A program made the translations under genes and the position numbers. Source: Escherichia coli (GTDB taxonomy: Bacteria > Pseudomonadota > Gammaproteobacteria > Enterobacterales > Enterobacteriaceae). From it: a DNA stretch of 64,000 bases. The DNA is taken from NCBI RefSeq assembly GCF_036507355.1, contig NZ_AP027877.1; one strand, written 5' to 3'. Below, piece by piece: positions 1 to 64,000 of this stretch. The number at the start of each line of letters is the position of its first letter. Position 1 is the first letter of the stretch. The notes under the pieces are model-generated. The model searched no databases and had not been told where the DNA came from. It saw nothing but the letters and a program-made list of their open reading frames with translations.

Positions 1-161
1 TGAAGGCCGCTGTCACTGGTCTGGGTCAGGCGGGTGGAGTACATCGCGCAGAAGGTCGAGTTGGTTATCATCTGAGCGTCAGCCTGCTCGTCGGCGAACG
101 CGCTGTGGCTGAAGGCGGAAAGCAGAATTGTGGCGGTTAACAGTTTTAAAATTTTCATCAT
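1..161 (-). CDS. Secreted protein, N-terminal part only (gene continues beyond window start)
   Basis: Minus-strand ATG at 161-159 gives MMKILKLLTATILLSAFSHSAFA/DEQ..., a typical Sec signal peptide; frame stays open to position 1. Not in the ORF track because it is truncated by the window edge. Confidence 0.4.
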   Translation of the reverse strand, partial: MMKILKLLTATILLSAFSHSAFADEQADAQMITNSTFCAMYSTRLTQTSDSGL

Positions 162-453
162 GTTCCCTTATGGATTGAAAAGCGGAGACAGCCTGCCATA
201 CAGGGTGGTCAGGAGATGTCCGGCAGAGAAAAAAGTCAGGGTTTCAGCGAGGGAGCCAGTCGCCAGCGGTGAGGGCCAGCAGATTCGAGCACAAAGGCCA
301 GTTGAGCGAGGTCCCGTCTTGCGGTCCGGGGAGATACGTCAAACTGCCGGATGATGTAGCGAACAGATATTGTCTGACCGTAAAACAGCACCATGGTCAG
401 CCGGATGAGCCGTTCTCCCTGTCCGGTAGCGTGTTGCCTGCGACGATTAACGT

Positions 454-918
454 TCATCGTTGCCATACGCGCCATCGGTCCCCTTTCTGAAAAGAATCGA
501 GGTGTCTGGCAAGCCAGATATCAGGGCATGAATTGCCGGTAACGCAGCGGGCAGTAAACCGGTGGCAGTTAAAGTCGAGCAGGCTGTAGGGATAGCGCTG
601 ACCCACTGCCGCCTTTGCCCGTTCAGCGGCCTGCGCACAACCCTGAGGCGTCAAATCCATACAATCGGTATACACCGAGATAGCGGAGTTCCAGCCATCG
701 AGCCGGTCAAGAAACCCTTTAGCCTTACTTTTGATAACGGTTCCATCGCCATCAAGATGAACAATATCGCCGTTACCCACATAGATACCGCTGTGTGCGG
801 CAAGGCCAAAAAGCAGTTCGCACTGCACGATACCACCGTAAGCCGGTTCATCGACGCAGGAGAGAATGCAGTTATCGATAAATGAATCCACGAAGTTCAG
901 CAGCAGAAGCCGGTACAT
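454..918 (-). CDS. Permuted NlpC/P60 (LRAT/YiiX-like) Cys-His hydrolase-family protein
   Basis: ORF 454-1089; likely start at internal Met (MYRLLLL...). His-box HSGIYVGNGDIVH precedes Cys-box NCHRF, the LRAT-type permuted order. Confidence 0.45.
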   Translation of the reverse strand: MYRLLLLNFVDSFIDNCILSCVDEPAYGGIVQCELLFGLAAHSGIYVGNGDIVHLDGDGTVIKSKAKGFLDRLDGWNSAISVYTDCMDLTPQGCAQAAERAKAAVGQRYPYSLLDFNCHRFTARCVTGNSCPDIWLARHLDSFQKGDRWRVWQR

Positions 919-976
919 AACATTCAGTTCCTTACTACGGGGGAGAGGGGGGATGCGGGGGAAACGTAGTGAACAC

Positions 977-1405
977 TCAGCTTTCCCACAACGTACGGAC
1001 CGTGAAAACCCCCATATCGTGGTAAGCCATAAAGTTACTTTCCCATAGCGACCAGAACTCACGGGCGTCGACATGAGAGATATCGCCACAACGGGAAAGC
1101 CACGTGTATTGTTGCGTCCAGCTCACATCGACATCTTTTTCAAGCTCAGGCCATGGATGCCCTGCATAATGAAAATCGGTGACGTAATCGAGCTGCCAGT
1201 CTTCTCCGGCAGGGATGAGGCGTATTTCGACCGGATGCCAGCCGCCCTTTTCCGGTGAGTATTCAGGGTCACGGAAGTTAATGGTTAATCCGGTGATGGG
1301 GTGACGATGAGGCGGTTTTTGCGCGAGGATATCCAGAAGCAGTTGGGTGAACGACCGGGAGAGAGGCAGCACATAGCCGCCCTGCAATATTACGGGTGAT
1401 GACAT
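977..1405 (-). CDS. Hypothetical protein (142 aa)
   Basis: Six-frame ORF, same strand and tight spacing with neighbouring ORFs; no family recognised. Confidence 0.4.
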   Translation of the reverse strand: MSSPVILQGGYVLPLSRSFTQLLLDILAQKPPHRHPITGLTINFRDPEYSPEKGGWHPVEIRLIPAGEDWQLDYVTDFHYAGHPWPELEKDVDVSWTQQYTWLSRCGDISHVDAREFWSLWESNFMAYHDMGVFTVRTLWES

Positions 1406-1451
1406 AGTGAATTTCCTGATTTTTGGTTAACAGAACACAGAAAAAGCGGGG

Positions 1452-1883
1452 TTAGTCCTGGCTGAGCGTAGCAAGCTGCGTCATACGATGCTGCCAGTCG
1501 GCATAGCAGCGGTGCATAAAGAGTCTGCTGCTGTCCGCTTCGATAAGGCAGATATCCGGACTTCTGAGTACGGCGGCAAGAAACCCGGCGTTGTTGGTGC
1601 TGCCCTGACCAAATAGTGGTCGAAACACACGCGACGGAAAGCTGTCCTGCTGCTGTTCAAGAATGGCGTGAATCGCATCAAGCGTTATCCATTCACGGGA
1701 GAACAGGCCTCCTTCGCCATTGGCGGTTAAGCGCAGGGCGAGGCTTCCGGTTTCATCCTCCTTACCCAGCTCATACGTCAGCAGTCCCTTACTGTGTGGA
1801 CTGATTTTCTCGGCTTCACCCCTGTAGAACACGGTATAGCTTTCGGTGACGGCGGCTTCGGTAGCGACTTTTTTCTTACTCAT
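1452..1883 (-). CDS. Hypothetical protein (143 aa)
   Basis: Six-frame ORF in apparent leftward operon; no family recognised. Confidence 0.4.
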   Translation of the reverse strand: MSKKKVATEAAVTESYTVFYRGEAEKISPHSKGLLTYELGKEDETGSLALRLTANGEGGLFSREWITLDAIHAILEQQQDSFPSRVFRPLFGQGSTNNAGFLAAVLRSPDICLIEADSSRLFMHRCYADWQHRMTQLATLSQD

Positions 1884-2247
1884 GGTTCAGCGCCTCAATC
1901 AGGTTCTGGAGTTGAGTGATAACGGTCGTGTCCGGGAACACCAGATAGATACCCTGTCCGTTATCGCAGACGATACCGAGCAGGAGATACCAGCCATCAT
2001 CAAGTGCGGTGACGTATTCCGGGTTAGCCAGTGCCACTGCCAGCAGCGGGTCTTCGGGGAGGGTGTCATCGTGGTTGAGATGCCAGAGCAGGGTTCTTGT
2101 TTCTTTCCAGAAAGCAGTAAACAGGTCGATATCATCTACGGGGCCAAGAATTTCATTGCTGAGGGCTTCCAGCGCGGAGGCTGGCAGGTTGAGAAGGGAA
2201 ATACTGGTAGGGGTTGTGAGTTTGTACATAGTTATCTCCATCATCAA
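1876..2247 (-). CDS. Hypothetical protein (117-123 aa)
   Basis: ORF with GGAG Shine-Dalgarno upstream of the internal Met (MYKLTTP...), so the start is probably 2229; stop overlaps next gene start by 8 nt. Confidence 0.4.
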   Translation of the reverse strand: MMMEITMYKLTTPTSISLLNLPASALEALSNEILGPVDDIDLFTAFWKETRTLLWHLNHDDTLPEDPLLAVALANPEYVTALDDGWYLLLGIVCDNGQGIYLVFPDTTVITQLQNLIEALNHE

Positions 2248-2457
2248 TCGAATATCATGGAAATAATATGTGTCCGTTTTAAGGGCTATTACAGGCTTGG
2301 TGTGTTGGATTTGTTTTTCTTATTACGAACAAATAGCGACTGGCTCAGGCCGGGATTGTTTAGAGACAGATTCAGCATAGATTCGTAAAAATAAAAACTA
2401 TTAGCGCGAGATCCTCTGTTTATGCCGTGACAGTTAACTGATAGGAGGCTTGTTGGT

Positions 2458-3161
2458 TGGATTTGCCCCTATATTTCCAGACACCTGTTATCACTTAACC
2501 CATTACTGGCCCGCTGCCGCAGATATTCCCGTGGCGAGCGATAACCCAGCGCACTATGCGGATGCCATTCGTTATAATGCTCGAACGCCTCTGCAAGGTT
2601 CTTTGCTGCCGTTAACCCGTCTGGTTTGGGCATGATACTTATGTAGTCACGCTTTATCGTTTTCACGAAGCTCTCTGCTATTCCGTTACTCTCCGGACTC
2701 CGCACTGCCGTGTTCTTCGGTTCAAGTCCCAACATCCTGGCGAACTGACGTGTTTCATTCGCCCGGTAGCATGAACCATTATCCGTCAGCCACTCCACTG
2801 GAGACGCCGGAAGCTCGCTGCCAAAGCGGCGTTCCACTGCTCCCAGCATGACGTCCTGTACTGTTTCACTGTCGAAGCCACCCGTTGTGACCCCCCAGTG
2901 CAGTGCCTCACGGTCACAGCAGTCCAACGCGAACGTGACCCGCAGTTTTTCTCCGTTATCACAGCGGAACTCAAACCCGTCAGAGCACCATCGCTGATTA
3001 CTTTCTTTCACAGCCACTCTGCCGGTATGTGCCCGTTTCGATGGCGGTACAGCGGGTTTTCGCTCAAGCAACAGCGCATTCTGGCGCATGATCCGGTAAA
3101 CACGTTTGGCATTGATCGCAGGCATACCATCAAGTTCTGTTTGTCTGCGAAGCAGCGCCCA
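2458..3161 (-). mobile_element. IS2 remnant: right inverted repeat plus 3' part of orfB (IS3-family transposase), 5' portion deleted
   Basis: ORF 2469-3125 matches the IS2 OrfB C-terminal region as I remember it (...[36 protein letters not shown]...[12 protein letters not shown]); terminus TGGATTTGCCCCTATATTTCCAGACA at 2458. Similarity stops abruptly near 3161. Confidence 0.8.
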
Positions 3162-3636
3162 TAACGCAGCCCTTGCCTTACTGGTGTTTCTGGCCCTGAC
3201 CGGATTACGCCTTGGTGAAACCCGTTATCTTCTGCTTGAGGATATCGACTGGTCCCGTCAGACCATCACTTTGCGAGAAACTAAAAACGGTAAGCTTCGC
3301 TGTGTGCCAGTGGGTGATAAGGCCTTTGTTCTTCTGACTGAGCAGCGCCAGCACTTGGGCGATAAAGGCTGGGTTTTCCCCGGCTATAACACAACTAATC
3401 CGGTTGCAGAACCACGCCGTCTGCAAAAGCGTATATGTGAGAAAGCCGGTATTTCACCATTCACTATTCATGAGATGCGACACACTTTCGCCACGAAACT
3501 TATCGAGAGTGGGGCTGACATCCATACCATCAAAGATTTACTGGGCCACAGCACCATAAAGGTTACCGAGAGGTACCTACATGGCAGCCCGGTGCGCTAC
3601 CACGAGGCCATTAACAAGGCGATGGATACGTTCTAG
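3160..3636 (+). pseudogene. Tyrosine recombinase (phage-type integrase) C-terminal catalytic fragment, N-terminus missing
   Basis: ORF 3106-3636 carries integrase catalytic motifs (HEMRHTFAT, LLGHSTIKVTERYLH) but only ~160 aa; directly abuts the truncated IS2 segment. Confidence 0.7.
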
Positions 3637-3717
3637 GTATAAGCATAACTATCCACAGGCAGGTTAGTTCCTTTTTCCCTGCACGCGATTTATCTGTTTT
3701 TAATTGAGGATTAGATA

Positions 3718-5643
3718 ATGAATAACATAGTGACACCCGCCCCCTTAACGACAATGGCGCGTTTTGCCTGTTCGAAACTGAATGGATTTCTGGCTCGTCG
3801 GGCTTTGCATCAGGCAAATGCGAAGAAAATCCTTAAAAAGGCAATTGCAATCAGCATTGCGGTCGATGAGATTTCGGCAAAAGGGGGGCGTGATGGTCTG
3901 CCTGATGGGTTTGTTAACTCACCGCATGGGCTTTTTTATGATGATGGCAAAAAAGTGTTTCAGCTCAGTTCTACTGCTATTGTTCCCGTCAGCAGGCATT
4001 ATTCAGCGTGTAAGAAGCGCAATATGGGTGTCGAACTCATGACCATTAATCATGCGGGTCAGTATGTCTGCGCTGAAATTTCACTGAGCAACGTTACGCT
4101 AAACCCCGATAGTGTGATTGGCTCCCTGACAGCGCAAGGTTTCGGTATCCCTATGACGGTAAAGACGAAAGAGCTGTTGGCGCAGTTCTTACAGACATGT
4201 ATGAAGCAAGCGCTGGCTCTCCCTACCTACCTTGTCGCTGATTCAATGGGATTTGTACCCGGCAAGAAAGCGTTCTTACATGGCAATATGCCTTTAGCAC
4301 AGAACATCCCTGGGTTTGATTACCTTATTTCCGTTCAGCGTACACCCGCAGGGATCGTTGAGTCCGGCACGCTGGATGCGTGGAAGGCTCTGGTGAAAAA
4401 GAATGTCCATGGATGGCCACAGATTTTTGCATTGTGTTCTGCCTTTGCGTCCATGCTGGTTGCATTGTGTAAAATGGATGTGGCGATGTTTCACTTCTAT
4501 GGTGGGTCAACGACTGGAAAAACGATCCTTCTCCAGCTTGCGATGTCAGTTCATGGTCATGGCGGGGAGCCGGGAAGTGGAAAGCTTGTCAATGTTCTTC
4601 GCTGGAATACCACGGTGAATGCGCTAGAGAAGCGACTGAGTCAGTTCTCAGGCCTGCTGGCATGTGTGGATGAGTTGGGGGCTTATAAACAAAAGGACTT
4701 CGCTTCGCTCCTGTACAACATTACCGCCGGTCAGGGTAAAAGCAGAATGGACAAGAATCTGGATATACGTGAGCTTTATACATGGGAAATGTTAATTCTC
4801 TCCGCAGGTGAAATGTCCATTTCTGAGAAGCTAGCGACGGAAAAAGAACATCTTCAGGGTGGACAGGAACATCGCGCCATTAGCCTCAATGTTTTGCCTG
4901 AAGATGCCCGTAAAGACGGCGAATCATCAGAAAGGGTACGCTGCCGCGCTGATAGTCTGAAAAATGGCCTGAGTGAAGTTTATGGTACGGCGGGTAAGGA
5001 ATTTATTGCTAATTTGCTGGCACTGGATAATGACGATGATGAACCGCAGTCCTGGGATGAAATGTGCCTGTCTATTCAGGGGGCAGTAGAAGAACAACGT
5101 GACAGTCTTGTCGGTGAGCTGCAGGAAGAAGGTTATGCACTTAGTGACATTCAGCTGCGTGCATTAAAACGATTTTCCCTATGTTTGTGTGCCGGAATCC
5201 TGGCAGCATCATGGAATATCCTTCCGTTCAGTGAAGATATTATTAAGGGTGCGGTAATGAGCGCGGCTCGTCGCTGGCTGGATGATAAACCAAACCAGTA
5301 TAGCCCACTAAAGCAGGTGCTTACGGCTATCCAGCACGATCTTCTCACAACCAGAGCGTCCCATTTAATGCCGTTGCTTGATGAGGATGCGCATACCCCA
5401 TACAACCACTGGGGGTACACGGATAAGAACGATAACATGATGATTTTCGCTCCTGTTTTTGAAGGCTGGTGTGCCAAAAAAGGCATTAAACCTGCTGATG
5501 TGGCGAAAGCATTGGCAAAAAAAAATCACCTCAAACCAGAAAGTCAGGGCCACTACAAAAAACGTCCTCAGAAGGGAGTTCAGCAACCTTTTTATCTGGT
5601 TATGAATACATTTCTTGGCTGTAACATTGGCGCTGACTTTTAA
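3718..5643 (+). CDS. DUF927-like protein with P-loop NTPase (primase/helicase-like replication protein of integrative elements)
   Basis: 641-aa ORF with Walker A GGSTTGKT and Walker B-like CVDELG; architecture recalled from P4-like/integrative-element replication proteins. Confidence 0.55.
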   Translation: MNNIVTPAPLTTMARFACSKLNGFLARRALHQANAKKILKKAIAISIAVDEISAKGGRDGLPDGFVNSPHGLFYDDGKKVFQLSSTAIVPVSRHYSACKKRNMGVELMTINHAGQYVCAEISLSNVTLNPDSVIGSLTAQGFGIPMTVKTKELLAQFLQTCMKQALALPTYLVADSMGFVPGKKAFLHGNMPLAQNIPGFDYLISVQRTPAGIVESGTLDAWKALVKKNVHGWPQIFALCSAFASMLVALCKMDVAMFHFYGGSTTGKTILLQLAMSVHGHGGEPGSGKLVNVLRWNTTVNALEKRLSQFSGLLACVDELGAYKQKDFASLLYNITAGQGKSRMDKNLDIRELYTWEMLILSAGEMSISEKLATEKEHLQGGQEHRAISLNVLPEDARKDGESSERVRCRADSLKNGLSEVYGTAGKEFIANLLALDNDDDEPQSWDEMCLSIQGAVEEQRDSLVGELQEEGYALSDIQLRALKRFSLCLCAGILAASWNILPFSEDIIKGAVMSAARRWLDDKPNQYSPLKQVLTAIQHDLLTTRASHLMPLLDEDAHTPYNHWGYTDKNDNMMIFAPVFEGWCAKKGIKPADVAKALAKKNHLKPESQGHYKKRPQKGVQQPFYLVMNTFLGCNIGADF

Positions 5644-5818
5644 GAGGGAGCAGGAATAGAGATTAAATAATATAAGGTTAATTAAGATTTTCCGTGCCGT
5701 AATTTAAATTGTAGGATCCGGAAATATAATCTGAATGCTCAGAGGGCAGGTTGTGCACAAAATGGGCATTTAATTTTTTAATTATTCAACATATATATCA
5801 ACTAAAGGTAATTTTAAA

Positions 5819-6238
5819 ATGTATCATACAACTCCTGATGAATGTCCTGAGTTTCCACAGGCGATTAGTTCCGAAAATGTGGGGAAAGTAAAATTTACAC
5901 GTTACAGGCTCTTAATGACACAGGCTCAATGCAATTTTTATGGTATTCAACGAGAGATTTTTGATGGCGAATTTCCTGCTCTTAGAGCAATTGTTAAAGG
6001 TGATTTTCAAATCGAATTTTTTGTGAAATATAAGTGTAGAGGGCTGGATTACTATGGTTCTCTTGGTGATTGGCCTCATATGACAATTAGTGATGCAAAA
6101 GAAATCGCAGAGGGAGTTTTCAATAACTGCGATGACTCCCACCGTAATAACTGGGAGGGTGAAAATGATAGCGATAGTATCGAAGAAGACATGATGAGCT
6201 ATTTTGAAAATGGTATTCCATTCGGCAATAATTCATAG
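5819..6238 (+). CDS. Hypothetical small acidic protein in very AT-rich segment
   Basis: 139-aa ORF with no recognisable family; surrounding 5640-6300 is conspicuously AT-rich. Confidence 0.35.
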   Translation: MYHTTPDECPEFPQAISSENVGKVKFTRYRLLMTQAQCNFYGIQREIFDGEFPALRAIVKGDFQIEFFVKYKCRGLDYYGSLGDWPHMTISDAKEIAEGVFNNCDDSHRNNWEGENDSDSIEEDMMSYFENGIPFGNNS

Positions 6239-6335
6239 GTTTATACTGGATTTTCACGTCAGTAACGAAATCGAAATTCGCACATGAAAACATCTATATC
6301 TATGAGGTAGTTACTTATCGATAAACGACTGTGAA

Positions 6336-6364
6336 AGCAGAGGGGCGGCCCCTCTGCTTTTTTT
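6336..6364 (+). terminator. Rho-independent terminator hairpin between convergent genes
   Basis: GCAGAGGGGCGGCCCCTCTGC stem followed by a T-run. Confidence 0.5.
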
Positions 6365-6365
6365 G

Positions 6366-7553
6366 CTACAACGTATCGGGTAACTGAGCGCGGATACGTT
6401 CCGCCAGTAACTGACTGGTGTTCTGTAAGCGCTGAGGATGAAGATGTGCATAACGCTGTGAAGACTGACTGCTACGGTGCCCCAGTTGAGCCTGAACGTC
6501 ATATAGCGTACCGCCGTAGGACACGATGAGGGCGGCAACCGAATGGCGGCAGGTATGGATACACACTTCCTTGTCGAAAATTCCCGCCCGACGCACGATA
6601 CGCTGAAAGGCTTTAACCGGGTTACTCAGCGGCATTCCCTGTTTTTTACCAATAAACAACCACGGATTTCCCCGCTGCGTTGGCAGCGTTCTGATTACGT
6701 CCATCGCCAGTGAGTTAAGGTGAACAATCCGTCCATAGCCATTCTTGGTTTCAGGGAGCCACAGGGTGCGTTTAACCGGGTCAACATGCTCCCACTTTGC
6801 CAGACGCAGCTCATCGCGGCGAAGGCCGGTCAATAACAGCAGTTTGACATAGCGGGCAGCTACAGGGCTGGTATCGTTATCGGCGGAGAGAAAAATACGA
6901 CGAATTTCGTCCTCGGTAAAATAACGCTGTCGGGCGTTGTTCTCCCTGAGTAGCTGTACCACCCTTGCCGGATGAACAGAGGTCATGCTTTGCCTTCCGG
7001 CCCATGTAAAGACGGCTTTAATGAGTACGATGACACGGTTACAGGTAGCCGCTGACAGGGAAGTACTTAACGTCTGCTGAAGGCGCAGAATGCTCGCTGG
7101 TGTGATATCGCTCAGCAGCCTCTGACCAATGGCGGGACGGATATGATCGCGGTAGCGCTGAACATCCTTTCCCCAACTGCGTTTAGCGGATTTTGCCCAT
7201 GGCAGATAATGCTGATTAAAGAGTTCATCGAACGTCAGCTCCATTCTCTTGTTTTCACGCTCCTGCTTAGGGTCAGTGCCGGTGGCAAGGGAACGTTTGT
7301 GTTCTATGGCAATCTGACGGGCAAGATTGACGTCCACTTCAGGCCAGTGACCAATGGCGATGGCGCGTTTTCGTCCATGATAGAGGTAGCGGAGCAAAAA
7401 CTTTTTACGACCTTCTTTTCTGCTGACCAGACACTTGAGGCCGGAAATCTCGGTGTCGCTGTATTCGGCATCGGTGCTGCGTGCATCTGATGTGTTAGGG
7501 GGCAGTGATTTAATGAGCTGATTAGTAAAACGGAAGCGTTTGGGAGTGGACAT
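6366..7553 (-). CDS. int: P4-type tyrosine integrase
   Basis: 395-aa ORF with arm-binding-like N-terminus and catalytic R..HxxR..Y region (HTCRHSVAALIV, LGHRSSQSSQRYAHL); lies 7.3 kb from tRNA-Phe and is transcribed away from it. Confidence 0.85.
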   Translation of the reverse strand: MSTPKRFRFTNQLIKSLPPNTSDARSTDAEYSDTEISGLKCLVSRKEGRKKFLLRYLYHGRKRAIAIGHWPEVDVNLARQIAIEHKRSLATGTDPKQERENKRMELTFDELFNQHYLPWAKSAKRSWGKDVQRYRDHIRPAIGQRLLSDITPASILRLQQTLSTSLSAATCNRVIVLIKAVFTWAGRQSMTSVHPARVVQLLRENNARQRYFTEDEIRRIFLSADNDTSPVAARYVKLLLLTGLRRDELRLAKWEHVDPVKRTLWLPETKNGYGRIVHLNSLAMDVIRTLPTQRGNPWLFIGKKQGMPLSNPVKAFQRIVRRAGIFDKEVCIHTCRHSVAALIVSYGGTLYDVQAQLGHRSSQSSQRYAHLHPQRLQNTSQLLAERIRAQLPDTL

Positions 7554-7985
7554 ATAACCTCCTGTGACTGGTGTAAAGAACGTCAGGGTTGACCCATCCC
7601 CGGCACGGCGTTGTTAATGGCTAAGTTGATTTTCTGGCATGGCGAAGGGAATGCTGGTGCCACATGGTATGAATTAAGACGGGAAATGCAGAAAGAGCAG
7701 GCTTTACGGTCTGATTCTGGTCTTAAGGGAAAAGATTGCCGTTGGGGAAGAGTTCACAGAAATAATATGTGTTTCAGTCTAGAACAATTACATGCCATGA
7801 GGATCAAGAGAGTTGCCCGTATATGGCAGGTATCAAAGTTGGTTATGGATGTTGCCAAAACATAGTGGGGATGGATGTTGAAGTGCTAACTTGATGTTTT
7901 TAATGGGAAAGTGTAAATTGCGTGATGCGTTGCACTCATGTAGATAACACCATTGAAAGTATCAAATTGTTTGAAAAAAAATCAT

Positions 7986-8056
7986 CTTTGATCAACCTTA
8001 AGATTGTTTCTAGATGGTAAAATCTTCATATGGGAAAGAGCTCACTGGTAAGGAAG
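7986..8056 (+). promoter_or_regulatory. Putative promoter and RBS for the four-gene operon
   Basis: AT-rich divergent intergenic region; TTGATC ... TGGTAAAAT (extended -10-like) and AGGAAG 10 nt before the ATG at 8067. By eye only. Confidence 0.25.
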
Positions 8057-8066
8057 ACAAATCCTG

Positions 8067-9119
8067 ATGGGGATCATCGTACGAATTCTTAAAGCTAACC
8101 ATGGCGATTGCATTTTGGTGAGCCATGAAAGCGGTTCAGGCACTCTCAACTTGCTCATTGATGGGGGACCTGCGACGACATTCAGGTATGGCATTAGGCA
8201 GCGCTATTCTGGAGCATTGAGTAACGCTCTCGATGATCTGAAAGGAAAGGGGCAAAACATTGATCTGGCTATCCTGACCCACATTGATGATGATCACATA
8301 AATGGTTTTATCAAGGCATTCGAAAGTCCAAACTATCTGCGTCAGCTGGTTAAATCGATCTGGTTCAATTCTTCGAGGTTAATCACACATCATTTTAATG
8401 TGCCTGAAATTTGTGAAAATAATATTTTCTTGCAGGAAGTTTCCCCTGAAACTAGCGTTAAACAGGGGCAAGAACTTGAGGCATTACTTGATGAAATCGG
8501 ATGTGTGCGAGCACCGCTCATTATGGCAGGGCAAATCTACAAAGTAGGCCCGATTACTTTAACAGCACTTTCACCTGAACGAAGACAACTCGAACAGCTT
8601 TTGCATAAGTGGCCAACGGAAGTAAGTTCAGCTGACACTTCTTCATATGAGAATGATTATCACCGTTCATTGGACGAAATTTGGGCAGATGATAGATTTG
8701 AATCTGACTCATCTATTTATAATGGAAGCTCAATTGCATTTTTACTGGAAACAGATGACAAAAAAATGCTTTTTTTAGGAGACGCCAATGACCAAGTTGT
8801 TACAAAAAATTTAAGAGCATTGGGCTATAGCGAAACAAACAAGTTGAAGCTGGATCTGGTTAAAGTTTCGCATCATGGTAGTCAATACAACACAAGCAAC
8901 GAATTTCTTTCAATACTAGATTCTCCATGCTTTGTTATTTCAACCAATGGTTCGAAGCATGGTCTTCCTAATAAAAGGACTATTGCAAGGATCTTAAAGG
9001 AAACAGATGGTGATATTTATTTTAATTACAGCAATGTAATTACTCCGCTGCTTTTAGCGCATGAAGCTGAGAGCTATTCTTCTCGTCTAAAAGTGCTAGG
9101 TGATGAGATTAAATTCTAA
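8067..9119 (+). CDS. Metallo-beta-lactamase-fold hydrolase (putative nuclease)
   Basis: 350-aa ORF with MBL motifs in canonical order: LIDGG, THIDDDH (8278-8298), FLGDAN, VSHHGS. Confidence 0.7.
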   Translation: MGIIVRILKANHGDCILVSHESGSGTLNLLIDGGPATTFRYGIRQRYSGALSNALDDLKGKGQNIDLAILTHIDDDHINGFIKAFESPNYLRQLVKSIWFNSSRLITHHFNVPEICENNIFLQEVSPETSVKQGQELEALLDEIGCVRAPLIMAGQIYKVGPITLTALSPERRQLEQLLHKWPTEVSSADTSSYENDYHRSLDEIWADDRFESDSSIYNGSSIAFLLETDDKKMLFLGDANDQVVTKNLRALGYSETNKLKLDLVKVSHHGSQYNTSNEFLSILDSPCFVISTNGSKHGLPNKRTIARILKETDGDIYFNYSNVITPLLLAHEAESYSSRLKVLGDEIKF

Positions 9120-10419
9120 CATGACAGTTTACGAAATAATGCAGTCCCACTGCGTCATGGTTAATGGTGGCAGTGGTGTGCTAGTTAATGCAATGACACT
9201 GGATTACACATATGTACTGACTGCATACCATGTTATTCGTGACACTCTCGATAATATCGAAGTTACCGATCACAGTGGCAATAAACTTACAGTATTAGCT
9301 GTGCTCCTATATCCAGATATTAAATATTTGAACGAATCCCATAATGATTTCGCAATTTTAAAAATTGAATATCAACCAGAAGTTGCACAAAGTTGTTTTA
9401 CTGCTTCGACGTTGCCTCCTCGTGCTGAGCTTACATTAGTAGGATTTCCAAACACTGAAAGAAGGAGTTCGGATCCTATAAAATATTATGATGGACATAT
9501 GACTAGCGTGGTCGATGAGCTTGTCATTTTCACTGTTGATGGTGTACCAGGCTTAGCCACGATAAAGGGGATGTCAGGTGGAGGTGTATATCACATAGTT
9601 GGTAGAAATACATTTCTTGTTGGTGTTGAGTTTAGGATGGATGGCACTGAAGAGGAACAACAGTTTGGCCGAGTGCAATGCCATAGCTTAGCAAAGTTTG
9701 ATGAAATAATAAGAGCATACGATAGCGCACCGATGATTCCTGCCCATTTGGAATGCTTTTCTCGAATACAAGACAAAATATTTAAATTTAATGTTATTGA
9801 TCAAAACAATGTTCGTAATCTTAAAGATGCGTTAGAAGCCCTTTCCAGATCACTTATAGCTAGTGGGATGTCTCCGCCTTACAAAATCATGGGGCAATAT
9901 GGATTACAGCTTTTGATGGATCCCAAAACTCCTAATGAGCTCAGTAATAAAGAGTTATGGATTTCTTATTTTGAATTTTTAGTTATTTGCTCTGTGATAG
10001 ATAATGTTGGAATTGTGGATGATGCATATATAAAAAGCTTGGAGCGAAAGCGGCGGCTATTATATACCAGTAATGGTGCGAACTGGATTAGCCATTTGGA
10101 AGAACTACTCAAAACGGCACGAAAACTTTTAGATAAGGATGGCACTTTAATCGTTGCATCACCTGATGCTGCTGCAAGTGTCTTGCCTCCGAACTTTCGA
10201 CTTAAAAACGTAATAAGTAATATAGCGGTAGTGCCAAACCAGGGGCCGTTTGCTATCGATGAAGTTGAAAGTTCTATTTATACAAGCTTCAAATTAACTC
10301 ATCTGGAGGGACTCCGCAAAAGCTGCGTAATAGACCGTGAGGATGAATATCTAGTAGTTCCAGCAGGTGTACCACAATTGCAGTTATTTAAGGAGAAGCT
10401 TAATGAAATTATTAAGTAA
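9100..10419 (+). CDS. Trypsin-like serine protease domain fused to a ~250-aa C-terminal domain of unknown function
   Basis: His (LTAYHVI), Asp (NDFAILK), Ser (GMSGGGVY) in S1 order in the first ~170 aa. Start ambiguous (GTG 9100, ATG 9103 or ATG 9121); overlaps or abuts the upstream stop. Confidence 0.7.
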   Translation: MMRLNSNMTVYEIMQSHCVMVNGGSGVLVNAMTLDYTYVLTAYHVIRDTLDNIEVTDHSGNKLTVLAVLLYPDIKYLNESHNDFAILKIEYQPEVAQSCFTASTLPPRAELTLVGFPNTERRSSDPIKYYDGHMTSVVDELVIFTVDGVPGLATIKGMSGGGVYHIVGRNTFLVGVEFRMDGTEEEQQFGRVQCHSLAKFDEIIRAYDSAPMIPAHLECFSRIQDKIFKFNVIDQNNVRNLKDALEALSRSLIASGMSPPYKIMGQYGLQLLMDPKTPNELSNKELWISYFEFLVICSVIDNVGIVDDAYIKSLERKRRLLYTSNGANWISHLEELLKTARKLLDKDGTLIVASPDAAASVLPPNFRLKNVISNIAVVPNQGPFAIDEVESSIYTSFKLTHLEGLRKSCVIDREDEYLVVPAGVPQLQLFKEKLNEIIK

Positions 10420-10942
10420 GGAAGTCGATCTGAGTATTTTAAGTGTGAAATATGATAAAATCAGATTTCACATGTATTGCTCAGATGATCCACTTTCATT
10501 TATTTCCTGTATAGTATGTGTATGTGAGACTTCAGCCGATATTTTGGAGAATTGGCGTACTATTCAAAATGTGGTTTCTGTTCACTATCAACCATCGGGT
10601 GACTTAGCATCTTGGAATATGTATATTGTTTTTTTTACAACTGATGTTTTTCCTGTATGGGAAAAATATGAAATAGAAAACAATAAGTTTGCTGCTCGCA
10701 AGATAATTATTGATAAATTCTCAGGTGCCCCCACCTCTGCTCAGTTAGTTACTGAGTTGCAAAAATATTTGTTGGGAACAGACTTAAGACTTGATCCGCG
10801 AGTCAATGAGTCAAAAGAGGCTTTATTGTCTTTAGATAAATACGTTCGTGGTGCTCCATTAGATTCAAAGAATGAGTCCAGAGAAATCCGCGCCTCCATG
10901 GTCAATGAAATAATTAAATTTTTGAACAAAAATGAAAATTAA
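10403..10942 (+). CDS. Small protein of unknown function (possible adaptor component)
   Basis: 179-aa ORF from ATG 10403 with AGGAG upstream; overlaps previous gene end by 17 nt and next gene start by 11 nt. Confidence 0.55.
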   Translation: MKLLSKEVDLSILSVKYDKIRFHMYCSDDPLSFISCIVCVCETSADILENWRTIQNVVSVHYQPSGDLASWNMYIVFFTTDVFPVWEKYEIENNKFAARKIIIDKFSGAPTSAQLVTELQKYLLGTDLRLDPRVNESKEALLSLDKYVRGAPLDSKNESREIRASMVNEIIKFLNKNEN

Positions 10943-13900
10943 AAAAGTTGAGATTGAAGCATTTCGTGCCTACAAATCTAGGTCAGATGGCACGTTTGAT
11001 TTCACGAATGATGGAGATGTTGCTGCAAATTTTGTTGCGATCTATGCTCCGAATGGTTTTGGTAAAAGCTCCTTCTACGATGCTGTTGAATGGGCAATTA
11101 CCAATCACATGGCAAGACTTGGCGGAGAATATAATAAAGCTAATTATGAGAACGCTGCCAAAATCACCAAGGACGATAATGTTGGGCAAGAAATTTTACG
11201 TAATAAATATGTAGATAAAAATATACGCACAAAGGTAGTGGTATCAACCACTCGACCACTCCCTTTTGAGCGTAAACTACCCAAAGTCAGATCTAATGGG
11301 CGTGATTTGCGATTCGGAGATAATAGTCAAAGAGAAAATGATTTTTTCCGACAAGTGATTCTAAGTCAAGATGAAATTGATAGATTTCTCCGAGAAGCCA
11401 AACCGCAAGAGCGCTATACGAAATTTATGGAAAGTTTCGGTGGAGATATTGAAATTGCCCGTAAAGAGCTGTCAGTACTTATAAATGATAATAAGATTGA
11501 GTTGAATAATCTCAATAAAAAGAGAGAATCTATTCTTGAACAATTAAAACAACCAATAGATTCTTCAATTTTCCAAAAATTCAATTCTATTGCTGTTGAA
11601 TTGAATAAGTTGGGTGAAAATATTCAATTACCTGACGAGAGTTTTTCATCTCAAGATGAATATGCTCTTAATGTTAGTCTTATATCGCGACGCCATGAAC
11701 TCGACTCATCACGTTTAACGAACAATCGAACGGTAGAAGCACTGGAAGACAGGCTTCTAAAAATATCTGAAACTGAATTACATGTCCGCAGTTTAGCAGA
11801 ACAGAATTTACATCTTGCTAAATTAGTGAAAGGAGTGGCCGACGCTGATAGGTACCAATCACTTTTGGATTCATACGAAAAATGTGCAGAAGATCAGAAA
11901 ACCACACACATGCATATGACTCGTATTATAGAAGTGATTGATTGCCTTGATGATTTTCTAAAAATTGAGTCTCATCTTCTTGAGTTGTCTACTAGCCAAA
12001 AGATAATTTCTGAAGAACGCACCAAGATCTGTGCGCAGCTTGCAGGTTTTGAAACAACAATTAATCAATTGAATAAGGAGCTTAAGGCTGTAGATGATAG
12101 GGTCGCTATACTTAGGAAGACCGTTGATAACGCCGGGCAAGTATATTTGGAGCTCGCAAATAACCGGGCTCGGGTAAGTAACCTAACACAGCAAATATCA
12201 AAAAAAGAAGTTTCTATTAAGATAGATAAATCTAGGCTTGGGGAGTTGAATCGTGAGTTGACTAGACTTTCTGAACTCAATATTAATGCCACCTCATTAT
12301 CAAACGGAAATCTAGGGACCTTACTTTTAGAACCTACGAAAGTTGAGCAGCTGACGAGATGTTACGCCGAGTTTGATGTGATTGAATCACAAATTCAAGC
12401 TGTGCATGTTACTCAAAAAGCATTATCTGAACAGATGGAATTGCATGAACGACTGATTGCCATTGGAATTGACTATCTTAGTGTACGACCATCCAGTATC
12501 TGTCCTTTATGTACAGCTCCTCACCCATCTGCGGACGGTTTACTGGATAAAATTAAAGGGCGGAACCTTTTATCAGAATTAAGTGAGGAGAATTCTAAAC
12601 AGCTTTTATTTTTCTCTACACGTCAGAAAGAAATTCTTCAATCAATTCAGGATATTACTCAGTGCGCAATTGATTCAAAGGCTCAGTTGATTATTAACTT
12701 AAACAAGGAATTGAGTGAGACTGACGAGAGACTTACTCTTGCAGGTAGAGATATATATTCAATAGAAGCAGAGTTAAAGACTCTTGAGAAACGGACCACA
12801 GAGTTAGAAAGTTTAGTTTGGGCACTTTCACATGATGAACTGGTATCCCGAATTGAAAAAGAAATTGGTGAGCTTTCAATCAAAAGTTCAAAGCTCCTAG
12901 AAGGAAAAGCATTAATTACCCCTCAGGTTGAAATGCTTAATGAATCACTCAAAGAAAAAGACTCTGCGCAGCAAAAAATAGCTTCGGAGTTGGAAGGTAT
13001 CTTTAGCGGAAATATCTACATTACAGTTTATAAATACTTAAATGAAAATGCGATTTCGTCTTCATCCCTCAAAAGTCATACTGAAAAAAGGAAACTAGAG
13101 ATTGAGGCTGAAATAATTAAGTGTAAAACCACTATTGAGTTTTTGACTGAACAATGTGCTGTTTTACAGCAAAAAATGTTAAGTGATGGTATGTGGGTGG
13201 ATTTTGTTCAGTTGAAGCTGCAAAAAGAATCTTTAGAAATAAGTGTTGCCCGCTCTCAATCAGTAATTAACACGTTTTATGAGAGTTTATCTAACCTTAT
13301 AATTATCCGTCCTGAGTACAGTCTTGAAAAAGTCAAAGAGCTCATAGCTGCGAAAGTTCAGGATTGCCATCTTCGTACGAAAGAATTTGATAGGCTCTCA
13401 AATAATATTAATTTACTCATAGAACTTATGAGTTCGTTTAAGCCATATATTAAACATACAGCTCTTCAGAAAGATTTAATGGCTGAAGAGATGTTAATAA
13501 AACAGCGTGAACGGGTCGACACTACTTTAACCGCAGAAAGAGATGCAATAGTGGATAGCCTGAAACTTCTTATCAATAATTTCTTCTATGAAGATCTTAT
13601 TAATTCTATTTATAAGAAGATAGATCCGCATCCTGCCTTTAAAAAAGTAGAGTTTAAGGCTGACTTTGATTCTGATAAGCCAGGCCTAAATATTGTGGTT
13701 AGTGATGAGGTTGGAGAGCAAATCTCGCCAATACTTTATTTCAGTGCGGCTCAAACGAATATTCTAAGCTTAAGTGTCTTTTTAGCTAGTGCACTTCATG
13801 CGAAAGACGATGAGGGTAATCCCATCAATGTTGTTATGATTGATGACCCAATTCAGTCAATGGATTCGATTAATATACTCTCTACGATAGATCTTTTAAG

Positions 13901-14063
13901 AAGTATATGTGTTCAATTTGATAAACAAATTATTATTTCAACGCATGATGAAAACTTCTTTGCCTTACTCCAGCGCAAAATCCCTGCCCAAATTTTTGGA
14001 TCTAAATTCTTGCAATTGGAAAAGTTTGGTGTAGTCGTCCCGGTGCAACCCTTTGTGAACTAA
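10932..14063 (+). CDS. SbcC/Rad50-like ABC ATPase with long coiled coil and central CxxC zinc hook
   Basis: 1043 aa: Walker A NGFGKSS (Lys codon 11064-11066), Q-loop ILSQDE, CPLC at 12501-12512 (residues 524-527, mid-protein), signature-like FSAAQ, Walker B VVMIDDP, H-loop STHDE. The middle ~600 aa are heptad-rich and Leu/Glu/Lys-rich. Confidence 0.8.
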   Translation: MKIKKVEIEAFRAYKSRSDGTFDFTNDGDVAANFVAIYAPNGFGKSSFYDAVEWAITNHMARLGGEYNKANYENAAKITKDDNVGQEILRNKYVDKNIRTKVVVSTTRPLPFERKLPKVRSNGRDLRFGDNSQRENDFFRQVILSQDEIDRFLREAKPQERYTKFMESFGGDIEIARKELSVLINDNKIELNNLNKKRESILEQLKQPIDSSIFQKFNSIAVELNKLGENIQLPDESFSSQDEYALNVSLISRRHELDSSRLTNNRTVEALEDRLLKISETELHVRSLAEQNLHLAKLVKGVADADRYQSLLDSYEKCAEDQKTTHMHMTRIIEVIDCLDDFLKIESHLLELSTSQKIISEERTKICAQLAGFETTINQLNKELKAVDDRVAILRKTVDNAGQVYLELANNRARVSNLTQQISKKEVSIKIDKSRLGELNRELTRLSELNINATSLSNGNLGTLLLEPTKVEQLTRCYAEFDVIESQIQAVHVTQKALSEQMELHERLIAIGIDYLSVRPSSICPLCTAPHPSADGLLDKIKGRNLLSELSEENSKQLLFFSTRQKEILQSIQDITQCAIDSKAQLIINLNKELSETDERLTLAGRDIYSIEAELKTLEKRTTELESLVWALSHDELVSRIEKEIGELSIKSSKLLEGKALITPQVEMLNESLKEKDSAQQKIASELEGIFSGNIYITVYKYLNENAISSSSLKSHTEKRKLEIEAEIIKCKTTIEFLTEQCAVLQQKMLSDGMWVDFVQLKLQKESLEISVARSQSVINTFYESLSNLIIIRPEYSLEKVKELIAAKVQDCHLRTKEFDRLSNNINLLIELMSSFKPYIKHTALQKDLMAEEMLIKQRERVDTTLTAERDAIVDSLKLLINNFFYEDLINSIYKKIDPHPAFKKVEFKADFDSDKPGLNIVVSDEVGEQISPILYFSAAQTNILSLSVFLASALHAKDDEGNPINVVMIDDPIQSMDSINILSTIDLLRSICVQFDKQIIISTHDENFFALLQRKIPAQIFGSKFLQLEKFGVVVPVQPFVN

Positions 14064-14559
14064 AGTGCTTGCACTGCCTCTAAACAATCTGCATGCACAT
14101 CTCGTTGACTAAATTTGAAACGAGATGTGCATTGCTCGTTATAAAAATAAGGCATGTTCTAATTATCCAATCCCCATCAGTATAAGTGGGTGGATAGATA
14201 TATTTGGCCCCTTTAACAGATATGTTAATTTCCACTTTTCGCTTACAGTGGACCTGCAGCTCAGTAACTTACTCACTTTGTGCTAGGAACGGGCATTGCT
14301 AATAGTCAGAGTGTATGACCTGCTCATCGTTGATTAAGGACAGCGCTGTACTGGTTCGTTGAACCCACGGCTCACAACGGACACTCAGGTTATTATTCCA
14401 ATACGTTTAGCTCAAGTAGTATTACTACGGATAAATCATTTTATGATGGCGTGGAGAACGGGGGGATTCTGAAAATGGTAAGAAGTGAAAGGGCAAGAAG
14501 AGCTTGTTGCAGGTGGACGGACTGGTGAAGATTCCCATCTGGAGGGTGTATGCTGCCAA

Positions 14560-14730
14560 GTTTCCCCGCTTGCTATTGGGGATTTCCCCACCTTATTCCC
14601 CGCGACAAAATCATGTTAAGACCAGCGGATTAAGGAGAAATGATAATTCCCCCGTTTTCCCCGTATTTTCTACTTCATTATGAATGATCTGAGAGAAAGG
14701 AACCGTAGAGGACCGTAGAAAGACCGTAGC
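14560..14730. repeat. Clustered short direct repeats (five TTCCCC motifs at 14561-14663; three ACCGTAG repeats at 14702-14729, ~10-11 bp phasing)
   Basis: Read directly from the sequence in the 840-bp non-coding stretch between the operon and tRNA-Phe. Confidence 0.4.
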
Positions 14731-14899
14731 AGTGAGGTTAGGAAAAGGTACATCAGAGGATGTTGAGGTGTCTAAAAGTAACGAACATCTGCGAAAATGG
14801 CGAGAAATCCAGCAAACAAATAACGTGTTGCAACGACCAGAAATCTACCGTAGCCAAGAAAGGAAAAAGCCCCGCTTTGCAGCGAGGCCTTATGAATAT

Positions 14900-14975
14900 T
14901 GGTGCCCGGACTCGGAATCGAACCAAGGACACGGGGATTTTCAATCCCCTGCTCTACCGACTGAGCTATCCGGGC
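14900..14975 (-). tRNA. pheV: tRNA-Phe (GAA anticodon)
   Basis: Reverse complement reads GCCCGGATAGCTCAGTCGGTAGAGCAGGGGATTGAAAATCCCCGTGTCCTTGGTTCGATTCCGAGTCCGGGCACCA, the E. coli tRNA-Phe as I remember it; position next to yqgA-speC indicates pheV. Confidence 0.95.
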
Positions 14976-15080
14976 AACGGGGCGCATTAAACCTGATTCG
15001 CCTCGTCTCGTCAATCAAATTTCTTCAATTTACTGCAGACTGCACAATCTATCATCACTTTGCCGCTATTGCACGCATTG

Positions 15081-15790
15081 TCAGGCAAACCAGGCGGTCC
15101 AGGTGGCGGAAAGCGGCATTGCCAGAAGGAGTGCTGGAAGCATGTTGACCACCGGGAACATTTTAATGCCACAGATGCGTAATCCGGTTGCCAGCAGCAA
15201 TAAACCGCCTACGGCGCTGAAGTCTGCCATCATCGACGGTGTGGTCAGCGGTAATATCAGCGCGGCAGCCCACGCCAGCGTTAACTGGATGATCAGTAAT
15301 GGGATACTAATTACCGACACCGCAATACCCAGCGAGCAGGCGAAGATCATCGCCGTAAAGAAATCAAGAAATGACTTGGCGATTAAAATACTCGGATCGC
15401 CGGTCATCCCTTCGTTCATCGCCCCGAAGATCCCGGTGCCGCTGGCGCAAAACAGGACAATAATCGCGACATAATTCTGAATAAAAGATTCATGCGCTGG
15501 CTTCTTACGTGAGTGACGAAACAGATTTTGTGCTTTGGCGACCGCTGTATTGACGCCTTTCTCCAGCAGACAAATTTCGCCGATTAATGCTCCGAGTAAG
15601 GTTGCTAAAACCATCGCCGGAAGGTTGGCGCATTTCACCACCAGTAAAATACCAATCCCCAGCGATGCCAGACCAAAAATAGATGTCATGGAGACGCGCG
15701 GATACGTTCCGGTAAGCGTTGGCTGAGCAGTGCGCCGAGAACGCCACCCAGTAATACTGCACTAGCGTTGATAAAAGGGCCGATGACCAC
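15081..15790 (-). pseudogene. yqgA: DUF554 inner-membrane protein, apparently frameshifted near codon 33
   Basis: 202-aa ORF (15081-15689). The 101 nt upstream (15690-15790, GTG start) encode a hydrophobic N-terminus in another frame ending in a stop. 33+202 = 235 aa, the length I recall for YqgA. Confidence 0.55.
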
Positions 15791-16187
15791 AAGAGTTCCT
15801 GTTAACTGTATTGTTTGATTTTCTTATTATGAACTTTTTGCCTTGTTGATGGCTTGTCTGGTCGCAAAGTCCTGGCTTGCACGCTTTAGCGAAAGGTGCC
15901 ATGATTGCGCGAATTTTCTCCTCTCTGTACGGAGTTTGCCCGATGCACGCCACCTCCTTACATTCTCTCGCTTATCGCCGCTTCGCGCGAAACTCTTCTC
16001 TTTTTATGCTACTGCTCATGCGGTGAAGTTAGCGCACGCTCACTGCAGGACAACAGTAAAATCAGAGCGTTTCTGCTTTTACTGATGTCTGGCGGTCGGA
16101 GCTGGTGACCAGTTTGACCCATATCTCATGGGGCAGGGTTTTCCACCTTGTCCGGTATTCTTACTTCCCCGAAACGGGTTTGCGCTT

Positions 16188-18323
16188 ATGAAATCAATGA
16201 ATATTGCCGCCAGTAGTGAACTGGTATCCCGACTTTCTACTCATCGCCGCGTGGTGGCGTTGGGAGATACTGATTTTACGGACGTCGCGGCAGTCGTCAT
16301 TACCGCTGCGGATAGTCGCAGTGGCATTCTTACGTTGCTTAAGCGCACCGGTTTTCATCTACCGGTGTTTTTGTATTCCGAACATGCTGTTGAATTACCT
16401 GCGGGCGTTACGGCGGTAATCAACGGCAACGAGCAGCATTGGCTGGAGCTGGAATCCGCAGCCTGTCAGTATGAAGAGAATTTGCTGCCACCGTTTTATG
16501 ACACGCTGACACAGTACGTTGAGATGGGCAACAGCACCTTTGCTTGCCCTGGGCATCAACATGGTGCGTTTTTTAAAAAGCATCCTGCCGGACGCCATTT
16601 TTACGATTTCTTTGGTAAGAACGTCTTTCGCGCCGATATGTGTAATGCTGACGTAAAATTGGGCGATCTGCTTATTCATGAAGGATCGGCGAAAGATGCG
16701 CAGAAATTCGCAGCCAAAGTCTTTCATGCCGATAAAACCTATTTTGTGCTGAACGGCACATCGGCAGCGAATAAAGTGGTGACGAATGCGCTGTTAACGC
16801 GTGGCGATCTGGTGCTCTTCGACCGTAACAACCATAAGTCGAATCATCACGGCGCGTTGATTCAGGCGGGGGCGACGCCGGTCTATCTGGAAGCTTCACG
16901 TAACCCGTTTGGTTTCATTGGCGGTATTGATGCGCACTGTTTTAATGAAGAGTATCTGCGCCAGCAAATTCGCGACGTTGCGCCAGAAAAAGCCGACCTG
17001 CCGCGCCCGTTTCGCCTGGCGATTATTCAGCTGGGAACCTATGACGGCACTGTCTATAACGCCCGTCAGGTGATCGATACCATTGGGCATCTGTGTGATT
17101 ACATTCTGTTTGATTCCGCGTGGGTCGGTTATGAACAATTTATCCCGATGATGGCAGATAGCTCGCCGCTGCTGTTAGAACTTAACGAAAACGATCCGGG
17201 GATTTTTGTGACCCAGTCGGTGCACAAACAGCAGGCTGGACTCTCACAGACGTCGCAGATCCATAAAAAAGATAACCATATCCGCGGACAGGCGCGTTTT
17301 TGCCCGCATAAGCGGTTGAATAACGCCTTTATGCTCCATGCTTCTACCAGCCCTTTCTATCCGCTGTTTGCTGCACTGGATGTTAACGCCAAAATTCATG
17401 AAGGGGAGAGTGGGCGTCGGCTGTGGGCTGAGTGCGTTGAGTTGGGTATTGAGTCGCGCAAGGCTATTCTTGCGCGCTGTAAGCTGTTCCGCCCGTTTAT
17501 CCCGCCCGTTGTTGATGGCAAATTGTGGCAGGATTATCCGACATCAGTGTTAGCCAGCGACCGCCGTTTTTTCAGTTTTGAGCCGGGGGCGAAGTGGCAC
17601 GGCTTTGAAGGATATGCCGCGGATCAGTATTTTGTTGATCCGTGCAAGCTGTTACTCACTACACCAGGTATCGATGCCGAAACCGGCGAATATAGCGACT
17701 TTGGCGTTCCGGCGACGATTCTGGCGCACTATCTGCGTGAGAACGGCATTGTGCCGGAGAAGTGCGATCTCAACTCCATTCTGTTCTTATTAACTCCGGC
17801 GGAAAGCCACGAGAAGCTGGCACAACTGGTGGCGATGCTGGCGCAATTTGAACAGCATATTGAGGATGACTCGCCGCTGGTTGAGGTGTTGCCGAGCGTT
17901 TATAACAAATATCCGGTGCGCTATCGCGACTACACCCTGCGCCAGTTGTGTCAGGAGATGCACGATCTGTATGTCAGTTTCGACGTCAAAGACCTACAAA
18001 AAGCGATGTTCCGCCAGCAGAGTTTCCCGTCAGTGGTGATGAACCCCCAGGATGCGCATAGCGCTTATATTCGCGGTGACGTGGAGTTGGTGCGGATTCG
18101 TGATGCCGAAGGGCGAATTGCGGCAGAAGGGGCGTTGCCTTATCCACCTGGCGTGCTTTGCGTGGTACCCGGGGAAGTCTGGGGTGGGGCGGTTCAACGT
18201 TATTTCCTTGCGCTGGAAGAAGGGGTGAATTTGTTGCCGGGATTTTCGCCGGAGCTGCAAGGTGTTTATAGCGAAACCGATGCGGATGGCATGAAACGGT
18301 TGTACGGTTATGTGTTGAAGTAA
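16188..18323 (+). CDS. speC: Ornithine decarboxylase, constitutive
   Basis: 711 aa from MKSMNIAASSELVSRL...; protein sequence recognised. Confidence 0.95.
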   Translation: MKSMNIAASSELVSRLSTHRRVVALGDTDFTDVAAVVITAADSRSGILTLLKRTGFHLPVFLYSEHAVELPAGVTAVINGNEQHWLELESAACQYEENLLPPFYDTLTQYVEMGNSTFACPGHQHGAFFKKHPAGRHFYDFFGKNVFRADMCNADVKLGDLLIHEGSAKDAQKFAAKVFHADKTYFVLNGTSAANKVVTNALLTRGDLVLFDRNNHKSNHHGALIQAGATPVYLEASRNPFGFIGGIDAHCFNEEYLRQQIRDVAPEKADLPRPFRLAIIQLGTYDGTVYNARQVIDTIGHLCDYILFDSAWVGYEQFIPMMADSSPLLLELNENDPGIFVTQSVHKQQAGLSQTSQIHKKDNHIRGQARFCPHKRLNNAFMLHASTSPFYPLFAALDVNAKIHEGESGRRLWAECVELGIESRKAILARCKLFRPFIPPVVDGKLWQDYPTSVLASDRRFFSFEPGAKWHGFEGYAADQYFVDPCKLLLTTPGIDAETGEYSDFGVPATILAHYLRENGIVPEKCDLNSILFLLTPAESHEKLAQLVAMLAQFEQHIEDDSPLVEVLPSVYNKYPVRYRDYTLRQLCQEMHDLYVSFDVKDLQKAMFRQQSFPSVVMNPQDAHSAYIRGDVELVRIRDAEGRIAAEGALPYPPGVLCVVPGEVWGGAVQRYFLALEEGVNLLPGFSPELQGVYSETDADGMKRLYGYVLK

Positions 18324-18333
18324 GAATAAAAAA

Positions 18334-18364
18334 AACGGGTCACCTTCTGGCGACCCGTTTTTCT
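18334..18364. terminator. Bidirectional intrinsic terminator between convergent speC and nupG
   Basis: A-run, CGGGTCACCTTCTGGCGACCCG hairpin, T-run. Confidence 0.6.
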
Positions 18365-18372
18365 TTGCGTAA

Positions 18373-19629
18373 TTAGTGGCTAACCGTCTGTGTACCTGTC
18401 GGGACACGAACGTGTTTATATTTGAACATCGCCATGAACGCGAAGGCCAGAACCACGGAGTAACCAGCGAAAATCAACCATACGGTCTGCCAGTCGGTAA
18501 TGCCGTTTTGGGTGTACATCTCAACCACTTTACCGCTCACGATGCCCCCGAGGATACAGCCGAAGCCGTTGGTCATCATCAGGAACATCCCTTGCGCACT
18601 GGCGCGAATAGCCGGGCTAACTTCTTTTTCGACAAACACCGAACCAGAGATGTTGAAGAAGTCGAACGCACAGCCGTAAACAATCATCGACAGAACCAGC
18701 AGTACGGTGCCGAACGGAGTCGGGTCGCCGTAAGCAAACAGCGCAAAACGCAGGATCCACGCCACGATACTGATCATCATTACGTTCTTAATGCCGTAGC
18801 GGCTTAAGAAGAACGGGATGGTCAGAATGAACAGGGTTTCAGAGATCTGCGAAATCGACATGATGATTGACGCATGCTGCACAATAAAGCTGCTGGCAAA
18901 CATCGGATCTTTGTCGAAGCTGTGCAGGAAGGTATTACCGAACATGTTGGTAATCTGCAGTTCCGCGCCCAGCAGCATTGAGAAGATGAAGAAGATTGCC
19001 ATACGCTTGTTTTTAAACAGCGCGAATGCATCGAGGCCCAGTAGGGTTGTCCAGCTCTGATTCGCTTGCTGTTTAGCAACAGGAATATGCGGCAGAGTCA
19101 GGGTAAACAGAACCAGAATGGCGGAAAGTGCTGCGCCAATATACAGCTGCATGTGGCTTAATTCGAAGCCAGACAGGCTCACCACCCACATTGCCATGAT
19201 AAAGCCGATGGTGCCCCAGATACGGATTGGCGGGAAGTCAGTAACGATATCCATCCCGGCATTTTGCAGGCGATAGTAAGAGATGGTGTTGATTAACCCA
19301 AGCGTTGGCATATAAGCAAACGAGTTAATCAATATCACAAGGAACATCGCTTCCGGCGTCGTGACCTGTGCCGCCATGAACAGCGTGATAGCGCCAATGG
19401 TGTGGCAAATGGCATATACCCATTTCGCACTTAACCATTTGTCGGCCACAATCCCCAGCAGCGCAGGCATAAAGACCGCGGCGATACCCAGTGAACTATA
19501 AACTGCGCCAATAGAAGCACCGTCAAACTTCAGGGTAACAAACATATAGGAGCCGAGGGTCGTCAGCCAACTTCCCCACAGACAGAACTGCAGAAAAGAG
19601 AGGATTTTCAGCTGCAGCTTAAGATTCAT
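18373..19629 (-). CDS. nupG: Nucleoside:H+ symporter
   Basis: 418 aa from MNLKLQLKILSFLQF...; recognised MFS nucleoside permease. Confidence 0.95.
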   Translation of the reverse strand: MNLKLQLKILSFLQFCLWGSWLTTLGSYMFVTLKFDGASIGAVYSSLGIAAVFMPALLGIVADKWLSAKWVYAICHTIGAITLFMAAQVTTPEAMFLVILINSFAYMPTLGLINTISYYRLQNAGMDIVTDFPPIRIWGTIGFIMAMWVVSLSGFELSHMQLYIGAALSAILVLFTLTLPHIPVAKQQANQSWTTLLGLDAFALFKNKRMAIFFIFSMLLGAELQITNMFGNTFLHSFDKDPMFASSFIVQHASIIMSISQISETLFILTIPFFLSRYGIKNVMMISIVAWILRFALFAYGDPTPFGTVLLVLSMIVYGCAFDFFNISGSVFVEKEVSPAIRASAQGMFLMMTNGFGCILGGIVSGKVVEMYTQNGITDWQTVWLIFAGYSVVLAFAFMAMFKYKHVRVPTGTQTVSH

Positions 19630-19830
19630 GTTAATTTCCTCACATCGTGATGCGGATGAGTGTTTGAAAAAGCACATTTGACCGTGCGAGATGATGGGAT
19701 TCTATCAACTTCGCGGACTGGTTTTTTGTTACCTGTGGCAAATAATTGCAAACATTCCTAATTTGCAAAACGAAATTGTGATATGGATAACATTTTTGCC
19801 CCTGAGCATCGTCAGGGGCGGTTAGTGGAA

Positions 19831-20937
<1,107 letters not shown>

Positions 20938-20974
20938 TTATGCAAGCTGCCGGAGGCGTGCTCCGGCACTGTTT

Positions 20975-21253
<279 letters not shown>

Positions 21254-21277
21254 TCATCCTCTTTATCGACTCACGCG

Positions 21278-22330
21278 CTAAACCGGCGCGCCAGTGCGTA
21301 ACTGCTGTAACAAACGCTCCACGGGAGCCGCCAGGCCAACTGACGGCGGTTGCGCTAAGTTATACCAGAGCGCATTGCTTTCATCCATGCAGCCGGTGAA
21401 TGACGACACGGGAAGCCACATAGGCACAATATCTAAGTGGAAATGGCTGAAGGTATGCCGAAACGCGGTCAGCTGCGTCAGGTTATCGGCAGCAATCTGC
21501 CGTTGCGCCAGCCACTGCCGCAAACTTTCTTCGTCGGCAAACTGCGGGAAACAGTATAAACCGCCCCACAATCCGCTCGGCGGACGCTGCGCCAGCAATA
21601 CTTCATCTTCGTGCTGTAACAGGAGAAAGTAGCCGGTGCGCTCCGGCAGCGTCTGTTTCGGTTTTTTGCCCGGATAAAGCGACCAGCTATTGTTGGTGGC
21701 GGCAATACACCCGTTTTGTAGCGGACAGAGCGAACATTTCGGCTTCGAACGCGTGCAAATCATCGCACCCAAATCCATCATCGCCTGATTAAACCGTTCC
21801 ACGCCGACTGCGGGCGTCACCTGCTCGCTTAAACTCCATAATTTATTCTCGACCTCTTTTTTCCCAGGCCAGCCGCTTACAGCATAGCAGCGCGCCAGCA
21901 CCCGTTTGACGTTACCGTCGAGAATCGGAAAGTGCTTACCCAGAGAAAGCGAGAGAATCGCGCCTGCGGTGGAACGCCCGACGCCCGGCAGTGCTGCAAC
22001 TTCCTCAAAGGTTTCCGGGAATTTACCGCCGTGTAAGGTCGCCACTTGTTGTGCCGCTTTATGCAGATTGCGCGCGCGGGCGTAATAGCCAAGCCCGGTC
22101 CACAAGTGGAGAACTTCGTCGAGCGGCGCATTGGCGAGATCGGTCACCGTCGGGAAGCGCGCCATAAAGCGTTCAAAATAGGGGATAACGGTCGCAACCT
22201 GAGTTTGTTGCAACATCACTTCTGAGAGCCATACTTTGTAGGGCGTCTTGTCAATTTGCCAGGGCAGAGTTTTTCGCCCGTATTTATCGTACCAGTCCAG
22301 AACCTGGGCTGAAAATTGCGACGCTTGCAT
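21278..22330 (-). CDS. mutY: Adenine DNA glycosylase
   Basis: 350 aa from [20 protein letters not shown]...; Fe-S cluster cysteines near the C-terminal part. Confidence 0.95.
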
Positions 22331-22490
22331 GGTCACCGAATTCACTGTTGTTGGGGGCAAGATTGCAGCACAGCGACGGCAGGGTGTAAACCGGAACTTT
22401 CCGCAGCCACGGCCTTATCATGCTTGCATCCGGCAACTAACTTTGGATAATGCCCGTTTTCAGAACACTTTCACAAGCGACTAAATCTTT

Positions 22491-23210
22491 ATGAAAAACG
22501 ACGTCATTTCACCGGAATTTGATGAAAACGGCCGCCCACTGCGCCGTATCCGTAGTTTTGTGCGCCGCCAGGGGCGACTGACCAAAGGCCAGGAACATGC
22601 GCTGGAAAACTACTGGCCGGTGATGGGCGTTGAGTTCAGCGAAGATATGCTGGATTTCCCCGCGCTTTTTGGCCGTGAAGCGCCGGTGACGCTTGAGATT
22701 GGTTTTGGCATGGGGGCGTCGCTGGTGGCAATGGCTAAAGATCGCCCCGAGCAGGACTTCCTCGGCATTGAAGTGCATTCACCGGGCGTTGGTGCGTGCC
22801 TGGCTTCTGCGCATGAAGAGGGCTTAAGCAACCTGCGCGTGATGTGTCACGATGCGGTTGAAGTGCTGCATAAAATGATTCCTGACAATTCATTGCGCAT
22901 GGTGCAGCTCTTTTTCCCTGACCCGTGGCACAAAGCGCGCCATAATAAACGCCGTATCGTTCAGGTGCCGTTTGCCGAACTGGTAAAAAGCAAACTGCAG
23001 CTGGGGGGCGTATTCCATATGGCGACCGACTGGGAACCTTATGCGGAACATATGCTTGAAGTGATGTCTTCTATTGACGGTTATAAAAACCTGTCAGAGA
23101 GCAATGATTACGTACCGCGTCCGGCATCACGTCCGGTGACGAAATTTGAACAACGTGGTCATCGTCTTGGTCACGGAGTATGGGACTTAATGTTCGAGAG
23201 GGTGAAATAA
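22491..23210 (+). CDS. trmB: tRNA (guanine46-N7)-methyltransferase
   Basis: 239 aa; sequence recognised. Confidence 0.95.
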
Positions 23211-23536
23211 TGGCAAAGAACCGTAGCCGTCGTCTGCGTAAAAAAATGCACATCGACGAATTCCAGGAATTAGGATTTTCGGTGGCATGGCGATTCCCGG
23301 AAGGTACATCGGAAGAACAGATTGATAAAACCGTTGATGATTTTATTAACGAGGTTATCGAACCGAACAAACTGGCCTTTGACGGCAGCGGTTATCTGGC
23401 CTGGGAAGGTCTGATCTGCATGCAGGAAATCGGCAAATGCACCGAAGAACATCAGGCGATTGTGCGTAAGTGGCTGGAAGAGCGCAAACTGGATGAGGTA
23501 CGCACCAGCGAACTTTTCGACGTTTGGTGGGACTAA
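23210..23536 (+). CDS. yggL: DUF469 protein
   Basis: 108 aa from [18 protein letters not shown]...; start overlaps the trmB stop (TAATG). Confidence 0.9.
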   Translation: MAKNRSRRLRKKMHIDEFQELGFSVAWRFPEGTSEEQIDKTVDDFINEVIEPNKLAFDGSGYLAWEGLICMQEIGKCTEEHQAIVRKWLEERKLDEVRTSELFDVWWD

Positions 23537-23568
23537 GAAAGCATACGGGCGATGACAAATGCAAAACT

Positions 23569-23648
23569 GCCTGATGCGCTACGCTTATCAGGCCTACAAA
23601 GATGCACGATCGAGTAGGCGGGATAAGGCGTTTACGCCGCATCCGGCA
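23569..23648. repeat. REP pair (BIME)
   Basis: GCCTGATGCGCTACGCTTATCAGGCCTAC and inverted GTAGGCGGGATAAGGCGTTTACGCCGCATCCGGCA. Confidence 0.7.
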
Positions 23649-23719
23649 TGGAAAACGCGTACTTTGTTATCAATCTGGGGCCAGCAAATGCTGGCCTGAT
23701 TTGTTCTTGAGGGAAGACT

Positions 23720-24439
23720 ATGATGCGCAAAATGCTGCTGGCGGCAGCACTTTCAGTGACGGCAATTACCGCTCACGCCGACTACCAGTGCAGCGTCACG
23801 CCGCGTGACGATGTGATTGTCAGCCCGCAAACCGTGCAGGTGAAGGGCGAAAACGGCAATCTGGTGATCACGCCAGACGGCAACGTGATGTATAACGGTA
23901 AGCAATATTCCCTGAATGCTGCCCAGCGCGAGCAGGCGAAGGATTATCAGGCTGAACTACGCAGCACGCTGCCGTGGATTGATGAAGGCGCGAAAAGCCG
24001 CGTCGAAAAAGCCCGTATTGCTCTGGATAAAATTATCGTTCAGGAGATGGGCGAAAGCAGCAAAATGCGCAGCCGTCTGACCAAACTTGATGCGCAGCTG
24101 AAAGAGCAGATGAACCGCATTATCGAAACGCGCAGCGATGGCCTGACGTTCCACTATAAAGCCATTGATCAAGTTCGCGCTGAAGGCCAGCAATTAGTGA
24201 ATCAGGCAATGGGCGGAATTTTACAGGACAGCATTAATGAAATGGGCGCGAAAGCGGTGCTGAAAAGCGGCGGCAACCCATTACAGAATGTGCTGGGAAG
24301 TCTGGGCGGTCTGCAATCCTCAATCCAAACCGAGTGGAAAAAGCAGGAAAAAGATTTCCAGCAGTTTGGCAAAGATGTTTGTAGCCGCGTTGTGACTCTG
24401 GAAGATAGCCGCAAAGCCCTGGTCGGGAATTTAAAATAA
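23720..24439 (+). CDS. yggN: DUF2884 periplasmic protein
   Basis: 239 aa with signal peptide; sequence recognised. Confidence 0.9.
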   Translation: MMRKMLLAAALSVTAITAHADYQCSVTPRDDVIVSPQTVQVKGENGNLVITPDGNVMYNGKQYSLNAAQREQAKDYQAELRSTLPWIDEGAKSRVEKARIALDKIIVQEMGESSKMRSRLTKLDAQLKEQMNRIIETRSDGLTFHYKAIDQVRAEGQQLVNQAMGGILQDSINEMGAKAVLKSGGNPLQNVLGSLGGLQSSIQTEWKKQEKDFQQFGKDVCSRVVTLEDSRKALVGNLK

Positions 24440-24453
24440 TCCTCTATTTTAAG

Positions 24454-24490
24454 ACGGCATAATACTTTTTTATGCCGTTTAATTCTTCGT
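24454..24490 (+). terminator. Intrinsic terminator after yggN
   Basis: ACGGCATAATACTTTTTTATGCCGT hairpin followed by T-rich tract. Confidence 0.5.
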
Positions 24491-24614
24491 TTTGTTACCT
24501 GCCTCTAACTTTGTAGATCTCCAAAATATATTCACGTTGTAAATTGTTTAACGTCAAATTTCCCATACAAAGCTAATGGATAATACGTAGCGTTCACGTA
24601 ACTGGAGGAATGAA

Positions 24615-25661
24615 ATGGAGTTTTTCAAAAAGACGGCACTTGCCGCACTGGTTATGGGTTTTAGTGGTGCAGCATTGGCATTACCCAATATCACCATTTT
24701 AGCAACCGGCGGGACCATTGCCGGTGGTGGTGACTCCGCAACCAAATCTAACTACACAGCGGGTAAAGTTGGCGTAGAAAATCTGGTTAATGCGGTGCCG
24801 CAACTGAAGGACATTGCGAACGTTAAAGGCGAGCAGGTAGTGAATATCGGCTCCCAGGACATGAACGATGATGTCTGGCTGACACTGGCGAAAAAAATTA
24901 ACACCGACTGCGATAAAACCGACGGCTTCGTCATTACTCACGGTACCGACACGATGGAAGAAACCGCTTACTTCCTCGACCTGACGGTGAAATGCGACAA
25001 ACCGGTGGTGATGGTCGGCGCAATGCGCCCGTCCACGTCCATGAGCGCAGACGGTCCATTCAACCTGTATAACGCGGTAGTGACCGCAGCTGATAAAGCC
25101 TCCGCTAATCGTGGCGTGCTGGTGGTGATGAACGACACCGTACTGGACGGTCGCGATGTCACCAAAACCAACACCACCGACGTAGCGACCTTCAAGTCTG
25201 TTAACTACGGTCCTCTGGGTTACATTCACAACGGTAAGATTGACTACCAACGTACCCCGACACGTAAGCACACCAGCGACACGCCGTTCGATGTCTCTAA
25301 GCTGAATGAACTGCCGAAAGTCGGCATTGTTTATAACTACGCTAACGCATCCGATCTTCCGGCTAAAGCACTGGTAGATGCGGGCTATGATGGCATCGTT
25401 AGCGCTGGTGTGGGTAACGGCAACCTGTATAAAACCGTATTTGACACTCTGGCGACCGCCGCGAAAAACGGCACTGCAGTCGTGCGTTCTTCCCGCGTAC
25501 CGACGGGCGCTACCACTCAGGATGCCGAAGTGGATGATGCGAAATACGGTTTTATTGCCTCTGGTACGTTGAACCCGCAAAAAGCGCGCGTCCTGCTGCA
25601 ACTGGCTCTGACGCAAACCAAAGATCCGCAGCAGATCCAGCAGATCTTCAATCAGTACTAA
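24615..25661 (+). CDS. ansB: L-asparaginase II (periplasmic)
   Basis: 348 aa with signal peptide and TGGTIAG motif; sequence recognised. Confidence 0.95.
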   Translation: MEFFKKTALAALVMGFSGAALALPNITILATGGTIAGGGDSATKSNYTAGKVGVENLVNAVPQLKDIANVKGEQVVNIGSQDMNDDVWLTLAKKINTDCDKTDGFVITHGTDTMEETAYFLDLTVKCDKPVVMVGAMRPSTSMSADGPFNLYNAVVTAADKASANRGVLVVMNDTVLDGRDVTKTNTTDVATFKSVNYGPLGYIHNGKIDYQRTPTRKHTSDTPFDVSKLNELPKVGIVYNYANASDLPAKALVDAGYDGIVSAGVGNGNLYKTVFDTLATAAKNGTAVVRSSRVPTGATTQDAEVDDAKYGFIASGTLNPQKARVLLQLALTQTKDPQQIQQIFNQY

Positions 25662-25668
25662 TTACCTC

Positions 25669-25694
25669 GCCCCGGTATCGTGCCGGGGCTTTTT
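25669..25694 (+). terminator. Intrinsic terminator after ansB
   Basis: GCCCCGGTATCGTGCCGGGGC hairpin plus TTTTT. Confidence 0.6.
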
Positions 25695-25777
25695 CACTTC
25701 AGACTTACGTCCATTGCCAATTTTCATTACCCTGATGATAATCACCGGAATAAATTATTCCGCGCGAGGGTTTTCGG

Positions 25778-26785
25778 GTGAAAAAGCAATGGATTGTTGG
25801 CACGGCGCTGCTTGTGTTGATGACTGGTAATGTCTGGGCAGATGGCGAACCGCCAACTGAAAATATCTTAAAAGATCAATTCAAAAAGCAGTATCACGGC
25901 ATTCTCAAGCTTGATGCCATCACCTTAAAAAATCTTGATGCTAAGGGTAATCAGGCCACCTGGTCAGCGGAAGGCGATGTCTCTTCCAGTGACGATCTCT
26001 ATACCTGGGTCGGTCAGTTGGCAGATTACGAACTGCTCGAACAGACCTGGACGAAAGATAAACCGGTAAAATTCTCGGCGATGTTAACCAGTAAAGGAAC
26101 GCCCGCGTCTGGCTGGTCGGTGAACTTTTACTCTTTTCAGGCGGCAGCCAGCGATCGTGGGCGGGTGGTCGACGATATCAAAACGAATAATAAATATCTG
26201 ATCGTGAATAGCGAAGATTTCAATTATCGCTTTAGTCAGCTTGAGACTGCGTTGAATACCCAGAAGAACTCGATTCCTGCGCTGGAAAAGGAAGTGAAAG
26301 CGCTTGATAAGCAAATGGTGGCGGCGCAGAAAGCAGCGGATGCATATTGGGGAAAAGATGCAAATGGTAAGCAAATGACCCGCGAAGACGCCTTTAAAAA
26401 AATTCACCAACAGCGTGATGAGTTTAATAAACAGAACGATAGCGAGGCGTTCGCGGTTAAATATGACAAAGAGGTTTATCAACCGGCGATTGCGGCATGT
26501 CATAAACAGAGTGAAGAGTGTTATGAAGTGCCGATTCAGCAGAAACGAGATTTCGATATCAACGAACAACGGCGACAGACTTTTCTGCAATCACAAAAAC
26601 TTAGCCGTAAATTGCAGGATGACTGGGTAACGCTCGAAAAAGGGCAATATCCATTAACGATGAAAGTTTCAGAAATAAACAGTAAAAAAGTCGCGATTTT
26701 GATGAAGATTGACGATATCAACCAGGCTAATGAACGCTGGAAAAAAGATACCGAACAACTGCGTAGCAATGGGGTGATTAAGTAA
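25778..26785 (+). CDS. yggM: DUF1202 periplasmic protein
   Basis: 335 aa with signal peptide; sequence recognised. Confidence 0.9.
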   Translation: MKKQWIVGTALLVLMTGNVWADGEPPTENILKDQFKKQYHGILKLDAITLKNLDAKGNQATWSAEGDVSSSDDLYTWVGQLADYELLEQTWTKDKPVKFSAMLTSKGTPASGWSVNFYSFQAAASDRGRVVDDIKTNNKYLIVNSEDFNYRFSQLETALNTQKNSIPALEKEVKALDKQMVAAQKAADAYWGKDANGKQMTREDAFKKIHQQRDEFNKQNDSEAFAVKYDKEVYQPAIAACHKQSEECYEVPIQQKRDFDINEQRRQTFLQSQKLSRKLQDDWVTLEKGQYPLTMKVSEINSKKVAILMKIDDINQANERWKKDTEQLRSNGVIK

Positions 26786-26853
26786 TTTTTGCGATAACGC
26801 ATGAGTTGTGGCCGGATGCTGCGTACACGCACGCCGCATCCGGCAATACAAGT

Positions 26854-27990
26854 TTACTCAGCCAGAAAAAGCTCCAGCAGCGAATTTAAAAACAGCTTCC
26901 CATGTTCCGTTATCTGCCAGTAATCCGCACACTCAGTGAGATAACCCTGAGCGATAGCCTCTTCTAACTGTGGGCGAATAACTTCTTCAGAAAGGCCAGT
27001 ATACTGGCTAAACTCCATGCGCGGCGCGGCCTCCAGCAGACGGAAGCGATTCATAAAGAACTCAAACGGCTTATCTGCGGCTTCGACATCACGCTGGCTT
27101 TCCAGATACCTTCCTTGCATAAAACCACGCGGATGACGCGTTTTGGTGGTACGCAGAATGCGCCCATCCGGGAAGGTCACTTTGCCGTGCGCGCCGCAGC
27201 CAATACCGATGTAGTCACCAAAGCGCCAGTAGTTGAGATTGTGCTGGCACTGATAACCGGGTTTGGCGTAAGCGGAAGTTTCATATTGCTGATAACCCGC
27301 TGCGGTTAATAACTGATGCCCCTGTTCGAATATATCCCACAACGCGTCATCGTCCGGCAGTACAGGAGGGCGCGAGCCAAACAGCGTATTGGGTTCGATG
27401 GTCAGTTGATACCAGGAAAGATGCGGCGGATTCAGTTCAATGGCCTGGCGTAGATCGCCAAGCGCCTCTTCCAGTGATTGATCCGGCAGCCCATGCATCA
27501 AATCAAGGTTAAAGCTACGTAACCCTAAACCGCTCGCCAGCTTCGCCGCGCGTTTCGCTTCTTGCGGGCCATGAATACGCCCAAGTCGTTTCAGCTTTTC
27601 TTCGCTAAAACTCTGCACACCAATAGAGATGCGGTTCACACCGGCACGCTGATAATCAACAAAGCGATCCGCTTCTACCGTACCGGGGTTCGCTTCCATG
27701 GTAATTTCTGCATCCGCTGCCAGCGGCAAACGCGCACGCACGCCGTCCAGCAGCGTTTGCATCGCCGGGCCGGAAAGCAGGCTCGGCGTACCACCGCCAA
27801 TAAAGATTGTCTTTACTTCACGGCCCTGAGCGTAAGCCACATCGTTGTCCAGATCGTTAAGCAGATGCTGAACATAATCGTCGTGCGGCACTTCTCCTTT
27901 CAACGCGTGAGAGTTGAAATCGCAGTACGGGCATTTCTGCACACACCACGGGATGTGAATGTAGAGACTCAGCGGCGGTAATTTAACCAT
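26854..27990 (-). CDS. hemW: Heme chaperone / radical SAM family protein HemW
   Basis: 378 aa, CxxxCxxC ([10 protein letters not shown]) near N-terminus. Confidence 0.9.
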
Positions 27991-28576
27991 TACGTAAAGC
28001 GTCCAGCAGCAGTTTCAATGCCTGACCACGGTGGGAAATGGCGCTCTTTTCTTCGCGGGTCAGTTCGGCAGCGGTTTTCCCTTCGGAAGGTACGAAGAAG
28101 ATTGGATCATAACCAAAGCCGCCAGTACCCGCTGGTTCACGAGTAATCATGCCCGGCCAACTACCGTGGCACACGAGCGGAGTCGGATCTTCCGCGTGAC
28201 GCAGATATACCAGCACGCAGTGGAAACGCGCCTGACGTTGGTCGTCCGGTACGTCTTTCAGTGTTTCCAGCAGTTTTTGCAGATTCTTTTGATCGGTCGC
28301 GTCTTCACCGGAATAACGCGCGGAGTAAATCCCCGGTGCACCGCCAAGTACATCTACCGCCAGACCGGAGTCGTCGGCAATTGCCGGTAAACCGGTCACT
28401 TTTGCCGCATGGCGCGCTTTCAGAATCGCGTTTTCGATAAAGGTCAGGCCGGTTTCTTCAGCGGAATCTACGCCGAGGTCTGTTTGGGCCACGATATCAA
28501 GACCGAAGTCGCTAAGCAGCGACGCCAGCTCACGCACTTTACCGGCATTGCCGGTTGCGAGGACAACTTTTTGCAT
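27983..28576 (-). CDS. rdgB: dITP/XTP pyrophosphatase
   Basis: 197 aa [17 protein letters not shown]...; sequence recognised. Confidence 0.95.
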
Positions 28577-28583
28577 AGGATAC

Positions 28584-28874
28584 CTAATTAATTAACGCCG
28601 CGATTTCTGGCGGGATTTGTTGCGGATTAATGATTTTAATTTGTTTGTGGCGGCCAAGTTCGCCTTTTTCAATCACCACCTGGCTTTTGGCAACCCGGAA
28701 TTGCTTACCGAGAAACTTCACCAGATGGCTGTTGGCCTGACCGTCAACCGGCGGCGCGGTAATGGCGACTTTTACCTCGTCGCCATGTAAACCGACAATA
28801 GAATCACGGCTGGCTTTCGGCTGAATATAGAGCCGTAAAACCAGACCGTCATCGTTAACTGTTACGGCACTCAT
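28584..28874 (-). CDS. yggU: DUF167 protein
   Basis: 96 aa from [11 protein letters not shown]... Confidence 0.85.
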
Positions 28875-29437
28875 AACGCCATCCACAGCCCCGGCAGCAG
28901 CATATTTCCGGTCGCCTGTAATACTTCTGCGACACCCATATTGATGACATACAGCAGCAGAACGAGGATCATCGGCGAGAAATCAATCCCACCCATTGCC
29001 GGTAGCAGGCGGCGAATCGGGCGCAGCAGCGGATCGGCCAGCTGAATCAGCACGTATTCAATCGGGCTACGACCCTGGCTTACCCAGCTCATAATCGCCA
29101 TCACCAGCAGGACCCAGAAAATCAGCAGGCCGATGGTTTTCAGCAGAATCAGTAAACCGGCAATCCAGATGATTGGCAGGAAGGTCACCACTTTAAACAG
29201 CACGATGGCTTTGATAAAACTGAGAATATAGGCAACCAGCAGCGAGGCGCTATCAATGGGTCCCATTGCCGGAATAACGCGGCGCAGTGGCCCGATAATT
29301 GGCTGTGTTACCTTCACTACAAACTGTGAGAAGGGGTTGTAAAAATCACAATGAGCCCACTGCATCCAGATGCGTAATAACAGCACCATGGTATACAGCT
29401 CAATGACCGTTGAAAGCAGGAAAGTCAACGTATTCAT
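28871..29437 (-). CDS. yggT: YggT-family membrane protein
   Basis: 188 aa hydrophobic protein; sequence recognised. Confidence 0.9.
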
Positions 29438-29454
29438 GGCGTTCCTTTAATTCC

Positions 29455-30159
29455 TTATTTTTTAGAGTAATCACGCGCACCAAAAATTGCAGTGCCGATA
29501 CGAACCATCGTGCTACCTGCCGCAATGGCGGCTTCCATATCGTCCGACATTCCCAGAGAGAGCGTGTCGATATGCGGGTAGCGCGTTTTCAGTCCGGCAA
29601 ATGCTACAGCCATTTGGCGTGCAACTTCAAACTGCCTTACATATTCTGACTCAGGCGCAGGGATTGCCATCAGCCCGCGCAGACGTAAACGCGGTAGTTC
29701 AGCGACCGCAGCTGCCAGCTCGTCCAGTTCTGCCAGTTGAATCCCGGACTTACTGTTTTCATCACTAATATTAATTTGAATCAGTACGTTAAGAGGGGGA
29801 AGTTCTGCCGGGCGCTGATCGTTGAGGCGGGTAGCAATGCGCAAACGGTCGATGGTATGACACCAGTCGAAATGCTCTGCCACCAGGCGGCTTTTATTAG
29901 ACTGCAACGGGCCAATAAAATGCCATTCTAATCCTGTTACGCCCAGTTCCTGAAAGTGGCGAATTTTATCTACCCCTTCCTGAACGTAGTTTTCACCAAA
30001 TTGACGCTGCCCGGCATCAATGGCTTCTGCGATGGCGCTCGCAGGTTTTGTTTTACTGACTGCAAGCAGCGTAATTTCTTCTGGAGAACGGCCGCAACGC
30101 GTTGCAGCCGCTGAGATTTTGTCCCGGACCTGTGCCAGGTTATGCGCAATATCGTTCAT
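29455..30159 (-). CDS. yggS: PLP homeostasis protein (YggS/PLPBP)
   Basis: 234 aa, PLP-binding barrel with conserved Lys (LLAVSKTKP). Confidence 0.9.
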   Translation of the reverse strand: MNDIAHNLAQVRDKISAAATRCGRSPEEITLLAVSKTKPASAIAEAIDAGQRQFGENYVQEGVDKIRHFQELGVTGLEWHFIGPLQSNKSRLVAEHFDWCHTIDRLRIATRLNDQRPAELPPLNVLIQINISDENSKSGIQLAELDELAAAVAELPRLRLRGLMAIPAPESEYVRQFEVARQMAVAFAGLKTRYPHIDTLSLGMSDDMEAAIAAGSTMVRIGTAIFGARDYSKK

Positions 30160-30176
30160 TTTCCGAGGATCTTAGT

Positions 30177-31157
30177 ATGAATATGGAAGAAATTGTGGCC
30201 CTTAGTGTAAAGCATAACGTCTCGGATCTACACCTGTGCAGCGCCTGGCCCGCACGATGGCGCATTCGCGGGCTAATGGAAGCTGCACCGTTTGATGCGC
30301 CGGACGTCGAAGAGCTACTGCGGGAGTGGCTGGATGACGATCAGCGGGCAATATTGCTGGAGAATGGTCAGCTGGATTTTGCCGTGTCGCTGGCGGAAAA
30401 CCAGCGATTGCGCGGCAGTGCGTTCGCACAACGGCAAGGTATTTCTCTGGCGTTACGGTTGTTACCTTCGTGCTGCCCGCAGCTCGAACAGCTTGGCGCA
30501 CCACCGGTATTGCCGGAATTACTCAAGAGCGAGAATGGCCTGATTCTGGTGACGGGGGCGACGGGGAGTGGTAAATCCACCACGCTGGCGGCAATGGTTG
30601 GCTATCTCAATCAACATGCCGATGCGCATATTCTGACGCTGGAAGATCCTGTTGAATATCTCTATGCCAGCCAGCGATGTTTGATCCAGCAGCGGGAAAT
30701 CGGTTTGAATTGTATGACGTTCGCATCGGGATTGCGGGCTGCATTGCGGGAAGATCCTGATGTGATTTTGCTCGGAGAGCTGCGTGACAGCGAGACAATC
30801 CGTCTGGCGCTGACGGCGGCAGAAACCGGGCATTTGGTGCTGGCAACATTACATACGCGTGGTGCGGCGCAGGCAGTTGAGCGACTTGTGGATTCATTTC
30901 CGGCGCAGGAAAAAGACCCCGTGCGTAATCAACTGGCAGGTAGTTTACGGGCAGTGCTGTCACAAAAGCTGGAAGTGGATAAACAGGAAGGACGCGTGGC
31001 GCTATTTGAATTGCTGATTAACACACCCGCGGTGGGGAATTTGATTCGCGAAGGGAAAACCCACCAGTTACCGCATGTTATTCAAACCGGGCAGCAGGTG
31101 GGGATGATAACGTTTCAGCAGAGTTATCAGCAGCGGGTGGGGGAAGGGCGTTTGTGA
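30177..31157 (+). CDS. yggR: PilT-like type IV pilus retraction ATPase homologue
   Basis: 326 aa from MNMEEIVALSV...; Walker A GATGSGKST. Confidence 0.9.
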   Translation: MNMEEIVALSVKHNVSDLHLCSAWPARWRIRGLMEAAPFDAPDVEELLREWLDDDQRAILLENGQLDFAVSLAENQRLRGSAFAQRQGISLALRLLPSCCPQLEQLGAPPVLPELLKSENGLILVTGATGSGKSTTLAAMVGYLNQHADAHILTLEDPVEYLYASQRCLIQQREIGLNCMTFASGLRAALREDPDVILLGELRDSETIRLALTAAETGHLVLATLHTRGAAQAVERLVDSFPAQEKDPVRNQLAGSLRAVLSQKLEVDKQEGRVALFELLINTPAVGNLIREGKTHQLPHVIQTGQQVGMITFQQSYQQRVGEGRL

Positions 31158-31167
31158 CGTTGCCATG

Positions 31168-31292
31168 CCCGATGTGCAAGCTTATCGGGCCTACAAAGGC
31201 AATAAACGTCTGATGCGACGCTTGCGCGTCTTATCAGACCTAAAATCGCTGCCACATGTAGGCCGGATAAGGCGTTCACGCCGCATCCGGCA
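31168..31292. repeat. REP cluster (three REP units)
   Basis: Three REP-like palindromic units in alternating orientation. Confidence 0.7.
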
Positions 31293-31347
31293 ATAAGGAG
31301 TAAGGCGCGATGATATTATTTATACTCCAGCAGGCGTTTAAATCGCC

Positions 31348-43793: not shown

Positions 43794-44714
43794 ATGAGCA
43801 CCTTAGGTCATCAATACGATAACTCACTGGTTTCCAACGCCTTTGGTTTTTTACGCCTGCCGATGAACTTCCAGCCGTATGACAGCGATGCCGACTGGGT
43901 GATCACCGGCGTGCCGTTCGACATGGCCACCTCTGGCCGTGCCGGTGGTCGTCACGGCCCGGCGGCGATTCGCCAGGTTTCGACTAACCTGGCCTGGGAA
44001 CACAACCGCTTCCCGTGGAATTTCGACATGCGCGAGCGTCTGAACGTGGTGGACTGCGGCGATCTGGTATATGCCTTCGGCGATGCCCGTGAGATGAGCG
44101 AAAAACTGCAGGCACACGCCGAGAAGCTGCTGGCTGCCGGTAAGCGTATGCTCTCCTTCGGTGGTGACCACTTTGTTACGCTGCCGCTGCTGCGTGCTCA
44201 TGCGAAGCATTTCGGCAAAATGGCGCTGGTACACTTTGACGCCCACACCGATACCTACGCGAACGGTTGTGAATTTGACCACGGCACCATGTTCTATACC
44301 GCGCCGAAAGAAGGTCTGATCGACCCGAATCATTCCGTGCAGATTGGTATTCGTACCGAATTTGATAAAGACAACGGCTTTACCGTGCTGGACGCCTGCC
44401 AGGTGAACGATCGCAGCGTGGATGACGTTATCGCCCAGGTGAAACAAATTGTGGGTGATATGCCGGTTTACCTGACCTTTGATATCGACTGCCTGGATCC
44501 TGCATTTGCGCCGGGAACCGGTACGCCGGTAATTGGCGGTCTGACCTCCGATCGCGCTATTAAACTGGTACGCGGCCTGAAAGATCTCAACATCGTTGGG
44601 ATGGACGTAGTGGAAGTGGCTCCGGCATACGATCAGTCGGAAATCACCGCTCTGGCAGCGGCAACGCTGGCGCTGGAAATGCTGTATATTCAGGCGGCGA
44701 AAAAGGGCGAGTAA
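43794..44714 (+). CDS. speB: Agmatinase
   Basis: 306 aa [26 protein letters not shown]...; sequence recognised. Confidence 0.95.
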
Positions 44715-44753
44715 GCACCAGATGCGATGCGCACGGGTAAAACGTGCCATTAA

Positions 44754-46007
<1,254 letters not shown>

Positions 46008-46008
46008 C

Positions 46009-46067
<59 letters not shown>

Positions 46068-46079
46068 GTTCGGCACCCG

Positions 46080-46178
46080 TAGGCCGGATAAGATGCGCCA
46101 GCATCGCATCCGGCAATGCGCACAAGGTAACAAATGTGCCATTCATGTCAGATGCGGGGTGAACGCCTTATCTGACCT
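46080..46178. repeat. REP elements downstream of IS621
   Basis: GTAGGCCGGATAAGATGCGCCAGCATCGCATCCGGCA and GTCAGATGCGGGGTGAACGCCTTATCTGACCT. Confidence 0.7.
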
Positions 46179-46198
46179 TCGTTCGACACCACCAGGCT

Positions 46199-46957
46199 TT
46201 ACTTTATCCCATCCGCGCTCATACGATCGCGAATATGCTGGGCGCGTTCGGCGGATGCAGGATGGTCGTCAAACATTGAGCTTTGGCGGCCTTCTTCCAG
46301 TTTCGCCAGTTTTTCAAAGCTGGTGGCAAGACCTGCCGGGCTGATGCCGCGTTGGCGCAGAAGATCGTAAGAATAATCATCGGCTTCTGCTTCCTGGCGC
46401 TGGGAGAATTGCGAATTAACTAATTTCTCGCCCAGATCACCGAGTTGTGATTGAGATAAACTGCCGACAATCCCGCCCGCAGAGGCCGCAGCTACTCGCA
46501 CGGCATTTGTACCAAGTGCCACCTGCATTCCTTTTTTCACATGGCCTAACGCCACGTGCCCCATTTCGTGACCGATCACCGCTTCGACTTCGTTATCCGT
46601 CATCATATCCATCAGCCCGCTATAGACACGGATACAGCCGTTAGCCATTGCAAAGGCGTTCACATCCTTCGCCATATACACTTTGTAATTTACCGGCTGA
46701 CCGTTGATATTGTTGCCTAGCGCATTGGCAATAGTTGTCAGACGTTTAGCGTATTCGCTATTGGCTGGCGCAATCGTCGCCTTACTGTCCATCTCCTGAC
46801 ATGCCTGATCGCTCAGGGTTTTCACCTGCGCATCACTCAAACTGTAAGCCTGAAAAGCTTCCGCTCCTGATGAGAGCAGTCCGTTGGAGTCCATATTCTG
46901 GCAACCGGTCAGTACCGTTGCCACGCTCATTGCTACCAATAAGGCGCGAATTTTCAT
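46199..46957 (-). CDS. loiP: Periplasmic M48 metalloprotease (lipoprotein)
   Basis: 252 aa from MKIRALLVAMSVATVLTGCQ...; HEMGH zinc motif. Confidence 0.9.
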   Translation of the reverse strand: MKIRALLVAMSVATVLTGCQNMDSNGLLSSGAEAFQAYSLSDAQVKTLSDQACQEMDSKATIAPANSEYAKRLTTIANALGNNINGQPVNYKVYMAKDVNAFAMANGCIRVYSGLMDMMTDNEVEAVIGHEMGHVALGHVKKGMQVALGTNAVRVAAASAGGIVGSLSQSQLGDLGEKLVNSQFSQRQEAEADDYSYDLLRQRGISPAGLATSFEKLAKLEEGRQSSMFDDHPASAERAQHIRDRMSADGIK

Positions 46958-47234
46958 GTTTTTTCTTCCGCACAAGGTCAGGATTATTCTAAAAATGCGC
47001 CGTTTGCAGGTGAACCGACGCTCAGTCTCAGTATAAGGAAAAGCGCAGCGGACGGGCGAGTAGATTGCGCAACATGCGAGCATGATCCAGAGATTTCTGA
47101 AGCGGCAAAAGGATGTTCCATGTACATGACGCGCGGCTTGCGGTAAATTGTTGGCAAATTTTCCGGCGTAGCCCAAAACGCGCTGTCGTCAAGTCGTTAA
47201 GGGCGTGCCCTTCATCATCCGATCTGGAGTCAAA

Positions 47235-49226
47235 ATGTCCTCACGTAAAGAGCTTGCCAATGCTATTCGTGCGCTGAGCATGGACGCAGTACAGAAAGCC
47301 AAATCCGGTCACCCGGGTGCCCCTATGGGTATGGCTGACATTGCCGAAGTCCTGTGGCGTGATTTCCTGAAACACAACCCGCAGAATCCGTCCTGGGCTG
47401 ACCGTGACCGCTTCGTGCTGTCCAACGGCCACGGCTCCATGCTGATCTACAGCCTGCTGCACCTCACCGGTTACGATCTGCCGATGGAAGAACTGAAAAA
47501 CTTCCGTCAGCTGCACTCTAAAACTCCGGGCCACCCGGAAGTGGGTTACACCGCTGGTGTGGAAACCACCACCGGTCCGCTGGGGCAGGGTATTGCCAAC
47601 GCAGTAGGTATGGCGATTGCAGAAAAAACGCTGGCGGCGCAGTTTAACCGTCCGGGCCACGACATTGTCGACCACTACACCTACGCCTTCATGGGCGACG
47701 GCTGCATGATGGAAGGCATCTCCCACGAAGTTTGCTCTCTGGCGGGTACGCTGAAGCTGGGTAAACTGATTGCGTTCTACGATGACAACGGTATCTCTAT
47801 TGATGGTCACGTTGAAGGCTGGTTCACCGACGACACCGCAATGCGTTTCGAAGCTTACGGCTGGCACGTTATTCGCGACATCGACGGTCATGACGCAGCA
47901 TCCATCAAACGCGCAGTAGAAGAAGCGCGCGCAGTGACTGACAAACCGTCCCTGCTGATGTGCAAAACCATCATCGGTTTCGGTTCCCCGAACAAAGCCG
48001 GTACTCACGACTCCCACGGTGCGCCGCTGGGTGATGCAGAAATCGCTCTGACCCGCGAACAGCTGGGCTGGAAATACGCACCGTTCGAAATCCCGTCTGA
48101 AATCTATGCGCAGTGGGATGCGAAAGAAGCAGGCCAGGCGAAAGAAGCTGCCTGGAATGAGAAATTCGCGGCTTACGCCAAAGCCTTCCCGCAGGAAGCG
48201 GCTGAATTCACCCGTCGTATGAAAGGTGAAATGCCGTCTGACTTCGACGCGAAAGCGAATGAATTCATTGCGAAGCTGCAGGCTAACCCGGCGAAAATCG
48301 CCAGCCGTAAAGCGTCGCAGAATGCTATCGAAGCGTTCGGCCCGCTGTTGCCGGAATTCCTCGGCGGCTCCGCTGACCTGGCACCGTCTAACCTGACCCT
48401 GTGGTCTGGTTCTAAAGCAATCAACGAAGATGCTGCGGGTAACTACATCCACTACGGTGTTCGCGAGTTCGGTATGACCGCGATTGCTAACGGTATCTCC
48501 CTGCACGGTGGCTTCCTGCCGTACACCTCCACCTTCCTGATGTTTGTCGAATACGCACGTAACGCCGTACGTATGGCTGCGCTGATGAAACAGCGTCAGG
48601 TGATGGTTTACACCCACGACTCCATCGGTCTGGGCGAAGACGGCCCGACTCACCAGCCGGTTGAGCAGGTCGCTTCTCTGCGCGTGACCCCGAACATGTC
48701 TACATGGCGTCCGTGTGACCAGGTTGAATCTGCAGTAGCGTGGAAATACGGCGTTGAGCGTCAGGACGGCCCGACCGCGCTGATCCTCTCCCGTCAGAAC
48801 CTGGCGCAGCAGGAGCGTACTGAAGAGCAACTGGCAAACATCGCGCGCGGTGGTTATGTACTGAAAGACTGCGCCGGTCAGCCGGAACTGATTTTCATCG
48901 CTACCGGTTCAGAAGTTGAATTGGCGGTTGCTGCCTACGAAAAACTGACTGCTGAAGGCGTGAAAGCGCGCGTGGTGTCCATGCCGTCTACCGACGCATT
49001 TGACAAGCAGGATGCGGCTTACCGTGAATCCGTACTGCCGAAAGCGGTTACTGCACGCGTTGCTGTAGAAGCGGGTATTGCTGACTACTGGTACAAGTAT
49101 GTTGGCCTGAACGGTGCTATCGTCGGTATGACCACCTTCGGTGAATCTGCTCCGGCAGAGCTGCTGTTTGAAGAGTTCGGCTTCACTGTTGATAACGTTG
49201 TTGCGAAAGCAAAAGCGCTGCTGTAA
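47235..49226 (+). CDS. tktA: Transketolase 1
   Basis: 663 aa from [20 protein letters not shown]...; sequence recognised. Confidence 0.95.
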
Positions 49227-49245
49227 TCAGTAAGACGTTTTGTGA

Positions 49246-49268
49246 GAAGGGCCGCGAAAGCGGCCCTT
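49246..49268 (+). terminator. Hairpin terminator after tktA (first of two identical hairpin copies)
   Basis: GAAGGGCCGCGAAAGCGGCCCTT; the same hairpin recurs at 49422-49447. Confidence 0.5.
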
Positions 49269-49296
49269 TAGATTATTGGTAAAGTGCGCGTTGTTC

Positions 49297-49399
<103 letters not shown>

Positions 49400-49445
49400 T
49401 TTGCTTTTGCCATCACTCTCAAGGGCCGCGAAAGCGGCCCTTTTT

Positions 49446-50354
49446 TTACTTAGTAGAGATAAACGGAACTGTGCTGCCGGGGATCATGGTATCGGGCAGT
49501 TTACCGTCCCAACGTTCGGCAGTGGTGAGGGCTACAAGTCCGGGATTATCCCGCAGAGCTTCACCGCGCAGGCGGATTGCTTCTGCTTCAGCCGCACTTT
49601 TTAAACGAATAGTTTCAGCCTCTGCCGCGCCTCTTACGCGAATAGTTTCCGCTTCTGCTTTGGCTGCCGCCAGTTTACTGTCTGCTTCTGCCTGGGCCTG
49701 AGTTACCGCTATTTGCGCCTGGATTTTCTCTGTTTCCAGATTTTGCTTACGCGTGGCAATGGCGACTTCTGCTTTCATTCGGTCTTCAATCGACTTTTCA
49801 TAAGCGTCAGAAAAATCAATATTTTCAATCTGGACCCCGTCAATTACCACTGGCCCAACAACGGCTTTGCGCATGGCATTTTGCAGATCCTGAACCAGTT
49901 TTGTACGATCCTGTACAGCGCTGATGGCGGTATATTGGCCGAAAACGTTCTCCAGTTGAGTTGGCAACTGACGGACAATCAGACGATCTTTTAATGCTTC
50001 AATGGTGTTGTAGGTGGTATAAACCGCGCCTGCTTCTGAAGGTTTAATGTGGAAGCTGACTGATACTGTCATTTGTGCCGGTTGCTGGTCGCGGCTGTAG
50101 GCCTGTAATCCCTGATAGACCACAGCCTGATTACGCGTGGAAATTTTCTCCACGCTTTCCATAAACGGGATCTTAAAACCCAGACCCGGCTCGGCAACTT
50201 TTACGATTTTTCCGTAGCGCAGCAAAATGCCGCGTTCACCTTCATTAACGGTGTAATACGAGAGAAATGGCAGCACAACCACGGCAAGCACGCCAATGGC
50301 GATAGCAAGAGATTTTTGTGGGCGAAATGAGGTTAATGAAACAGGTGCTTTCAT
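49446..50354 (-). CDS. SPFH/band-7 (prohibitin/HflC-like) membrane protein
   Basis: 302 aa with N-terminal TM segment and SPFH-like core followed by an Ala/Glu-rich coiled-coil tail. I do not recall a gene at this position in K-12. Confidence 0.65.
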   Translation of the reverse strand: MKAPVSLTSFRPQKSLAIAIGVLAVVVLPFLSYYTVNEGERGILLRYGKIVKVAEPGLGFKIPFMESVEKISTRNQAVVYQGLQAYSRDQQPAQMTVSVSFHIKPSEAGAVYTTYNTIEALKDRLIVRQLPTQLENVFGQYTAISAVQDRTKLVQDLQNAMRKAVVGPVVIDGVQIENIDFSDAYEKSIEDRMKAEVAIATRKQNLETEKIQAQIAVTQAQAEADSKLAAAKAEAETIRVRGAAEAETIRLKSAAEAEAIRLRGEALRDNPGLVALTTAERWDGKLPDTMIPGSTVPFISTK

Positions 50355-50731
50355 GACAATCTTCCTTGAGTAAAGTGTGGGAATATGTCACATGAGATGA
50401 GGAGAAAACAGCCGACAGGTGAGAATTCAGAATCTATAAAGGGGTATAGCGAAAAAACATTGCATTAGAAAAGTATGTTTTCGAACATTCAATAAATAAA
50501 TAGAGATATGCATCACAAATACAATAACAAACAAAATGTTGATTTTGTGATAAATATAACAAATACAAAGTTGACTTTAAAAATATCAATTTCATATTGT
50601 TGTTATTTAAGGTTTTATTATTTTGGTTTATGGGGTTTTTCTTCTCGCGTACCCAATTGCTTTCATTAAACCGCACGAGTATTTTATTTTTACCGCCTGA
50701 CGGTACCCTAAAAATAAAATAAGGATAATTT

Positions 50732-51175
50732 ATGCGGCTTAGTGATTATTTTCCAGAATCATCAATCTCAGTTATACATTCAGCAAAAGATTGGCAGGAA
50801 GCTATCGATTTCTCGATGGTATCATTGCTGGATAAAAACTATATCAGCGAGAATTACATTCAGGCAATTAAAGATTCCACCATTAACAATGGCCCTTATT
50901 ATATTCTCGCACCAGGCGTGGCAATGCCTCATGCGCGACCGGAATGTGGGGCGCTTAAAACCGGGATGTCTTTGACATTACTTGAACAAGGTGTTTATTT
51001 TCCGGGGAATGACGAACCAATTAAATTACTCATCGGACTCTCTGCTGCCGATGCCGATTCGCACATTGGCGCTATTCAGGCGTTAAGTGAATTACTGTGC
51101 GAAGAAGAAATACTCGAACAACTCTTAACAGCATCATCAGAAAAACAATTAGCGGACATTATCAGCCGCGGATAA
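50732..51175 (+). CDS. cmtB: Cryptic mannitol-type PTS enzyme IIA
   Basis: 147 aa; sequence recognised. Confidence 0.9.
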   Translation: MRLSDYFPESSISVIHSAKDWQEAIDFSMVSLLDKNYISENYIQAIKDSTINNGPYYILAPGVAMPHARPECGALKTGMSLTLLEQGVYFPGNDEPIKLLIGLSAADADSHIGAIQALSELLCEEEILEQLLTASSEKQLADIISRG

Positions 51176-51202
51176 TTACTCTCTCCTCTACAGGATAATA
51201 TT

Positions 51203-52591
51203 ATGGAAAACAAGTCTGCTCGTGCAAAGGTCCAGGCTTTTGGGGGCTTTTTGACTGCAATGGTCATCCCCAATATTGGTGCTTTTATTGCCTGGGGTTT
51301 TATTACTGCGTTATTTATTCCCACCGGTTGGCTGCCTAACGAACATTTCGCCAAAATTGTCGGCCCGATGATTACCTATTTATTGCCCGTGATGATTGGT
51401 TCTACCGGTGGTCATCTGGTCGGCGGTAAACGCGGCGCGGTCATGGGCGGAATAGGTACTATTGGTGTGATCGTCGGCGCAGAGATCCCGATGTTCCTTG
51501 GCTCAATGATTATGGGGCCGCTCGGTGGTCTGGTCATAAAATATGTTGATAAGGCACTGGAAAAACGCATACCTGCCGGTTTTGAGATGGTTATCAATAA
51601 CTTCTCATTAGGTATCGCGGGGATGCTCCTTTGCCTGCTGGGTTTTGAAGTGATCGGCCCGGCGGTGTTAATTGCCAATACTTTCGTCAAAGAGTGTATT
51701 GAGGCGCTGGTACATGCGGGTTATCTGCCTCTGCTGTCAGTCATCAATGAACCGGCGAAAGTGCTTTTCCTTAATAATGCGATCGATCAGGGCGTCTATT
51801 ATCCGCTGGGAATGCAACAGGCTTCGGTTAACGGTAAATCCATCTTCTTTATGGTGGCCTCTAACCCAGGTCCGGGCCTGGGGCTGCTGCTGGCGTTTAC
51901 CTTGTTTGGTAAAGGGATGAGTAAACGTTCTGCGCCCGGGGCGATGATTATTCACTTCCTCGGTGGGATCCACGAACTGTATTTCCCATATGTGCTGATG
52001 AAGCCGCTGACTATTATTGCCATGATTGCGGGCGGTATGTCTGGCACCTGGATGTTTAACTTACTGGACGGTGGTCTGGTGGCTGGCCCAAGTCCGGGGT
52101 CTATCTTTGCTTACCTGGCGCTGACGCCGAAAGGTTCGTTCCTGGCGACAATTGCCGGTGTTACGGTAGGTACCCTGGTGTCCTTTGCTATCACTTCGCT
52201 GATACTGAAGATGGAAAAAACGGTGGAAACGGAGAGCGAAGATGAGTTTGCTCAGTCAGCCAATGCGGTTAAGGCGATGAAACAAGAGGGTGCATTCTCG
52301 TTAAGCAGGGTTAAGCGTATCGCCTTTGTTTGCGATGCGGGGATGGGCTCCAGTGCGATGGGCGCGACCACCTTCCGTAAACGCCTGGAAAAAGCGGGGC
52401 TGGCAATTGAAGTAAAACATTACGCCATAGAAAACGTGCCTGCGGATGCGGATATCGTCGTTACTCATGCCAGTCTGGAAGGGCGCGTGAAACGTGTGAC
52501 GGATAAACCACTGATATTGATTAACAACTATATTGGCGATCCAAAACTCGACACTTTATTTAATCAATTAACCGCCGAACATAAACACTGA
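51203..52591 (+). CDS. cmtA: Cryptic mannitol-type PTS enzyme IICB
   Basis: 462 aa polytopic membrane protein with C-terminal IIB domain. Confidence 0.9.
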   Translation: MENKSARAKVQAFGGFLTAMVIPNIGAFIAWGFITALFIPTGWLPNEHFAKIVGPMITYLLPVMIGSTGGHLVGGKRGAVMGGIGTIGVIVGAEIPMFLGSMIMGPLGGLVIKYVDKALEKRIPAGFEMVINNFSLGIAGMLLCLLGFEVIGPAVLIANTFVKECIEALVHAGYLPLLSVINEPAKVLFLNNAIDQGVYYPLGMQQASVNGKSIFFMVASNPGPGLGLLLAFTLFGKGMSKRSAPGAMIIHFLGGIHELYFPYVLMKPLTIIAMIAGGMSGTWMFNLLDGGLVAGPSPGSIFAYLALTPKGSFLATIAGVTVGTLVSFAITSLILKMEKTVETESEDEFAQSANAVKAMKQEGAFSLSRVKRIAFVCDAGMGSSAMGATTFRKRLEKAGLAIEVKHYAIENVPADADIVVTHASLEGRVKRVTDKPLILINNYIGDPKLDTLFNQLTAEHKH

Positions 52592-52605
52592 TTACAGAGG
52601 TAAAA

Positions 52606-53883
52606 ATGAAAACCAAAGTTGCTGCTATTTATGGCAAGCGGGATGTCCGTCTGCGCGAATTTGAACTGCCAGAAATTACCGATAATGAATTACTGGTGAG
52701 TGTGATTTCTGACAGCGTCTGTTTATCCACCTGGAAAGCGGCGTTACTCGGTAGTGAACATAAACGCGTACCCGACGATTTAGAAAATCATCCGGTCATT
52801 ACCGGGCATGAATGTGCCGGGGTTATTGTCGAAGTGGGTAAAAATCTCACTGGCAAATATAAAAAAGGCCAGCGTTTTGTATTGCAACCGGCGATGGGGT
52901 TACCAAGCGGATATTCAGCGGGCTACAGCTACGAATATTTTGGCGGCAATGCCACTTATATGATTATTCCCGAAATTGCCATTAATTTGGGCTGCGTATT
53001 ACCGTATCACGGCTCTTATTTTGCTGCGGCGTCGCTGGCAGAGCCTATGTGCTGCATTATTGGTGCTTATCATGCCAATTATCACACCACGCAATATGTT
53101 TATGAGCATCGCATGGGCGTCAAACCTGGCGGCAATATTGCACTGCTGGCGTGTGCAGGTCCGATGGGCATTGGCGCTATCGATTACGCCATTAACGGCG
53201 GCATACAACCGTCGCGGGTGGTGGTGGTCGATATCGACGACAAACGTCTGGCGCAGGTACAGAAGCTGCTGCCGGTGGAACTGGCGGCCAGTAAAGGCAT
53301 TGAGCTGGTGTATGTGAATACCAAAGGGATGAGCGATCCTGTCCAGATGCTGCGGGCGCTGACAGGAGATGCCGGGTTCGATGACATTTTTGTTTATGCG
53401 GCGGTGCCTGCTGTCGTTGAGATGGCTGATGAATTACTGGCGGAAGATGGCTGTCTGAACTTCTTTGCCGGGCCGACGGATAAAAACTTCAAAGTGCCGT
53501 TTAATTTCTACAACGTTCATTACAACAGCACGCACGTCGTCGGTACATCCGGCGGTTCAACGGACGACATGAAAGAGGCGATTGCCCTTAGCGCCACTGG
53601 GCAGTTACAGCCGTCGTTTATGGTCACGCATATCGGTGGGCTGGATGCGGTGCCTGATACCGTGCTCAATCTGCCGGACATCCCTGGCGGTAAAAAACTC
53701 ATTTATAACGGCGTCACCATGCCGCTCACCGCCATTGCCGATTTTGCCGAAAAAGGCAAAACCGATCCGCTGTTTAAAGAGCTGGCGCGGCTGGTTGAGG
53801 AAACGCACGGCATCTGGAATGAGCAGGCCGAGAAATATCTGCTGGCGCAATTTGGTGTTGATATTGGGGAGGCCGCGCAATGA
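52606..53883 (+). CDS. yggP: Zinc-type alcohol/polyol-phosphate dehydrogenase family protein
   Basis: 425 aa; sequence recognised. Confidence 0.9.
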   Translation: MKTKVAAIYGKRDVRLREFELPEITDNELLVSVISDSVCLSTWKAALLGSEHKRVPDDLENHPVITGHECAGVIVEVGKNLTGKYKKGQRFVLQPAMGLPSGYSAGYSYEYFGGNATYMIIPEIAINLGCVLPYHGSYFAAASLAEPMCCIIGAYHANYHTTQYVYEHRMGVKPGGNIALLACAGPMGIGAIDYAINGGIQPSRVVVVDIDDKRLAQVQKLLPVELAASKGIELVYVNTKGMSDPVQMLRALTGDAGFDDIFVYAAVPAVVEMADELLAEDGCLNFFAGPTDKNFKVPFNFYNVHYNSTHVVGTSGGSTDDMKEAIALSATGQLQPSFMVTHIGGLDAVPDTVLNLPDIPGGKKLIYNGVTMPLTAIADFAEKGKTDPLFKELARLVEETHGIWNEQAEKYLLAQFGVDIGEAAQ

Positions 53884-54845
53884 TGTCCCTGGCGTGGCCA
53901 TTATTTCGCGTTACGGAACAGGCAGCGTTGGCTGCCTGGCCGCAAACCGGATGTGGCGACAAAAATAAAATTGATGGCCTGGCGGTCACCGCGATGCGCC
54001 AGGCATTAAACGACGTCGCTTTTCGTGGACGAGTGGTTATCGGCGAAGGAGAAATTGACCATGCGCCGATGCTGTGGATTGGCGAAGAGGTGGGCAAAGG
54101 CGATGGGCCAGAAGTCGATATCGCGGTTGATCCCATTGAAGGCACGCGGATGGTGGCGATGGGGCAGAGCAATGCGCTGGCGGTCATGGCTTTCGCCCCT
54201 CGAGATAGCCTGTTACATGCGCCCGATATGTATATGAAAAAGCTGGTTGTTAATCGACTGGCTGCCGGGGCGATTGATCTGTCTTTGCCTCTGGCGGACA
54301 ACTTGCGTGACGTGGCGCGGGCGTTAGGTAAACCGCTGGACAAGCTGCGCATGGTTACGCTGGATAAACCGCGTCTGAGTGCCGCGATTGAGGAAGCAAC
54401 ACAGCTGGGGGTGAAAGTTTTTGCCCTGCCGGATGGCGATGTCGCCGCCAGCGTGCTGACCTGCTGGCAGGATAATCCTTACGACGTGATGTACACCATC
54501 GGCGGCGCGCCGGAAGGCGTGATTTCTGCCTGTGCAGTCAAAGCGTTAGGCGGAGATATGCAGGCGGAATTAATCGATTTTTGTCAGGCTAAAGGGGATT
54601 ACACGGAAAATCGGCAGATTGCAGAGCAGGAGCGCAAGCGTTGCAAGGCAATGGGCGTTGACGTTAACCGTGTGTACTCGCTCGACGAACTGGTGAGGGG
54701 GAACGATATCCTCTTTAGCGCTACGGGCGTGACGGGCGGTGAGCTGGTGAACGGTATCCAACAGACGGCGAATGGGGTGCGGACGCAGACATTACTGATC
54801 GGCGGCGCGGACCAAACGTGTAATATAATAGACTCCCTGCATTGA
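53880..54845 (+). CDS. yggF: Fructose-1,6-bisphosphatase class II (GlpX paralogue)
   Basis: 321 aa; sequence recognised. Confidence 0.9.
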   Translation: MMSLAWPLFRVTEQAALAAWPQTGCGDKNKIDGLAVTAMRQALNDVAFRGRVVIGEGEIDHAPMLWIGEEVGKGDGPEVDIAVDPIEGTRMVAMGQSNALAVMAFAPRDSLLHAPDMYMKKLVVNRLAAGAIDLSLPLADNLRDVARALGKPLDKLRMVTLDKPRLSAAIEEATQLGVKVFALPDGDVAASVLTCWQDNPYDVMYTIGGAPEGVISACAVKALGGDMQAELIDFCQAKGDYTENRQIAEQERKRCKAMGVDVNRVYSLDELVRGNDILFSATGVTGGELVNGIQQTANGVRTQTLLIGGADQTCNIIDSLH

Positions 54846-54866
54846 TGGTGATCTATCGGAAGACCA

Positions 54867-55376
54867 ATGGCGACGCTGACAGAAGATGATGTGCTTGAGC
54901 AACTGGATGCACAGGACAATTTATTTTCATTTATGAAAACTGCGCATTCTATTTTGCTCCAGGGGATACGCCAGTTTCTGCCGTCGCTGTTTGTCGATAA
55001 CGATGAAGAGATCGTGGAATATGCAGTGAAGCCGTTACTCGCCCAAAGCGGCCCGCTTGACGATATTGATGTTGCACTGCGTTTGATTTATGCGCTGGGA
55101 AAAATGGATAAATGGCTGTACGCCGATATCACCCATTTTTCCCAGTTCTGGCATTACCTGAACGAACAGGATGAAACGCCCGGATTTGCCGATGACATGA
55201 CCTGGGATTTTATCAGCAACGTCAATAGCATAACCTGCAATGCGACGCTCTATGACGCGTTGAAAGCGATGAAGTTCGCCGATTTCGCCGTCTGGTCAGA
55301 GGCGCGTTTTAGCGGGATGGTCAAAACGGCGCTGACGCTGGCAGTAACGACCACCTTAAAGGAATTAACGCCGTGA
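54867..55376 (+). CDS. yggD: MtlR-like regulator
   Basis: 169 aa; sequence recognised. Confidence 0.85.
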   Translation: MATLTEDDVLEQLDAQDNLFSFMKTAHSILLQGIRQFLPSLFVDNDEEIVEYAVKPLLAQSGPLDDIDVALRLIYALGKMDKWLYADITHFSQFWHYLNEQDETPGFADDMTWDFISNVNSITCNATLYDALKAMKFADFAVWSEARFSGMVKTALTLAVTTTLKELTP

Positions 55377-56086
55377 AAATTGAATTAACGGTGAATGGGC
55401 TGAACGTGCAAGCGCAGTACCATGATGAAGAGATAGAACGCGTGCATAAACCGTTGCTGCGTATGCTGGCGGCCTTACAGACGGTAAATCCGCAGCGCCG
55501 AACCGTGGTTTTTCTTTGCGCTCCGCCGGGGACGGGTAAATCTACCCTAACCACCTTCTGGGAATATCTCGCGCAACAAGACCCGGAGCTGCCCGCTATT
55601 CAGACGCTCCCGATGGATGGTTTTCACCATTACAATAGCTGGCTGGATGCGCATCAATTGCGCCCCTTCAAAGGCGCACCAGAGACATTTGACGTTGCGA
55701 AACTGGCGGAAAATCTGCGCCAGGTCGTGGAAGGGGATTGTACGTGGCCGCAGTACGATCGACAAAAGCATGATCCTGTTGAAGATGCGTTGCACGTTAC
55801 CGCACCACTCGTCATCGTCGAAGGAAACTGGTTGTTGCTGGACGACGAGAAGTGGTGCCAGCTTGCGCAATTTTGTGATTTCTCGATCTTTATCAATGCG
55901 CCAGCTACTGCGTTGCGGGAACGACTGGTGGGGCGCAAGCTGGCGGGAGGGTTATCGCTGGCAGACGCAGAAGCTTTTTATGACCGTACCGACGGGCCGA
56001 ATGTTCGCCGGGTGCTGGAAGAGAGTCTGCCTGCTAATTTGACTTTAATGATGACCGCTACGGGTGAATATCGTCTGGTTGATTAA
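55373..56086 (+). CDS. yggC: P-loop nucleoside/sugar kinase-like protein
   Basis: 237 aa with Walker A PPGTGKST. Confidence 0.85.
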   Translation: MKIELTVNGLNVQAQYHDEEIERVHKPLLRMLAALQTVNPQRRTVVFLCAPPGTGKSTLTTFWEYLAQQDPELPAIQTLPMDGFHHYNSWLDAHQLRPFKGAPETFDVAKLAENLRQVVEGDCTWPQYDRQKHDPVEDALHVTAPLVIVEGNWLLLDDEKWCQLAQFCDFSIFINAPATALRERLVGRKLAGGLSLADAEAFYDRTDGPNVRRVLEESLPANLTLMMTATGEYRLVD

Positions 56087-56768
56087 CGTTCCTGATTAGA
56101 CCATCTTCCAGTCGCACCACACGAGAGAAATGACGCCGGGTAAATGCGGCGTCATGACTGATTGCTACGACGCTCGTGCCTCGCTGGCGGCACTTCTCCA
56201 GCCAGCTTTCAAACACGCTCAACCAATTTTCGTCAAAATCCCGACTCGGCTCGTCCAGCAGCAATAGTGGCGGAGAGAGTGCTTCCAGGCAGGCGACGGC
56301 GACCATCCGTCGCTGCGCACTATGCAGATCCAACGGATGCGCGCTGGCAGTGTCTGCTAACTGACAACATTGCAGGGCAGCATGGGTACGTTGAGTGATT
56401 TCATCCGCCGGGCATTTTTGCAGTTTCAAACCAAATGCGATCTCGTCGGCGACGGTGCTATGAAAAAGCTGGTTTTCCGCTTCCTGAAACAGTACGCCAA
56501 TCTTTGCCGCGCGCTGGCGGTTTTTCAGGTTTTTCATCGCCTGTTGTTGCAGCATAACCGTACCGGCTGTGGGCGTAAGAAGACCTGCCATTACTCGTAA
56601 CAGCGTCGATTTCCCTGCGCCATTGTCGCCGGTCAGCGCCAACCATTCACCTTGTTTGAGTTGCAGAGAAATGTCGCAAAGACAATCCGTTGCCGCGCCA
56701 GGCCAGCGATAAGATATCTGATTTAACGTTAACATAGTGGCTGGAGTGCTCCGTTTTGCAATTGCCAC
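56058..56768 (-). CDS. ABC ATPase (ECF-type energising component, second NBD)
   Basis: Walker A GDNGAGKST and Walker B LLLDEP; start may be the internal Met at 56735. Confidence 0.65.
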   Translation of the reverse strand: MAIAKRSTPATMLTLNQISYRWPGAATDCLCDISLQLKQGEWLALTGDNGAGKSTLLRVMAGLLTPTAGTVMLQQQAMKNLKNRQRAAKIGVLFQEAENQLFHSTVADEIAFGLKLQKCPADEITQRTHAALQCCQLADTASAHPLDLHSAQRRMVAVACLEALSPPLLLLDEPSRDFDENWLSVFESWLEKCRQRGTSVVAISHDAAFTRRHFSRVVRLEDGLIRNVNQPDDIHP

Positions 56769-57412
56769 GCTTGCTGGCAGTAGTTCAGGAAAGGTGTGCG
56801 ATGACGTTCAAAAAGAATAATCAGCGAACCACGTTCAAACGCCCAGTGTTGTAAGCGCTGCAACAGCATTTCGCTGGCCTGCGGCGTCAGGCGGCTAAAG
56901 GCTTCATCAAGAATTAATAGCTTTGGCTGCATCGCGATGGCGCAGGCGATGACCACGCGCTGTGTCTCTCCACCGGAGAGTGTTGCCGGGTGACGATGGC
57001 GCAACGGCTGGCACTCGGTCAGAGTCAGGGCGGCATCAATCCGCGCCATAATCTCTGCTTCAGCAAGACACAGATTTTCTGGCCCAAAGGCAACTTCTTC
57101 TTCCACGCTAAAGGTACAGCCGGAGAGCTGCAAATAAGGCGATTGCTGGACGAGCTGGATGGTGGCGGATTGTTCATTAAGCGGGAGATGCCCAATGGGC
57201 GTACCGAGGAGCGTCCCCGTGCCTGTTATCTCTCCTGGCAGAAAGTCCGGATACCAGCCCGCCATCAGCTGTGCCAGCGTACTTTTGCCACTGCCGTTGT
57301 CACCAAAGATGGCGACCATCCCCGGTTTGACATAGTGAAAGTCATAACAGAACGGAGGATGCGTTGAGTGTGTCGGGCAATAACGGAACTGTTCTAACGT
57401 AACCATATCCAC
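56729..57412 (-). CDS. ABC ATPase (ECF-type energising component, first NBD)
   Basis: Walker A GDNGSGKST, signature LSGGETQR, Walker B LILDEA; overlaps the next NBD ORF in another frame. Confidence 0.65.
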   Translation of the reverse strand: MDMVTLEQFRYCPTHSTHPPFCYDFHYVKPGMVAIFGDNGSGKSTLAQLMAGWYPDFLPGEITGTGTLLGTPIGHLPLNEQSATIQLVQQSPYLQLSGCTFSVEEEVAFGPENLCLAEAEIMARIDAALTLTECQPLRHRHPATLSGGETQRVVIACAIAMQPKLLILDEAFSRLTPQASEMLLQRLQHWAFERGSLIILFERHRTPFLNYCQQAWQLQNGALQPLC

Positions 57413-58101
57413 GCTCCGAATTCTGTCAGCATCAGCAAGATCATGGTGTAACGCGCTACGCGTTGTAGGGTGCTATCGGCTGGTGCCCACAACGTTGTTC
57501 GTCGGTTGTGGATCCGAAATGCCCGCATATCCAGCGCCGCACCACGGACAGCAAGATCGTTTAGCGCATTGTGTGTTAGCGGAATAATTAACGCGGACAT
57601 CGCACGTAAACGCTGATACCAGCCCTCATCCAGCGGCACGCCGCGGGCACGCTGCGCTTCATGAATAATCGCTAATTGCCGTTTTAACTGCTCAACGACC
57701 AATAACGGCCCGGCAAACAGATAAGCGACGCCTGGCGGCAGGCGAGAAGCAAACAGAGTGCGGATAAAACATTGCACGGGGACGTACTGCATCCACAACT
57801 GTGAGGTTGAAACAATCGCCAGAATCCGCAACCAGAGCGTAATAGCATGCGTCCAACGCTCCGGCGAACGCGGCGTGCCGCTTAGCCATTCTGTTAGCCA
57901 GCCACCGTGTACCAGCCACAGCCCGGCTCCCAGCGAGAACATCAGCCAGGCGACATATTTTGCCCGCCGCCGCGTGGCCTTTAGCGCAATAAGGCAAAAA
58001 AAGGTCGCCGCGCTATAGATCGGCAAAATGGTCTGCGCGGGCAGGATAAGCGTGGTGCAGGCCGCCAATGCCCATAGTGTTAATGAGGTAAATGGATGCA
58101 T
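57394..58101 (-). CDS. ECF transporter transmembrane (T) component, CbiQ-like
   Basis: 235-aa polytopic membrane protein with conserved ARG motif. Confidence 0.55.
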   Translation of the reverse strand: MHPFTSLTLWALAACTTLILPAQTILPIYSAATFFCLIALKATRRRAKYVAWLMFSLGAGLWLVHGGWLTEWLSGTPRSPERWTHAITLWLRILAIVSTSQLWMQYVPVQCFIRTLFASRLPPGVAYLFAGPLLVVEQLKRQLAIIHEAQRARGVPLDEGWYQRLRAMSALIIPLTHNALNDLAVRGAALDMRAFRIHNRRTTLWAPADSTLQRVARYTMILLMLTEFGAWIWLR

Positions 58102-58680
58102 TTAGCGCACGGCAGCCATTGCCGGAAAATGGCGCGTGGTGCGAATCGGCAGCTGGCGCAGTAAAAGCCAGACAATCACCGCTGTAAGAGTTTTATCGAC
58201 CAGGTTCGCGCCTATCACCGTAATCGCCACCGACTCCACCAGGTTTTGCCCCATCGAGTGCATCCAGGCAACGAACAAATCGGCTCCGCTACCGGTGACA
58301 CCGCCGAACAGCGCAGTACGCAGCGGTACAGCGACGACCGTTACCGCAAGCGTAATAATCACGCCGCTGACAACGACTTTTGGTAGGGTGCGAAACCAAC
58401 CCGCTCGCGCCAGCCAACCGGCGACCAGGCCGATGACCATCGCGACGGGTGCAAATGCGGCGGCGATCGGGTCGGTCAGCAATCCCCAGAGTAAATTGGT
58501 CAGTAAGCCGGTCAGCATTCCGATCACCGGACCAAGCAGTACCGCGCTAATAAGTGTGCCGATGGAGTCGAGAAATATAGGTAATTTGACCATGCTGGCC
58601 AGTTGCCCGCCGATCATATTGATGGCGATAGATATAACGATCAACACCAGTGCCTGACTGGAAAAGTGGCTACGCGCCAT
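58102..58680 (-). CDS. ECF transporter substrate-specific (S) component-like membrane protein
   Basis: ~193-aa hydrophobic protein from MARSHFSSQALVLIV...; position in the module. Confidence 0.5.
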   Translation of the reverse strand: MARSHFSSQALVLIVISIAINMIGGQLASMVKLPIFLDSIGTLISAVLLGPVIGMLTGLLTNLLWGLLTDPIAAAFAPVAMVIGLVAGWLARAGWFRTLPKVVVSGVIITLAVTVVAVPLRTALFGGVTGSGADLFVAWMHSMGQNLVESVAITVIGANLVDKTLTAVIVWLLLRQLPIRTTRHFPAMAAVR

Positions 58681-58702
58681 AAGAAAACCTCTCTGAAAGT
58701 AG

Positions 58703-59134
58703 TTATTTAACGGGGGAAATATGCAACTCGTCGTAACCAGAAAGCGCGCAAGGTTGGCGGCTAAACGCCAGTTCCTCAAAGCTACCGATCACCAGTTCAA
58801 GCGTGGTCCGCACGGTACAGCCGGGCATCATATGACCGCCAAGCATCGTGCCGTGTGGATCGGAAACGCAGAGATGAAGATGCTCACCACTCTGTTCCAA
58901 CGTGCCGTTTAGTGAGATCACTTCGAATGTACCGTTCAGGAGCGTGGTGCCTTCTTGCCCGGCATAGCGCAAGGCGATGTCAGTCAGGCTACCGGTACAG
59001 CCTGCAATCCAGGCGGCATGAAGTTGCTGCTGCTGTGCAAAAGCGTGTAGCTGGGAAAAAACTTCCTGCCCGGGGAGGAGGCGCAGTGCGTAAAAGCGTG
59101 CGGAGGAAGAATATGGGTAGGGCAATGTCATCAT
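58703..59134 (-). CDS. PPC/DUF296-domain protein
   Basis: 143 aa; pattern YALRLLPGQEV ... HLHLCVSDPHG ... GGHM resembles DUF296. Confidence 0.45.
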   Translation of the reverse strand: MMTLPYPYSSSARFYALRLLPGQEVFSQLHAFAQQQQLHAAWIAGCTGSLTDIALRYAGQEGTTLLNGTFEVISLNGTLEQSGEHLHLCVSDPHGTMLGGHMMPGCTVRTTLELVIGSFEELAFSRQPCALSGYDELHISPVK

Positions 59135-59505
59135 TGGAGTACTCCGAAACTCGGACGTATTGCGGATAATATCGACGCTGCATCAGTCATATTCTGATAT
59201 AAGTCAGGGTTTGTGACGGCACAACGAAAAGATTTTGCTACGCTTATTCGTGATTCTGCAAAGTGGAATAAATTCCACAGGGGCGGGGCTGAAAACGTGA
59301 CGTAAGTCAGATAATTGTTTTCTTTGACTGGACAATCATTCCTTTTATTCCACGTTTCGCTTATCCTAGCTGAAGCGTTTCAGTCGATTAAATGTTCGAC
59401 AATTAACCAATCAGTCGCAGTTTGCGACAGGTAAGGTTTCCCCGGACGATTTGCTGGATTACTCTGTCTGGCAAATTTGCTCAGGGAAAACCTTGCAGGA
59501 GATCT

Positions 59506-60525
59506 ATGACCGTACGCGTAGCGATAAATGGCTTCGGTCGCATCGGGCGTAATGTGGTTCGTGCTTTGTATGAATCCGGACGCCGGGCGGAAATTACCGT
59601 GGTGGCAATCAACGAACTGGCGGATGCTGCGGGCATGGCGCATTTGTTGAAATATGACACCAGCCATGGCCGTTTTGCATGGGAAGTACGACAGGAACGC
59701 GATCAACTTTTTGTTGGTGATGACGCCATCCGCGTATTGCATGAACGTTCACTGCAATCGCTCCCCTGGCGTGAACTTGGCGTTGATGTAGTCCTCGACT
59801 GCACCGGCGTATATGGCTCCCGCGAGCATGGCGAAGCGCATATTGCCGCCGGGGCCAAAAAAGTGCTCTTTTCACATCCTGGCAGTAACGATCTCGACGC
59901 GACCGTTGTTTACGGCGTCAATCAGGATCAACTTCGTGCGGAACACCGCATCGTTTCTAACGCTTCCTGTACCACGAATTGCATAATTCCCGTCATCAAA
60001 TTGTTAGATGATGCGTACGGTATTGAGTCCGGCACTGTGACCACAATTCACTCCGCCATGCACGATCAACAGGTTATTGATGCATACCATCCTGACCTGC
60101 GTCGCACCCGGGCAGCCAGCCAGTCGATCATTCCGGTCGATACTAAACTGGCCGCCGGTATCACACGATTTTTTCCGCAATTTAACGATCGCTTTGAAGC
60201 GATTGCGGTACGTGTGCCAACCATAAATGTGACGGCAATCGATTTAAGCGTGACGGTGAAGAAACCTGTAAAAGCCAATGAAGTCAACCTGTTGCTGCAA
60301 AAAGCAGCACAAGGTGCATTTCATGGTATAGTTGACTATACGGAATTGCCGTTGGTCTCTGTAGATTTTAACCACGATCCGCACAGTGCCATTGTCGATG
60401 GCACCCAAACCCGGGTCAGTGGCGCACACCTGATCAAAACGTTGGTCTGGTGCGATAACGAATGGGGCTTTGCTAACCGAATGCTCGACACGACGTTAGC
60501 TATGGCTACTGTTGCTTTCAGGTAA
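59506..60525 (+). CDS. epd: Erythrose-4-phosphate dehydrogenase
   Basis: 339 aa from [17 protein letters not shown]...; sequence recognised. Confidence 0.95.
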
Positions 60526-60574
60526 GACGCAAGCAGCGTCTGCAAAACTTTTAGAATCAACGAGAGGATTCACC

Positions 60575-61738
60575 ATGTCTGTAATTAAGATGACCGATCT
60601 GGATCTTGCTGGGAAACGTGTATTTATCCGTGCGGATCTGAACGTACCAGTAAAAGACGGGAAAGTAACCAGCGACGCGCGTATCCGTGCTTCTCTGCCG
60701 ACCATCGAACTGGCCCTGAAACAAGGCGCAAAAGTGATGGTAACTTCCCACCTGGGTCGTCCTACCGAAGGCGAGTACAACGAAGAATTCTCTCTGCTGC
60801 CGGTTGTTAACTACCTGAAAGACAAACTGTCTAACCCGGTTCGTCTGGTTAAAGATTACCTCGACGGCGTTGACGTTGCTGAAGGTGAACTGGTTGTTCT
60901 GGAAAACGTTCGCTTCAACAAAGGCGAGAAGAAAGACGACGAAACCCTGTCCAAAAAATACGCTGCACTGTGTGACGTGTTCGTAATGGACGCATTCGGT
61001 ACTGCTCACCGCGCGCAGGCTTCTACTCACGGTATCGGTAAATTCGCTGACGTTGCGTGCGCAGGCCCGCTGCTGGCAGCTGAACTGGACGCGCTGGGTA
61101 AAGCACTGAAAGAACCTGCTCGCCCGATGGTGGCTATCGTTGGTGGTTCTAAAGTATCTACCAAACTGACCGTTCTGGACTCCCTGTCTAAAATCGCTGA
61201 CCAGCTGATTGTTGGTGGTGGTATCGCTAACACCTTTATCGCGGCACAAGGCCACGATGTGGGTAAATCCCTGTACGAAGCTGACCTGGTTGACGAAGCT
61301 AAACGTCTGCTGACCACCTGCAACATCCCGGTTCCGTCTGATGTTCGCGTAGCAACCGAGTTCTCTGAAACTGCACCGGCTACCCTGAAATCTGTTAACG
61401 ATGTGAAAGCTGACGAGCAGATCCTGGATATCGGTGATGCTTCCGCTCAGGAACTGGCTGAAATCCTGAAGAATGCGAAAACCATTCTGTGGAACGGTCC
61501 GGTTGGCGTGTTCGAATTCCCGAACTTCCGCAAAGGTACTGAAATCGTGGCTAACGCTATCGCAGACAGCGAAGCGTTCTCCATCGCTGGCGGCGGCGAC
61601 ACTCTGGCAGCAATCGACCTGTTCGGCATTGCTGACAAAATCTCCTACATCTCCACTGGCGGCGGCGCATTCCTCGAATTCGTGGAAGGTAAAGTACTGC
61701 CTGCAGTAGCGATGCTCGAAGAGCGCGCTAAGAAGTAA
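60575..61738 (+). CDS. pgk: Phosphoglycerate kinase
   Basis: 387 aa from [25 protein letters not shown]... Confidence 0.95.
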
Positions 61739-61746
61739 AAAATCAC

Positions 61747-61772
61747 AGGGCAGGGAAACCTGCCCTTGTTTC
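61747..61772 (+). terminator. Hairpin between pgk and fbaA (partial terminator/attenuator)
   Basis: AGGGCAGGGAAACCTGCCCT followed by a T-rich stretch. Confidence 0.4.
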
Positions 61773-61952
61773 AGCGCGCTTTTAGAGCACGCATTTTTTC
61801 ATACTCTAAATAATTCGAGTTGCAGGAAGGCGACAAGAGAGTGAATCTCCAGGAGCTTACATAAGTAAGTGACTGGGGTGAGCGAACGCAGACGCAGCAC
61901 ATGCAACTTGAAGTATGACGAGTATAAGGCCCGACGATACAGGACAAGAGAC

Positions 61953-63032
61953 ATGTCTAAGATTTTTGATTTCGTAAAACCTGGCGTAATCACTGGTGAT
62001 GACGTACAGAAAGTTTTCCAGGTAGCAAAAGAAAACAACTTCGCACTGCCAGCAGTAAACTGCGTCGGTACTGACTCCATCAACGCCGTACTGGAAACCG
62101 CTGCTAAAGTTAAAGCGCCGGTTATCGTTCAGTTCTCCAACGGTGGTGCTTCCTTTATCGCTGGTAAAGGCGTGAAATCTGACGTTCCGCAGGGTGCTGC
62201 TATCCTGGGCGCGATCTCTGGTGCGCATCACGTTCACCAGATGGCTGAACATTATGGTGTTCCGGTTATCCTGCACACTGACCACTGCGCGAAGAAACTG
62301 CTGCCGTGGATCGACGGTCTGCTGGACGCGGGTGAAAAACACTTCGCTGCTACCGGCAAGCCGCTGTTCTCTTCTCACATGATCGACCTGTCTGAAGAAT
62401 CTCTGCAAGAGAACATCGAAATCTGCTCTAAATACCTGGAGCGCATGTCCAAAATCGGCATGACTCTGGAAATCGAACTTGGTTGCACCGGTGGTGAAGA
62501 AGACGGCGTGGACAACAGCCACATGGACGCTTCTGCACTGTACACCCAGCCGGAAGACGTTGATTACGCATACACCGAGCTGAGCAAAATCAGCCCGCGT
62601 TTCACCATCGCAGCTTCCTTCGGTAACGTACACGGTGTTTACAAGCCGGGTAACGTGGTTCTGACTCCGACCATCCTGCGTGATTCTCAGGAATATGTTT
62701 CTAAGAAACACAACCTGCCGCACAACAGCCTGAACTTCGTATTCCACGGTGGTTCCGGTTCTACTGCTCAGGAAATCAAAGACTCCGTAAGCTACGGCGT
62801 AGTGAAAATGAACATCGATACCGATACCCAATGGGCAACTTGGGAAGGCGTTCTGAACTACTACAAAGCGAACGAAGCTTATCTGCAGGGTCAGCTGGGT
62901 AACCCGAAAGGCGAAGATCAGCCGAACAAGAAATACTACGATCCGCGCGTATGGCTGCGTGCCGGTCAGACTTCGATGATCGCTCGTCTGGAAAAAGCAT
63001 TCCAGGAACTGAACGCGATCGACGTTCTGTAA
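61953..63032 (+). CDS. fbaA: Fructose-bisphosphate aldolase class II
   Basis: 359 aa from MSKIFDFVKPGVITGDDVQKVF... Confidence 0.95.
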   Translation: MSKIFDFVKPGVITGDDVQKVFQVAKENNFALPAVNCVGTDSINAVLETAAKVKAPVIVQFSNGGASFIAGKGVKSDVPQGAAILGAISGAHHVHQMAEHYGVPVILHTDHCAKKLLPWIDGLLDAGEKHFAATGKPLFSSHMIDLSEESLQENIEICSKYLERMSKIGMTLEIELGCTGGEEDGVDNSHMDASALYTQPEDVDYAYTELSKISPRFTIAASFGNVHGVYKPGNVVLTPTILRDSQEYVSKKHNLPHNSLNFVFHGGSGSTAQEIKDSVSYGVVKMNIDTDTQWATWEGVLNYYKANEAYLQGQLGNPKGEDQPNKKYYDPRVWLRAGQTSMIARLEKAFQELNAIDVL

Positions 63033-63056
63033 GTCATTCCTTTCTGCTTATCTCAA

Positions 63057-63080
63057 GGCCCGCTCTGCGGGTCTTTTTTT
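63057..63080 (+). terminator. Intrinsic terminator after fbaA
   Basis: GGCCCGCTCTGCGGGTC hairpin plus T7 run. Confidence 0.6.
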
Positions 63081-63222
63081 CGCCAAAAGCAAGGTGATAC
63101 AGATGAGAAATCTGTGATCTATTTGGCAAAATTATGCTTTATTGTTTACCCTTGTCAGACTGCCCGTCATAAGGCGGCGGAGTGTATTTCTCCATTTTGA
63201 GTCAGTTGAAAAGGAATATTGA

Positions 63223-64000
<778 letters not shown>

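Follow-up and report, generated by a model that had tools for sequence, protein, structure and literature searches.

At the left end of the window (the whole 64,000-nucleotide stretch of Escherichia coli DNA that was analysed) lies a minus-strand cluster of five genes, g1 to g5, all read in the same direction. Further in are the remnant of one integrase gene, a helicase gene, a second integrase gene, and a tRNA-Phe gene. The features are as follows:

1-161, minus strand: 5' part of the next co-directional gene, encoding a 128-aa protein with a signal peptide (MMKILKLLTATILLSAFSHSAFA/DEQ...); continues beyond the window edge
236-475, minus strand: g5, 79 aa, basic (pI 11.9); HTH like the N-terminal HTH of WYL/DeoR regulators
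454-918, minus strand: g4, 154 aa; predicted Cys-His-His enzyme of the permuted NlpC/P60 class (LRAT/PLAAT type); accessory to the module
977-1405, minus strand: g3, DUF2787 (PF10980), presumably of monomeric p32/Mam33-like fold; near-core gene
1452-1883, minus strand: g2, 143 aa; core gene, putative DNA binder
1876-2229, minus strand: g1, 117 aa, small alpha/beta protein, strongly acidic (pI 4.05); core gene linked to the integrase ("orphan")
2458-3160, minus strand: IS3-family transposase fragment, in place of a 398-aa hypothetical gene and of the first ~234 codons of integrase 1
3161-3636, plus strand: 3' remnant of integrase 1, a tyrosine recombinase whose gene lies next to the operon in intact copies
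3718-5643, plus strand: DUF927 (RefSeq), Cch1-like replicative helicase, in the place of piPolB
6366-7553, minus strand: integrase 2, 395 aa, intact; matched by tyrosine recombinase models
14900-14975, minus strand: tRNA-Phe (ARAGORN), the integration site and right island boundary

The block is already annotated in RefSeq, and homologues of the cluster are found across the Gammaproteobacteria. Homologue alignments and RefSeq agree on two starts: g1 most likely begins at ATG 2229 rather than TTG 2247, and g4 begins at ATG 918 rather than at GTG 1089, the start in the mechanical ORF list. An initial annotation of this DNA had described four co-directional ORFs, the last being the Cys-His gene g4. 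Those four genes are present, but the operon does not end with g4: g5 (475-236) starts 22 nt before the g4 stop, and further co-directional genes lie downstream. The junctions had been called tight or overlapping. This holds for g1/g2 (an 8-nt overlap) and g4/g5 (22 nt), whereas g2 and g3 are separated by 46 nt and g3 and g4 by 58 nt. No terminator-like sites were found between the cluster genes; the scan returned two terminator-like matches, at chance level, one of them inside g4. A sigma-70 promoter scan found nothing upstream of g1. A 7-bp inverted repeat in that upstream region (2309-2334) is absent from the seven related loci checked and was dropped, and a search for repeats in window positions 1-16000 returned only short pairs at chance level.

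All five are genuine selected genes, not chance ORFs. Each has between 27 and 33 distinct intact alleles, and the pooled dN/dS values (g1, 0.135; g2, 0.094; g3, 0.214; g4, 0.147; g5, 0.247) reveal purifying selection throughout, in the range 0.09-0.25.

The LRAT-type protein g4

The sequence of g4 (...AAHSGIYVGNGDIVHLDGDG...LLDFNCHRFTARC...) places a His box ahead of a Cys box, as the initial annotation had noted, and its further claim of an LRAT-type circular permutation is borne out. The protein matches the Pfam LRAT family PF04970 (i-Evalue 3.4e-9, residues 28-129), is named "lecithin retinol acyltransferase family protein" in RefSeq, and matches human PLAAT2/3 structures in the PDB (E 1e-5 to 4e-4), with residues H41, H52, and C117 aligned to the PLAAT2/3 catalytic H23/H35/C113 motifs. 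Both H41 and C117 are invariant among 26 diverse homologues, and H52 is replaced (by Q or E) in three of them. Judged by sequence, then, g4 belongs to the LRAT/PLAAT type of circularly permuted NlpC/P60 proteins. Two findings that had been named beforehand as speaking against such a call, non-conservation of the Cys and His residues and homology to prophage structural genes, were not made; g4 thus keeps its assignment as an enzyme of this type, and what changes is only the interpretation of the cluster as a system.

The permuted signature is shared with the PLAAT/HRASLS and LRAT enzymes (PF04970; PDB 4DPZ, 4FA0, 4DOT, 7ZOM): the first His lies in HSGIYVG, the second in IVHL, and the Cys in NCHRF. 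The expected chemistry, a Cys thioester acyl-enzyme, is likewise the same, as a prediction for g4. However, sequence similarity to PLAAT is marginal (E 1e-5), and g4 has conserved motifs of its own: an N-terminal SFxDNV, a C-terminal WRVW, and two additional invariant Cys residues. The hydrophobic membrane anchor is C-terminal in PLAATs and both N- and C-terminal in LRAT. Unlike PLAAT, g4 contains no C-terminal anchor; neither a signal peptide nor a clear TM segment was found, the maximum 19-residue hydropathy being 1.65 (residues 4-22, which contain Asp and Asn).

Within the module, g4 is an accessory gene, slotted between the DUF2787 and HTH genes in some lineages only. It is present in 21/21, 10/18, and 2/14 loci of the three classes of locus divergence. 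LRAT homologues also stand alone, without g1-g3, in 69 loci that share no conserved neighbour, so the role of g4 need not be tied to island biology. In an NJ tree, drawn without support values, the enterobacterial module LRATs form one clade and the marine module LRATs (L036 and L139) fall among the stand-alone ones. This hints that LRAT genes may have entered this one slot on more than one occasion.

Toxin-antitoxin modules are common on mobile genetic elements, and the 22-nt overlap implies coupled translation of g4 and g5. The arrangement resembles a toxin-first pair such as HigBA or MqsRA, in which g4 would be the toxin and g5, small, basic, and carrying an HTH, a DNA-binding antitoxin; the pair would stabilize the island through addiction. 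Such a pairing is improbable, because each gene is also found without the other: g5 alone in L086, L117, L121-L123, L126, L127, and L129, among them piPolB-type loci of the L121-L130 range, and g4 alone in L036, L119, and L139. In addition, no conserved small neighbour accompanies any of the 69 stand-alone LRAT genes, and no toxin-antitoxin family model in NCBIfam or PADLOC matches g4 or g5. (An obligate pair was rejected on these grounds of co-occurrence.)

NlpC/P60-fold effectors without signal peptides are known generally, as are periplasmic immunity proteins. By analogy, g4 could be an interbacterial amidase or lipase effector of the T6SS type, and the secreted 128-aa protein, whose gene begins 75 nt past g5, its immunity protein. 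Full-length homologues of the secreted protein occur in the close enterobacterial loci (cluster c31), but it is missing from the divergent LRAT-bearing loci L011 and L012 and from all stand-alone LRAT loci. Moreover, g5 stands between the two genes, and the annotated islands contain no vgrG, hcp, PAAR, or any secretion gene. This makes an effector-immunity pair most improbable, and it too was rejected on grounds of co-occurrence.

Proteins g1, g2, g3, and g5

The initial annotation had left the remaining three of its four proteins unrecognized. One of them, g3, is a DUF2787 protein: it is so named in RefSeq, PF10980 is precomputed on both close and distant relatives, and among PDB sequences it matches 2V1L (VC1805; E 1.8e-22) and 2W56 (VC0508; E 2.4e-21). 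These solved relatives from Vibrio cholerae display a p32/Mam33-like fold (PMC2883930; PMC2881812), and as a clear homologue g3 presumably adopts the same monomeric fold (PMC2881812). The two V. cholerae genes reside on islands (VC0508 on VSP-II and VC1805 on VPI-2), and g3 likewise lies on an integrase-bearing island. A DUF2787 gene adjoins RadC, without g1 or g2, in another E. coli island (L168). In VSP-II, the RadC gene VC0510 is presumably close to VC0508 as well. No g3 is present in the Citrobacter locus L010.

The g2 protein combines a winged-helix domain and a three-stranded beta-sheet with an N-terminal tail that is Lys-rich and variable. (Its alignment of 70 sequences was too diverse for a locus scan, and two distant homologues lie on contigs of ~1 kb, without gene context.) The g5 protein, annotated in RefSeq as a DeoR-family regulator in every copy, matches NCBIfam DeoR-type HTH models; shows local similarity (E 1e-4) to the HTH in the HTH-WYL regulator that the island itself encodes; and matches the HTH part only of the PADLOC WYL-regulator model (E 2.9e-6). 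DNA-binding-type domains are present, then, in g2 (winged helix), in g5 (DeoR-type HTH), and in the neighbouring regulator (the same HTH type plus a WYL domain).

Otherwise, NCBIfam contains no family for g1, g2, or g4, and g3 yielded only a negligible PsiB match (E 0.039). Searches of databases and literature found no homologue with assigned activity for g1, g2, g3, or the g4-type LRAT, and the literature yielded no functional study of DUF2787, VC0508, VC1805, or the pipolin/LRAT module genes. A tblastn search with g2, g3, and g4 returned nothing from 50,697 GenBank phage records, by which a phage origin was ruled out; matches in PHROG therefore probably derive from predicted prophage regions. 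A scan of IMG/VR returned a single locus.

The tRNA-Phe island and its pipolin relatives

The whole block is present in 113 of 5,426 complete E. coli genomes, and is chromosomal in all of them. It sits in an island of ~30 kb between tRNA-Phe repeats. In the related locus L002, a repeat of 50-58 bp that matches the 3' half of tRNA-Phe marks both ends of the 30.5 kb island. Window positions 1-2457 and 3161-15993 are colinear with L002 positions 18837-21293 and 23884-36714, and the intervening 2.6 kb of L002 is lost. The IS3-family fragment fills the gap: ORF 2469-3125 has a transposase-like translation, and the end at 2458-2500 has thousands of E. coli matches. What remains of integrase 1 is 100% identical to the carboxyl terminus of a 392-aa integrase in L001 and L002, where the intact protein is matched by tyrosine recombinase models. 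Because its N-terminal part was lost to the IS event, the window's copy is probably impaired for that recombinase. Integrase 2 is conserved at 64-99% in related islands. The DUF927 helicase matches the NCBIfam SCCmec Cch1 helicase model (E 6e-21, below the family cut-off) and keeps its synteny with the operon throughout the DUF927-type loci.

In intact copies, an HTH-WYL regulator gene lies 1.5 kb downstream of the module. The entire backbone (WYL regulator, DUF3944, g5-g1, integrase 1, DUF927, and integrase 2) occurs both at pheV, as in strain YZ22MPE54, whose island is intact, and at pheU, as in KCJ3K291, likewise intact, beside cargo that differs: ABC-3C, type I RM, or a phosphoethanolamine transferase region. 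The g1-g5 block moves with the integrase and replication genes, and the neighbouring defence cargo varies. Among the related loci, 85 encode a g2 homologue, and what is conserved in them is the series integrase, g1, g2, DUF2787, in that order. Loci at 45-60% g2 identity retain g1 in 24/24 cases and g3 in 22/23; in 10 of the 14 most divergent loci, a co-oriented integrase gene lies ~2 kb upstream.

This arrangement matches the core described for gammaproteobacterial pipolins, "IntSXT surrounded by DUF2787, WYL and orphan proteins" (Mateo-Caceres et al., NAR 2024, PMC11551731), whose authors regard these core genes as non-exchanged, unlike the defence cargo (PMC11551731). Gene families and order are the same: an integrase, two small orphans (corresponding to g1 and g2), DUF2787, and an HTH/WYL regulator. 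In the window's island, g1-g2-DUF2787-(LRAT)-HTH lies beside integrase 1; the HTH-WYL regulator follows downstream in intact copies. Integration is also of the pipolin kind, into a tRNA gene with flanking direct repeats and with two tyrosine recombinases, and in both kinds of element the defence cargo is exchangeable. Furthermore, the integrase-g1-g2-DUF2787 unit occurs in true pipolins with DNA_pol_B_2: L119, L126, L127, L129, L130, L149, L154, and the Vibrio proteolyticus locus L169.

The defining pipolin gene, piPolB, is nevertheless absent from the window's island. A tblastn search of the 64-kb window with the L129 polymerase (Pfam DNA_pol_B_2) found none (best E 4.9); the same query found the polymerase in L119, L122, L126, L127, L129, L130, L149, and L154. 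The island differs from pipolins in three further respects: the DUF927/Cch1-like helicase lies between its two integrase genes; tRNA-Phe is used; and integrase 1 is divergent from the operon instead of co-oriented with it. LRAT, an accessory member here, occurs nowhere in the main text of the pipolin paper (PMC11551731).

A backbone of few proteins is a concept shared with other minimal integrative islands. Among these, Gamma-Mobile-Trio (GMT) islands are described as having a recombinase and a few conserved uncharacterized proteins, with cargo mainly for defence or offence. The GMT proteins are unrelated to the module; the one match, of GmtY to integrase 2, is non-significant (E 0.006, far under the cut-off).

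Backbone, defence, or establishment

A reading somewhat better than even sees in the cluster the conserved backbone operon of a pipolin-family tRNA-Phe island, in a piPolB-less variant, serving the island's own life cycle or establishment. That the core is retained when the replication module changes from piPolB to the DUF927 helicase ties it to the integrase or to the host interface, not to replication chemistry. A general model would have the operon co-expressed with the integrase under HTH/WYL control. In this model, g2 and g5 would bind the island's DNA, at att, promoter, or origin regions, and help to control recombination, excision, or establishment, and g1 and g3 might be acidic adaptor or decoy proteins. 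Presumably, g4 would be a cytoplasmic thiol acyl-enzyme, forming a thioester at Cys117 like the PLAAT/LRAT enzymes; once the operon is switched on, it could act on a phospholipid of the inner leaflet or on an acylated protein, hydrolysing or transferring an acyl chain.

The initial annotation had proposed instead a toxin-immunity or small defence module. As anti-phage defence by abortive infection, infection would de-repress the HTH/WYL control, the LRAT phospholipase would damage the inner membrane, and g1-g3 would act as sensors or adaptors. The host island is indeed packed with type I RM, DUF262, and ABC-three-component systems; the module has a WYL regulator as its neighbour, and regulators of this type control defence systems too; the WYL-type HTH models stem from defence and CRISPR regulator sets; the PLAAT relatives are phospholipases A1/A2; and one stand-alone LRAT homologue (L021) is encoded directly downstream of Csm6 and a TM1812-family CRISPR-associated gene. 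However, PADLOC-DB 2.0 contains no model that matches g1-g4, and only the HTH part of its WYL-regulator model matches g5. The supposed effector is absent from 8/18 and 12/14 loci in the divergent classes, where g1-g3 persist and track the integrase; the same genes are classed as non-exchanged core by the pipolin authors (PMC11551731); and the literature searched describes no defence system that contains an LRAT protein. Defence is therefore unlikely, and a stand-alone toxin-immunity or defence cassette lacks support.

Islands of this sort can carry establishment-type or anti-restriction genes. The operon might be expressed with the integrase on island entry, g1 and g3 acting as decoys or inhibitors of host restriction or immunity and LRAT serving for exclusion or as an additional counter-measure. 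That the operon is co-oriented with the integrase gene and closely spaced from it in most divergent loci is consistent with this, as are the DUF2787-RadC adjacency in L168 and the acidity of g1 (pI 4.05) and g3 (pI 5.05), although acidity by itself is weak evidence. Yet searches of NCBIfam, PADLOC, PHROG, and the PDB found no similarity to known anti-restriction or anti-defence proteins, and expression on entry is hypothetical for these islands. An establishment or anti-defence operon of this kind is rather unlikely.

Pipolin-family islands have no recognisable conjugation or virion genes. At a long stretch, the g1-g2-DUF2787 trio, with LRAT optional, could be the missing mobility or establishment apparatus, in which g2 would mark or process DNA and LRAT would remodel the envelope, by way of vesicle or DNA release or of entry exclusion. 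If true, this would be a previously unrecognized route of horizontal transfer.

For the backbone reading, the wider setting is that pipolin-type islands commonly bring defence genes, and on occasion resistance genes, into the Enterobacterales and Vibrionaceae, and that their core (two "orphans", DUF2787, and WYL) is still uncharacterized. The cluster is better classed as such an uncharacterized mobile-element backbone than as a candidate toxin or defence cassette. Added here is the LRAT-type enzyme as an accessory gene, possibly multiply recruited. Tractable E. coli strains exist for genetics, with islands at both tRNA-Phe loci; strain KCJ3K291 carries the same island at the second of these.

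Anatomy of the array and its products

A compact minus-strand gene array spans window positions 236-2247, with a further gene downstream:

2229-1876, minus strand: g1, 117 aa, starting at the ATG supported by homologues and RefSeq
1883-1452, minus strand: g2, 143 aa, overlapping g1 by 8 nt
1405-977, minus strand: g3, 142 aa, DUF2787
918-454, minus strand: g4, 154 aa, LRAT family
475-236, minus strand: g5, 79 aa, starting 22 nt ahead of the g4 stop
1-161, minus strand: sixth co-directional gene, starting at 161 and continuing past the window; 128-aa secreted protein with a clear signal peptide

The initial annotation described a four-gene operon ending at g4; this count was incomplete, since g5 was missing from its list. 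The sixth gene lies 75 nt downstream of g5, and its product is conserved only among close enterobacterial islands. For g1, the mechanical ORF list instead gave TTG 2247 as the start. A scan of the array found no terminator-like site between its genes. g1-g5 are real genes under selection: among 31-38 full-length copies per gene from related loci, all 27-33 distinct alleles are intact, and pooled dN/dS is 0.135 (g1), 0.094 (g2), 0.214 (g3), 0.147 (g4), and 0.247 (g5).

The Cys-His motif first read in g4 (HSGIYVGNGDIVHL ... NCHRF) is present, and the enzymatic call stands as well, on a Pfam LRAT match (PF04970, E 3.4e-9) and conserved His, His, and Cys residues; RefSeq annotation already had it. 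By sequence, g4 also matches the solved human PLAAT2, PLAAT3, and PLAAT4 (E 1e-5 to 2e-2), and H41, H52, and C117 line up with the PLAAT catalytic His, His, and Cys motifs. Across 26 aligned homologues (identity down to 29%), H41 and C117 (in N116-C117-H118) are invariant, and H52 is substituted in only three. Sequence analysis of g4 found neither a signal peptide nor a TM-grade segment. Its substrate would be a lipid or an acylated protein, processed through an acyl-enzyme at Cys117.

g3 is a clear DUF2787 protein, matching the Vibrio cholerae island proteins VC1805 (2V1L; PMC2883930) and VC0508 (2W56) at E about 1e-22; PF10980 is recorded on its relatives. For 2V1L, a p32/Mam33-like fold in monomeric form has been described (PMC2881812). 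g2 has no Pfam family and 707 representative homologues; its confident AlphaFold model (pLDDT 92) combines a winged-helix domain with a three-stranded sheet and a Lys-rich tail that is disordered. With a pI of 4.05, g1 is strongly acidic. g5 is a basic HTH protein similar to the N-terminal HTH of DeoR/WYL regulators, and locally similar to the HTH-WYL regulator of the same island.

The host island at tRNA-Phe

RefSeq names the block [quoted passage not shown]. Of 5,426 complete E. coli genomes, 113 carry it by a sensitive blastn search; every copy is complete, lies on the chromosome, and shows 94-99% identity. Strain YZ22MPE54 (locus L002), which matches the window at 99% identity across 25 kb, carries a 30.5-kb island flanked at both ends by a direct repeat of 50-58 bp from the tRNA-Phe 3' half:

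tRNA-Phe attachment site: window 14900-14975; L002 5040-5096 and 35623-35698; also L166; its 3' half recurs at the far end
Far end of the YZ22MPE54 island: type I RM, DUF262, HTH-WYL regulator, DUF3944, secreted protein
Next: g5-g4-g3-g2-g1
Next: 398-aa hypothetical protein, integrase 1, DUF927 protein, small ORF, integrase 2
tRNA-Phe side: ABC-three-component system

A further integrase immediately past the far repeat suggests that YZ22MPE54 may hold tandem islands. That g4 is a secreted effector paired with periplasmic immunity is highly improbable: the annotated island has no secretion genes, and the secreted 128-aa neighbour is not co-conserved with LRAT.

KCJ3K291 has the same backbone at the other tRNA-Phe locus (cadC-dicD), without the ABC-three-component cargo, and in GSH8M-2 the cargo is different and IS-scrambled. 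Because the backbone is kept across these three strains while cargo differs, the operon belongs to the constant backbone rather than to variable cargo. In the window, an IS3-family transposase fragment (2458-3160) replaces 2.6 kb found in intact copies. The missing stretch comprises the gene for the 398-aa hypothetical protein plus the N-terminal ~234 codons of integrase 1, which survives here as a 3' remnant only (3161-3636). Between integrase 2 and tRNA-Phe (8067-14063) lie a ComEC/Rec2-family (metallo-beta-lactamase-like) gene and then the ABC-three-component system, three genes of which the last encodes a 1,043-aa AAA ATPase (annotation of a near-identical strain). None of this cargo is present in the KCJ3K291 copy.

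A pipolin core, with and without piPolB

The authors of the gammaproteobacterial pipolin study took DUF2787 plus a pair of orphans as markers of the core, and noted that piPolB-less pipolin-like islands may exist (PMC11551731). Pipolins encode piPolB, whereas the 64-kb window has none, and its island has at the corresponding position a DUF927 protein (3718-5643) that partly resembles the replicative helicase Cch1 of SCCmec (E 6e-21, far short of the family cut-off). The window island is such a piPolB-less relative, and the exchange looks like a replication-module swap on a common backbone. Very probably the cluster is a backbone operon, linked to the integrase, of an island in the pipolin family.

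Searching metagenomes with the g2 alignment yielded 79 loci. By iterative HMM annotation, the stable unit reads, in this order, integrase, (small ORF), g1, g2, and DUF2787, mostly co-oriented and tightly spaced. Among loci of 45-60% g2 identity, g1 is never missing (24/24), g3 occurs in 22/23, a short HTH gene in 15/18, and an HTH-WYL gene in 11/15. Elsewhere, DUF2787 is lacking in Citrobacter L010. An 864-895-aa polymerase matching Pfam DNA_pol_B_2 occurs in L119, L122, L126, L127, L129, and L130, and at 35% identity in L149 and L154; a Vibrio proteolyticus chromosome combines integrase, g1, g2, and DUF2787 with a 964-aa DNA_pol_B_2 gene.

Small lineage-specific inserts occur in the core. Between g1 and g2, marine loci L143, L149, L150, L154, and L156 contain a hydrophobic ORF of ~108 aa; the piPolB-type enterobacterial loci L129, L130, and L119 have an 85-aa CxxC...CxxC zinc-ribbon ORF between integrase and g1. 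The only IMG/VR match to the g2 family, L086 (IMGVR_UViG_2681813421_000004), reads integrase-g1-g2-DUF2787-HTH and lacks LRAT; rather than a virus, this contig probably represents either an island alone or one beside a prophage.

All close loci (21/21) carry LRAT, as do 10/18 of the intermediate and 2/14 of the distant ones: it is an enzyme with a conserved active site, yet an optional member of the module. Scanning genomes with the LRAT alignment gave 80 loci, of which only Enterobacterales loci and one from Thalassotalea place g1-g3 beside LRAT. The other 69 have no conserved neighbour, nor any g1, g2, or g3 within 5 kb, even by profile HMMs; LRAT has no obligate partner. A g4/g5 toxin-antitoxin pair is therefore quite unlikely, the pairing not being obligate. 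A neighbour-joining tree of the LRAT domains, built without support values, puts all enterobacterial module copies in one group and the two marine module copies among stand-alone homologues, a hint that LRAT was recruited to this slot repeatedly. In an independent Vibrio pangenome study, an LRAT-family gene clustered together with RNase HI, an integrase, and two DUF2787 genes.

Two stand-alone homologues have distinctive neighbours. In Alishewanella aestuarii (L021, 7456-10441), LRAT lies directly 3' of Csm6 ring-nuclease and TM1812-family CRISPR-associated genes, and this subfamily may be linked to type III CRISPR accessory loci. In a Cloacimonadota MAG (L033, 3072-4674), the ~330-aa ORF directly upstream matches the module HTH (g5/WYL-regulator) profile (E 1e-5), recalling the HTH-LRAT adjacency of the window.

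What the unit might do

The unit outlasts replication-gene swaps and stays joined to the integrase, which makes a role in the island life cycle the leading, if tentative, proposal; backbone assignment and function taken together merit slightly better than even confidence, a judgement between the two. The unit could control recombination or excision, or help the island establish itself in new hosts; g2 and g5 would bind DNA under HTH/WYL control, and g1 and g3 would be acidic adaptors. A defence/Abi effector module would fit an island rich in defence genes, its WYL regulators, and the homologue adjoining Csm6-type genes; LRAT is missing from many modules, however, PADLOC models match none of g1-g4, and the literature searched offers no support, so this is unlikely. 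Marginally less probable is an anti-defence/establishment operon, for which the acidity of g1 and g3 speaks, as does the pairing of DUF2787 with RadC elsewhere. That pairing is in an E. coli contig (L168, 9507-10423), where a 49% identical DUF2787 gene adjoins RadC in a different island with AlpA and reverse transcriptase and without g1 or g2; DUF2787 thus occurs in at least two distinct island contexts.

The life-cycle proposal concerns a module already on record as an uncharacterised pipolin core, and nothing here is surprising at the level of a new system. New are the identification of the window operon as this core, in a variant that has a DUF927 helicase and sits at tRNA-Phe; its make-up of five genes; predicted structures for the two orphans; and the accessory status of LRAT. 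The operon gives tractable access to the function of the pipolin core genes and to the mobility of these islands.

Follow-up and report, generated by a model that had tools for sequence, protein, structure and literature searches.

The locus studied here raises the question of how the right-hand part of an IS2 element came to be joined, through its own interior, to the interior of a tyrosine recombinase gene on the opposite strand. The stretch of DNA that we analysed, 64,000 nucleotides in length and referred to below as the window, represents the chromosome of Escherichia coli at tRNA-Phe (14900-14975), beside yqgA and speC, and the joined fragments lie within an island that is integrated there. 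As set out below, the arrangement is probably a scar of decay that arose in two steps, through insertion of IS2 followed by a single deletion of approximately 3,220 bp.

To define the IS2 fragment we used as reference an intact 1,331-bp IS2, namely the copy from E. coli FDAARGOS_1299 (L002 1503-2833). Alignment of this copy with positions 2458-3163 of the window (minus strand) extended over 706 bp at 99.4% identity, with 4 mismatches and no gaps, and assigned the fragment to positions 626-1331 of the element. In other words, the right-hand 706 bp, or 53%, of the 1,331-bp IS2 has been kept. The right inverted repeat (IRR; 2458-2499, minus strand) is intact, has its terminus at 2458 and is identical to the IRR of the reference copy. 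The 26-nt IRR terminus, TGGATTTGCCCCTATATTTCCAGACA, which starts TGGATTTGCCCC, occurs once in the window, as compared with zero copies expected by chance. These findings agree with a preliminary description of the locus, which had traced similarity to IS2 orfB from the right inverted repeat to about position 3161.

Within the fragment, a frame that has remained open (2469-3163, minus strand) encodes the 3' part of orfB, residues 71-301, which comprise the catalytic region of the transposase. This frame matched positions 71-301 of the 301 positions of the NCBIfam model NF006918 ('IS2 transposase TnpB') with an E value of 1e-160, at a score of 534 bits that is under the cut-off of 597, and it also matched the Pfam families rve (1.7e-19) and rve_3 (1.1e-18). 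The left inverted repeat (IRL), orfA, the frameshift region and codons 1-70 of orfB, including the start codon of that gene, are gone. Indeed, nowhere in the 64 kb of the window did we find IS2 positions 1-625, and no genuine IS2 left end bounds the segment, the feature that the preliminary description had named as evidence against its own reading. Matches to the IS2 stretch are present in more than 6,000 E. coli records, and each match ends at 3163.

IS2 transposes by way of a figure-of-eight and then a minicircle, with the IRR serving as the donor end and the IRL as the recipient end (PMC3299598). The stub has one end only (the IRR) and no transposase, and because of this it is predicted to be unable to form the IRR-IRL minicircle junction and can be regarded as a dead remnant. 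Three features of a functional IS2 are missing from it: an IRL, an orfA-orfB transposase made with a -1 frameshift, and a flanking 5-bp duplication. The stub thus resembles known IS2 (IS3 family, IS2 group) in its 99.4% identity over 706 bp, its exact IRR and its orfB catalytic region, but differs in that it consists of positions 626-1331 only and in that the second copy of the target site is gone.

On the other side of the junction, positions 3164-3636 (plus strand) encode residues 236-392 of a tyrosine recombinase of 392 amino acids, followed by its stop codon, which ends at 3636. This sequence is 100% identical to positions 10887-11359 of an uninterrupted island (L001), and the identity of 100% extends over window positions 3161-3900 (L001 10884-11623). 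The remnant contains the catalytic domain only. It matched Pfam Phage_integrase (PF00589) from profile position 24 to 168 of 172 with an E value of 1.6e-29 and a score of 103 bits (cut-off 27.1). The 157 residues that have been kept make up nearly the whole catalytic domain, so that 'catalytic half', the wording of the preliminary description, was apt. The full-length protein aligns over residues 236-392 with the structures of XerA, XerD and the HP1 integrase, and the catalytic motifs in this region, including TERY, align with those of XerA (4a8e). As read from the XerA alignment, which is the basis for the assignment of individual residues, the catalytic set Arg...Lys...His-x-x-Arg...His...Tyr appears to be retained.

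The recombinase has lost its first 60%, up to codon 235, where the breakpoint lies. In the full-length relative, which matched PHROG 1, 'integrase', at 1.4e-63, a weak Arm-DNA-bind_3 domain, Phage_int_M and Phage_integrase follow one another; the arm- and core-binding domains occupy residues 22-198, with the core-binding (SAM-like) domain at residues 110-198 (PF22022, 27.3 bits; PF14659), and all of this lies upstream of codon 235. The Arm-DNA-bind_3 (DUF4102) match in the full-length relative scores 23.4 bits, below the Pfam cut-off of 27, and the domain is absent from the copy in the window. Because it has no DNA-binding domains, the fragment would fail as a functional recombinase, and it is presumably non-functional. 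The native start is also gone. The only in-frame starts upstream are TTG 3106 and TTG 3112, both inside IS2, and no obvious ribosome-binding site was found for either. Since a search of 2300-3800, itself a weak test, found no sigma-70-like promoter, and since a clear ribosome-binding site is missing, we set aside the idea that the hybrid open reading frame 3106-3636 is expressed. The hybrid products of 176 and 174 amino acids are absent from a collection of 15 billion proteins.

The closest full-length counterpart is WP_000690682.1 (392 amino acids), which is encoded in the island of strains YZ22MPE54 and GPEC1189. Codons 236-392 of that gene match the DNA of the remnant at 100% identity, and the same DUF927 gene lies downstream of both, but the remnant differs in the lack of codons 1-235 and of the 398-amino-acid gene upstream. 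The preliminary description had called the integrase 'P4-like', a term that is only loosely apt. The full-length relative does have the three-part layout of P4-type integrases that act at tRNA sites; however, its arm domain scores below the cut-off (23.4 as against 27 bits), and its gene is internal to the island rather than proximal to the tRNA. The truncated gene is a second, island-internal recombinase, not the tRNA-proximal integrase, which is intact at 6366-7553 (Arm-DNA-bind_3, 51 bits).

The junction between the two fragments was resolved base by base in a three-way alignment. The switch falls at 3163/3164, with IS2 identity ending after 3163 and island identity beginning at 3161, such that three bases, ATA (3161-3163), match both parents. 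The fragments are on opposite strands and each is without its 5' part. This interior junction shows neither foreign sequence nor filler, nor any sign of a second scar. We thus recovered the switch, within a few bases, to an integrase on the other strand that had been described, as well as a junction internal to both genes (at IS2 position 626 and recombinase codon 235). By calculation, approximately 5% of random junctions would share at least 3 bp, and for this reason the 3-bp microhomology lends weak support to any particular mode of joining.

The other boundary of the IS2 segment is of a different kind. Uninterrupted islands read ...CTTGTTGGT|ATATCAATT..., and in the window the left junction reads ...GGCTTGTTGGT|TGGATTTGCCCC, with IS2 abutting directly after TTGGT (2453-2457), the presumed target site. 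The island sequence that would adjoin an intact IS2 on the right at this site is TTGGTATATCAATT. IS2 duplicates 5 bp of its target on insertion. Only one copy of the expected duplication is left here: the 706-bp segment is not bracketed by a 5-bp duplication, its left flank being TTGGT and its right flank AACGC (or ATAAC), and the second copy of TTGGT has presumably been deleted. The exact junction between the IRR and the flank is the mark of an insertion made by transposase; the other boundary, which is located inside IS2 and inside a gene, is not the product of transposition.

Comparison with the same island in other strains, which the preliminary description had proposed, reveals what is missing. 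Both flanks of the IS2 stub were found in four complete E. coli genomes, YZ22MPE54, GPEC1189, BKQWHE and AREA_C483, where 2,593-2,594 bp free of IS2 separate them. The window therefore misses 2,590 bp of island DNA (L001 8294-10883), and no other part of its 64 kb contains them. In YZ22MPE54 and GPEC1189, the missing DNA consists of the remainder of a divergent intergenic region, the gene encoding the protein of 398 amino acids (for which Pfam, NCBIfam and PHROGs returned no family) and recombinase codons 1-235. Because the two junctions mark precisely the ends of the missing 2,590 bp, the locus reflects an insertion plus a deletion and not a simple insertion. This supports the earlier reading that a deletion or recombination followed IS2 insertion, with the order itself being deduced.

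The ancestor is best represented by GPEC1189, which matches the window at every base of positions 1000-2457 and differs from it at a single base over 3161-5604; this near-identity on both sides indicates that the flanks share a recent history and that the change happened in place. We therefore rejected the introduction of foreign DNA by recombination at the scar, as GPEC1189 is essentially identical up to both breakpoints. A local inversion or translocation was likewise rejected, since neither the missing part of IS2 nor the 2,590 bp was found in the 64-kb window.

The left flank has a history of its own. Across 1-2457 it is mosaic: mismatches with YZ22MPE54 cluster in 1251-2250 (48 of 58), and those with GPEC1189 are all in 1-1000, mostly in 1-750, as would be expected if variants of the island had recombined in the past. 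A further 109 genomes share the window from position 1 to approximately 2241-2275 only and then diverge. On the right, the GPEC1189 island (L003 20597-23615, compared with the window from 14951 onward) is followed by frvB/frvA/rhaM/rhaD and not by yqgA/speC; similarity to the window breaks off within the tRNA-Phe gene, and the annotation shows no tRNA at this point. Either the GPEC1189 chromosome may have been rearranged at the tRNA, or its island may have integrated elsewhere.

The history that we consider probable has two steps. In the first, IS2 would have inserted by normal transposition into the intergenic 367 bp that separate two divergent island genes, at the target TTGGT, with the IRR on the left and the IRL on the right. 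In the second, one deletion, independent of transposase, would have joined IS2 positions 626-628 to recombinase codon 235 at ATA. Such a deletion would have removed approximately 3,220 bp, made up of 625 bp of IS2, the second 5-bp copy of the target and 2,590 bp of the island; it would have taken with it the IRL, orfA, the start of orfB, the whole of the 398-amino-acid gene, the region upstream of the module and the arm- and core-binding parts of the recombinase. Replication slippage or the repair of a break by microhomology-assisted end joining are the likely routes by which the ends may have been joined. We infer the number of events, and likewise their order, as no genome with an intact IS2 and a duplication of TTGGT was found.

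Large deletions joined by microhomology have been documented in E. coli, where alternative end joining depends on ligase A (Chayot et al. 2010, to the extent that this work is cited in PMC4872102). The deletion proposed here resembles these in its kilobase-scale loss, in the few base pairs shared at the joint and in that the interior breakpoint coincides with neither a repeat nor a transposon end. It differs in that the pathway is not readable from the sequence of the window and in that a microhomology of 3 bp is close to chance.

How firmly this history is to be preferred depends on four other readings, of which the one that comes closest is an aberrant integration of IS2 in one step. Here the IRR end alone would have been transferred at TTGGT and the broken intermediate would then have been end-joined to the recombinase gene. 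An exact IRR junction with an irregular other side is what such an event would leave, and the IRR is the chemically active donor end of IS2 (PMC3299598); moreover, an intermediate with an intact IS2 was found in neither 5,426 genomes nor metagenome contigs. The missing intermediate is weak evidence, however, because this variant of the island is carried by only four genomes, and normal insertion of IS2 uses both ends of the minicircle together (PMC3299598). As no intermediate was found, the sequence does not separate integration in one step from insertion followed by deletion, but taken together these considerations make the one-step event unlikely. Several successive events, be they separate deletions of IS2 and of the island or a deletion caused by a mobile element that was lost later, are a distinctly less probable source of the scar. 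The island is prone to insertion sequences, as illustrated by an IS1 in the DUF927 gene of GPEC1189, an IS1203 in the same recombinase gene (GCA_958302845.1) and an IS1 near a variant with a 3,363-bp deletion. Against this, the junction is clean, with both parents read to the base and an overlap of 3 bp, and a single event suffices.

We also considered whether transposase made the interior junction by using a surrogate end within IS2, near positions 626-628 (TATGGGCGCTGCTTCGCAGACAAAC), as the left end. This sequence has a CAGACA motif and a TA/TGG tip like that of the true ends, and gapped alignment to the IRL places position 626 among the best 1.4% of interior positions, with a score that is not significant after correction for 8 comparisons. 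The ungapped identity is 13 of 40, which is equalled or beaten by 14-16% of interior positions, and CAGACA lies 5-6 bp out of register; overall, the interior end is no more like the IRL or the IRR than chance would allow. Furthermore, there is no 5-bp duplication (TTGGT versus AACGC), and the sequences on either side of the segment do not adjoin each other in the ancestor. Even with a surrogate end, a deletion would have to be invoked, and use of such an end is extremely improbable. It is equally hard to credit that a chimeric join in the source assembly created the junction. The junction has been seen in one assembly only; neither the 5,426 complete E. coli genomes nor the GTDB species representatives gave a match to it, and the left junction alone is likewise found in 0 of the 5,426 complete genomes and in none of the JGI metagenome contigs. 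Yet misassembly at repeats links homologous copies of a repeat and does not fuse, at 3 bp, the interior of an insertion sequence with unique DNA. Moreover, the source consists of one contig of 4.64 Mb, and both flanks are collinear with related islands.

Insertion followed by a single deletion thus remains the history that we favour, and other inactivations of the same recombinase gene bear on how such a scar should be viewed. In GCA_958302845.1 (contig CATQKT010000011.1; L005 1-78), the gene is interrupted by the right end of an element of the IS1203/IS629 type, the 78 bp of which are 100% identical to annotated copies of IS1203. The site corresponds to 3168/3169 of the window, 5-8 bp from the IS2 junction. 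An independent insertion so close by in another strain is the basis for the reading that this part of the gene is a hotspot. We did not adopt a hotspot on the strength of IS1203, because we attribute the proximity mostly to the way in which the insertion was found; the exact look-up of the 150-amino-acid product returns only truncations within approximately 38 bp upstream of GTG 3184. That the interior junction was made by the IS2 transposase, whether through a one-ended event or a surrogate end, or that recombinase codons 235-238 are a hotspot for the IS3 family, strikes us as highly improbable.

A second inactivation involves no insertion sequence at the joint. In GCA_027275165.1 and GCA_027275185.1, an independent deletion of 3,363 bp (equivalent to L003 4539-7901) removes DNA from the same interval and joins a 143-amino-acid gene of the left flank, in antisense, to recombinase codon 187 (L006/L007 3042-3051). 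The joint has an imperfect 9-bp homology, GCTGTCCGC versus GCTGTTCGC. This deletion indicates that illegitimate deletions occur in the interval without IS2. With the scar in the window, there are three independent inactivations of the recombinase, which suggests that the recombinase is not needed by the host. Other truncated or hybrid recombinase N termini are present in public records of E. coli and Citrobacter (for example, P0002 and P0011).

Downstream of the recombinase remnant, by 81 bp, is an intact primase/helicase-like gene (3718-5643, plus strand) whose product matched Pfam DUF927 (4.5e-34) and PHROG 8841, 'DNA primase/helicase' (4e-44). The order of recombinase and DUF927 gene is kept in YZ22MPE54, GPEC1189 and AL.H8. 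In the window, the DUF927 gene has lost everything upstream of it in its module, and an exact look-up of its protein gave no match. Between the DUF927 gene and the integrase lies a gene for a protein of 139 amino acids (5819-6238) that some records name 'DUF4102 domain-containing' (arm DNA-binding) and for which AL.H8 has, at the same position, an 'Arm DNA-binding domain-containing protein'; we found no Pfam match for it at E<=0.01. The interval between the integrase (6366-7553) and tRNA-Phe holds a cargo block of approximately 6 kb (8067-14063, plus strand), annotated in relatives as a ComEC/Rec2-family protein, an 'ABC-three component system' protein, 'middle component 1' and an AAA ATPase of 1,043 amino acids; it has the look of a candidate defence module. 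Islands related to this one, AL.H8 among them, are without this block and have their integrase approximately 1.6 kb from the tRNA. No second copy of the tRNA-Phe 3' end, which would mark an internal island boundary, was found in the window.

In islands associated with tRNA genes, remnants of insertion sequences and truncated integrases are commonplace. Both components of this scar, IS2 and an island tyrosine recombinase, are already known, and the scar itself is ordinary and fully explained. The source GenBank record annotates the IS2 stub (2469-3125; VEE46_07360) and the recombinase stub (3184-3636; VEE46_07370) each as a 'hypothetical protein', and in RefSeq the 150-amino-acid recombinase fragment carries a regular accession, WP_338388377.1, as a 'tyrosine-type recombinase/integrase' and not as a pseudogene. 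Both fragments would be better annotated as pseudogenes or remnants. Beyond annotation the finding has little significance. What it records is that a module composed of the 398-amino-acid gene, the recombinase and the DUF927 gene has here lost its first gene, most of the recombinase and its upstream region, and that any function in mobility or replication that depended on the lost parts of the module is probably gone.

Follow-up and report, generated by a model that had tools for sequence, protein, structure and literature searches.

Gammaproteobacterial pipolins are bimodular defence islands that encode piPolB (PMC11551731). Pipolins are currently defined by this gene, whose product may be the replicase of the element or mere cargo. 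Cch and Rep are experimentally established self-loading initiator-helicases (PMC9371898), which are encoded on the SCCmec and SaPIbov1 islands, respectively. Genes of the DUF927 family are also described as syntenically conserved in gammaproteobacterial islands, such as gene 86 of MGIVchHai6 and cds8 of MGIVflInd1 (PMC7449626, PMC4958241). Gene 86 is controlled by the activator of a helper plasmid, and its deletion, the only experimental test of a DUF927 gene from a gammaproteobacterial island, left excision, mobilization and integration unaffected; replication was not reported there (PMC7449626).

In this study, the module around a DUF927 gene was analysed in a window of 64,000 nucleotides from Escherichia coli (contig NZ_AP027877.1). 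We consider the surrounding island, with a probability of roughly 60%, to be a pipolin-like defence island without piPolB, in which a self-loading helicase would be the replication module within a maintenance core at tRNA-Phe. The following features were recognised, with the sources of evidence in brackets:

1–2229, minus strand: island backbone common to pipolins (Pfam, relatives' annotation, homology to a Vibrio pipolin)
236–475, minus strand: DeoR-like HTH, backbone gene
454–918, minus strand: LRAT-family gene, backbone gene
977–1405, minus strand: DUF2787 gene (Pfam DUF2787, E 1.4e-32)
1452–1883, minus strand: orphan-143, backbone gene
1876–2229, minus strand: orphan-117, backbone gene
2458–3160, minus strand: IS3-family fragment, 3' part of the transposase gene with rve domains (Pfam rve/rve_3, blastn)
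3161–3636, plus strand: int2 remnant, C-terminal 157 aa (catalytic domain) of a 392-aa tyrosine recombinase (Pfam, identity to locus L001 of strain YZ22MPE54)
3637–3717, plus strand: int2–DUF927 spacer with a weak 5-bp GCAGG...CCTGC hairpin
3718–5643, plus strand: DUF927 protein, 641 aa, predicted Cch/Rep-type AAA+ initiator-helicase (Pfam, NCBIfam, PDB, AF2, Foldseek, dN/dS)
5644–5818, plus strand: AT-rich spacer, 30% GC, with a promoter-like site at 5703–5730 (TTTAAA-16-TATAAT)
5819–6238, plus strand: arm-ORF, 139 aa, predicted stand-alone integrase arm-type DNA-binding domain (AF2, Foldseek, hhalign, synteny)
6334–6360, no strand assigned: perfect 13-bp inverted repeat AAAGCAGAGGGGC/GCCCCTCTGCTTT with T and A runs, predicted bidirectional terminator
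6366–7553, minus strand: int1, intact 395-aa P4-like tyrosine integrase (Pfam, dN/dS, homology)
8067–14063, plus strand: Lamassu-family (ABC-three-component) four-gene defence system, cargo between int1 and the tRNA (PADLOC, RefSeq names)
14899–14975, minus strand: tRNA-Phe (pheV) and island-proximal attachment repeat (ARAGORN, Rfam, repeat search)

The predicted DUF927 helicase and the arm-domain ORF

The DUF927 gene is an intact ORF. The first-pass annotation had described a replication-type module, formed by a DUF927/P-loop protein and a very AT-rich ORF between an intact integrase and an integrase remnant, and this description was borne out for both genes and for their location between int1 and the remnant of int2. 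The protein matched Pfam PF06048 (DUF927) at residues 82–350 with an E value of 4.5e-34 (118.8 bits against a cutoff of 22.6). DUF927 was the sole Pfam match, and primase, D5_N and Pox_D5 domains were not detected. The Walker A motif GGSTTGKT (261–269), Walker B residues D318–E319 and residues K341/R343 were invariant in 15 homologues, and the protein comprises an N-terminal domain, an ATPase core, and a helical and winged-helix-like C-terminal domain. The AF2 model (pLDDT 83.7) was matched by Foldseek to SCCmec Cch (5DGK, E 2e-21, TM 0.77 over approximately 596 columns) and SaPIbov1 Rep (8TCH, E 2e-16, TM 0.71), with MCMs coming next; PDB sequence searches gave the same two proteins (5DGK at 1e-12, 8TCH at 1e-10). 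The protein thus carries the sequence motifs and, over its full length, the predicted fold of the Cch and Rep initiator-helicases, and domain searches place it in this AAA+ family rather than in an unrelated group of ATPases. The NCBIfam model for SCCmec Cch1 (NF047345) was matched only partially (74.6 bits against a cutoff of 700, residues 216–374 alone aligning); the equivalog test failed, and by sequence the protein is a distant relative of Cch1 and not an orthologue.

The window helicase shares with Cch and Rep the DUF927/AAA+ core, the order of N-terminal domain, ATPase and C-terminal helical/winged-helix region, and the location on a site-specifically integrating island with adjoining recombinase genes. 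In contrast, it is only 14–19% identical to them, resides in a Gram-negative host and has no adjacent primase or CCPol-like gene. Its recombinase partners are tyrosine recombinases, whereas those of SCCmec are serine Ccr recombinases, and the iteron origin located downstream of the gene in SaPIs was not seen here. The DUF927 proteins of MGIVchHai6 and MGIVflInd1 are likewise encoded together with recombination factors in a cluster that resembles an operon, on islands carrying type I R-M and other cargo. However, they are 558 aa long, and their genes have an HTH regulator and Xis as neighbours, under the control of AcaCD/SetCD. Their islands use trmE or yicC as the integration site and carry a MobI gene; the gene lists annotated for the present islands showed no mob gene.

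Conservation was higher in the ATPase core (63%) than in the N- and C-terminal domains (34–46%), and a dN/dS of 0.14–0.21 indicated purifying selection on the gene. Its GC content is 47.6%, compared with 52.4% for int1 and 51% for the flanking chromosome. The subfamily is narrow: a second search with a 15-sequence profile returned the same 20 clusters, and about a dozen inspected contexts all lay within the island family of the window. Relatives in the phage collection were at most 26% identical, and those in the phage and plasmid collections together at most 27%. In small untyped enterobacterial plasmids, a DUF927 protein is the sole recognisable replication candidate. No PADLOC defence model matched the DUF927 protein, the arm-ORF or the backbone orphans. 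A gamma-mobile-trio recombinase was considered and dropped (GmtY scored 16 bits against a cutoff of 340).

The arm-ORF has a GC content of 37.9%, and the preceding 175-bp spacer 30.3%. The ORF is retained in homologues at 34–47% identity and invariably lies directly downstream of a DUF927 gene; it is therefore a real gene. It is missing from several lineages, and only 42–84 bp separate DUF927 and int1 in the variants that lack it. The protein consists of a beta-sheet and a helix at residues ~43–104, an acidic C-terminal tail and a family-specific N-terminus of ~40 residues. The AF2 model, built on a 7-sequence alignment, is moderately confident (pLDDT 76–83 over ~50 residues, 57 overall). The three best Foldseek matches were the arm-type domains 3RMP, 3JTZ and 3JU0 of P4-like integrases (probability 1.0, E 3–6e-3), and hhalign matched the arm-ORF to the N-termini of int2 (97.2%, E 3e-11) and int1 (96.4%, E 1e-9). 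The Pfam search with the window protein gave no match, including PF13356; in a homologue (G3/10), Arm-DNA-bind_3 (PF13356) appeared below threshold (19.4 bits against a cutoff of 27). As judged by predicted fold and profile similarity, the arm-ORF encodes an arm-type DNA-binding domain that stands alone and is a paralogue of the integrase N-termini. It shares the predicted beta-sheet-plus-helix fold of the P4-like arm domains, but is free-standing, lacks the core-binding and catalytic domains, and adds the N-terminal residues and acidic tail.

The inverted repeat at 6334–6360, whose core GCAGAGG...CCTCTGC is kept in all variants, is a predicted bidirectional terminator that separates the convergent operon from int1. 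Hairpins in the int2–DUF927 spacer were stronger in three relatives and at the same place (z-scores −2.7 to −5.6), and that of the window was not significant. No significant iterons were found in the AT-rich spacer. Repeat finding and k-mer enrichment for iterons or an origin gave nothing above shuffles in the window and five relatives, in the regions downstream of DUF927, in the int2–DUF927 spacer and in the divergent intergenic region.

Structure and distribution of the tRNA-Phe island

Strain YZ22MPE54 carries a near-identical island, in which the repeat search found one pair of perfect 50-bp direct repeats, 30.6 kb apart, and no internal att site. Window positions 14899–14948 are the counterpart of this bounding repeat. 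No internal tRNA-Phe att remnant was detected by the same search in the window, including the stretch between the integrases, and the Rfam scan of positions 1–16000 returned the tRNA only. A 99% identical island occupies pheV here and pheU in strain BKQWHE, and a helicase 99% identical to that of the window was found in Citrobacter braakii. On the strength of the perfect repeats, the pheV/pheU placement and the C. braakii copy, the tRNA-Phe island is one element that is still mobile. Its size ranges from about 14 to 31 kb, and the system occurs in about 2% of complete E. coli genomes. The island runs on beyond the left edge of the window. A further integrase lies past the distal repeat in YZ22MPE54, thus tandem accretion at tRNA-Phe does occur. 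A term search of a PLoS Genet article on pheV islands (PMC11537424) turned up nothing on a second integrase, on DUF domains or on defence genes.

Pfam identified Arm-DNA-bind_3, Phage_int_M and Phage_integrase in int1, which is presumed to be the tRNA-Phe integrase. Its dN/dS is 0.05–0.14, and other E. coli genomes gave nucleotide matches of ~95% among the matches listed. The second recombinase, int2, is only 29% identical to int1 and is the first gene of the int2–DUF927–arm-ORF unit. Its remnant matched Phage_integrase (E 1.6e-29) and was 100% identical to residues 236–392 of int2 in the closest relative (L001); the arm-binding and core-binding domains are gone, whereas relatives carry full-length int2. 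Because the remnant has zero substitutions relative to the closest relative, the truncation is recent. The IS3-family fragment, which is 99% identical to copies in 4,206 E. coli genomes, stands in for 2,590 bp that contained a hypothetical gene of 398 aa, the region upstream of int2 and codons 1–234 of int2 itself (breakpoints by blastn: window 2457/3161 = L001 9410/12001). This IS3-linked 2.59-kb deletion has crippled the unit, and the DUF927 gene may no longer be properly expressed because the int2 N-terminus and the upstream region were lost. The window contains an ordinary defence island whose core was damaged by an IS, and its practical message is modest.

In relatives, int1 faces a convergent series of int2, DUF927 and, where present, the arm-ORF, with int2 distal to int1, and this arrangement recurs at tRNA-Phe beside the backbone of orphan, orphan, DUF2787 and LRAT genes. 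The conserved architecture was found in Escherichia, Edwardsiella, Enterobacter, Tatumella, Buttiauxella, Kluyvera, Pseudocitrobacter and Citrobacter, and distant or looser versions in Limnobaculum, Cedecea, Massilia and Telluria. The order of the four-gene core with the two integrases and the helicase is kept in at least 14 species-level loci, Betaproteobacteria included. The proteins of int2–DUF927–arm-ORF were 44% identical between islands whose flanks were 95–97% identical in nucleotides; by these identities, the segment behaves as an exchangeable cassette, which is mosaicism of another kind than accretion. Direct repeats bounding the int2–DUF927 block, the mark of a nested element, were absent from three variants. 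None of the complete E. coli genomes was matched by the L011-type module in a megablast search. PADLOC recognised two LmuA genes, LmuC and LmuB in the cargo (E 1e-50 to 0). The slot between int1 and the tRNA varies among relatives, whose islands also carry type I R-M and GmrSD (DUF262) systems.

Relation to pipolins and rival explanations

The island shares the core backbone of pipolins, namely, a tRNA-proximal P4/SXT-type integrase, the orphan–orphan–DUF2787 triad, a WYL regulator (L001:5018–5731 in the YZ22MPE54 island, 22.0 bits against a cutoff of 21.8) and a second integrase, as well as integration at a tRNA gene with flanking direct repeats (tRNA-Phe, the 50-bp repeats of YZ22MPE54). Identities to Vibrio pipolin L015 were 30% for orphan-143 (E 4e-26), 27% for orphan-117 (E 2e-8) and 38% for DUF2787; those to enterobacterial pipolins were 50–54%, 31–40% and 42–46%, respectively. 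Compared with enterobacterial pipolins, int1 is 46% identical to the integrase nearest the tRNA and int2 27–28% identical to the one beside piPolB. From their positions, int1 and int2 would fall into the IntSXT and IntP2 classes of the pipolin paper. In both groups, a second tyrosine recombinase heads an operon ending in a replication gene, which in enterobacterial pipolins is the analogous series of int2-like gene, Xis, an orf and piPolB. Variable defence cargo, and a second integrase that often suffers an IS-linked truncation, are also common to both. The DUF2787 homologues P0039 and P0041 were rejected as pipolin leads and belonged to other, RadC-linked element types.

The island differs from pipolins in carrying a DUF927 helicase and no piPolB. 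A tblastn search with Vibrio piPolB found no match in the window or in the complete YZ22MPE54 island (L001 plus L013), whereas the same query at the same cut-off (E 1e-3) detected enterobacterial piPolBs at 35–37% identity. The target is tRNA-Phe here and tRNA-Leu(taa) in enterobacterial pipolins, and the operon headed by the second integrase is placed between int1 and the triad here but beyond the cargo in pipolins. Int2 is not followed by a Xis-like gene, some lineages have an arm-domain ORF, and an LRAT-family gene comes after DUF2787. In a census of 49 backbone loci, DUF927 occurred in 14 and piPolB in 14, and none had both; neither gene was seen in the other 21, with some contigs incomplete and flanks limited to 10 kb. 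DUF927 and piPolB are thus mutually exclusive on the common backbone. In further relatives of the backbone, the integrase is followed by a PolA-like gene or a D5/SF3 helicase gene.

The first-pass annotation had read the island as a mosaic made up of two or more decayed integrative elements. The corresponding explanation, in which int2–DUF927–arm-ORF is the remnant of a second independent element that accreted beside int1, appears quite unlikely to us. It could accommodate the low identity of the two recombinases, the uneven base composition across the block and the divergent cassette within near-identical flanks; the int1 of pipolins directly adjoins the orphan triad, and the block looks inserted between int1 and orphan-117. 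Tandem accretion at tRNA-Phe is also real, as the extra integrase in YZ22MPE54 illustrates. However, the four-gene order is shared as far as Betaproteobacteria, every inspected context of the DUF927 subfamily belongs to the tRNA-Phe island family, and pipolins too couple a second integrase to a replication gene. The single repeat pair, the absence of an att remnant between the integrases and of direct repeats around the block, purifying selection on the genes and an intact int2 in relatives likewise speak against decayed elements, and the truncation here stems from the recent IS3-linked deletion.

That the DUF927 protein is not the replication protein of the island, but an accessory or cargo ATPase (for instance, an effector against phages or plasmids) or a factor for helper mobilization only, is also unlikely, even though the island otherwise serves as a platform for defence (Lamassu, type I R-M, GmrSD-like DUF262) and the strong allelic diversification resembles that of arms-race genes. 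The dispensability of the helper-controlled MGIVchHai6 gene for mobility (PMC7449626) and the failure to find an origin would agree with such a role. By contrast, the lack of any PADLOC match, the fixed position in the conserved core by the integrases and outside the variable cargo slots, the full-length predicted fold shared with two established initiator-helicases (PMC9371898) and the mutual exclusion with piPolB argue against it. Membership in a P4-like or PICI-like phage satellite, with the helicase driving replication after helper-phage induction, is very improbable. PHROG matches to phage 'DNA primase/helicase' families (best phrog_8841, E 4e-44), a P4-type integrase at a tRNA and SaPI Rep among the two closest structures point in this direction. 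Nevertheless, the primase and D5_N/Pox_D5 SF3 helicase of P4-like satellites were absent in the Pfam search, and neither AlpA, capsid-redirecting or packaging genes nor psu, sid, delta or cos were found in the scanned window island genes or annotated relatives. The phage-collection relatives are distant, and the elements vary in size and carry mostly defence cargo. The earlier label 'P4-like' for the helicase is not supported, the nearest solved structures being the MCM-like Cch and SaPIbov1 Rep and not the SF3 helicase P4-alpha.

Under the preferred reading of a piPolB-less, pipolin-like island, positions 3161–6360 would be the remains of a three-gene unit of int2, DUF927 helicase and arm-domain protein, which together with the convergent int1 would form the maintenance core. 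Int1 would excise the island at the 50-bp repeat to give a circle, on which the C-terminal domain of the DUF927 protein would bind an origin; the protein would then form a hexamer without a loader and unwind DNA 3'–5' for the host primase and polymerase. The excised island would be kept or amplified, a role thought to be that of piPolB in pipolins. Int2 may act on the circular form, for instance in multimer resolution or an alternative recombination reaction. The least certain step is that the arm-domain protein might bind the arm-type sites of the integrase and modulate the directionality of recombination. A replication role of the DUF927 module is suggested by association, through the kinship with Cch and Rep and the DUF927-only plasmids. 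Several observations count against this reading: no origin was found, no primase or polymerase gene lies beside the helicase, and the knockout of MGIVchHai6 gene 86 had no effect on mobility (PMC7449626); DUF927 and piPolB occupy different physical slots, between int1 and the triad and beyond the cargo, respectively; 21 of the 49 backbone loci had neither gene; and the arm-ORF has a moderate model and is absent in several lineages.

A sister family that shares the backbone, a second-integrase operon and defence cargo with pipolins but has a helicase exclusive with piPolB speaks for the backbone as the mobile unit and for a replaceable role, in replication or maintenance, of the polymerase or helicase. 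We tentatively suggest, at a little less than even odds, that the chassis of orphan, orphan, DUF2787, WYL and integrase genes is an independent mobile platform with an interchangeable replication module, that the tRNA-Phe islands are an unrecognised sister lineage of pipolins from Enterobacterales to Burkholderiales, and that the free-standing arm domain is a new regulator of recombination or origin use in some lineages. The islands offer a tractable E. coli system for the role of DUF927 genes on gammaproteobacterial islands and for the possible action of a free arm-binding domain as a regulator of recombination. The replication-module options seen on the chassis were piPolB, the Cch/Rep-type DUF927 helicase and possibly a PolA-like or SF3 helicase gene.

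Setting and boundaries of the island

The window lies in the pheV region of Escherichia coli, where all DNA from the window start up to tRNA-Phe is a genomic island. It belongs to a family that is undescribed, though not new as a category: pipolin-like tRNA-Phe defence islands that have a Cch/Rep-type helicase in place of piPolB (the pipolin hallmark polymerase), together with an unusual gene for a stand-alone arm-binding domain. The features are as follows.

2458-3160, IS3-family element fragment, ~0.7 kb
3161-3636, plus strand, second integrase (int2), C-terminal 157-aa remnant
3718-5643, plus strand, DUF927 gene, 641 aa
5819-6238, plus strand, small ORF of 139 aa (arm-ORF)
6366-7553, minus strand, intact integrase (int1)
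7611-7865, plus strand, 84-aa ORF upstream of int1 (WP_001096211.1), conserved hypothetical in relatives, no domain match
8067-14063, plus strand, four-gene Lamassu-family (ABC-three-component) defence system between int1 and tRNA-Phe, 37.5% GC
14900-14975, minus strand, tRNA-Phe, with yqgA, speC, nupG and mltC on its right

The near-identical island of strain YZ22MPE54 matches window 3161-15993 at 99.7% identity; at its far end, 30.6 kb away from the tRNA, 50 bp of the tRNA-Phe 3' end are repeated perfectly. In strain BKQWHE, the same island, cargo included, occupies pheU, the other tRNA-Phe gene (99.1% identity), and a helicase 99% identical to that of the window was reported from Citrobacter braakii. 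The 50-bp repeat, the pheU copy and the C. braakii helicase indicate that the island is one element, bounded by a single pair of att repeats and recently moved between pheV and pheU. Past the distal repeat, YZ22MPE54 has another island: a further tyrosine integrase lies right next to the repeat (L013:25588-27070), with a second, IS-ridden island that carries fimbrial and toxin-antitoxin genes, which represents tandem accretion at pheV.

The Lamassu genes encode an MBL-fold LmuA, a protease-type LmuA, LmuC and an LmuB of 1043 aa. Relatives have a cargo hotspot in the int1-tRNA slot (L003:10617-13805, L004:16933-19158, L007:13567-16070, L005:14537-15178), where the contents include LysR with alcohol dehydrogenase and restriction endonuclease genes, DUF2971 with an endonuclease gene, a SIR2-like pair, and YfdX; the slot is nearly empty in the related loci L011 and L018.

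The DUF927 helicase and the arm-ORF

The first-pass annotation had described a replication-type DUF927/P-loop module between two integrases, and the observation is confirmed, with both of its ORFs in place. A Pfam DUF927 match (E 4.5e-34), the Walker motifs and the predicted fold support the assignment to a replication type. The protein also matched PHROG primase/helicase families and, partially and far under the equivalog cutoff, the NCBIfam model of the SCCmec replicative helicase Cch1. In the PDB, its sequence had just two relatives, Cch (5DGK, E 1e-12) and a protein of a SaPI (8TCH, E 1e-10). The AlphaFold model, built with 15 homologues, was confident (pLDDT 83.7, pTM 0.72), and its top structural match was Cch (E 2e-21, TM 0.77, ~596 aligned columns), followed by the SaPIbov1 replication initiator-helicase (E 2e-16, TM 0.71) and then by MCM subunits and other AAA+ helicases. 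The homologues show no variation in Walker A (GGSTTGKT, 261-269), in Walker B (D318, E319) or at K341/R343; mean identity is highest in the ATPase core (63%, versus 34-46% in the terminal domains), and dN/dS is 0.14-0.21. The modelled fold and these matches identify the protein as a Cch/Rep-type helicase. The term 'P4-like' is not supported, because the Pfam search found no primase, Toprim, AEP, D5_N or Pox_D5 domain in the protein.

The arm-ORF (37.9% GC, preceded by a spacer of 30.3% GC) had no match in Pfam, NCBIfam, PHROG or PADLOC, and among 1.84 billion cluster representatives, searched exhaustively, it had only seven relatives; in each context inspected, the relative directly follows a DUF927 gene within this island core. 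The homologue in E. coli G3/10 is 46% identical and has a sub-threshold Arm-DNA-bind_3 match. The AlphaFold model was poor overall (pLDDT 57) and better at residues ~43-104 (pLDDT 76-83), which form four strands and a helix. For P4-like integrases, three arm-type binding domains have been solved (3RMP, 3JTZ and 3JU0), and these were the model's three best PDB matches; the next match was hundred-fold weaker. Independently, profile-profile comparison aligned the arm-ORF family with the N-termini of int2 (probability 97.2%, E 3e-11, 84 columns) and int1 (96.4%, E 1e-9). On these results, the arm-ORF product is an integrase arm-binding domain that stands alone.

As initiator-helicases, Cch and the SaPI Reps need no loader; they translocate 3'-5' and bind the origin via a C-terminal winged-helix domain (PMC9371898). 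In the inferred mechanism, int1 would excise the island and the DUF927 protein would initiate replication of the circle; the circular form would be the substrate of int2, and the arm-domain protein on arm-type sites would modulate recombination. Only a hint, by association, comes from plasmids in which a DUF927 protein, 22-23% identical to that of the window, is the sole recognisable replication candidate in an incomplete PLSDB gene table. These two plasmids, L069 (NZ_CP061753.1) and L070 (NZ_CP056646.1), are circular, untyped and non-mobilizable, measure 14-16 kb and come from E. coli and Citrobacter. Three points count against a replication role: the helicase has no primase partner, no iteron-type origin was found, and the single published knockout of a DUF927 gene on an island left excision and mobilization unaffected (PMC7449626).

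Conserved gene order, module exchange and the int2 deletion

The two integrases are only 29% identical, and the island had been read as a mosaic of at least two decayed integrative elements. This reading is contradicted by a gene order that recurs across genera: tRNA-Phe, variable cargo, int1 → ← (arm-ORF) ← DUF927 ← int2, orphan-117 → orphan-143 → DUF2787 → LRAT → and further genes. It was found in E. coli G3/10, Edwardsiella, Enterobacter, Tatumella, Buttiauxella, Kluyvera, Pseudocitrobacter and Citrobacter, and the int1 → ← DUF927 ← integrase core extends to the more distant Limnobaculum and Cedecea (helicase 29-31% identical) and to Massilia and Telluria (25%). In addition, neither a tRNA-Phe att remnant between the integrases nor direct repeats around the int2-DUF927 block were found.

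Within the conserved order of this single element, the int2-DUF927-arm-ORF module behaves like an exchangeable cassette. Window and G3/10 share 95-97% DNA identity in the flanks and 98.7% protein identity in int1, versus 44.6% in DUF927, 42% in the arm-ORF and 75% in int2. Of 5,426 complete E. coli genomes, 4 have the window-type module and 121 have the G3/10 type. A terminator hairpin downstream of int1 (6334-6360; core GCAGAGG...CCTCTGC) has equivalents in the related loci L003, L005, L007, L009 and L011; the core is kept between variants whose neighbouring helicase genes are just 41-67% identical, and its position is the right-hand breakpoint of the divergent cassette. Hairpins on a GCAGG/CCTGC core in the int2-DUF927 spacer are stable in several relatives (z -2.7 to -5.6; L005:9927-10000, L007:9929-10000, L009:9899-10000), and the window counterpart (3637-3717) is weak; they may serve as an attenuator, a terminator or a binding site.

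Most relatives carry a full-length int2 (392-396 aa). In the window, the IS3-family fragment stands in place of 2,590 bp kept in YZ22MPE54, which contain the gene for a 398-aa hypothetical protein and the first 234 codons of int2 together with the DNA upstream of them. The deletion is recent, since the remaining 157 codons are identical to their YZ22MPE54 counterpart. Because the DNA upstream of int2 is deleted and promoter prediction gave no candidate site within the int2-DUF927 spacer, the helicase gene, though intact, may be silent here. The 398-aa gene, without Pfam match, lies between orphan-117 and int2 (L001:9550-10746, YZ22MPE54) and occurs in the window-type islands L001, L002 and L004, not in other variants inspected. 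Identity to YZ22MPE54 is 97.6% left of the IS fragment (1-2457) versus 99.7% right of it; recent history may thus differ between the two sides, and recombination at the IS is a possible cause.

Relation to pipolins

The gammaproteobacterial pipolin core has been defined as piPolB, DUF2787, a WYL protein, two orphans and two integrases, of which the IntSXT-type one lies near the tRNA and the IntP2-type one near piPolB; rare "piPolB-less, pipolin-like islands" were named in passing only (PMC11551731, 2024). A Vibrio proteolyticus pipolin (L015), reached via DUF2787, matched the window in int1 (34%, 1e-62), DUF2787 (38%), orphan-143 (30%, 4e-26) and orphan-117 (27%, 2e-8). An HTH-WYL regulator is present in the tRNA-Phe family too. 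No piPolB was found in the window or in the complete YZ22MPE54 island; the tRNA-Phe island thus lacks the defining pipolin gene but has the rest of the core in common.

Relatives of orphan-143 were scanned in one genome per species, yielding 49 backbone loci. By tBLASTn, 14 carried DUF927, 14 piPolB, none both and 21 neither, with flanks of ≤10 kb and some of the 21 on truncated contigs. DUF927 and piPolB are therefore mutually exclusive on this backbone. Enterobacterial pipolins at tRNA-Leu(taa) are arranged as int1-like (46%) → orphan → orphan-143 (50-54%) → DUF2787 (42-46%) → cargo ← piPolB ← orf ← Xis ← int2-like (27-28%). Both families thus pair a second integrase and a replication gene in one operon reading against int1, although the position of this operon differs. 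The two families can coexist, since the genome of Buttiauxella warmboldiae CCUG 35512 has a DUF927-type island at tRNA-Phe as well as a pipolin with piPolB at tRNA-Leu (L020, L033).

In two other backbone relatives, metagenome-assembled genomes of a Methylovulum and of an unclassified gammaproteobacterium, the replication-type genes are of different kinds (L045:8649-10391, L058:10904-12862). In one, a gene like those of family-A polymerases lies downstream of an int1-like integrase, and in the other a D5_N/DUF5906/Pox_D5 helicase gene comes immediately after such an integrase; these may be further alternative replication modules. Another element type (L016:4754-12323) combines DUF2787, RadC, a short integrase, AlpA and a 544-aa DUF927 protein, and DUF2787 and DUF927 therefore co-occur outside the tRNA-Phe island family as well.

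Follow-up and report, generated by a model that had tools for sequence, protein, structure and literature searches.

Between a tyrosine integrase gene, int1, and a tRNA-Phe gene, the 64,000-nucleotide stretch of Escherichia coli DNA analysed here (contig NZ_AP027877.1; hereafter the window) holds a four-gene operon, which raises the question of whether this operon is cargo of the island that carries the integrase or a separate element in tandem with it, and whether the interval is a place where cargo varies among genomes. The comparisons below make it probable that an integrative genomic island of ~30 kb, with tRNA-Phe genes as its target, enters the window with its tRNA-proximal end and that it has an exchangeable cargo slot between att and int.

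Anatomy of the interval between the integrase and tRNA-Phe

ARAGORN and Rfam both identify one tRNA-Phe (GAA) gene on the minus strand, and its flank of yqgA, yqgH and speC shows it to be pheV (Table 1). The first-pass annotation had likewise read the tRNA on the minus strand and the four-gene operon between it and the integrase, and we recovered all of these features at the same places. The distance from the int start codon to the tRNA 3′ end is 7,346 bp, and direct comparison of variants divides it into an int-proximal flank of ~250 bp, a cargo module of ~6.56 kb and a tRNA-proximal arm of ~530 bp. Between the operon and the tRNA, 836 bp (14064-14899) are without a conserved ORF, in agreement with the 840-bp non-coding region described at first; however, this stretch consists of two units, since about 14064-14367 is part of the cargo module while about 14368-14899 is the att arm common to all island variants. 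Because the latter belongs to the conserved arm, the cargo amounts to ~6.56 kb and not to the 7.3 kb proposed earlier, a figure that describes the whole interval. The cargo has a GC content of 0.35-0.40 versus 0.47-0.54 in the backbone, and the module in this form was found in 3 of 5,426 complete E. coli genomes.

Table 1. Features of the tRNA-Phe end of the island, in window coordinates.
Positions	Strand	Feature	Basis
3106-3636	+	Backbone: C-terminal remnant of second integrase, Int2	PHROG 1 integrase, 2.6e-38
3718-5643	+	Backbone: DUF927 primase/helicase-like protein	PHROG 8841 DNA primase/helicase, 4e-44; Pfam DUF927
6366-7553	-	Tyrosine integrase Int1, 395 aa, transcribed away from tRNA/att	Pfam, PHROG, catalytic residues
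7554-7802		Conserved int-proximal flank, ~250 bp	MAFFT of six variants
7704-7711	-	Inverted arm-type-like site TTACGGTC, reverse complement of GACCGTAa	Variant comparison
7803-14367	+	Cargo module, ~6.56 kb, low GC	Variant breakpoints
8067-9119	+	MBL-fold hydrolase/predicted pro-nuclease, 350 aa	PADLOC LmuA PDLC03854, 2.2e-128
9100-10419	+	Trypsin-like protease fused to ABC-3C CTD4, LmuA-type effector/adaptor	Pfam, PADLOC
10403-10942	+	ABC-3C middle component 1, LmuC	PADLOC LmuC PDLC03873, 2.8e-50, full length
10932-14063	+	LmuB, SMC/Rad50-like ABC ATPase, 1,043 aa	PADLOC LmuB PDLC03865, E=0, 1036 bits
14093-14132		Perfect 14-bp inverted repeat (ATGCACATCTCGTT ... AACGAGATGTGCAT)	Read from sequence
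14368-14899		Conserved tRNA-proximal att arm, ~530 bp	Pairwise blastn, MAFFT
14702-14853	+	ACCGTAG repeats, four, at 14702, 14712, 14723 and 14847	Motif count
14866-14891	-	Terminator hairpin, island-supplied, for reconstituted tRNA-Phe	Terminator scan
14900-14948		49-nt att identity block; related genomes have a second copy at the distal end of the island	Exact 49-bp copy
14900-14975	-	tRNA-Phe (GAA), pheV; integration target, attL side	ARAGORN; Rfam RF00005, 68.3 bits

Attachment site, arm and limits of the island

The att identity block comprises the 3′ part of the tRNA through the anticodon loop together with 3 nt of the 5′ anticodon stem. The near-identical genome NZ_CP139337 has an exact 49-bp copy 30.6 kb away (positions 32048-32096 of locus L007), followed by another integrase; the distal direct repeat for which the first-pass annotation pointed beyond the window does lie outside it. 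A second locus (L026) has a 48/49 repeat that abuts native yghD, and in a third (L020) the arm is joined to exactly the 49-nt block. By analogy with the 99.9% identical genome, the island in the window would measure ~30 kb and be bounded by the 49-bp repeat, with its distal end beyond the window. Because the att site carries 49 nt of the 3′ part of the tRNA, the crossover would take place at or 5′ of the anticodon loop.

The arm was compared among 6-25 variants; its proximal 262 bp are highly conserved while the distal half exists in two divergent allelic types. The hairpin next to the tRNA, with 11 pairs followed by a T-run, is kept in all variants. Further into the arm, the first three ACCGTAG repeats are spaced 10-11 bp apart; the window has 9 copies of this motif (4.1 expected in 64 kb), of which 4 fall within 152 bp. 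Their positions in the arm are common to all six variants compared, three of which have a G-to-A change in the first repeat, and we regard them as candidate arm-type Int binding sites. On the other side of the cargo, the int-proximal flank, presumed to be the int promoter/operator, ends after CAATTACATGCCATRAGG in all variants (n=6). Variants are 83-95% identical in this flank even though int itself reaches 100% identity. Within the flank, the inverted site TTACGGTC precedes the int ATG by 151 nt; its position is constant in 6/6 variants, the match is exact in L003, and the site is a possible Int operator.

Tandem arrays at tRNA-Phe do occur at the pheV locus (in H1 and L020), and the cargo differs from the backbone in GC, so that the operon and arm could be imagined as the remnant of a second, integrase-less island lying between the tRNA and the integrase-bearing one. 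However, the 23-nt tRNA 3′ end, searched with up to 3 mismatches across the 64-kb window, was found only in the tRNA itself (0 expected by chance), and local alignment of the 49-nt block to positions 1-14880 gave chance scores alone, 9.5-10.5 out of 49. The earlier observation that no copy of the tRNA 3′ end stands between the operon and the integrase thus extends to that whole stretch. Further, both flanks are contiguous in an empty variant (L014), where int is 760 bp from the tRNA, and across several genera each cargo is enclosed by the same pair of int-proximal and arm flanks. These data largely refute a second-island remnant, which we hold to be very unlikely, and agree with the first-pass view of the operon as cargo of the island.

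Int1 as the putative integrase of the island

The 395-residue Int1 has the Pfam domains Arm-DNA-bind_3 (DUF4102; PF13356, 3e-13, residues 10-101), Phage_int_M and Phage_integrase (PF00589, 4.9e-23), the catalytic residues R-H-R-H-Y are intact (R245, H333, R336, H359 and Y368), and it matches the PHROG 1 integrase at 3.2e-60. Its initial designation as P4-type fits this domain architecture but not the family score, as NCBIfam PRK09692 gave 28.2 bits against a cut-off of 434. The closest integrase in the phage collection is 31% identical, with all under 32%. The int1 gene was found in 133 of the 5,426 complete genomes and is not directly beside att, even in the empty variant.

The island contains two integrases, and Int1 is only distantly related to characterised ones. 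It could therefore be asked whether Int1 is passenger DNA, with Int2 or an absent enzyme acting at tRNA-Phe and no relationship between att and int. However, Int1, the arm motif and tRNA-Phe occur together in 3 of 9 loci from other species (those where int lies within the fetched stretch), and in a fourth locus, at the end of a contig, Int1 is found with the arm motif. The N-terminal domain of Int1 would match a repeated arm motif, while Int2 is without an arm-binding domain in most loci read, with a weak match in L017 only. Int2 is 392 aa at full length in L001; the window lacks positions 14572-17161 of that locus, and Int2 is truncated here as well as in several genomes in which the island is still present. 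Since Int2 is also in the island, the role of Int1 at tRNA-Phe rests on this co-occurrence and on its arm-binding domain; both point to Int1 as the putative tRNA-Phe integrase, and we consider it highly improbable that it is a passenger.

Variable contents of the slot

Placing loci side by side on their shared flanks gives direct evidence of variability: at least nine states of the slot in E. coli and at least four further ones in other genera, as anticipated by the suggestion that the interval might be a variable cargo hotspot. The commonest occupant is a 177/195-aa unknown protein. Other states, apart from the empty slot and the operon of the window, are DUF2971 (PDC-S31) with an Mrr-like endonuclease, IS5 with an Mrr-like endonuclease, NA37 with hypothetical genes and IS1, a 472-aa protein, a dCTP deaminase in E. 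coli AW1.7 and, at pheU, LysR with an alcohol dehydrogenase and the endonuclease. In Erwinia the slot holds a dCTP deaminase and AbiTii, in Enterobacter PD-Lambda-1 and in Kluyvera a HEC-07-like protein. IS elements (IS1, IS5, IS66 and IS3) hit the interval in some genomes.

The recognised defence contents are Lamassu, dCTP deaminase, AbiTii, PD-Lambda-1 and PDC-S31. No defence match was found for the dominant 177-aa occupant and several other slot proteins. Because the commonest occupant and several others have no recognised defence function and the LysR and dehydrogenase cargo is metabolic, the term defence slot describes an apparent enrichment and not a rule.

The point of entry is almost the same for all cargos, and a tyrosine recombinase gene is transcribed divergently from them, as would fit insertion of discrete defence cassettes by Int1 or Int2 at an integron-like capture site. 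However, no consistent direct or inverted 8-mers (attC-like) were found at the cargo ends of 7 variants, and the boundaries are uneven, by 10-30 bp, and nested, with the window, L003 and L006 having extra bases in common. Cargo orientation varies between variants, and the flanks diverge along with the cargo. We give cassette capture a very small probability.

A predicted Lamassu operon as cargo

The four ORFs of the operon are co-directional and overlapping and fill 8067-14063 on the plus strand; the family assignments come directly from profile searches. The first product, named 'ComEC/Rec2 family' in RefSeq, has an Avs1a-like match (1.4e-59) and the motifs THIDDDH and SHHGS. The second combines Trypsin_2 (1.7e-8) and CTD4 (PF20280, 1.3e-59) with a PADLOC LmuA match (PDLC03855, 6.6e-132) and a GMSGG serine motif; its gene may start instead at an ATG at 9178. 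In related loci the corresponding gene product, like LmuC here 179 aa long, carries Pfam MComp1 (PF20289). The LmuB profile covers residues 1-1038 of the last product, which contains AAA_23 and SMC_N domains with Walker A (GFGKSS) and Walker B (VVMIDD) motifs. The inverted repeat that begins 30 nt past the operon stop codon is probably its terminator.

By gene content, with LmuB, LmuC and a CTD4-bearing LmuA, the predicted operon is a Lamassu (ABC-3C) system of the nuclease-protease type. Its four-gene make-up and order are those described for Lamassu (DdmABC/ABC-3C; PMC12799240; Millman et al. 2022), with the MBL gene directly upstream of the protease-LmuA fusion and then LmuC and LmuB, and we saw no departure from this subtype. 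The MBL-fold gene followed by the protease-CTD4 fusion also constitutes the gene make-up of a gated nuclease-protease pair; such pairing in Lamassu and a proenzyme mechanism have been described, proteolytic activation having been shown experimentally in Hachiman and AVAST and extended to Lamassu by inference only (PMC12799240). Following this literature, LmuB and LmuC would sense phage DNA, the activated protease-CTD4 subunit (LmuA) would be expected to cleave the MBL pro-nuclease, and the cleaved nuclease would degrade DNA so that the infection is aborted. The operon of the window would, on its sequence, have anti-phage activity.

For the exact MBL protein there are 529 listed blocks; 23 contigs were read and 10 places are shown. 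In every context read the operon stands only next to the Int1 integrase: at pheV, at pheU (L019), as the second member of a tandem array (L020) and, in a single case, next to a copy of the integrase that is truncated (L026). The operon at a non-pheV locus without an integrase, which would have spoken against island cargo, was thus not seen. The island itself is present or absent among genomes and occurs at both pheV and pheU, and Escherichia and Erwinia share a 3.1-kb stretch at 96.8% identity, compared with 75% in the chromosomal flank. Arrival of the operon by its own transposition or by IS-mediated insertion, with its place next to int incidental, would accord with the IS hits noted above but is the least probable of these readings, as the window has no transposase, terminal inverted repeats or target duplication around the operon, the slot is the same in every context read, and no near-identical copy was found on plasmids or phages.

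Probable exchange of the segment between int and the tRNA

The divergence between islands is directly seen to be module-wise. Where int DNA is 99.8-100% identical, the left flank is 83-93% and the distal arm 65-84% identical, and the drop comes immediately past the ATG. Conversely, an identical Lamassu module (99.6-100%) is found on int alleles that are only 93.6-97.6% identical. Such near-identity of int with sharp divergence from its start codon onward suggests that the ATG-to-tRNA segment is probably swapped as one module by recombination. One discrete position between the arm and the int upstream region (~250 bp) would then serve as the cargo slot, and turnover would need no cassette-specific site: everything between the int start codon and the tRNA would be replaced together, one breakpoint falling within int or at its start and the other at the att core/tRNA. 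Plausibly, a related island integrates in tandem at the same tRNA and homologous recombination between the int genes follows; alternatively, plain double-crossover homologous recombination after transfer could produce the same result. Homologous recombination alone leaves the first entry of new cargo at the same point unexplained.

A stronger version of the first route would make the slot a dedicated cargo-exchange device, in which Int1 mediates tandem integration, recombination between both int genes resolves the array, and the resident backbone gains the incoming arm and defence module in a single step. We think this rather unlikely. On the same reading, expression of the cargo, since it sits inside the attP arm, might also depend on whether the island is integrated or excised.

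Comparison with known defence hotspots

That mobile elements have defence hotspots is well established; what is somewhat out of the ordinary in the present one, otherwise of a familiar kind, is its location between att and int. The P4-like satellite hotspot between psu/cos and int (Rousset et al. 2022, PMC9122126) resembles the slot at pheV in its fixed position beside a tyrosine integrase, its place in a tRNA-integrated element, its strain-specific defence systems, its conserved flanks and its acceptance of either gene orientation. However, the P4 hotspot is on the side of int away from att while the slot of the pheV island is between int and att, and the annotation of the H1 island, an element of ~30 kb, has no psu, delta, sid or cos. 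For the 30-kb island of NZ_CP139337, RefSeq annotates no satellite marker genes (psu/delta/sid/cos or PICI packaging), and the DUF927 primase/helicase is the only replication-like island gene.

The immune regions of PICIs lie at the 5′ end between attL and int, a cargo placement as in the pheV island, although the latter has no annotated packaging or capsid-redirecting genes. Cargo between att and int has been called atypical but documented for PICIs, and a minor int-att hotspot accounts for 3% of P2 systems (bioRxiv 10.64898/2026.02.27.708500; PMC11364771). Like the pheV island, the integrase-only E. coli tRNA defence islands of Hochhauser, Millman and Sorek (2023, PMC10121019) are at a tRNA locus without other recognisable mobility genes, and they carry RM, GmrSD and other defence genes. 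The passages of that study drawn on here map chromosomal hotspots and whole-island occupancy and do not mention an internal att-int slot or module-wise exchange, and neither pheV nor yqgA appears in its main text.

Implications

What is known of Lamassu and of integrases is unchanged by these results. To the short list of documented examples of cargo between att and int they add an island family that is not a satellite, and they provide sequence evidence for module exchange of the whole att-to-int segment between otherwise near-identical islands. If the slot were indeed a dedicated exchange device, it would offer Enterobacterales a semi-programmed way to exchange immune genes. The combination of tRNA-Phe, an arm with the motif GGACCGTAGAAAGACCGTAGC, a variable segment and the specific integrase constitutes a searchable signature for candidate defence genes in Enterobacterales, and among the uncharacterised occupants that it brings forward are the dominant 177-aa protein, a 428-aa protein, a 472-497-aa family and a 671-aa protein in Morganella.

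Organization of the pheV locus

The first-pass annotation had read tRNA-Phe on the minus strand as being followed on its 3' side by an 840-bp non-coding region, a four-gene operon and a P4-type integrase, with 7.3 kb of cargo in between. The coordinates bear out this order, and yqgA, yqgH and speC next to it mark the locus as E. coli pheV. A second copy of the 23-nt tRNA 3' end was not found in the 64-kb window outside the tRNA at up to 3 mismatches, and local alignment of the 49-nt att block against 1-14880 gave only chance-level scores, in agreement with the reported lack of such a copy between operon and integrase. With the features in place and no further copy of the tRNA end found, the earlier observation is confirmed and its interpretation is supported, with corrections. 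Although 7,346 bp do separate the int start codon from the tRNA end, comparison with other E. coli genomes divides this interval into three parts, an int-proximal flank, the real cargo and a tRNA-proximal att arm (table). The gene-free region measures 836 bp but is not one unit, since the comparison places a breakpoint at ~14368, leaving ~300 bp of cargo tail next to the att arm. The integrase, Int1, has intact catalytic residues and the P4-type domain architecture, but does not reach the curated family score.

Features of the pheV island and of comparison loci (L numbers) from other genomes
Feature	Coordinates	Strand	Size	Remarks
tRNA-Phe (GAA)	14900-14975	-		sole tRNA in window; Rfam confirms
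Stretch without credible gene	14064-14899		836 bp	3' side of tRNA-Phe
tRNA-proximal att arm	14368-14899		~530 bp	common to all variants
Perfect inverted repeat	14093-14132		14 bp	in cargo tail
Real cargo	~7803-14367			GC 0.35-0.40; backbone 0.47-0.54
Operon, four overlapping ORFs	8067-14063	+
Protein 1, LmuA-type MBL hydrolase				PADLOC 2.2e-128; THIDDDH, SHHGS
Protein 2, LmuA				PADLOC 6.6e-132; GMSGG (protease; serine is Ser159 if GTG 9100 is the start)
Protein 3, LmuC				PADLOC 2.8e-50; MComp1
Protein 4, LmuB				PADLOC E=0, 1036 bits; AAA_23/SMC_N ATPase; Walker A GFGKSS, Walker B VVMIDD
Intergenic stretch, operon to int			513 bp
int-proximal flank	7554-7802		~250 bp	common to all variants; ends after CAATTACATGCCATRAGG
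Tyrosine integrase Int1	6366-7553	-	395 aa	Arm-DNA-bind_3, Phage_int_M, Phage_integrase
Int2 C-terminal remnant	3106-3636	+	176 aa	full 392 aa in NZ_CP139337
Transposase fragment	2469-3125	-	218 aa	abuts Int2 remnant
Empty slot	L014			int 760 bp from tRNA
Slot protein	L002 9548-10081		177/195 aa	commonest slot state; also L008, L011
'Anti-phage dCTP deaminase' (as annotated)	L037 2279-4009			slot of E. coli AW1.7, pheU
Distal junction, NZ_CP139337	L007 30588-32096 = 795587-797095

The proximal 262 bp of the att arm are highly conserved while its distal half comes in two diverged allelic forms, and the terminator for the tRNA is supplied by the island, inside the arm. Counted from the tRNA, four ACCGTAG repeats lie at 53, 177, 188 and 198 nt, in identical positions in every variant examined (the first reads ACCGTAA in three), and an inverted near-copy is found 151 nt upstream of the int ATG. 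We infer that the repeats are candidate arm-type Int sites and the near-copy a candidate Int operator. An Rfam search of 6000-15300 (E<=1) found the tRNA alone, RNAalifold on both strands of 16 diverse arm sequences gave sparse pairs and nothing convincing besides the tRNA terminator, and promoter scans returned hits no more numerous than in shuffled sequence. Two ORFs were rejected as genes: one of 82-84 aa (7611/7617-7865) spans the breakpoint and carries frame-breaking indels in variants, and one of 138 aa (14732-15148) runs antisense across the tRNA into host DNA. Parts of the arm (14412-14897 or shorter) also occur at 84-97% identity in ~80 further E. coli genomes (STEC O103, O45, O121, O157 and others), none of which has a match to Int1, which suggests related arms with more distant integrases, or arm remnants.

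The cargo is a Lamassu operon

PADLOC placed all four operon proteins in the Lamassu family with very strong scores, and Pfam finds in protein 2 a trypsin-like peptidase fused to CTD4 of ABC-three-component systems. RefSeq names the proteins, in operon order, 'ComEC/Rec2 family', 'ABC-three component system protein', 'middle component 1' and 'AAA family ATPase'. An MBL nuclease directly upstream of an LmuA-fused protease is an arrangement described by Doudna and colleagues (PMC12799240); there the partner protease switches on a gated nuclease proenzyme, a mechanism demonstrated in Hachiman and AVAST and put forward for Lamassu. Because the MBL/protease-LmuA arrangement matches, we assign the operon, on sequence grounds, to a subtype already described for a known defence system. 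Searches of plasmids and phages gave no near match to the operon; the best plasmid relative was a 70% identical LmuC-LmuB segment (58% query cover) on a 126-kb Acinetobacter ursingii plasmid (NZ_CP089040.1 26279-30278). Of 5,426 complete E. coli genomes, 133 carry int1 with its flank, in every case on the chromosome, and 3 carry the Lamassu cargo. Entries for the exact MBL protein appear in 529 collection blocks, and it sits in the same slot in 10 of the 10 contexts listed (23 contigs read).

Contents of the slot in other genomes

The proposal that the integrase-tRNA interval is a variable cargo hotspot holds across genomes, where the same two flanks enclose differing contents. Besides the empty slot and the commonest state, a protein that matches no family in Pfam, PADLOC or elsewhere, we observed DUF2971 (PADLOC candidate PDC-S31) with an Mrr-like endonuclease, the same pair with an IS5 insertion, an NA37 nucleoid-associated gene with hypothetical genes and IS1, LysR with an alcohol dehydrogenase and the Mrr-like endonuclease, a 472-aa protein, and an IS66 insertion. 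An experimentally validated dCTP deaminase was cloned from strain AW1.7 (bioRxiv 10.1101/2021.04.26.441389); the AW1.7 slot gene comes from the same strain and may be the same gene, though its accession is absent from that paper's text. The arm motif GGACCGTAGAAAGACCGTAGC, sought in one genome per species, turned up in nine species; in seven of them the tRNA-Phe end lies ~190 bp off, and in two the contig breaks off first. The genera are Erwinia, Citrobacter, Buttiauxella, Enterobacter, Mixta, Kluyvera and Morganella. The slot holds a dCTP deaminase and AbiTii in Erwinia, PD-Lambda-1 in Enterobacter chuandaensis and a weakly matching HEC-07-like protein in Kluyvera; other unknown proteins also occur in the slot in these genera.

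Limits and mobility of the island

The window begins within the island, whose distal end lies beyond it. The distal repeat sought by the first-pass annotation is present in NZ_CP139337, which is 99.9% identical to the window across the region: there, 30.6 kb away from the tRNA, 49 bp of its 3' part recur without a mismatch. Since this repeat is followed after 198 bp by another integrase, a second island lies in tandem at this pheV. That island differs from the first, has its integrase in the canonical arrangement, and extends for at least 30 kb with fimbrial genes, Ag43, IS elements and a Phd/Doc pair. The island stands alone in KE700922.1 (L026), where a 48/49 copy abuts the native pheV terminator and yghD. 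A deletion seen at 8419-9487 of that locus runs from within int1 (259 aa left) to a '5-fold beta-flower' gene, and this ~11-kb variant keeps the Lamassu cargo and both att ends. In strain GPEC1189 (L020, CM142788.1), the arm of the Lamassu island is joined to exactly 49 nt of tRNA (16834-16882) and then to unrelated DNA, making it the second island of an array. The unrelated DNA carries PTS, RhaM-like, aldolase and RhaA-like genes; probably a metabolic island has integrated between the Lamassu island and the tRNA, although the junction may instead be a secondary integration site. The 49-nt att block extends through the anticodon loop, which argues against a crossover at the T-loop or the tRNA 3' end, where P4 itself crosses over. 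Copies of the island are seen in pheU as well as in pheV. Comparison of E. coli AW1.7 with Erwinia persicina shows 96.8% identity over a 3.1-kb stretch comprising the int 5' end, left flank and dCTP deaminase, against 75% for the adjacent chromosome.

How the cargo is exchanged

Islands that match at 99.8-100% across int diverge as soon as its start codon is passed: the left flank is 83-93% identical, the distal arm 65-84% and the proximal arm 88-97%. Between the window and L019, another Lamassu-bearing locus, the module and its flanks are 99.6-100% identical whereas the int genes are just 93.6-97.6% identical, the half near the slot being the more similar. No consistent repeats (attC-like, terminal inverted or target duplications) bound the cargo, and its boundaries are ragged by 10-30 bp. 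Because the flanks diverge with the cargo past int, repeats are lacking and the bounds are ragged, the exchange unit, judged from these alignments, is the whole ATG-to-tRNA segment, with one putative breakpoint within int or where it starts and a second at the att core/tRNA. A related island would integrate in tandem at the same tRNA, and int-int homologous recombination would then swap the cargo segment; as tandem arrays are seen at the locus, this would be an economical route. A plain double crossover after transfer fits equally well.

The acting enzyme may, less probably, be Int2, the island's second integrase, rather than Int1, but the arm-binding domain belongs to Int1, Int1 accompanies the arm across genera, and Int2 is cut short in the window by a transposase fragment. 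About 2.6 kb of the comparison locus L001 (14572-17161) are missing from the window. At the junction of the DUF927 gene and int1, some islands including this one have a 139-aa unknown ORF (5819-6238) and others a 118-aa 'Arm DNA-binding domain' fragment (L002 7607-7963), apparently a remnant of yet another integrase, indicating past rearrangements there. An integron-like capture site is at odds with the data: no cassette repeats were found, and flanks and cargo diverge together. A decayed tandem element, which the first-pass annotation already held to be not obvious, is contradicted by the lack of an internal att copy and the contiguity of the cargo flanks in the empty variant. Autonomous transposition of the operon does not fit either, since it has no transposase genes or terminal repeats and was met in no other place among the 10 contexts listed or in the plasmid and phage searches.

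Relation to known systems

The hotspot of P4-like satellites is found between psu/cos and int, with int separating it from att (PMC9122126), whereas here the slot lies between att and int. Cargo in the latter position has been called atypical, yet there are reports of it in PICIs and in 3% of P2 systems (bioRxiv 10.64898/2026.02.27.708500; PMC11364771), which the present island resembles in this respect. No satellite marker genes appear in its annotation. The accessible part of Hochhauser et al. (PMC10121019) treats integrase-only defence islands at E. coli tRNA hotspots in terms of whole-island occupancy and does not mention an internal att-int slot. Papers retrieved on pheV/pheU and defence deal with pathogenicity islands rather than att-int slot architecture, and a search for defence cargo next to an integrase turned up nothing of relevance to such a slot. 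Defence hotspots on mobile elements are already well documented, and the att-int position is the less usual feature here. In practice the architecture is chiefly useful as a signature when searching for candidate defence genes that are still uncharacterised.

What the first reader, a model, noticed from the sequence alone, without database searches (positions are those of the whole stretch)
7554..14063. Operon is compositionally foreign and translationally coupled
By eye this block is far more AT-rich than the flanking core genes (no computed GC value). All three internal gene junctions overlap (about 20, 17 and 11 nt), implying stoichiometric co-expression. The 500-bp AT-rich region at 7554-8066 separates it divergently from the integrase.
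Basis: seen in the sequence. Interest (0 to 1): 0.45.

Follow-up and report, generated by a model that had tools for sequence, protein, structure and literature searches.

The report
Imported Lamassu anti-phage operon in E. coli
The AT-rich four-gene block is a horizontally acquired Lamassu anti-phage defence operon sitting in the swappable cargo slot of a mobile island at a tRNA-Phe gene, so it is a catalogued kind of system and not a new one.

Summary
The observation largely holds. The operon (8067-14063) has GC 0.375, against 0.518±0.012 for 6-kb core windows. Its GC3 is 0.29-0.35, and its codon index is lower than that of every core ORF in the window.

Junctions 2 and 3 overlap by 17 and 11 nt. 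Junction 1 is either a 1-nt gap (ATG 9121, which homologues favour) or a 17-20 nt overlap.

All four proteins match PADLOC Lamassu models almost end to end:
- an MBL-fold hydrolase;
- LmuC (MComp1);
- a 1043-aa SMC/SbcC-like LmuB with a single CxxC hook.

This is the known Hydrolase-Protease "long" Lamassu. In 45 homologous loci from three phyla the same gene order recurs, junctions 2 and 3 each overlap in 43 of 45, and lmuB almost never has a Shine-Dalgarno site. Coupling is therefore conserved.

The operon is cargo in a variable slot (~7832-14369) between a P4-type integrase and pheV. About 200 E. coli genomes keep part or all of the slot's flanks, and those examined hold other cargo there. 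Only 3 of 5426 carry this operon. A Serratia copy is 95.5% identical.

The system is known and of modest interest.

The parts
6366..7553 (-). P4-type tyrosine integrase of the tRNA-Phe island, divergent from the operon. Context only, not part of the cargo.
   Evidence: Pfam Arm-DNA-bind_3, Phage_int_M and Phage_integrase. Conserved at 90-96% in islands that carry other cargo.
7554..7831 (.). Conserved integrase-side backbone of the island and left flank of the cargo slot. PGAP calls a small hypothetical ORF at 7617-7865 that runs across the slot boundary.
   Evidence: blastn to islands with other cargo ends at window 7771-7831. GC of 7554-7870 is 0.457. The small ORF has no Pfam hit.
7832..14369 (.). 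Variable cargo slot as occupied here: 6538 bp, GC 0.377.
   Evidence: The flanks are shared with AW1.7, G3/10, GPT21-003, strain 54 and F11, whose slots hold dCTP deaminase, LysR+ADH+restriction endonuclease, DUF3825, a 195-aa hypothetical, or SIR2+TPR.
7880..14137 (+). Lamassu cassette as a transferable unit: own upstream region, four genes and terminal hairpin.
   Evidence: 95.5% identical over 6259 bp to Serratia marcescens CP092461, which has different neighbours.
7880..8066 (+). AT-rich upstream region of the cassette. Candidate promoter and 5' UTR, with an AAGGAAG Shine-Dalgarno site before ATG 8067.
   Evidence: GC 0.342 for 7871-8066. Sequence read. The consensus scan gives only one weak -35/-10 match at 7953-7982, no better than shuffles.
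8067..9119 (+). MBL-fold hydrolase (350 aa), a ComEC-nuclease-like predicted pro-nuclease. This is the Lamassu 'LmuA_effector_Hydrolase'.
   Evidence: PADLOC PDLC03854 at 2e-128, full length. Also hits Avs1a and RTasMBL and NCBIfam Avs1a at 1.4e-59. Conserved THIDDDH and SHHGS motifs; invariant I115 and I205. AF2 pLDDT 85 with low-confidence loops at 121-135 and 181-200. Best PDB fold match is the ComEC beta-lactamase-like domain 9ic4.
9121..10419 (+). LmuA: trypsin-like serine protease fused to ABC-3C CTD4 (432 aa). Alternative starts are ATG 9103 and GTG 9100.
   Evidence: PADLOC PDLC03855 at 1.6e-142, aligned from residue 8 of the 9100 frame. Pfam Trypsin_2 and CTD4 at 1e-59. H37, D76 and S152 are at least 90% conserved in 43 homologues, and the N-terminus MTVxEIMQSYCVxVNGGSG is conserved.
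10403..10942 (+). LmuC, the ABC-3C middle component 1 (179 aa). Overlaps lmuA by 17 nt.
   Evidence: PADLOC PDLC03873 at 3.5e-50. Pfam MComp1. AAGGAG lies 8 nt before the ATG.
10932..14063 (+). LmuB, an SbcC/Rad50-like SMC-type ABC ATPase (1043 aa). Overlaps lmuC by 11 nt and has no Shine-Dalgarno site.
   Evidence: PADLOC PDLC03865 at E=0, residues 1-1038. Pfam AAA_23 and SMC_N. Conserved Walker A 39-APNGFGKS-47, Q146, single C524-P-L-C527 hook, S938/A940/Q941 signature, Walker B VVMIDD971-972 and H1005. Weak Rad50 hit in the PDB.
14093..14132 (+). Perfect 14-bp inverted repeat 30 nt after the lmuB stop. Candidate transcription terminator or RNA-stabilising hairpin.
   Evidence: I2. RNA fold -30.8 kcal/mol, z -3.8 against shuffles. 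The cassette shared with Serratia ends at 14137. There is no U-tract, so it was not picked up by the terminator scan.
14370..14899 (.). Conserved non-coding tRNA-proximal flank of the slot, with four ACCGTAG repeats (14702, 14712, 14722, 14847). Candidate att arm region.
   Evidence: 86-92% identical in islands with other cargo, and the junction is sharp at 14370. Repeats. 90% identical next to tRNA-Phe in Serratia.
14900..14975 (-). tRNA-Phe (GAA), i.e. pheV, the integration target of the island. Core genes yqgA, speC and nupG follow.
   Evidence: ARAGORN. Rfam tRNA at 68 bits. Annotation of YZ22MPE54.

Best explanation
The block is a complete, intact 'long' Lamassu defence system of the Hydrolase-Protease subtype, also called an ABC-three-component system. 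E. coli acquired it horizontally as the cargo of a variable slot in an integrase-bearing island at tRNA-Phe.

Likely mechanism, step by step:
1. The four genes are transcribed as one unit from the cassette's own AT-rich upstream region (inferred).
2. They are translated in a coupled way through conserved stop/start overlaps. lmuB depends on ribosomes that finish lmuC (inferred from conservation).
3. An LmuB dimer, with its CxxC zinc hook and Rad50/SbcC-like heads, holds LmuC and the LmuA protease-CTD4 in an inactive complex. The complex surveys DNA (by analogy with solved short Lamassu complexes).
4. DNA ends or replication intermediates of a phage or plasmid, together with ATP hydrolysis, release LmuA and let it oligomerise (analogy).
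5. The activated trypsin-like domain cleaves the gating loops of the co-encoded MBL pro-nuclease, probably after the invariant I115 and I205. This was shown for the homologous pairs in Hachiman and Avs1 and was proposed, not tested, for Lamassu.
6. The unmasked nuclease degrades DNA indiscriminately and aborts the infection (analogy).

The low GC reflects a low-GC lineage of the cassette that is passed among Gammaproteobacteria. It is not a local mutational or functional quirk.
For: Identity:
- Full-length PADLOC hits to the four Lamassu models PDLC03854, 03855, 03873 and 03865, with E-values from 3.5e-50 down to 0.
- Pfam CTD4 and MComp1 of ABC-3C, Trypsin_2, Lactamase_B and AAA_23/SMC_N.
- Gene order hydrolase, lmuA, lmuC, lmuB.

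Intactness:
- Protease triad H37/D76/S152.
- MBL motif H72-x-D74-x-D76-H77 plus H269/H270.
- LmuB Walker A, Walker B of the 'hhhhDD' type and a single CxxC. The last two are the features given for long Lamassu in PMC12663957.

Pro-nuclease features:
- Homology to Avs1a.
- Fold closest to the ComEC nuclease domain.
- About 70 extra residues between the metal motif and the YNGSS strand relative to ComEC.
- Two low-confidence loops.
- Two invariant isoleucines, I115 and I205, at positions like HamM I118 and I218 in PMC12799240.

Family function: a Hydrolase-Protease Lamassu from B. cereus B4077 is the one experimentally validated long Lamassu (PMC12663957, citing Millman 2022). Lamassu systems act by abortive infection and need LmuB ATPase, the effector and LmuC (10.1101/2022.05.11.491447).

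Horizontal transfer.

Coupling.
Against: - Nothing here shows expression or anti-phage activity of this particular operon.
- The proteolytic activation step has been demonstrated only in Hachiman and Avs1 contexts.
- The sensing and release model comes from short Lamassu, whose LmuC and LmuA C-terminal domains differ from the long type.
- I115 and I205 lie next to the lowest-confidence segments of the model, not inside them. Their equivalence to the HamM and Avs1a cleavage sites was not aligned directly.
- No convincing sigma-70 promoter was found.
- An AT-rich 6-kb block in E. coli could be silenced by H-NS (general knowledge, untested).
Confidence: 0.85

Rival explanations
1. It is a DNA-uptake or DNA-repair operon, as RefSeq's product names suggest ('ComEC/Rec2 family competence protein', 'AAA family ATPase'). 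On this reading it would be an SbcCD-like repair machine with an accessory nuclease, not an immune system.
For: PGAP names. The nuclease's closest solved relatives are ComEC MBL domains. LmuB is the length of SbcC, has a CxxC hook and weakly hits Rad50. PMC12663957 argues that Lamassu descends from SbcCD.
Against: The 350-aa protein has none of ComEC's membrane channel or OB domains. There is no Mre11/SbcD phosphoesterase; a 179-aa MComp1/LmuC and a protease-CTD4 stand in its place. All four proteins match defence-system models far better than any housekeeping family. The operon is found in 3-13 of 5426 E. coli genomes, in a slot otherwise filled by dCTP deaminase, SIR2 or restriction genes.
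Confidence: 0.03
2. The operon is a silent passenger. It is intact in sequence but transcriptionally silenced (for example by H-NS on AT-rich DNA), or otherwise not functional in E. coli, so its composition and overlaps are just inherited baggage.
For: GC of 0.375 over 6 kb is in the range typically bound by H-NS in enterobacteria (general knowledge). No good sigma-70 promoter was found. Rare-codon content is 6-9%. The operon is very rare in the species.
Against: All four ORFs are intact with every catalytic and nucleotide-binding residue conserved. Three E. coli strains from chicken, pork and human on three continents keep it at 99.7-100% identity. The Serratia copies are intact in 4 of the 5 places shown. 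Defence cassettes cloned with native promoters commonly work in E. coli (10.1101/2022.05.11.491447).
Confidence: 0.1
3. The gene overlaps are incidental compaction and not functional translational coupling. In AT-rich DNA, stop codons and ATGs are frequent, so overlaps arise easily. Each gene would then be translated independently.
For: lmuC has its own strong Shine-Dalgarno site. Junction 1 may not overlap at all. Start positions in the homologous loci were inferred by extrapolating alignments, not measured.
Against: The same overlap classes recur across three phyla at 22-63% protein identity: -17, -11 or -20 at junction 2 and -11 or -20 at junction 3. Each of these junctions overlaps in 43 of 45 loci, and no junction-1 gap exceeds 10 nt. 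lmuB has a Shine-Dalgarno-like 4-mer in only 4 of 45 loci, and in none of the 14 close gammaproteobacterial relatives displayed. Loci with GC 0.44-0.51 keep the overlaps too.
Confidence: 0.12

Closest known systems
Lamassu family, Hydrolase-Protease subtype ('long' Lamassu). Sources: Millman et al. 2022, Payne et al. 2021 (PADLOC), Haudiquet et al. 2025 (PMC12663957). The validated example is from Bacillus cereus B4077.
   Same: Four genes in the same order: MBL hydrolase, protease-LmuA with conserved CTD, LmuC and SMC-like LmuB. Walker B is of the hhhhDD type and there is a single CxxC hook. All four subtype-specific PADLOC models match at full length.
   Different: This is a gammaproteobacterial lineage and this copy has not been tested. 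LmuB is 1043 aa, about the length of SbcC (from memory) and above the ~800 aa quoted as typical for long LmuB. No sequence comparison with the B. cereus system was possible here.
ABC-three-component (ABC-3C) systems, the source of Pfam CTD4 (PF20280) and MComp1 (PF20289). The Krishnan/Aravind 2020 attribution is from memory.
   Same: ABC ATPase, middle component 1 and an effector carrying CTD4. RefSeq uses these names.
   Different: It is the same thing under another nomenclature, so there is no real difference.
Gated pro-nuclease / trypsin-like protease pairs of Hachiman (HamM-HamA) and AVAST type 1 (Avs1a-Avs1b). Source: Tuck et al. 2025, PMC12799240.
   Same: [quoted passage not shown] The nuclease is homologous to Avs1a, has a ComEC-like fold with extra loops and has two invariant isoleucines.
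   Different: The sensor is LmuB/LmuC and not HamB helicase or a STAND ATPase. Proteolytic activation is only proposed for Lamassu. Cleavage sites here are predicted, not mapped.
Short Lamassu / DdmABC of Vibrio cholerae (cryo-EM: PMC12663957; 10.1101/2025.03.14.643221)
   Same: An SMC-like LmuB dimer with LmuC sequesters LmuA. DNA-end sensing and ATP hydrolysis lead to effector oligomerisation and abortive infection.
   Different: That effector is a Cap4 nuclease fused to LmuA, with no protease or pro-nuclease relay. Its LmuB is ~600 aa, and its LmuC and LmuA-CTD belong to different families.
Dedicated defence-cargo positions in mobile elements at E. coli tRNA hotspots (Hochhauser et al. 2023, PMC10121019; the P2/P4 hotspots of Rousset et al. 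2022 are cited there)
   Same: An integrase-bearing element sits at a tRNA gene, with one fixed position carrying alternative defence systems in different strains.
   Different: The slot lies between the integrase and the tRNA-proximal att region. The element has two integrases and a DUF927 primase-like gene and no P4 capsid-hijacking genes. I did not establish whether this particular slot has been described.

Membership tests
Lamassu (long, Hydrolase-Protease subtype) | LmuB: SMC/Rad50-like ABC ATPase with Walker A Gx4GK[S/T], Walker B hhhhDD, a coiled coil and a single CxxC zinc hook | tested here: met
   PADLOC PDLC03865 at E=0, covering 1-1038 of 1043. 39-APNGFGKS, VVMIDD971-972 and a single C524PLC527 are all at least 90% conserved in 39 homologues. 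The criteria come from PMC12663957.
Lamassu (long, Hydrolase-Protease subtype) | LmuC: a small middle component encoded immediately upstream of lmuB | tested here: met
   PADLOC LmuC PDLC03873 at 3.5e-50, full length. Pfam MComp1. Overlaps lmuB by 11 nt.
Lamassu (long, Hydrolase-Protease subtype) | [quoted passage not shown] | tested here: met
   PADLOC LmuA PDLC03855 at 1.6e-142. Pfam Trypsin_2 and CTD4 at 9.6e-60. Catalytic H/D/S conserved.
Lamassu (long, Hydrolase-Protease subtype) | Accessory MBL-fold hydrolase gene directly upstream of the protease-LmuA | tested here: met
   PADLOC LmuA(hydrolase) PDLC03854 at 2.2e-128. The same arrangement is seen in 45 homologous loci.
Lamassu (long, Hydrolase-Protease subtype) | Confers phage or plasmid resistance by abortive infection, dependent on LmuB ATPase, the effector and LmuC | not testable with these tools
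   Known only for other members (10.1101/2022.05.11.491447; PMC12663957).
Gated pro-nuclease/protease pair (Tuck et al. 2025) | MBL nuclease encoded separately and immediately upstream of a trypsin-like protease that is fused to a defence protein | tested here: met
   Gene layout 8067-9119 then 9121-10419. Homology to Avs1a (PADLOC 8.8e-48; NCBIfam NF041809 1.4e-59, which is below the equivalog cut-off).
Gated pro-nuclease/protease pair (Tuck et al. 2025) | Two insertions relative to the ComEC-type nuclease that carry conserved cleavage-site isoleucines | tested here: inconclusive
   About 70 extra residues lie between the metal motif and the YNGSS strand relative to ComEC. Low-confidence loops at 121-135 and 181-200. 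I115 and I205 are invariant in 32 sequences. There was no direct alignment to HamM I118/I218 or Avs1a I134, and model coordinates could not be inspected for active-site occlusion.
Gated pro-nuclease/protease pair (Tuck et al. 2025) | The nuclease is inactive until cleaved by the partner protease | not testable with these tools
   Biochemistry is required.
Translationally coupled operon | The downstream start codon overlaps or abuts the upstream stop, conserved in evolution, and the downstream gene lacks its own ribosome-binding site | tested here: met
   Window junctions are +1 (or -17/-20), -17 and -11. Junctions 2 and 3 each overlap in 43 of 45 loci. lmuB has a Shine-Dalgarno-like 4-mer in 4 of 45 loci. 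Actual coupling of translation was not measured.
tRNA-integrating genomic island with P4-type integrase | Tyrosine integrase with an Arm-DNA-binding N-domain next to a tRNA gene; the same element found at alternative tRNA copies; direct repeat of the tRNA 3' end at the distal border | tested here: inconclusive
   Integrase domains. The same island is found at pheV and pheU. No repeat of the tRNA 3' end lies within the window; the island extends beyond the window start.

The most novel reading that the evidence does not exclude
The 6.26-kb Lamassu cassette (7880-14137), and the other cargos of the integrase-to-tRNA-Phe slot, might be exchanged by a dedicated site-specific mechanism, an integron-like cassette swap acting at a fixed junction. 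The usual explanation is ordinary homologous recombination between conserved flanks.

Observations that leave this open:
- Four cargo types end at the same nucleotide (window 14370, GCTCACAGCGGACACTCAGG), and a fifth within about 26 nt (14396).
- The same cassette occurs with different neighbours at the tRNA-Phe locus of Serratia.
- ACCGTAG repeats lie in the conserved flank.
Probability: 0.06. Interest if true: 0.65.

Novelty: already known. Interest (0 to 1): 0.27.

Why it matters
The result explains an obvious compositional anomaly as routine biology: a catalogued anti-phage system carried as swappable cargo of a mobile island.

Its practical value is modest but real:
- It is a native E. 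coli copy of the least-studied Lamassu branch (long, SbcC-length LmuB, protease-to-pro-nuclease relay). The proteolytic activation step has been proposed but not demonstrated for that branch, and this copy offers testable residues (I115, I205, S152, K45).
- The comparative data show that the overlapping gene junctions and the lmuB start without a Shine-Dalgarno site are conserved across phyla. That makes this operon a clean case for asking whether coupling sets subunit ratios that prevent autoimmunity.
- It flags a probable RefSeq start-codon error and misleading 'competence protein' names.

Tried and rejected
- I looked for a direct repeat of the tRNA-Phe 3' end to delimit the island inside the window. 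None was found, because the island continues beyond the window start.
- Rfam found only the tRNA in 1-20000, so no known riboswitch or sRNA explains the conserved non-coding flank.
- The consensus promoter and terminator scan gave fewer hits than shuffles and no convincing operon promoter. The post-operon hairpin came from the repeat search instead.
- PDB sequence searches gave only marginal ComEC, Rad50 and irrelevant hits. No close relative has been solved.
- tblastn of LmuB against phage genomes gave no match. Against plasmids it gave only two full-length hits, with Acinetobacter ursingii at 63%. A phage or plasmid vector for this lineage is therefore not supported.
- PGAP's protease start at 9178 was rejected because it removes a conserved N-terminus.
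- The 'ComEC/Rec2 competence' and SbcCD-repair readings were considered and rejected (see the rival explanations).
- The small PGAP ORF 7617-7865 has no family hit, crosses the slot boundary, and is not annotated in sister islands. It is probably not a gene.
- I did not run the deep representative search, a second structure prediction, or a metagenome scan. The identification was already unambiguous.

Full report
**1. Checking the observation**

A 1-kb composition profile shows GC of 0.35-0.40 from 8 to 14 kb, in a window that otherwise sits near 0.52. The exact figures are:
- finding 7554-14063: 0.378;
- operon 8067-14063: 0.375;
- 431 overlapping 6-kb windows to the right of the tRNA: 0.518 ± 0.012, minimum 0.490.

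GC3 of the four genes is 0.29-0.35, against 0.573 ± 0.049 (minimum 0.46) for 35 long ORFs of the core part. A CAI-like index built on those ORFs puts all four genes (0.52-0.57) below the lowest core ORF (0.573). Eight rare codons make up 6-9% of the operon's codons, against 2.6% in the core.

The junctions were read directly.
- lmuC starts at ATG 10403, preceded by AAGGAG, and overlaps the upstream stop (10417-10419) by 17 nt.
- lmuB starts at ATG 10932, has no Shine-Dalgarno site, and overlaps the lmuC stop (10940-10942) by 11 nt.
- The first junction is ambiguous. GTG 9100 gives a 20-nt overlap, ATG 9103 gives 17 nt, and ATG 9121 gives TAA-C-ATG with a 1-nt gap.

For the first junction, the PADLOC profile begins at the Met encoded by 9121. 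An alignment of 43 homologues shows a conserved N-terminus, MTVxEIMQSYCVxVNGGSG, starting at that Met. A minority of homologues use an upstream ATG with a 17-nt overlap. Gene calls on the Serratia copies also give 432 aa starting one nucleotide after the stop. RefSeq's start at 9178 removes conserved residues of the protease fold and is probably wrong.

Two details of the observation need correcting.
- The 513-bp spacer is not uniformly AT-rich. Positions 7554-7870 have GC 0.457 and only 7871-8066 drops to 0.342.
- The sequence to the left of the operon is not core genome, as section 3 shows.

**2. What the operon is**

All four products match the PADLOC models of one Lamassu subtype almost end to end:

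| Product | PADLOC model | E-value |
|---|---|---|
| MBL-fold hydrolase | PDLC03854 | 2e-128 |
| LmuA | PDLC03855 | 1.6e-142 |
| LmuC | PDLC03873 | 3.5e-50 |
| LmuB | PDLC03865 | 0 (residues 1-1038) |

Pfam agrees:
- Lactamase_B for the hydrolase;
- Trypsin_2 plus 'C-terminal domain 4 of ABC-3C systems' (1e-59) for LmuA;
- 'ABC-3C middle component 1' for LmuC;
- AAA_23/SMC_N for LmuB.

This is the Hydrolase-Protease Lamassu, called an ABC-three-component system in the other nomenclature.

Conservation analysis on homologues recovered from 45 loci shows nothing is degenerate.
- The protease keeps H37, D76 and S152.
- LmuB keeps Walker A, the Q-loop, a single C524-P-L-C527 hook, the signature motif, Walker B VVMIDD and the H-loop.

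Haudiquet et al. (PMC12663957) give hhhhDD and a single CxxC as the marks of 'long' Lamassu. They place long LmuB next to SbcC, and they note that the only experimentally validated long system is a Hydrolase-Protease one from B. cereus.

**3. Why the operon is compositionally foreign: its context**

The window is the E. coli pheV locus. tRNA-Phe lies at 14900-14975 on the minus strand, followed by yqgA, speC and nupG.

Megablast against 5426 complete E. coli genomes finds the operon in three:
- GPEC1189 at 100% identity;
- YZ22MPE54 at 99.9%, at pheV;
- BKQWHE at 99.7%, at pheU next to dicD and dsbD.

The same island therefore occupies both tRNA-Phe genes, which is evidence of mobility.

About 200 further genomes keep part or all of the query's flank sequence. 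In those examined the cargo between the flanks differs:

| Strain | Cargo in the slot |
|---|---|
| AW1.7 | anti-phage dCTP deaminase |
| G3/10 | LysR + alcohol dehydrogenase + restriction endonuclease |
| GPT21-003 | DUF3825 |
| F11 | SIR2 + TPR |
| strain 54 and apparently most others (same ~1.65-kb span) | a single 195-aa hypothetical protein |

Pairwise blastn places the slot at about 7832-14369. The left edge is slightly ragged (7771-7831). On the right, four variants share one junction, at 14370, and a fifth ends at 14396. Cargo GC ranges from 0.31 to 0.49.

The rest of the window's left side is island backbone, and in YZ22MPE54 that backbone continues for more than 30 kb. The backbone includes:
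- DeoR, LRAT and DUF2787 genes;
- a second integrase and a DUF927 primase-like gene;
- a type I R-M system and a DUF262 protein;
- a toxin-antitoxin pair and further integrases.

A distant-mode search finds ten more E. coli genomes with a ~64.5%-identical operon of the same architecture at other chromosomal sites. The subtype is therefore rare in the species (13 of 5426) and was acquired more than once.

**4. Where the operon comes from**

The nuclease has more than 2400 relatives. The closest named ones are almost all Gammaproteobacteria: Serratia, Shewanella, Aeromonas, Vibrio, Photobacterium, Pseudomonas, Acinetobacter and Proteus.

Serratia marcescens carries a copy that is 95.5% identical over window 7880-14137. 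That span starts 187 bp upstream of the first gene and ends just after a perfect 14-bp inverted repeat at 14093-14132. The Serratia copy is also next to tRNA-Phe and the ornithine decarboxylase (speC-type) gene. Its neighbours differ, however: an IS3 element upstream and an extra DUF6602 gene downstream. Its GC is 0.373, against 0.57 for the adjacent core DNA.

Across the homologous loci, the operon's GC compares with its flanks as follows:

| Host | Operon GC | Flank GC |
|---|---|---|
| Halomonas | 0.383 | 0.605 |
| Marinobacterium | 0.386 | 0.555 |
| Pseudomonas | ~0.47 | ~0.56 |
| Acinetobacter, Photobacterium | about equal to the flanks | about equal to the operon |

So the cassette lineage is intrinsically AT-rich and moves among hosts. 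A low-GC gammaproteobacterial origin is plausible but not proven.

There is no LmuB homologue in 50,697 phage records. Only two full-length ones occur on plasmids.

**5. Translational coupling**

I located the four genes in 45 loci from Gammaproteobacteria, Bacteroidota and Bacillota, with 22-63% protein identity for the three Lamassu proteins. Starts were assigned by extrapolating the alignment to the nearest start codon.

- The gene order is invariant.
- Junction 2 overlaps in 43 of 45 loci, with modes of -17, -11 and -20 nt.
- Junction 3 overlaps in 43 of 45 loci, with modes of -11 and -20 nt.
- Junction 1 overlaps in 20 loci and has a gap of 0-10 nt in 24. It is never wider than that.
- lmuB has a Shine-Dalgarno-like 4-mer in only 4 of 45 loci, and in none of the close gammaproteobacterial relatives displayed.

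This is what conserved termination-reinitiation coupling would look like, but it remains an inference.

'Stoichiometric' should be read loosely. The solved short complexes are 1 LmuA: 1 LmuC: 2 LmuB (PMC12663957).

**6. How the system most likely works**

Tuck et al. (PMC12799240) showed that the MBL nuclease is a gated pro-enzyme in Hachiman and AVAST. The partner trypsin-like protease, once oligomerised by the sensor, cuts after conserved isoleucines on two loops that block the active site. That releases an indiscriminate DNase. They list Lamassu among the systems carrying the pair and include it in their model, but they did not test it.

The nuclease encoded here has the following features.
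- It is homologous to Avs1a.
- Its best structural match is the ComEC beta-lactamase-like nuclease domain 9ic4, 266 residues long against 350 for this nuclease.
- It has about 70 extra residues between the metal motif and the YNGSS strand relative to ComEC.
- It is modelled with pLDDT 85, except for loops at 121-135 and 181-200.
- It has invariant I115 (FNxPEI) and I205 (EIW) in 32 sequences. Those positions are close to HamM I118 and I218.

I therefore propose this sequence of events. LmuB2-LmuC senses DNA ends or replication intermediates. LmuA is released and oligomerises. The pro-nuclease is cleaved, and DNA degradation aborts the infection.

What is shown here is the parts list, its intactness and its homology. 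What is inferred is every dynamic step.

**7. Comparison, novelty and verdict**

The system meets every sequence-level criterion of the Hydrolase-Protease long Lamassu. The gating-loop criterion of the pro-nuclease family is met only suggestively. Function cannot be tested with these tools.

The island architecture, a fixed cargo position in a tRNA-integrating element, fits the general picture of Hochhauser et al. (PMC10121019).

Nothing here lies outside known kinds, so I rate it 'already known' with modest interest. The residual novel possibility is a dedicated cassette-exchange mechanism at the sharp slot junction. That is not excluded but is unlikely.

Noticed in passing
window 2458-3160, with 3106-3636: A ~700-bp fragment of an IS3-family transposase (rve domain; 99% identical to IS3 copies found in 4450 of 5426 E. 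coli genomes) replaces about 2.6 kb that YZ22MPE54 has here. The lost DNA held a hypothetical gene and the N-terminal two-thirds of a second integrase. Only that integrase's catalytic C-terminal 176 aa remain (3106-3636).
   Followed up: yes
window 9100-9180: RefSeq/PGAP annotates the protease-LmuA start at the GTG equivalent to window 9178. That removes the N-terminus MTVxEIMQSYCVxVNGGSG, which is conserved in 43 homologues. ATG 9121 (or 9103) is the likely start, so this is a probable database start-site error propagated in three genomes.
   Followed up: yes
window 14370-14899: A conserved non-coding 530-bp stretch next to tRNA-Phe is shared by islands with different cargo and by Serratia. 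It holds four ACCGTAG repeats (14702, 14712, 14722, 14847) and several TTCCCC(G) motifs. These may be integrase arm-type sites. There is no Rfam match.
   Followed up: partly
window 7617-7865: PGAP calls an 82-aa hypothetical protein (WP_001096211.1) in the integrase-operon spacer. It has no Pfam hit, runs across the cargo-slot boundary (~7831), and is not annotated in sister islands. It is probably not a real gene.
   Followed up: partly
L089 15211-15924 (Serratia marcescens CP092461): The Serratia copy of the cassette has an extra DUF6602 gene on the opposite strand, inserted between the post-lmuB hairpin and the tRNA-proximal flank. In the window, 51 bp (14138-14188) stand at that point.
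   Followed up: no
L001 (GPEC1189), locus 19347-19700: In GPEC1189 the 100%-identical island is followed by a truncated peptidase gene and the frvB/rha region, not by yqgA and speC. No tRNA-Phe is annotated there. This suggests a chromosomal rearrangement or an assembly join at the tRNA.
   Followed up: no
H101-H110 (e.g. NZ_CP070026.1 3868017-3871505): Ten other complete E. coli genomes carry a Hydrolase-Protease Lamassu operon that is ~64.5% identical, at unrelated chromosomal positions. One of them is interrupted by ISApl1. These are independent acquisitions of the same subtype.
   Followed up: partly
window 50355-50731: A second, short low-GC patch (the 1-kb window 50001-51000 has GC 0.395) coincides with a ~380-bp intergenic region between divergent ORFs 49446-50354 (-) and 50732-51175 (+). 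It was not examined further.
   Followed up: no
window 5819-6238: A 139-aa ORF between the DUF927 gene and the integrase has GC 0.379 and GC3 0.31, as AT-rich as the Lamassu genes, and no Pfam or PADLOC hit. Sister islands have a DUF4102 (Arm DNA-binding) ORF at this position instead.
   Followed up: no

Follow-up and report, generated by a model that had tools for sequence, protein, structure and literature searches.

A long Hydrolase-Protease Lamassu operon in a tRNA-Phe island of Escherichia coli

Four genes at 8067-14063 of a 64,000-nucleotide stretch of Escherichia coli DNA (the window) are a standard example of a named anti-phage system, the Hydrolase-Protease subtype of Lamassu (ABC-3C). 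It is quite probable that they form an intact "long" Lamassu that acts against phages or plasmids, is carried as cargo of a tRNA-Phe island, and works through the five-step mechanism proposed below. An earlier note on this DNA had placed the genes among ABC three-component or Lamassu-type defense operons, in agreement with PADLOC and with the Pfam families CTD4 and MComp1, but had taken the combination to be undescribed and unnamed. The latter view has to be given up. PADLOC, Pfam, and DefenseFinder profiles and two papers (PMC12663957 and PMC12799240) already cover the combination, and the PADLOC search proposed as a check of novelty assigns all four proteins to Lamassu models, an already characterized system. 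Pfam, run on LmuA, LmuC, and LmuB, gives Trypsin_2 plus CTD4, MComp1, and AAA_23/SMC_N.

Layout and assignment of the locus

The features of the locus and its immediate surroundings are as follows.

6366..7553, - strand: tyrosine integrase of the tRNA-Phe island (context, outside the system)
7953..7982, + strand: candidate sigma-70-like promoter 5' of the MBL gene, a weak match to the consensus (TTGAAA-18-AAAAAT)
8067..9119, + strand: MBL-fold (ComEC-like) hydrolase, the accessory "hydrolase" of Lamassu-Hydrolase_Protease (PADLOC PDLC03854)
9121..10419, + strand: LmuA, trypsin-like protease with a CTD4 docking domain (PADLOC PDLC03855)
10403..10942, + strand: LmuC, small middle component (MComp1), 179 aa (PADLOC PDLC03873)
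10932..14063, + strand: LmuB, long Rad50/SbcC-like ABC ATPase, 1043 aa (PADLOC PDLC03865)
14091..14135, + strand: hairpin with a perfect 13-bp stem, 28 nt 3' of the lmuB stop codon, without a clear U-run
14900..14975, - strand: tRNA-Phe (GAA), pheV, the island integration site (context)

The four open reading frames are intact and, as the earlier note described, co-oriented on the + strand and tightly packed. They are far beyond chance, because each has full-length homologs at E<1e-50. Mechanical calling gives ORF 1 at 8067-9119 (350 aa), ORF 2 at 9100-10419 from a GTG at 9100, ORF 3 at 10367-10942, and ORF 4 at 10932-14063 (1043 aa). Sequence comparison indicates that lmuA most likely starts at ATG 9121 rather than at GTG 9100, since the PADLOC model begins there, as do 80 of 120 homologs. 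The lmuC start is corrected to ATG 10403 by the PADLOC alignment, which begins at residue 13 of the mechanical ORF, and the RefSeq annotation agrees. The resulting junctions are +1, -17, and -11 nt. Thus, of the overlapping stop/start junctions reported earlier, those at both ends of lmuC stand (17 nt with the end of lmuA, 11 nt with lmuB), whereas the start at 9121 puts 1 nt between the MBL stop codon and lmuA. The corrected junctions still look like those of a translationally coupled operon. The upstream TTGAAA-18-AAAAAT site is only a candidate promoter, as promoter-like sites are no more frequent in this region than in shuffled sequence. The downstream hairpin (-26.5 kcal/mol, z = -4.85 against shuffles) is a probable operon-end terminator or stabilizer.

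Several lines of evidence support the Lamassu assignment. PADLOC 2.0 has a dedicated Lamassu model for each of the four proteins, and each match spans the protein from one end to the other. RefSeq names the proteins as ABC-three-component. DefenseFinder contains the profiles "LmuA_effector_Protease" and "LmuB_SMC_Hydrolase_protease" and the subtype "Lamassu-Hydrolase_Protease", which, as "long" Lamassu, is equivalent to ABC-3C with MComp1/CTD4; the ABC-3C assignment itself rests on the Pfam family names and later papers. LmuB is the SMC/Rad50-like ABC ATPase, its heads split and joined to a coiled coil. The gene that separates lmuA from lmuB encodes the small middle component, and LmuA has an N-terminal effector and a C-terminal ABC-3C docking domain. 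The MBL hydrolase has a gene of its own directly 5' of protease-lmuA, ending 1 nt before the lmuA ATG. The Lamassu-Hydrolase_Protease subtype consists of these four components in this order, beginning with the MBL hydrolase and followed by trypsin-LmuA and its docking domain, LmuC, and LmuB. Its example from Bacillus cereus B4077 is listed as experimentally validated (Haudiquet et al. 2025, PMC12663957), with Millman 2022 cited there as the source. The copy described here is gammaproteobacterial and resides in E. coli. Shared with the subtype are an hhhhDD Walker B, a single CxxC hook, and full-length matches to the dedicated profiles. The pairing of an MBL nuclease with trypsin-LmuA in Lamassu has also been described explicitly (Tuck et al. 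2025, PMC12799240). As a discovery the locus carries little weight, because standard defense annotators would label it automatically.

Components of the system

LmuB matches its PADLOC model at E=0 and 1037 bits (residues 1-1038 against 1-1006 of 1007), and Pfam AAA_23 and SMC_N matches are split between its N and C termini. The Rad50/SbcC hallmarks noted earlier are all present: a Walker A motif (GFGKS, with K45 encoded at 11064-11066), a zinc hook near mid-length (CPLC, residues 524-527, 12501-12512), a signature-like FSAAQ (13743-13754), a Walker B motif (VVMIDD, residues 967-972, 13830-13847), and an H-loop residue, H1005. The Walker B is of the hhhhDD type and the hook is the only CxxC, the two features that define "long Lamassu" (PMC12663957). 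At 1043 aa the protein is of SbcC-like length, compared with an average of about 800 aa for long LmuB (PMC12663957).

These features raise the question of a housekeeping SbcCD-like DNA repair operon. LmuB does resemble SbcC/Rad50 (a PHROG SbcC-like match at 1.4e-13, and Rad50 as its sole, marginal PDB sequence match at 9e-4), and SbcCD is the proposed ancestor of Lamassu. Like SbcCD and Rad50-Mre11, which sense DNA ends or palindromes, the system has an ATPase with long coiled coils and a CxxC hook. However, no gene for an Mre11/SbcD calcineurin-like phosphoesterase partner occurs at the locus, and, as the earlier note observed, an MBL-fold hydrolase and a protease take its place. Protease and MBL nuclease would be the effectors here, and the locus is mobile and rare rather than core, being found in 3 of 5426 complete E. 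coli genomes within a low-GC island. Because of this distribution and gene content, and with the LmuB model at E=0, the repair reading is already refuted and retains next to no probability.

LmuA matches its PADLOC protease model end to end at 1.6e-142. A trypsin-like serine protease occupies residues 17-161 (9169-9603; Pfam Trypsin_2, 1.6e-08), followed by the ABC-3C docking domain CTD4 at residues 187-404 (9679-10332; Pfam, 1.3e-59). The sequence suggests a catalytically competent triad of H37 (9229-9231), D76 (9346-9348), and S152 (9574-9576), the serine lying in GMSGG (9568-9582). H37, D76, and G150-M-S152-G-G-G are invariant in 121 LmuA sequences.

LmuC is recognized by PADLOC at 3.5e-50 and by Pfam MComp1 at 2.3e-08, and nearly all of its 97 homologs are 179-183 aa long. 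Its MComp1 domain may be a degenerate restriction-endonuclease fold rather than a relic of the SbcD C terminus.

The MBL protein matches the PADLOC LmuA (hydrolase) model over its full length at 2.2e-128, with further matches to the RTasMBL and Avs1a models and, in NCBIfam, to Avs1a and ComEC; its Pfam basis is the PF00753 matches of homologs. The metal motif HIDDDH lies at residues 72-77 (8280-8297), and the catalytic motifs are conserved across 121 sequences. The positions of this motif, of the Lys45 codon, and of CPLC and GMSGG agree with those reported earlier. RefSeq calls the protein a "ComEC/Rec2 competence protein", an annotation transferred from the shared MBL domain; this identity is rejected because the protein has only 350 aa and lacks the ComEC membrane channel. 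In an AF2 model (pLDDT 85), two segments fall below 50, corresponding to disordered insertion loops at residues 120-129 (8424-8453) and 187-194 (8625-8648). Each loop contains a threonine, T129 (8451-8453) or T191 (8637-8639), that is invariant in 121 of 121 sequences and is followed by a small residue (x-T129-[S/T] and x-T191-[S/A/T]). Foldseek returns the phosphorylcholine esterase Pce, marginally first, and the ComEC MBL domain (9ic4, 266 aa) as the best matches to the model. PDB sequence searches with the MBL protein, LmuA, and LmuB yield marginal matches only (ComEC at 7e-4, a spurious designed protein, and the Rad50 match above), indicating that none has a close solved relative.

Island context and distribution

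The integrase and the tRNA-Phe gene bracket the operon, as the earlier note stated; RefSeq annotation gives the tRNA-Phe flank as yqgA-speC. GC content is 0.35-0.40 (about 0.37) over 8-14 kb, compared with about 0.50 in the flanks. The integrase is found in 133 of 5426 E. coli genomes with differing cargo between it and tRNA-Phe, which marks this gap as a swappable cargo slot of the island family. Low GC and the variable slot point to horizontal acquisition of the operon, in line with the earlier description of an acquired island. Since no second copy of the tRNA-Phe 3' end occurs within the window, the island borders are not settable from repeats. The rarity of the operon in E. coli is counted against the preferred explanation.

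Co-occurrence across genomes, which the earlier note had asked about, is evident outside E. coli. In Pseudomonas, Acinetobacter, Vibrio, and Aeromonas the four genes stand in this order too, encode proteins of similar size, and abut or overlap at their junctions, and the MBL gene lies directly 5' of the protease-lmuA gene in four of four distant loci. The neighborhoods of these loci are unrelated and often contain integrase, DUF927, or transposon genes; TniQ-Csy genes lie beside the Vibrio copy. Homologs of protease-LmuA in the plasmid collection are distant or partial only, and the phage collection holds none.

Part of the neighboring island is in decay, with a truncated recombinase at 3106-3636, and the operon itself might be a decaying, nonfunctional remnant. 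This is very unlikely: all four ORFs are full length against their profile models, every catalytic motif is intact, and the region is 99.8-100% identical in the three E. coli genomes that carry it.

The mobile setting bears on a further question, whether the operon, like DdmABC, mainly excludes plasmids or competes with other mobile elements in the service of the island, rather than defending against phages. Lamassu/DdmABC eliminates plasmids in Vibrio cholerae, the cassette is always found in mobile contexts, including the site beside TniQ-Csy in Vibrio, and searching the phage collection yields no match to it. Such a role is compatible with phage defense, though, and DNA ends or replication intermediates would trigger both. 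Moreover, validated Lamassu systems protect against phages. A predominantly anti-plasmid function is therefore unlikely, and a defense system directed at phages as well as plasmids is the preferred interpretation.

Proposed activation mechanism and the role of the MBL protein

Two families of better-studied systems suggest how this Lamassu may work. In Hachiman (HamM/HamA) and type 1 AVAST (Avs1a/b), an MBL gene likewise lies directly 5' of an N-terminal trypsin fusion, forming trypsin-MBL "gated pro-nuclease" modules (PMC12799240; bioRxiv 2025.09.03.673762). The MBL proteins are DNA-specific nucleases and are switched on by the partner trypsin, a model that has been extended to Lamassu (Tuck et al., PMC12799240). 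They share a ComEC-like core into which two loops are inserted, one at about 110-130 and the other at about 180-200. Huang et al. assign the inhibitory loops to 107-129 and 184-203, with cuts at residues 128/129 and 191/192. The E. coli MBL protein, by its model, appears to have the same ComEC-like core with two extra loops, and its disordered segments coincide with the published loop positions. It is thus predicted, by analogy, to be a gated pro-DNase. The sensor differs, being an SMC-like LmuB/LmuC rather than a helicase or STAND ATPase. The loop sequences differ as well: neither KSS nor IS(G)N, the cleavage motifs described for those modules, occurs in either loop in the 121-sequence alignment. 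From their placement in the modeled loops, T129 and T191 are predicted as candidate cut sites, and the x-T-[S/A/T] loops may represent a third site type.

The short Cap4 Lamassu/DdmABC systems of V. cholerae and Salmonella, for which structures are solved, follow the same LmuA-LmuC-LmuB logic. The C-terminal domain of the effector is sequestered by the sensor, and DNA ends trigger its release and oligomerization. These systems differ from the present one in that their LmuA is itself fused to the effector, a Cap4 nuclease, the LmuB is about 600 aa, often hookless, and of another Walker B type, and the LmuC/CTD families are MC3/CTD7 rather than MComp1/CTD4. The published Lamassu structures are of this short type, and one group of authors regards it as an open question whether protease effectors follow the same activation route. 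No structure or biochemistry was found for the long Hydrolase-Protease branch.

By analogy with these systems, activation likely proceeds in five steps. At rest, a zinc-hook-linked LmuB dimer and LmuC would hold LmuA by its CTD4, keeping the protease monomeric and inactive, and the separately encoded MBL nuclease would be auto-inhibited by two insertion loops lying over its active site. The LmuB heads would then detect an invading phage or plasmid by its DNA ends or by replication or palindrome intermediates. LmuA would be released and would oligomerize through its C-terminal domain, turning on the protease. The protease would cut both MBL gating loops, at sites predicted to adjoin T129 and T191. 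Finally, the unmasked DNase would degrade DNA indiscriminately, leading to cell death or arrest before the phage cycle ends (abortive infection). Abortive-infection defense that requires the ATPase, the effector, and LmuC has been demonstrated for other Lamassu systems.

Alternatively, the protease might itself be the final effector and act on proteins of the host or the phage, with the MBL protein hydrolyzing a non-DNA substrate or acting as a regulator. A phosphodiester on a small molecule or in the cell envelope would be an example of such a substrate. The narrow lead of Pce over ComEC in Foldseek is consistent with this arrangement, Lamassu effectors are highly diverse, and the literature searched contained no mechanistic or biochemical study of the Lamassu trypsin-MBL pair. 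On the other hand, the MBL homologs in Hachiman and AVAST are protease-activated, DNA-specific nucleases, and the present protein matches Avs1a and RTasMBL and has its two loops at the characterized gating positions. A protease acting alone as effector is accordingly quite improbable, and the protease-to-nuclease cascade is favored.

In practical terms the locus provides a long Hydrolase-Protease Lamassu that is native to E. coli, and the invariant loop residues T129 and T191 are concrete, cheap mutants. A combined proposal goes further: that the Lamassu MBL pro-nucleases of this gammaproteobacterial clade are opened at a third, undescribed site type (T129/T191) and that MComp1 is a degenerate restriction-endonuclease fold. 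This is tentative and rather doubtful as a whole. If the third site type is real, the protease-to-nuclease cascade would be under the control of an SbcC-length "long" LmuB/MComp1 sensor, and its activation might not follow the release-and-tetramerize switch of the short Cap4 Lamassu.

Assignment to Lamassu and limits of the genes

The class guess of the earlier note, an ABC three-component or Lamassu-type defence operon, was right: PADLOC, Pfam and RefSeq agree. All four co-oriented ORFs are present as described at 8067-14063, and the motif coordinates proved correct throughout.

Features of the operon and its flanks
6366-7553, minus strand: tyrosine integrase, 5' of the operon
8067-9119, plus strand: MBL protein, 350 aa; PADLOC LmuA-hydrolase PDLC03854 (2.2e-128), also RTasMBL and Avs1a (PADLOC) and Avs1a and ComEC (NCBIfam)
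9121-10419 (mechanical ORF start 9100), plus strand: protease-LmuA fusion; PADLOC LmuA-protease PDLC03855 (1.6e-142); Pfam Trypsin_2 (aa 17-161) and CTD4 (aa 187-404)
10403-10942 (mechanical ORF start 10367), plus strand: LmuC, small protein; PADLOC LmuC PDLC03873 (3.5e-50); Pfam MComp1
10932-14063, plus strand: LmuB ATPase, 1043 aa; PADLOC LmuB PDLC03865 (E=0, 1037 bits, 1-1038 against 1-1006/1007); Pfam AAA_23 and split SMC_N
14900-14975, minus strand: tRNA-Phe(GAA), pheV, 3' of the operon

The combination had been thought undescribed, but it is a named and catalogued type. PADLOC puts all four proteins in Lamassu, with a model for each, and there is a DefenseFinder subtype, 'Lamassu-Hydrolase_Protease', with profiles LmuA_effector_Protease and LmuB_SMC_Hydrolase_protease. 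CTD4 and MComp1 are Pfam families set up for ABC-three-component systems, and RefSeq names the products 'ComEC/Rec2 family', 'ABC-three component system protein', 'ABC-three component system middle component 1' and 'AAA family ATPase'. In the literature, ABC-3C is grouped with Lamassu types I and II, Lamassu-like systems and DdmABC in a single superfamily (PMC10586767). The operon is thus an already known defence type, not a new system. Haudiquet et al. separate two clades of Lamassu, short and long, and give an hhhhDD Walker B motif and a single CxxC for long LmuB (PMC12663957). The present LmuB has VVMIDD as its Walker B and one CPLC at mid-length, and by these motifs the system is therefore assigned to long Lamassu. 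At 1043 aa, its LmuB is longer than the ~800 aa quoted for that clade (PMC12663957).

The limits of protease-LmuA differ between annotations. ATG 9121, one base past the MBL stop codon, is the Met at which the PADLOC model begins and the start used in 80 of 120 homologues. The RefSeq/PGAP start, GTG 9178 (413 aa), would drop N15, G17, S18 and G19, which are invariant in 121 homologues, so ATG 9121 is to be preferred. For lmuC, the PADLOC alignment and the RefSeq annotation both indicate ATG 10403. With these starts the overlapping junctions proposed earlier hold for lmuA/lmuC (-17 nt) and lmuC/lmuB (-11 nt), whereas MBL and lmuA are separated by a gap (+1 nt). A 13-bp hairpin lies 3' of the lmuB stop codon.

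Conserved gene order and a variable island slot

Protease-LmuA, MBL and LmuC each have many homologues (~50-99% identity across the three sets) in Serratia, Shewanella, Aeromonas, Vibrio, Photobacterium, Pseudomonas, Acinetobacter and other hosts. Co-occurrence of the genes is borne out by four loci picked for diversity (Pseudomonas chlororaphis, Acinetobacter, Vibrio and Aeromonas): the order MBL, Trypsin/CTD4, MComp1 and ~1040-aa ABC ATPase is found in 4/4; the proteins are of similar size, and neighbouring genes abut or overlap. Their neighbourhoods are unrelated and mostly mobile, including DUF927, integrases, a TniQ-Csy cluster and a Fic gene. The Vibrio cassette (locus L007, 1-4422) directly adjoins TniQ-Csy2-Csy3-Csy4, a position that suggests carriage by a Tn7-like CRISPR-associated transposon as cargo.

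In E. coli, the operon lies on the chromosome at pheV (flank yqgA-yqgH-speC-nupG), and ORF and tRNA positions confirm its placement between integrase and tRNA-Phe. GC content is 0.35-0.40 across 8-14 kb versus ~0.50 on both flanks. Only 3 of 5426 complete E. coli genomes carry the operon (identity 99.8-100%), whereas the integrase occurs in 133 and the tRNA-proximal 260 bp in ~200. Homology to other strains is lost at ~7794-7831 and regained at ~14638. Elsewhere the gap (comparison loci L004, L005 and L006) holds a 195-aa hypothetical protein, as in strains SH19PTE6 and MLI023K1, or, in ES8, a protein of 472 aa that matches PADLOC HEC-07 weakly. Because the integrase and tRNA-proximal part are commoner than the operon and enclose other cargo, the gap (7794-14638) is a variable, swappable cargo slot, with Lamassu its cargo here. 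In MLI023K1 the same island occupies the other tRNA-Phe locus, adjoining dicD-dsbD.

Several further features were observed. At 3106-3636 (region 2457-3636), a second tyrosine recombinase is reduced to a C-terminal fragment of 176 aa. Strain YZ22MPE54 has it at full length, with ~2.6 kb (L001 4504-7095) where the window has ~0.7 kb; deletion or rearrangement has affected the island near 2457-3636. Between the two recombinase genes, 3718-5643 encodes a DUF927 protein of 641 aa; this is presumably the replication or primase-helicase-like gene of the island. The homologous cassette of P. chlororaphis (L002) likewise has a DUF927 gene at its flank. A non-coding 11-bp tandem repeat, ACCGTAGAAAG (2.6 copies, 14702-14729), lies between lmuB and tRNA-Phe in the part common to other E. 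coli strains. Far from the operon and unrelated to Lamassu are an Rfam ES036 (CssrF) sRNA match (49333-49375, plus strand, 53.5 bits) and a GC dip to ~0.44 (49000-52000).

Candidate cleavage sites and a proposed mechanism

Tuck et al. demonstrate a pro-nuclease role for the upstream MBL protein in Hachiman and AVAST, with oligomerisation needed for protease activation, and draw the same model for Lamassu (PMC12799240). Huang et al., who tested AVAST, Hachiman and Ago versions and make no mention of Lamassu, report a pair of inhibitory loops, 107-129 and 184-203, with cleavage in KSS motifs at 128/129 and 191/192, and a second class with IS(G)N motifs. In Cap4-Lamassu structures, LmuB2-LmuC sequesters the C-terminal domain of LmuA; once LmuB has sensed DNA ends, LmuA is set free and forms tetramers.

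The AF2 model of the MBL protein (pLDDT 85, pTM 0.88) is confident except at aa 120-129 and 187-194, and its core is similar to Pce and to the ComEC MBL domain (266 aa). T129 (8451-8453) and T191 (8637-8639) fall one in each disordered loop and are invariant in 121/121 homologues, the loops being otherwise variable. Across these homologues, the preceding residue varies at both sites; S or T follows T129, and S or A (T in 6 sequences) follows T191. Neither of the published motifs, KSS or IS(G)N, is present in this MBL protein. T129 and T191 are candidate protease cut sites unlike the published ones, their exact positions being predicted. The protease triad H37/D76/S152 is invariant in 121 sequences.

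The mechanism we propose takes every step from relatives. LmuB and LmuC would sense foreign DNA and free LmuA; the freed protease would cut the MBL protein near the predicted T129 and T191 sites; and the MBL DNase thus unleashed may bring about abortive infection.

The literature search found no mechanistic or structural study of a Lamassu trypsin-MBL system, sequence searches of the PDB with MBL, LmuA and LmuB returned no close relative, and a Lamassu structure paper states the question of protease effectors as open. The locus keeps some value as a native model, conveniently in E. coli, of the so far unstudied long Hydrolase-Protease branch, and for its testable prediction of the T129/T191 sites.
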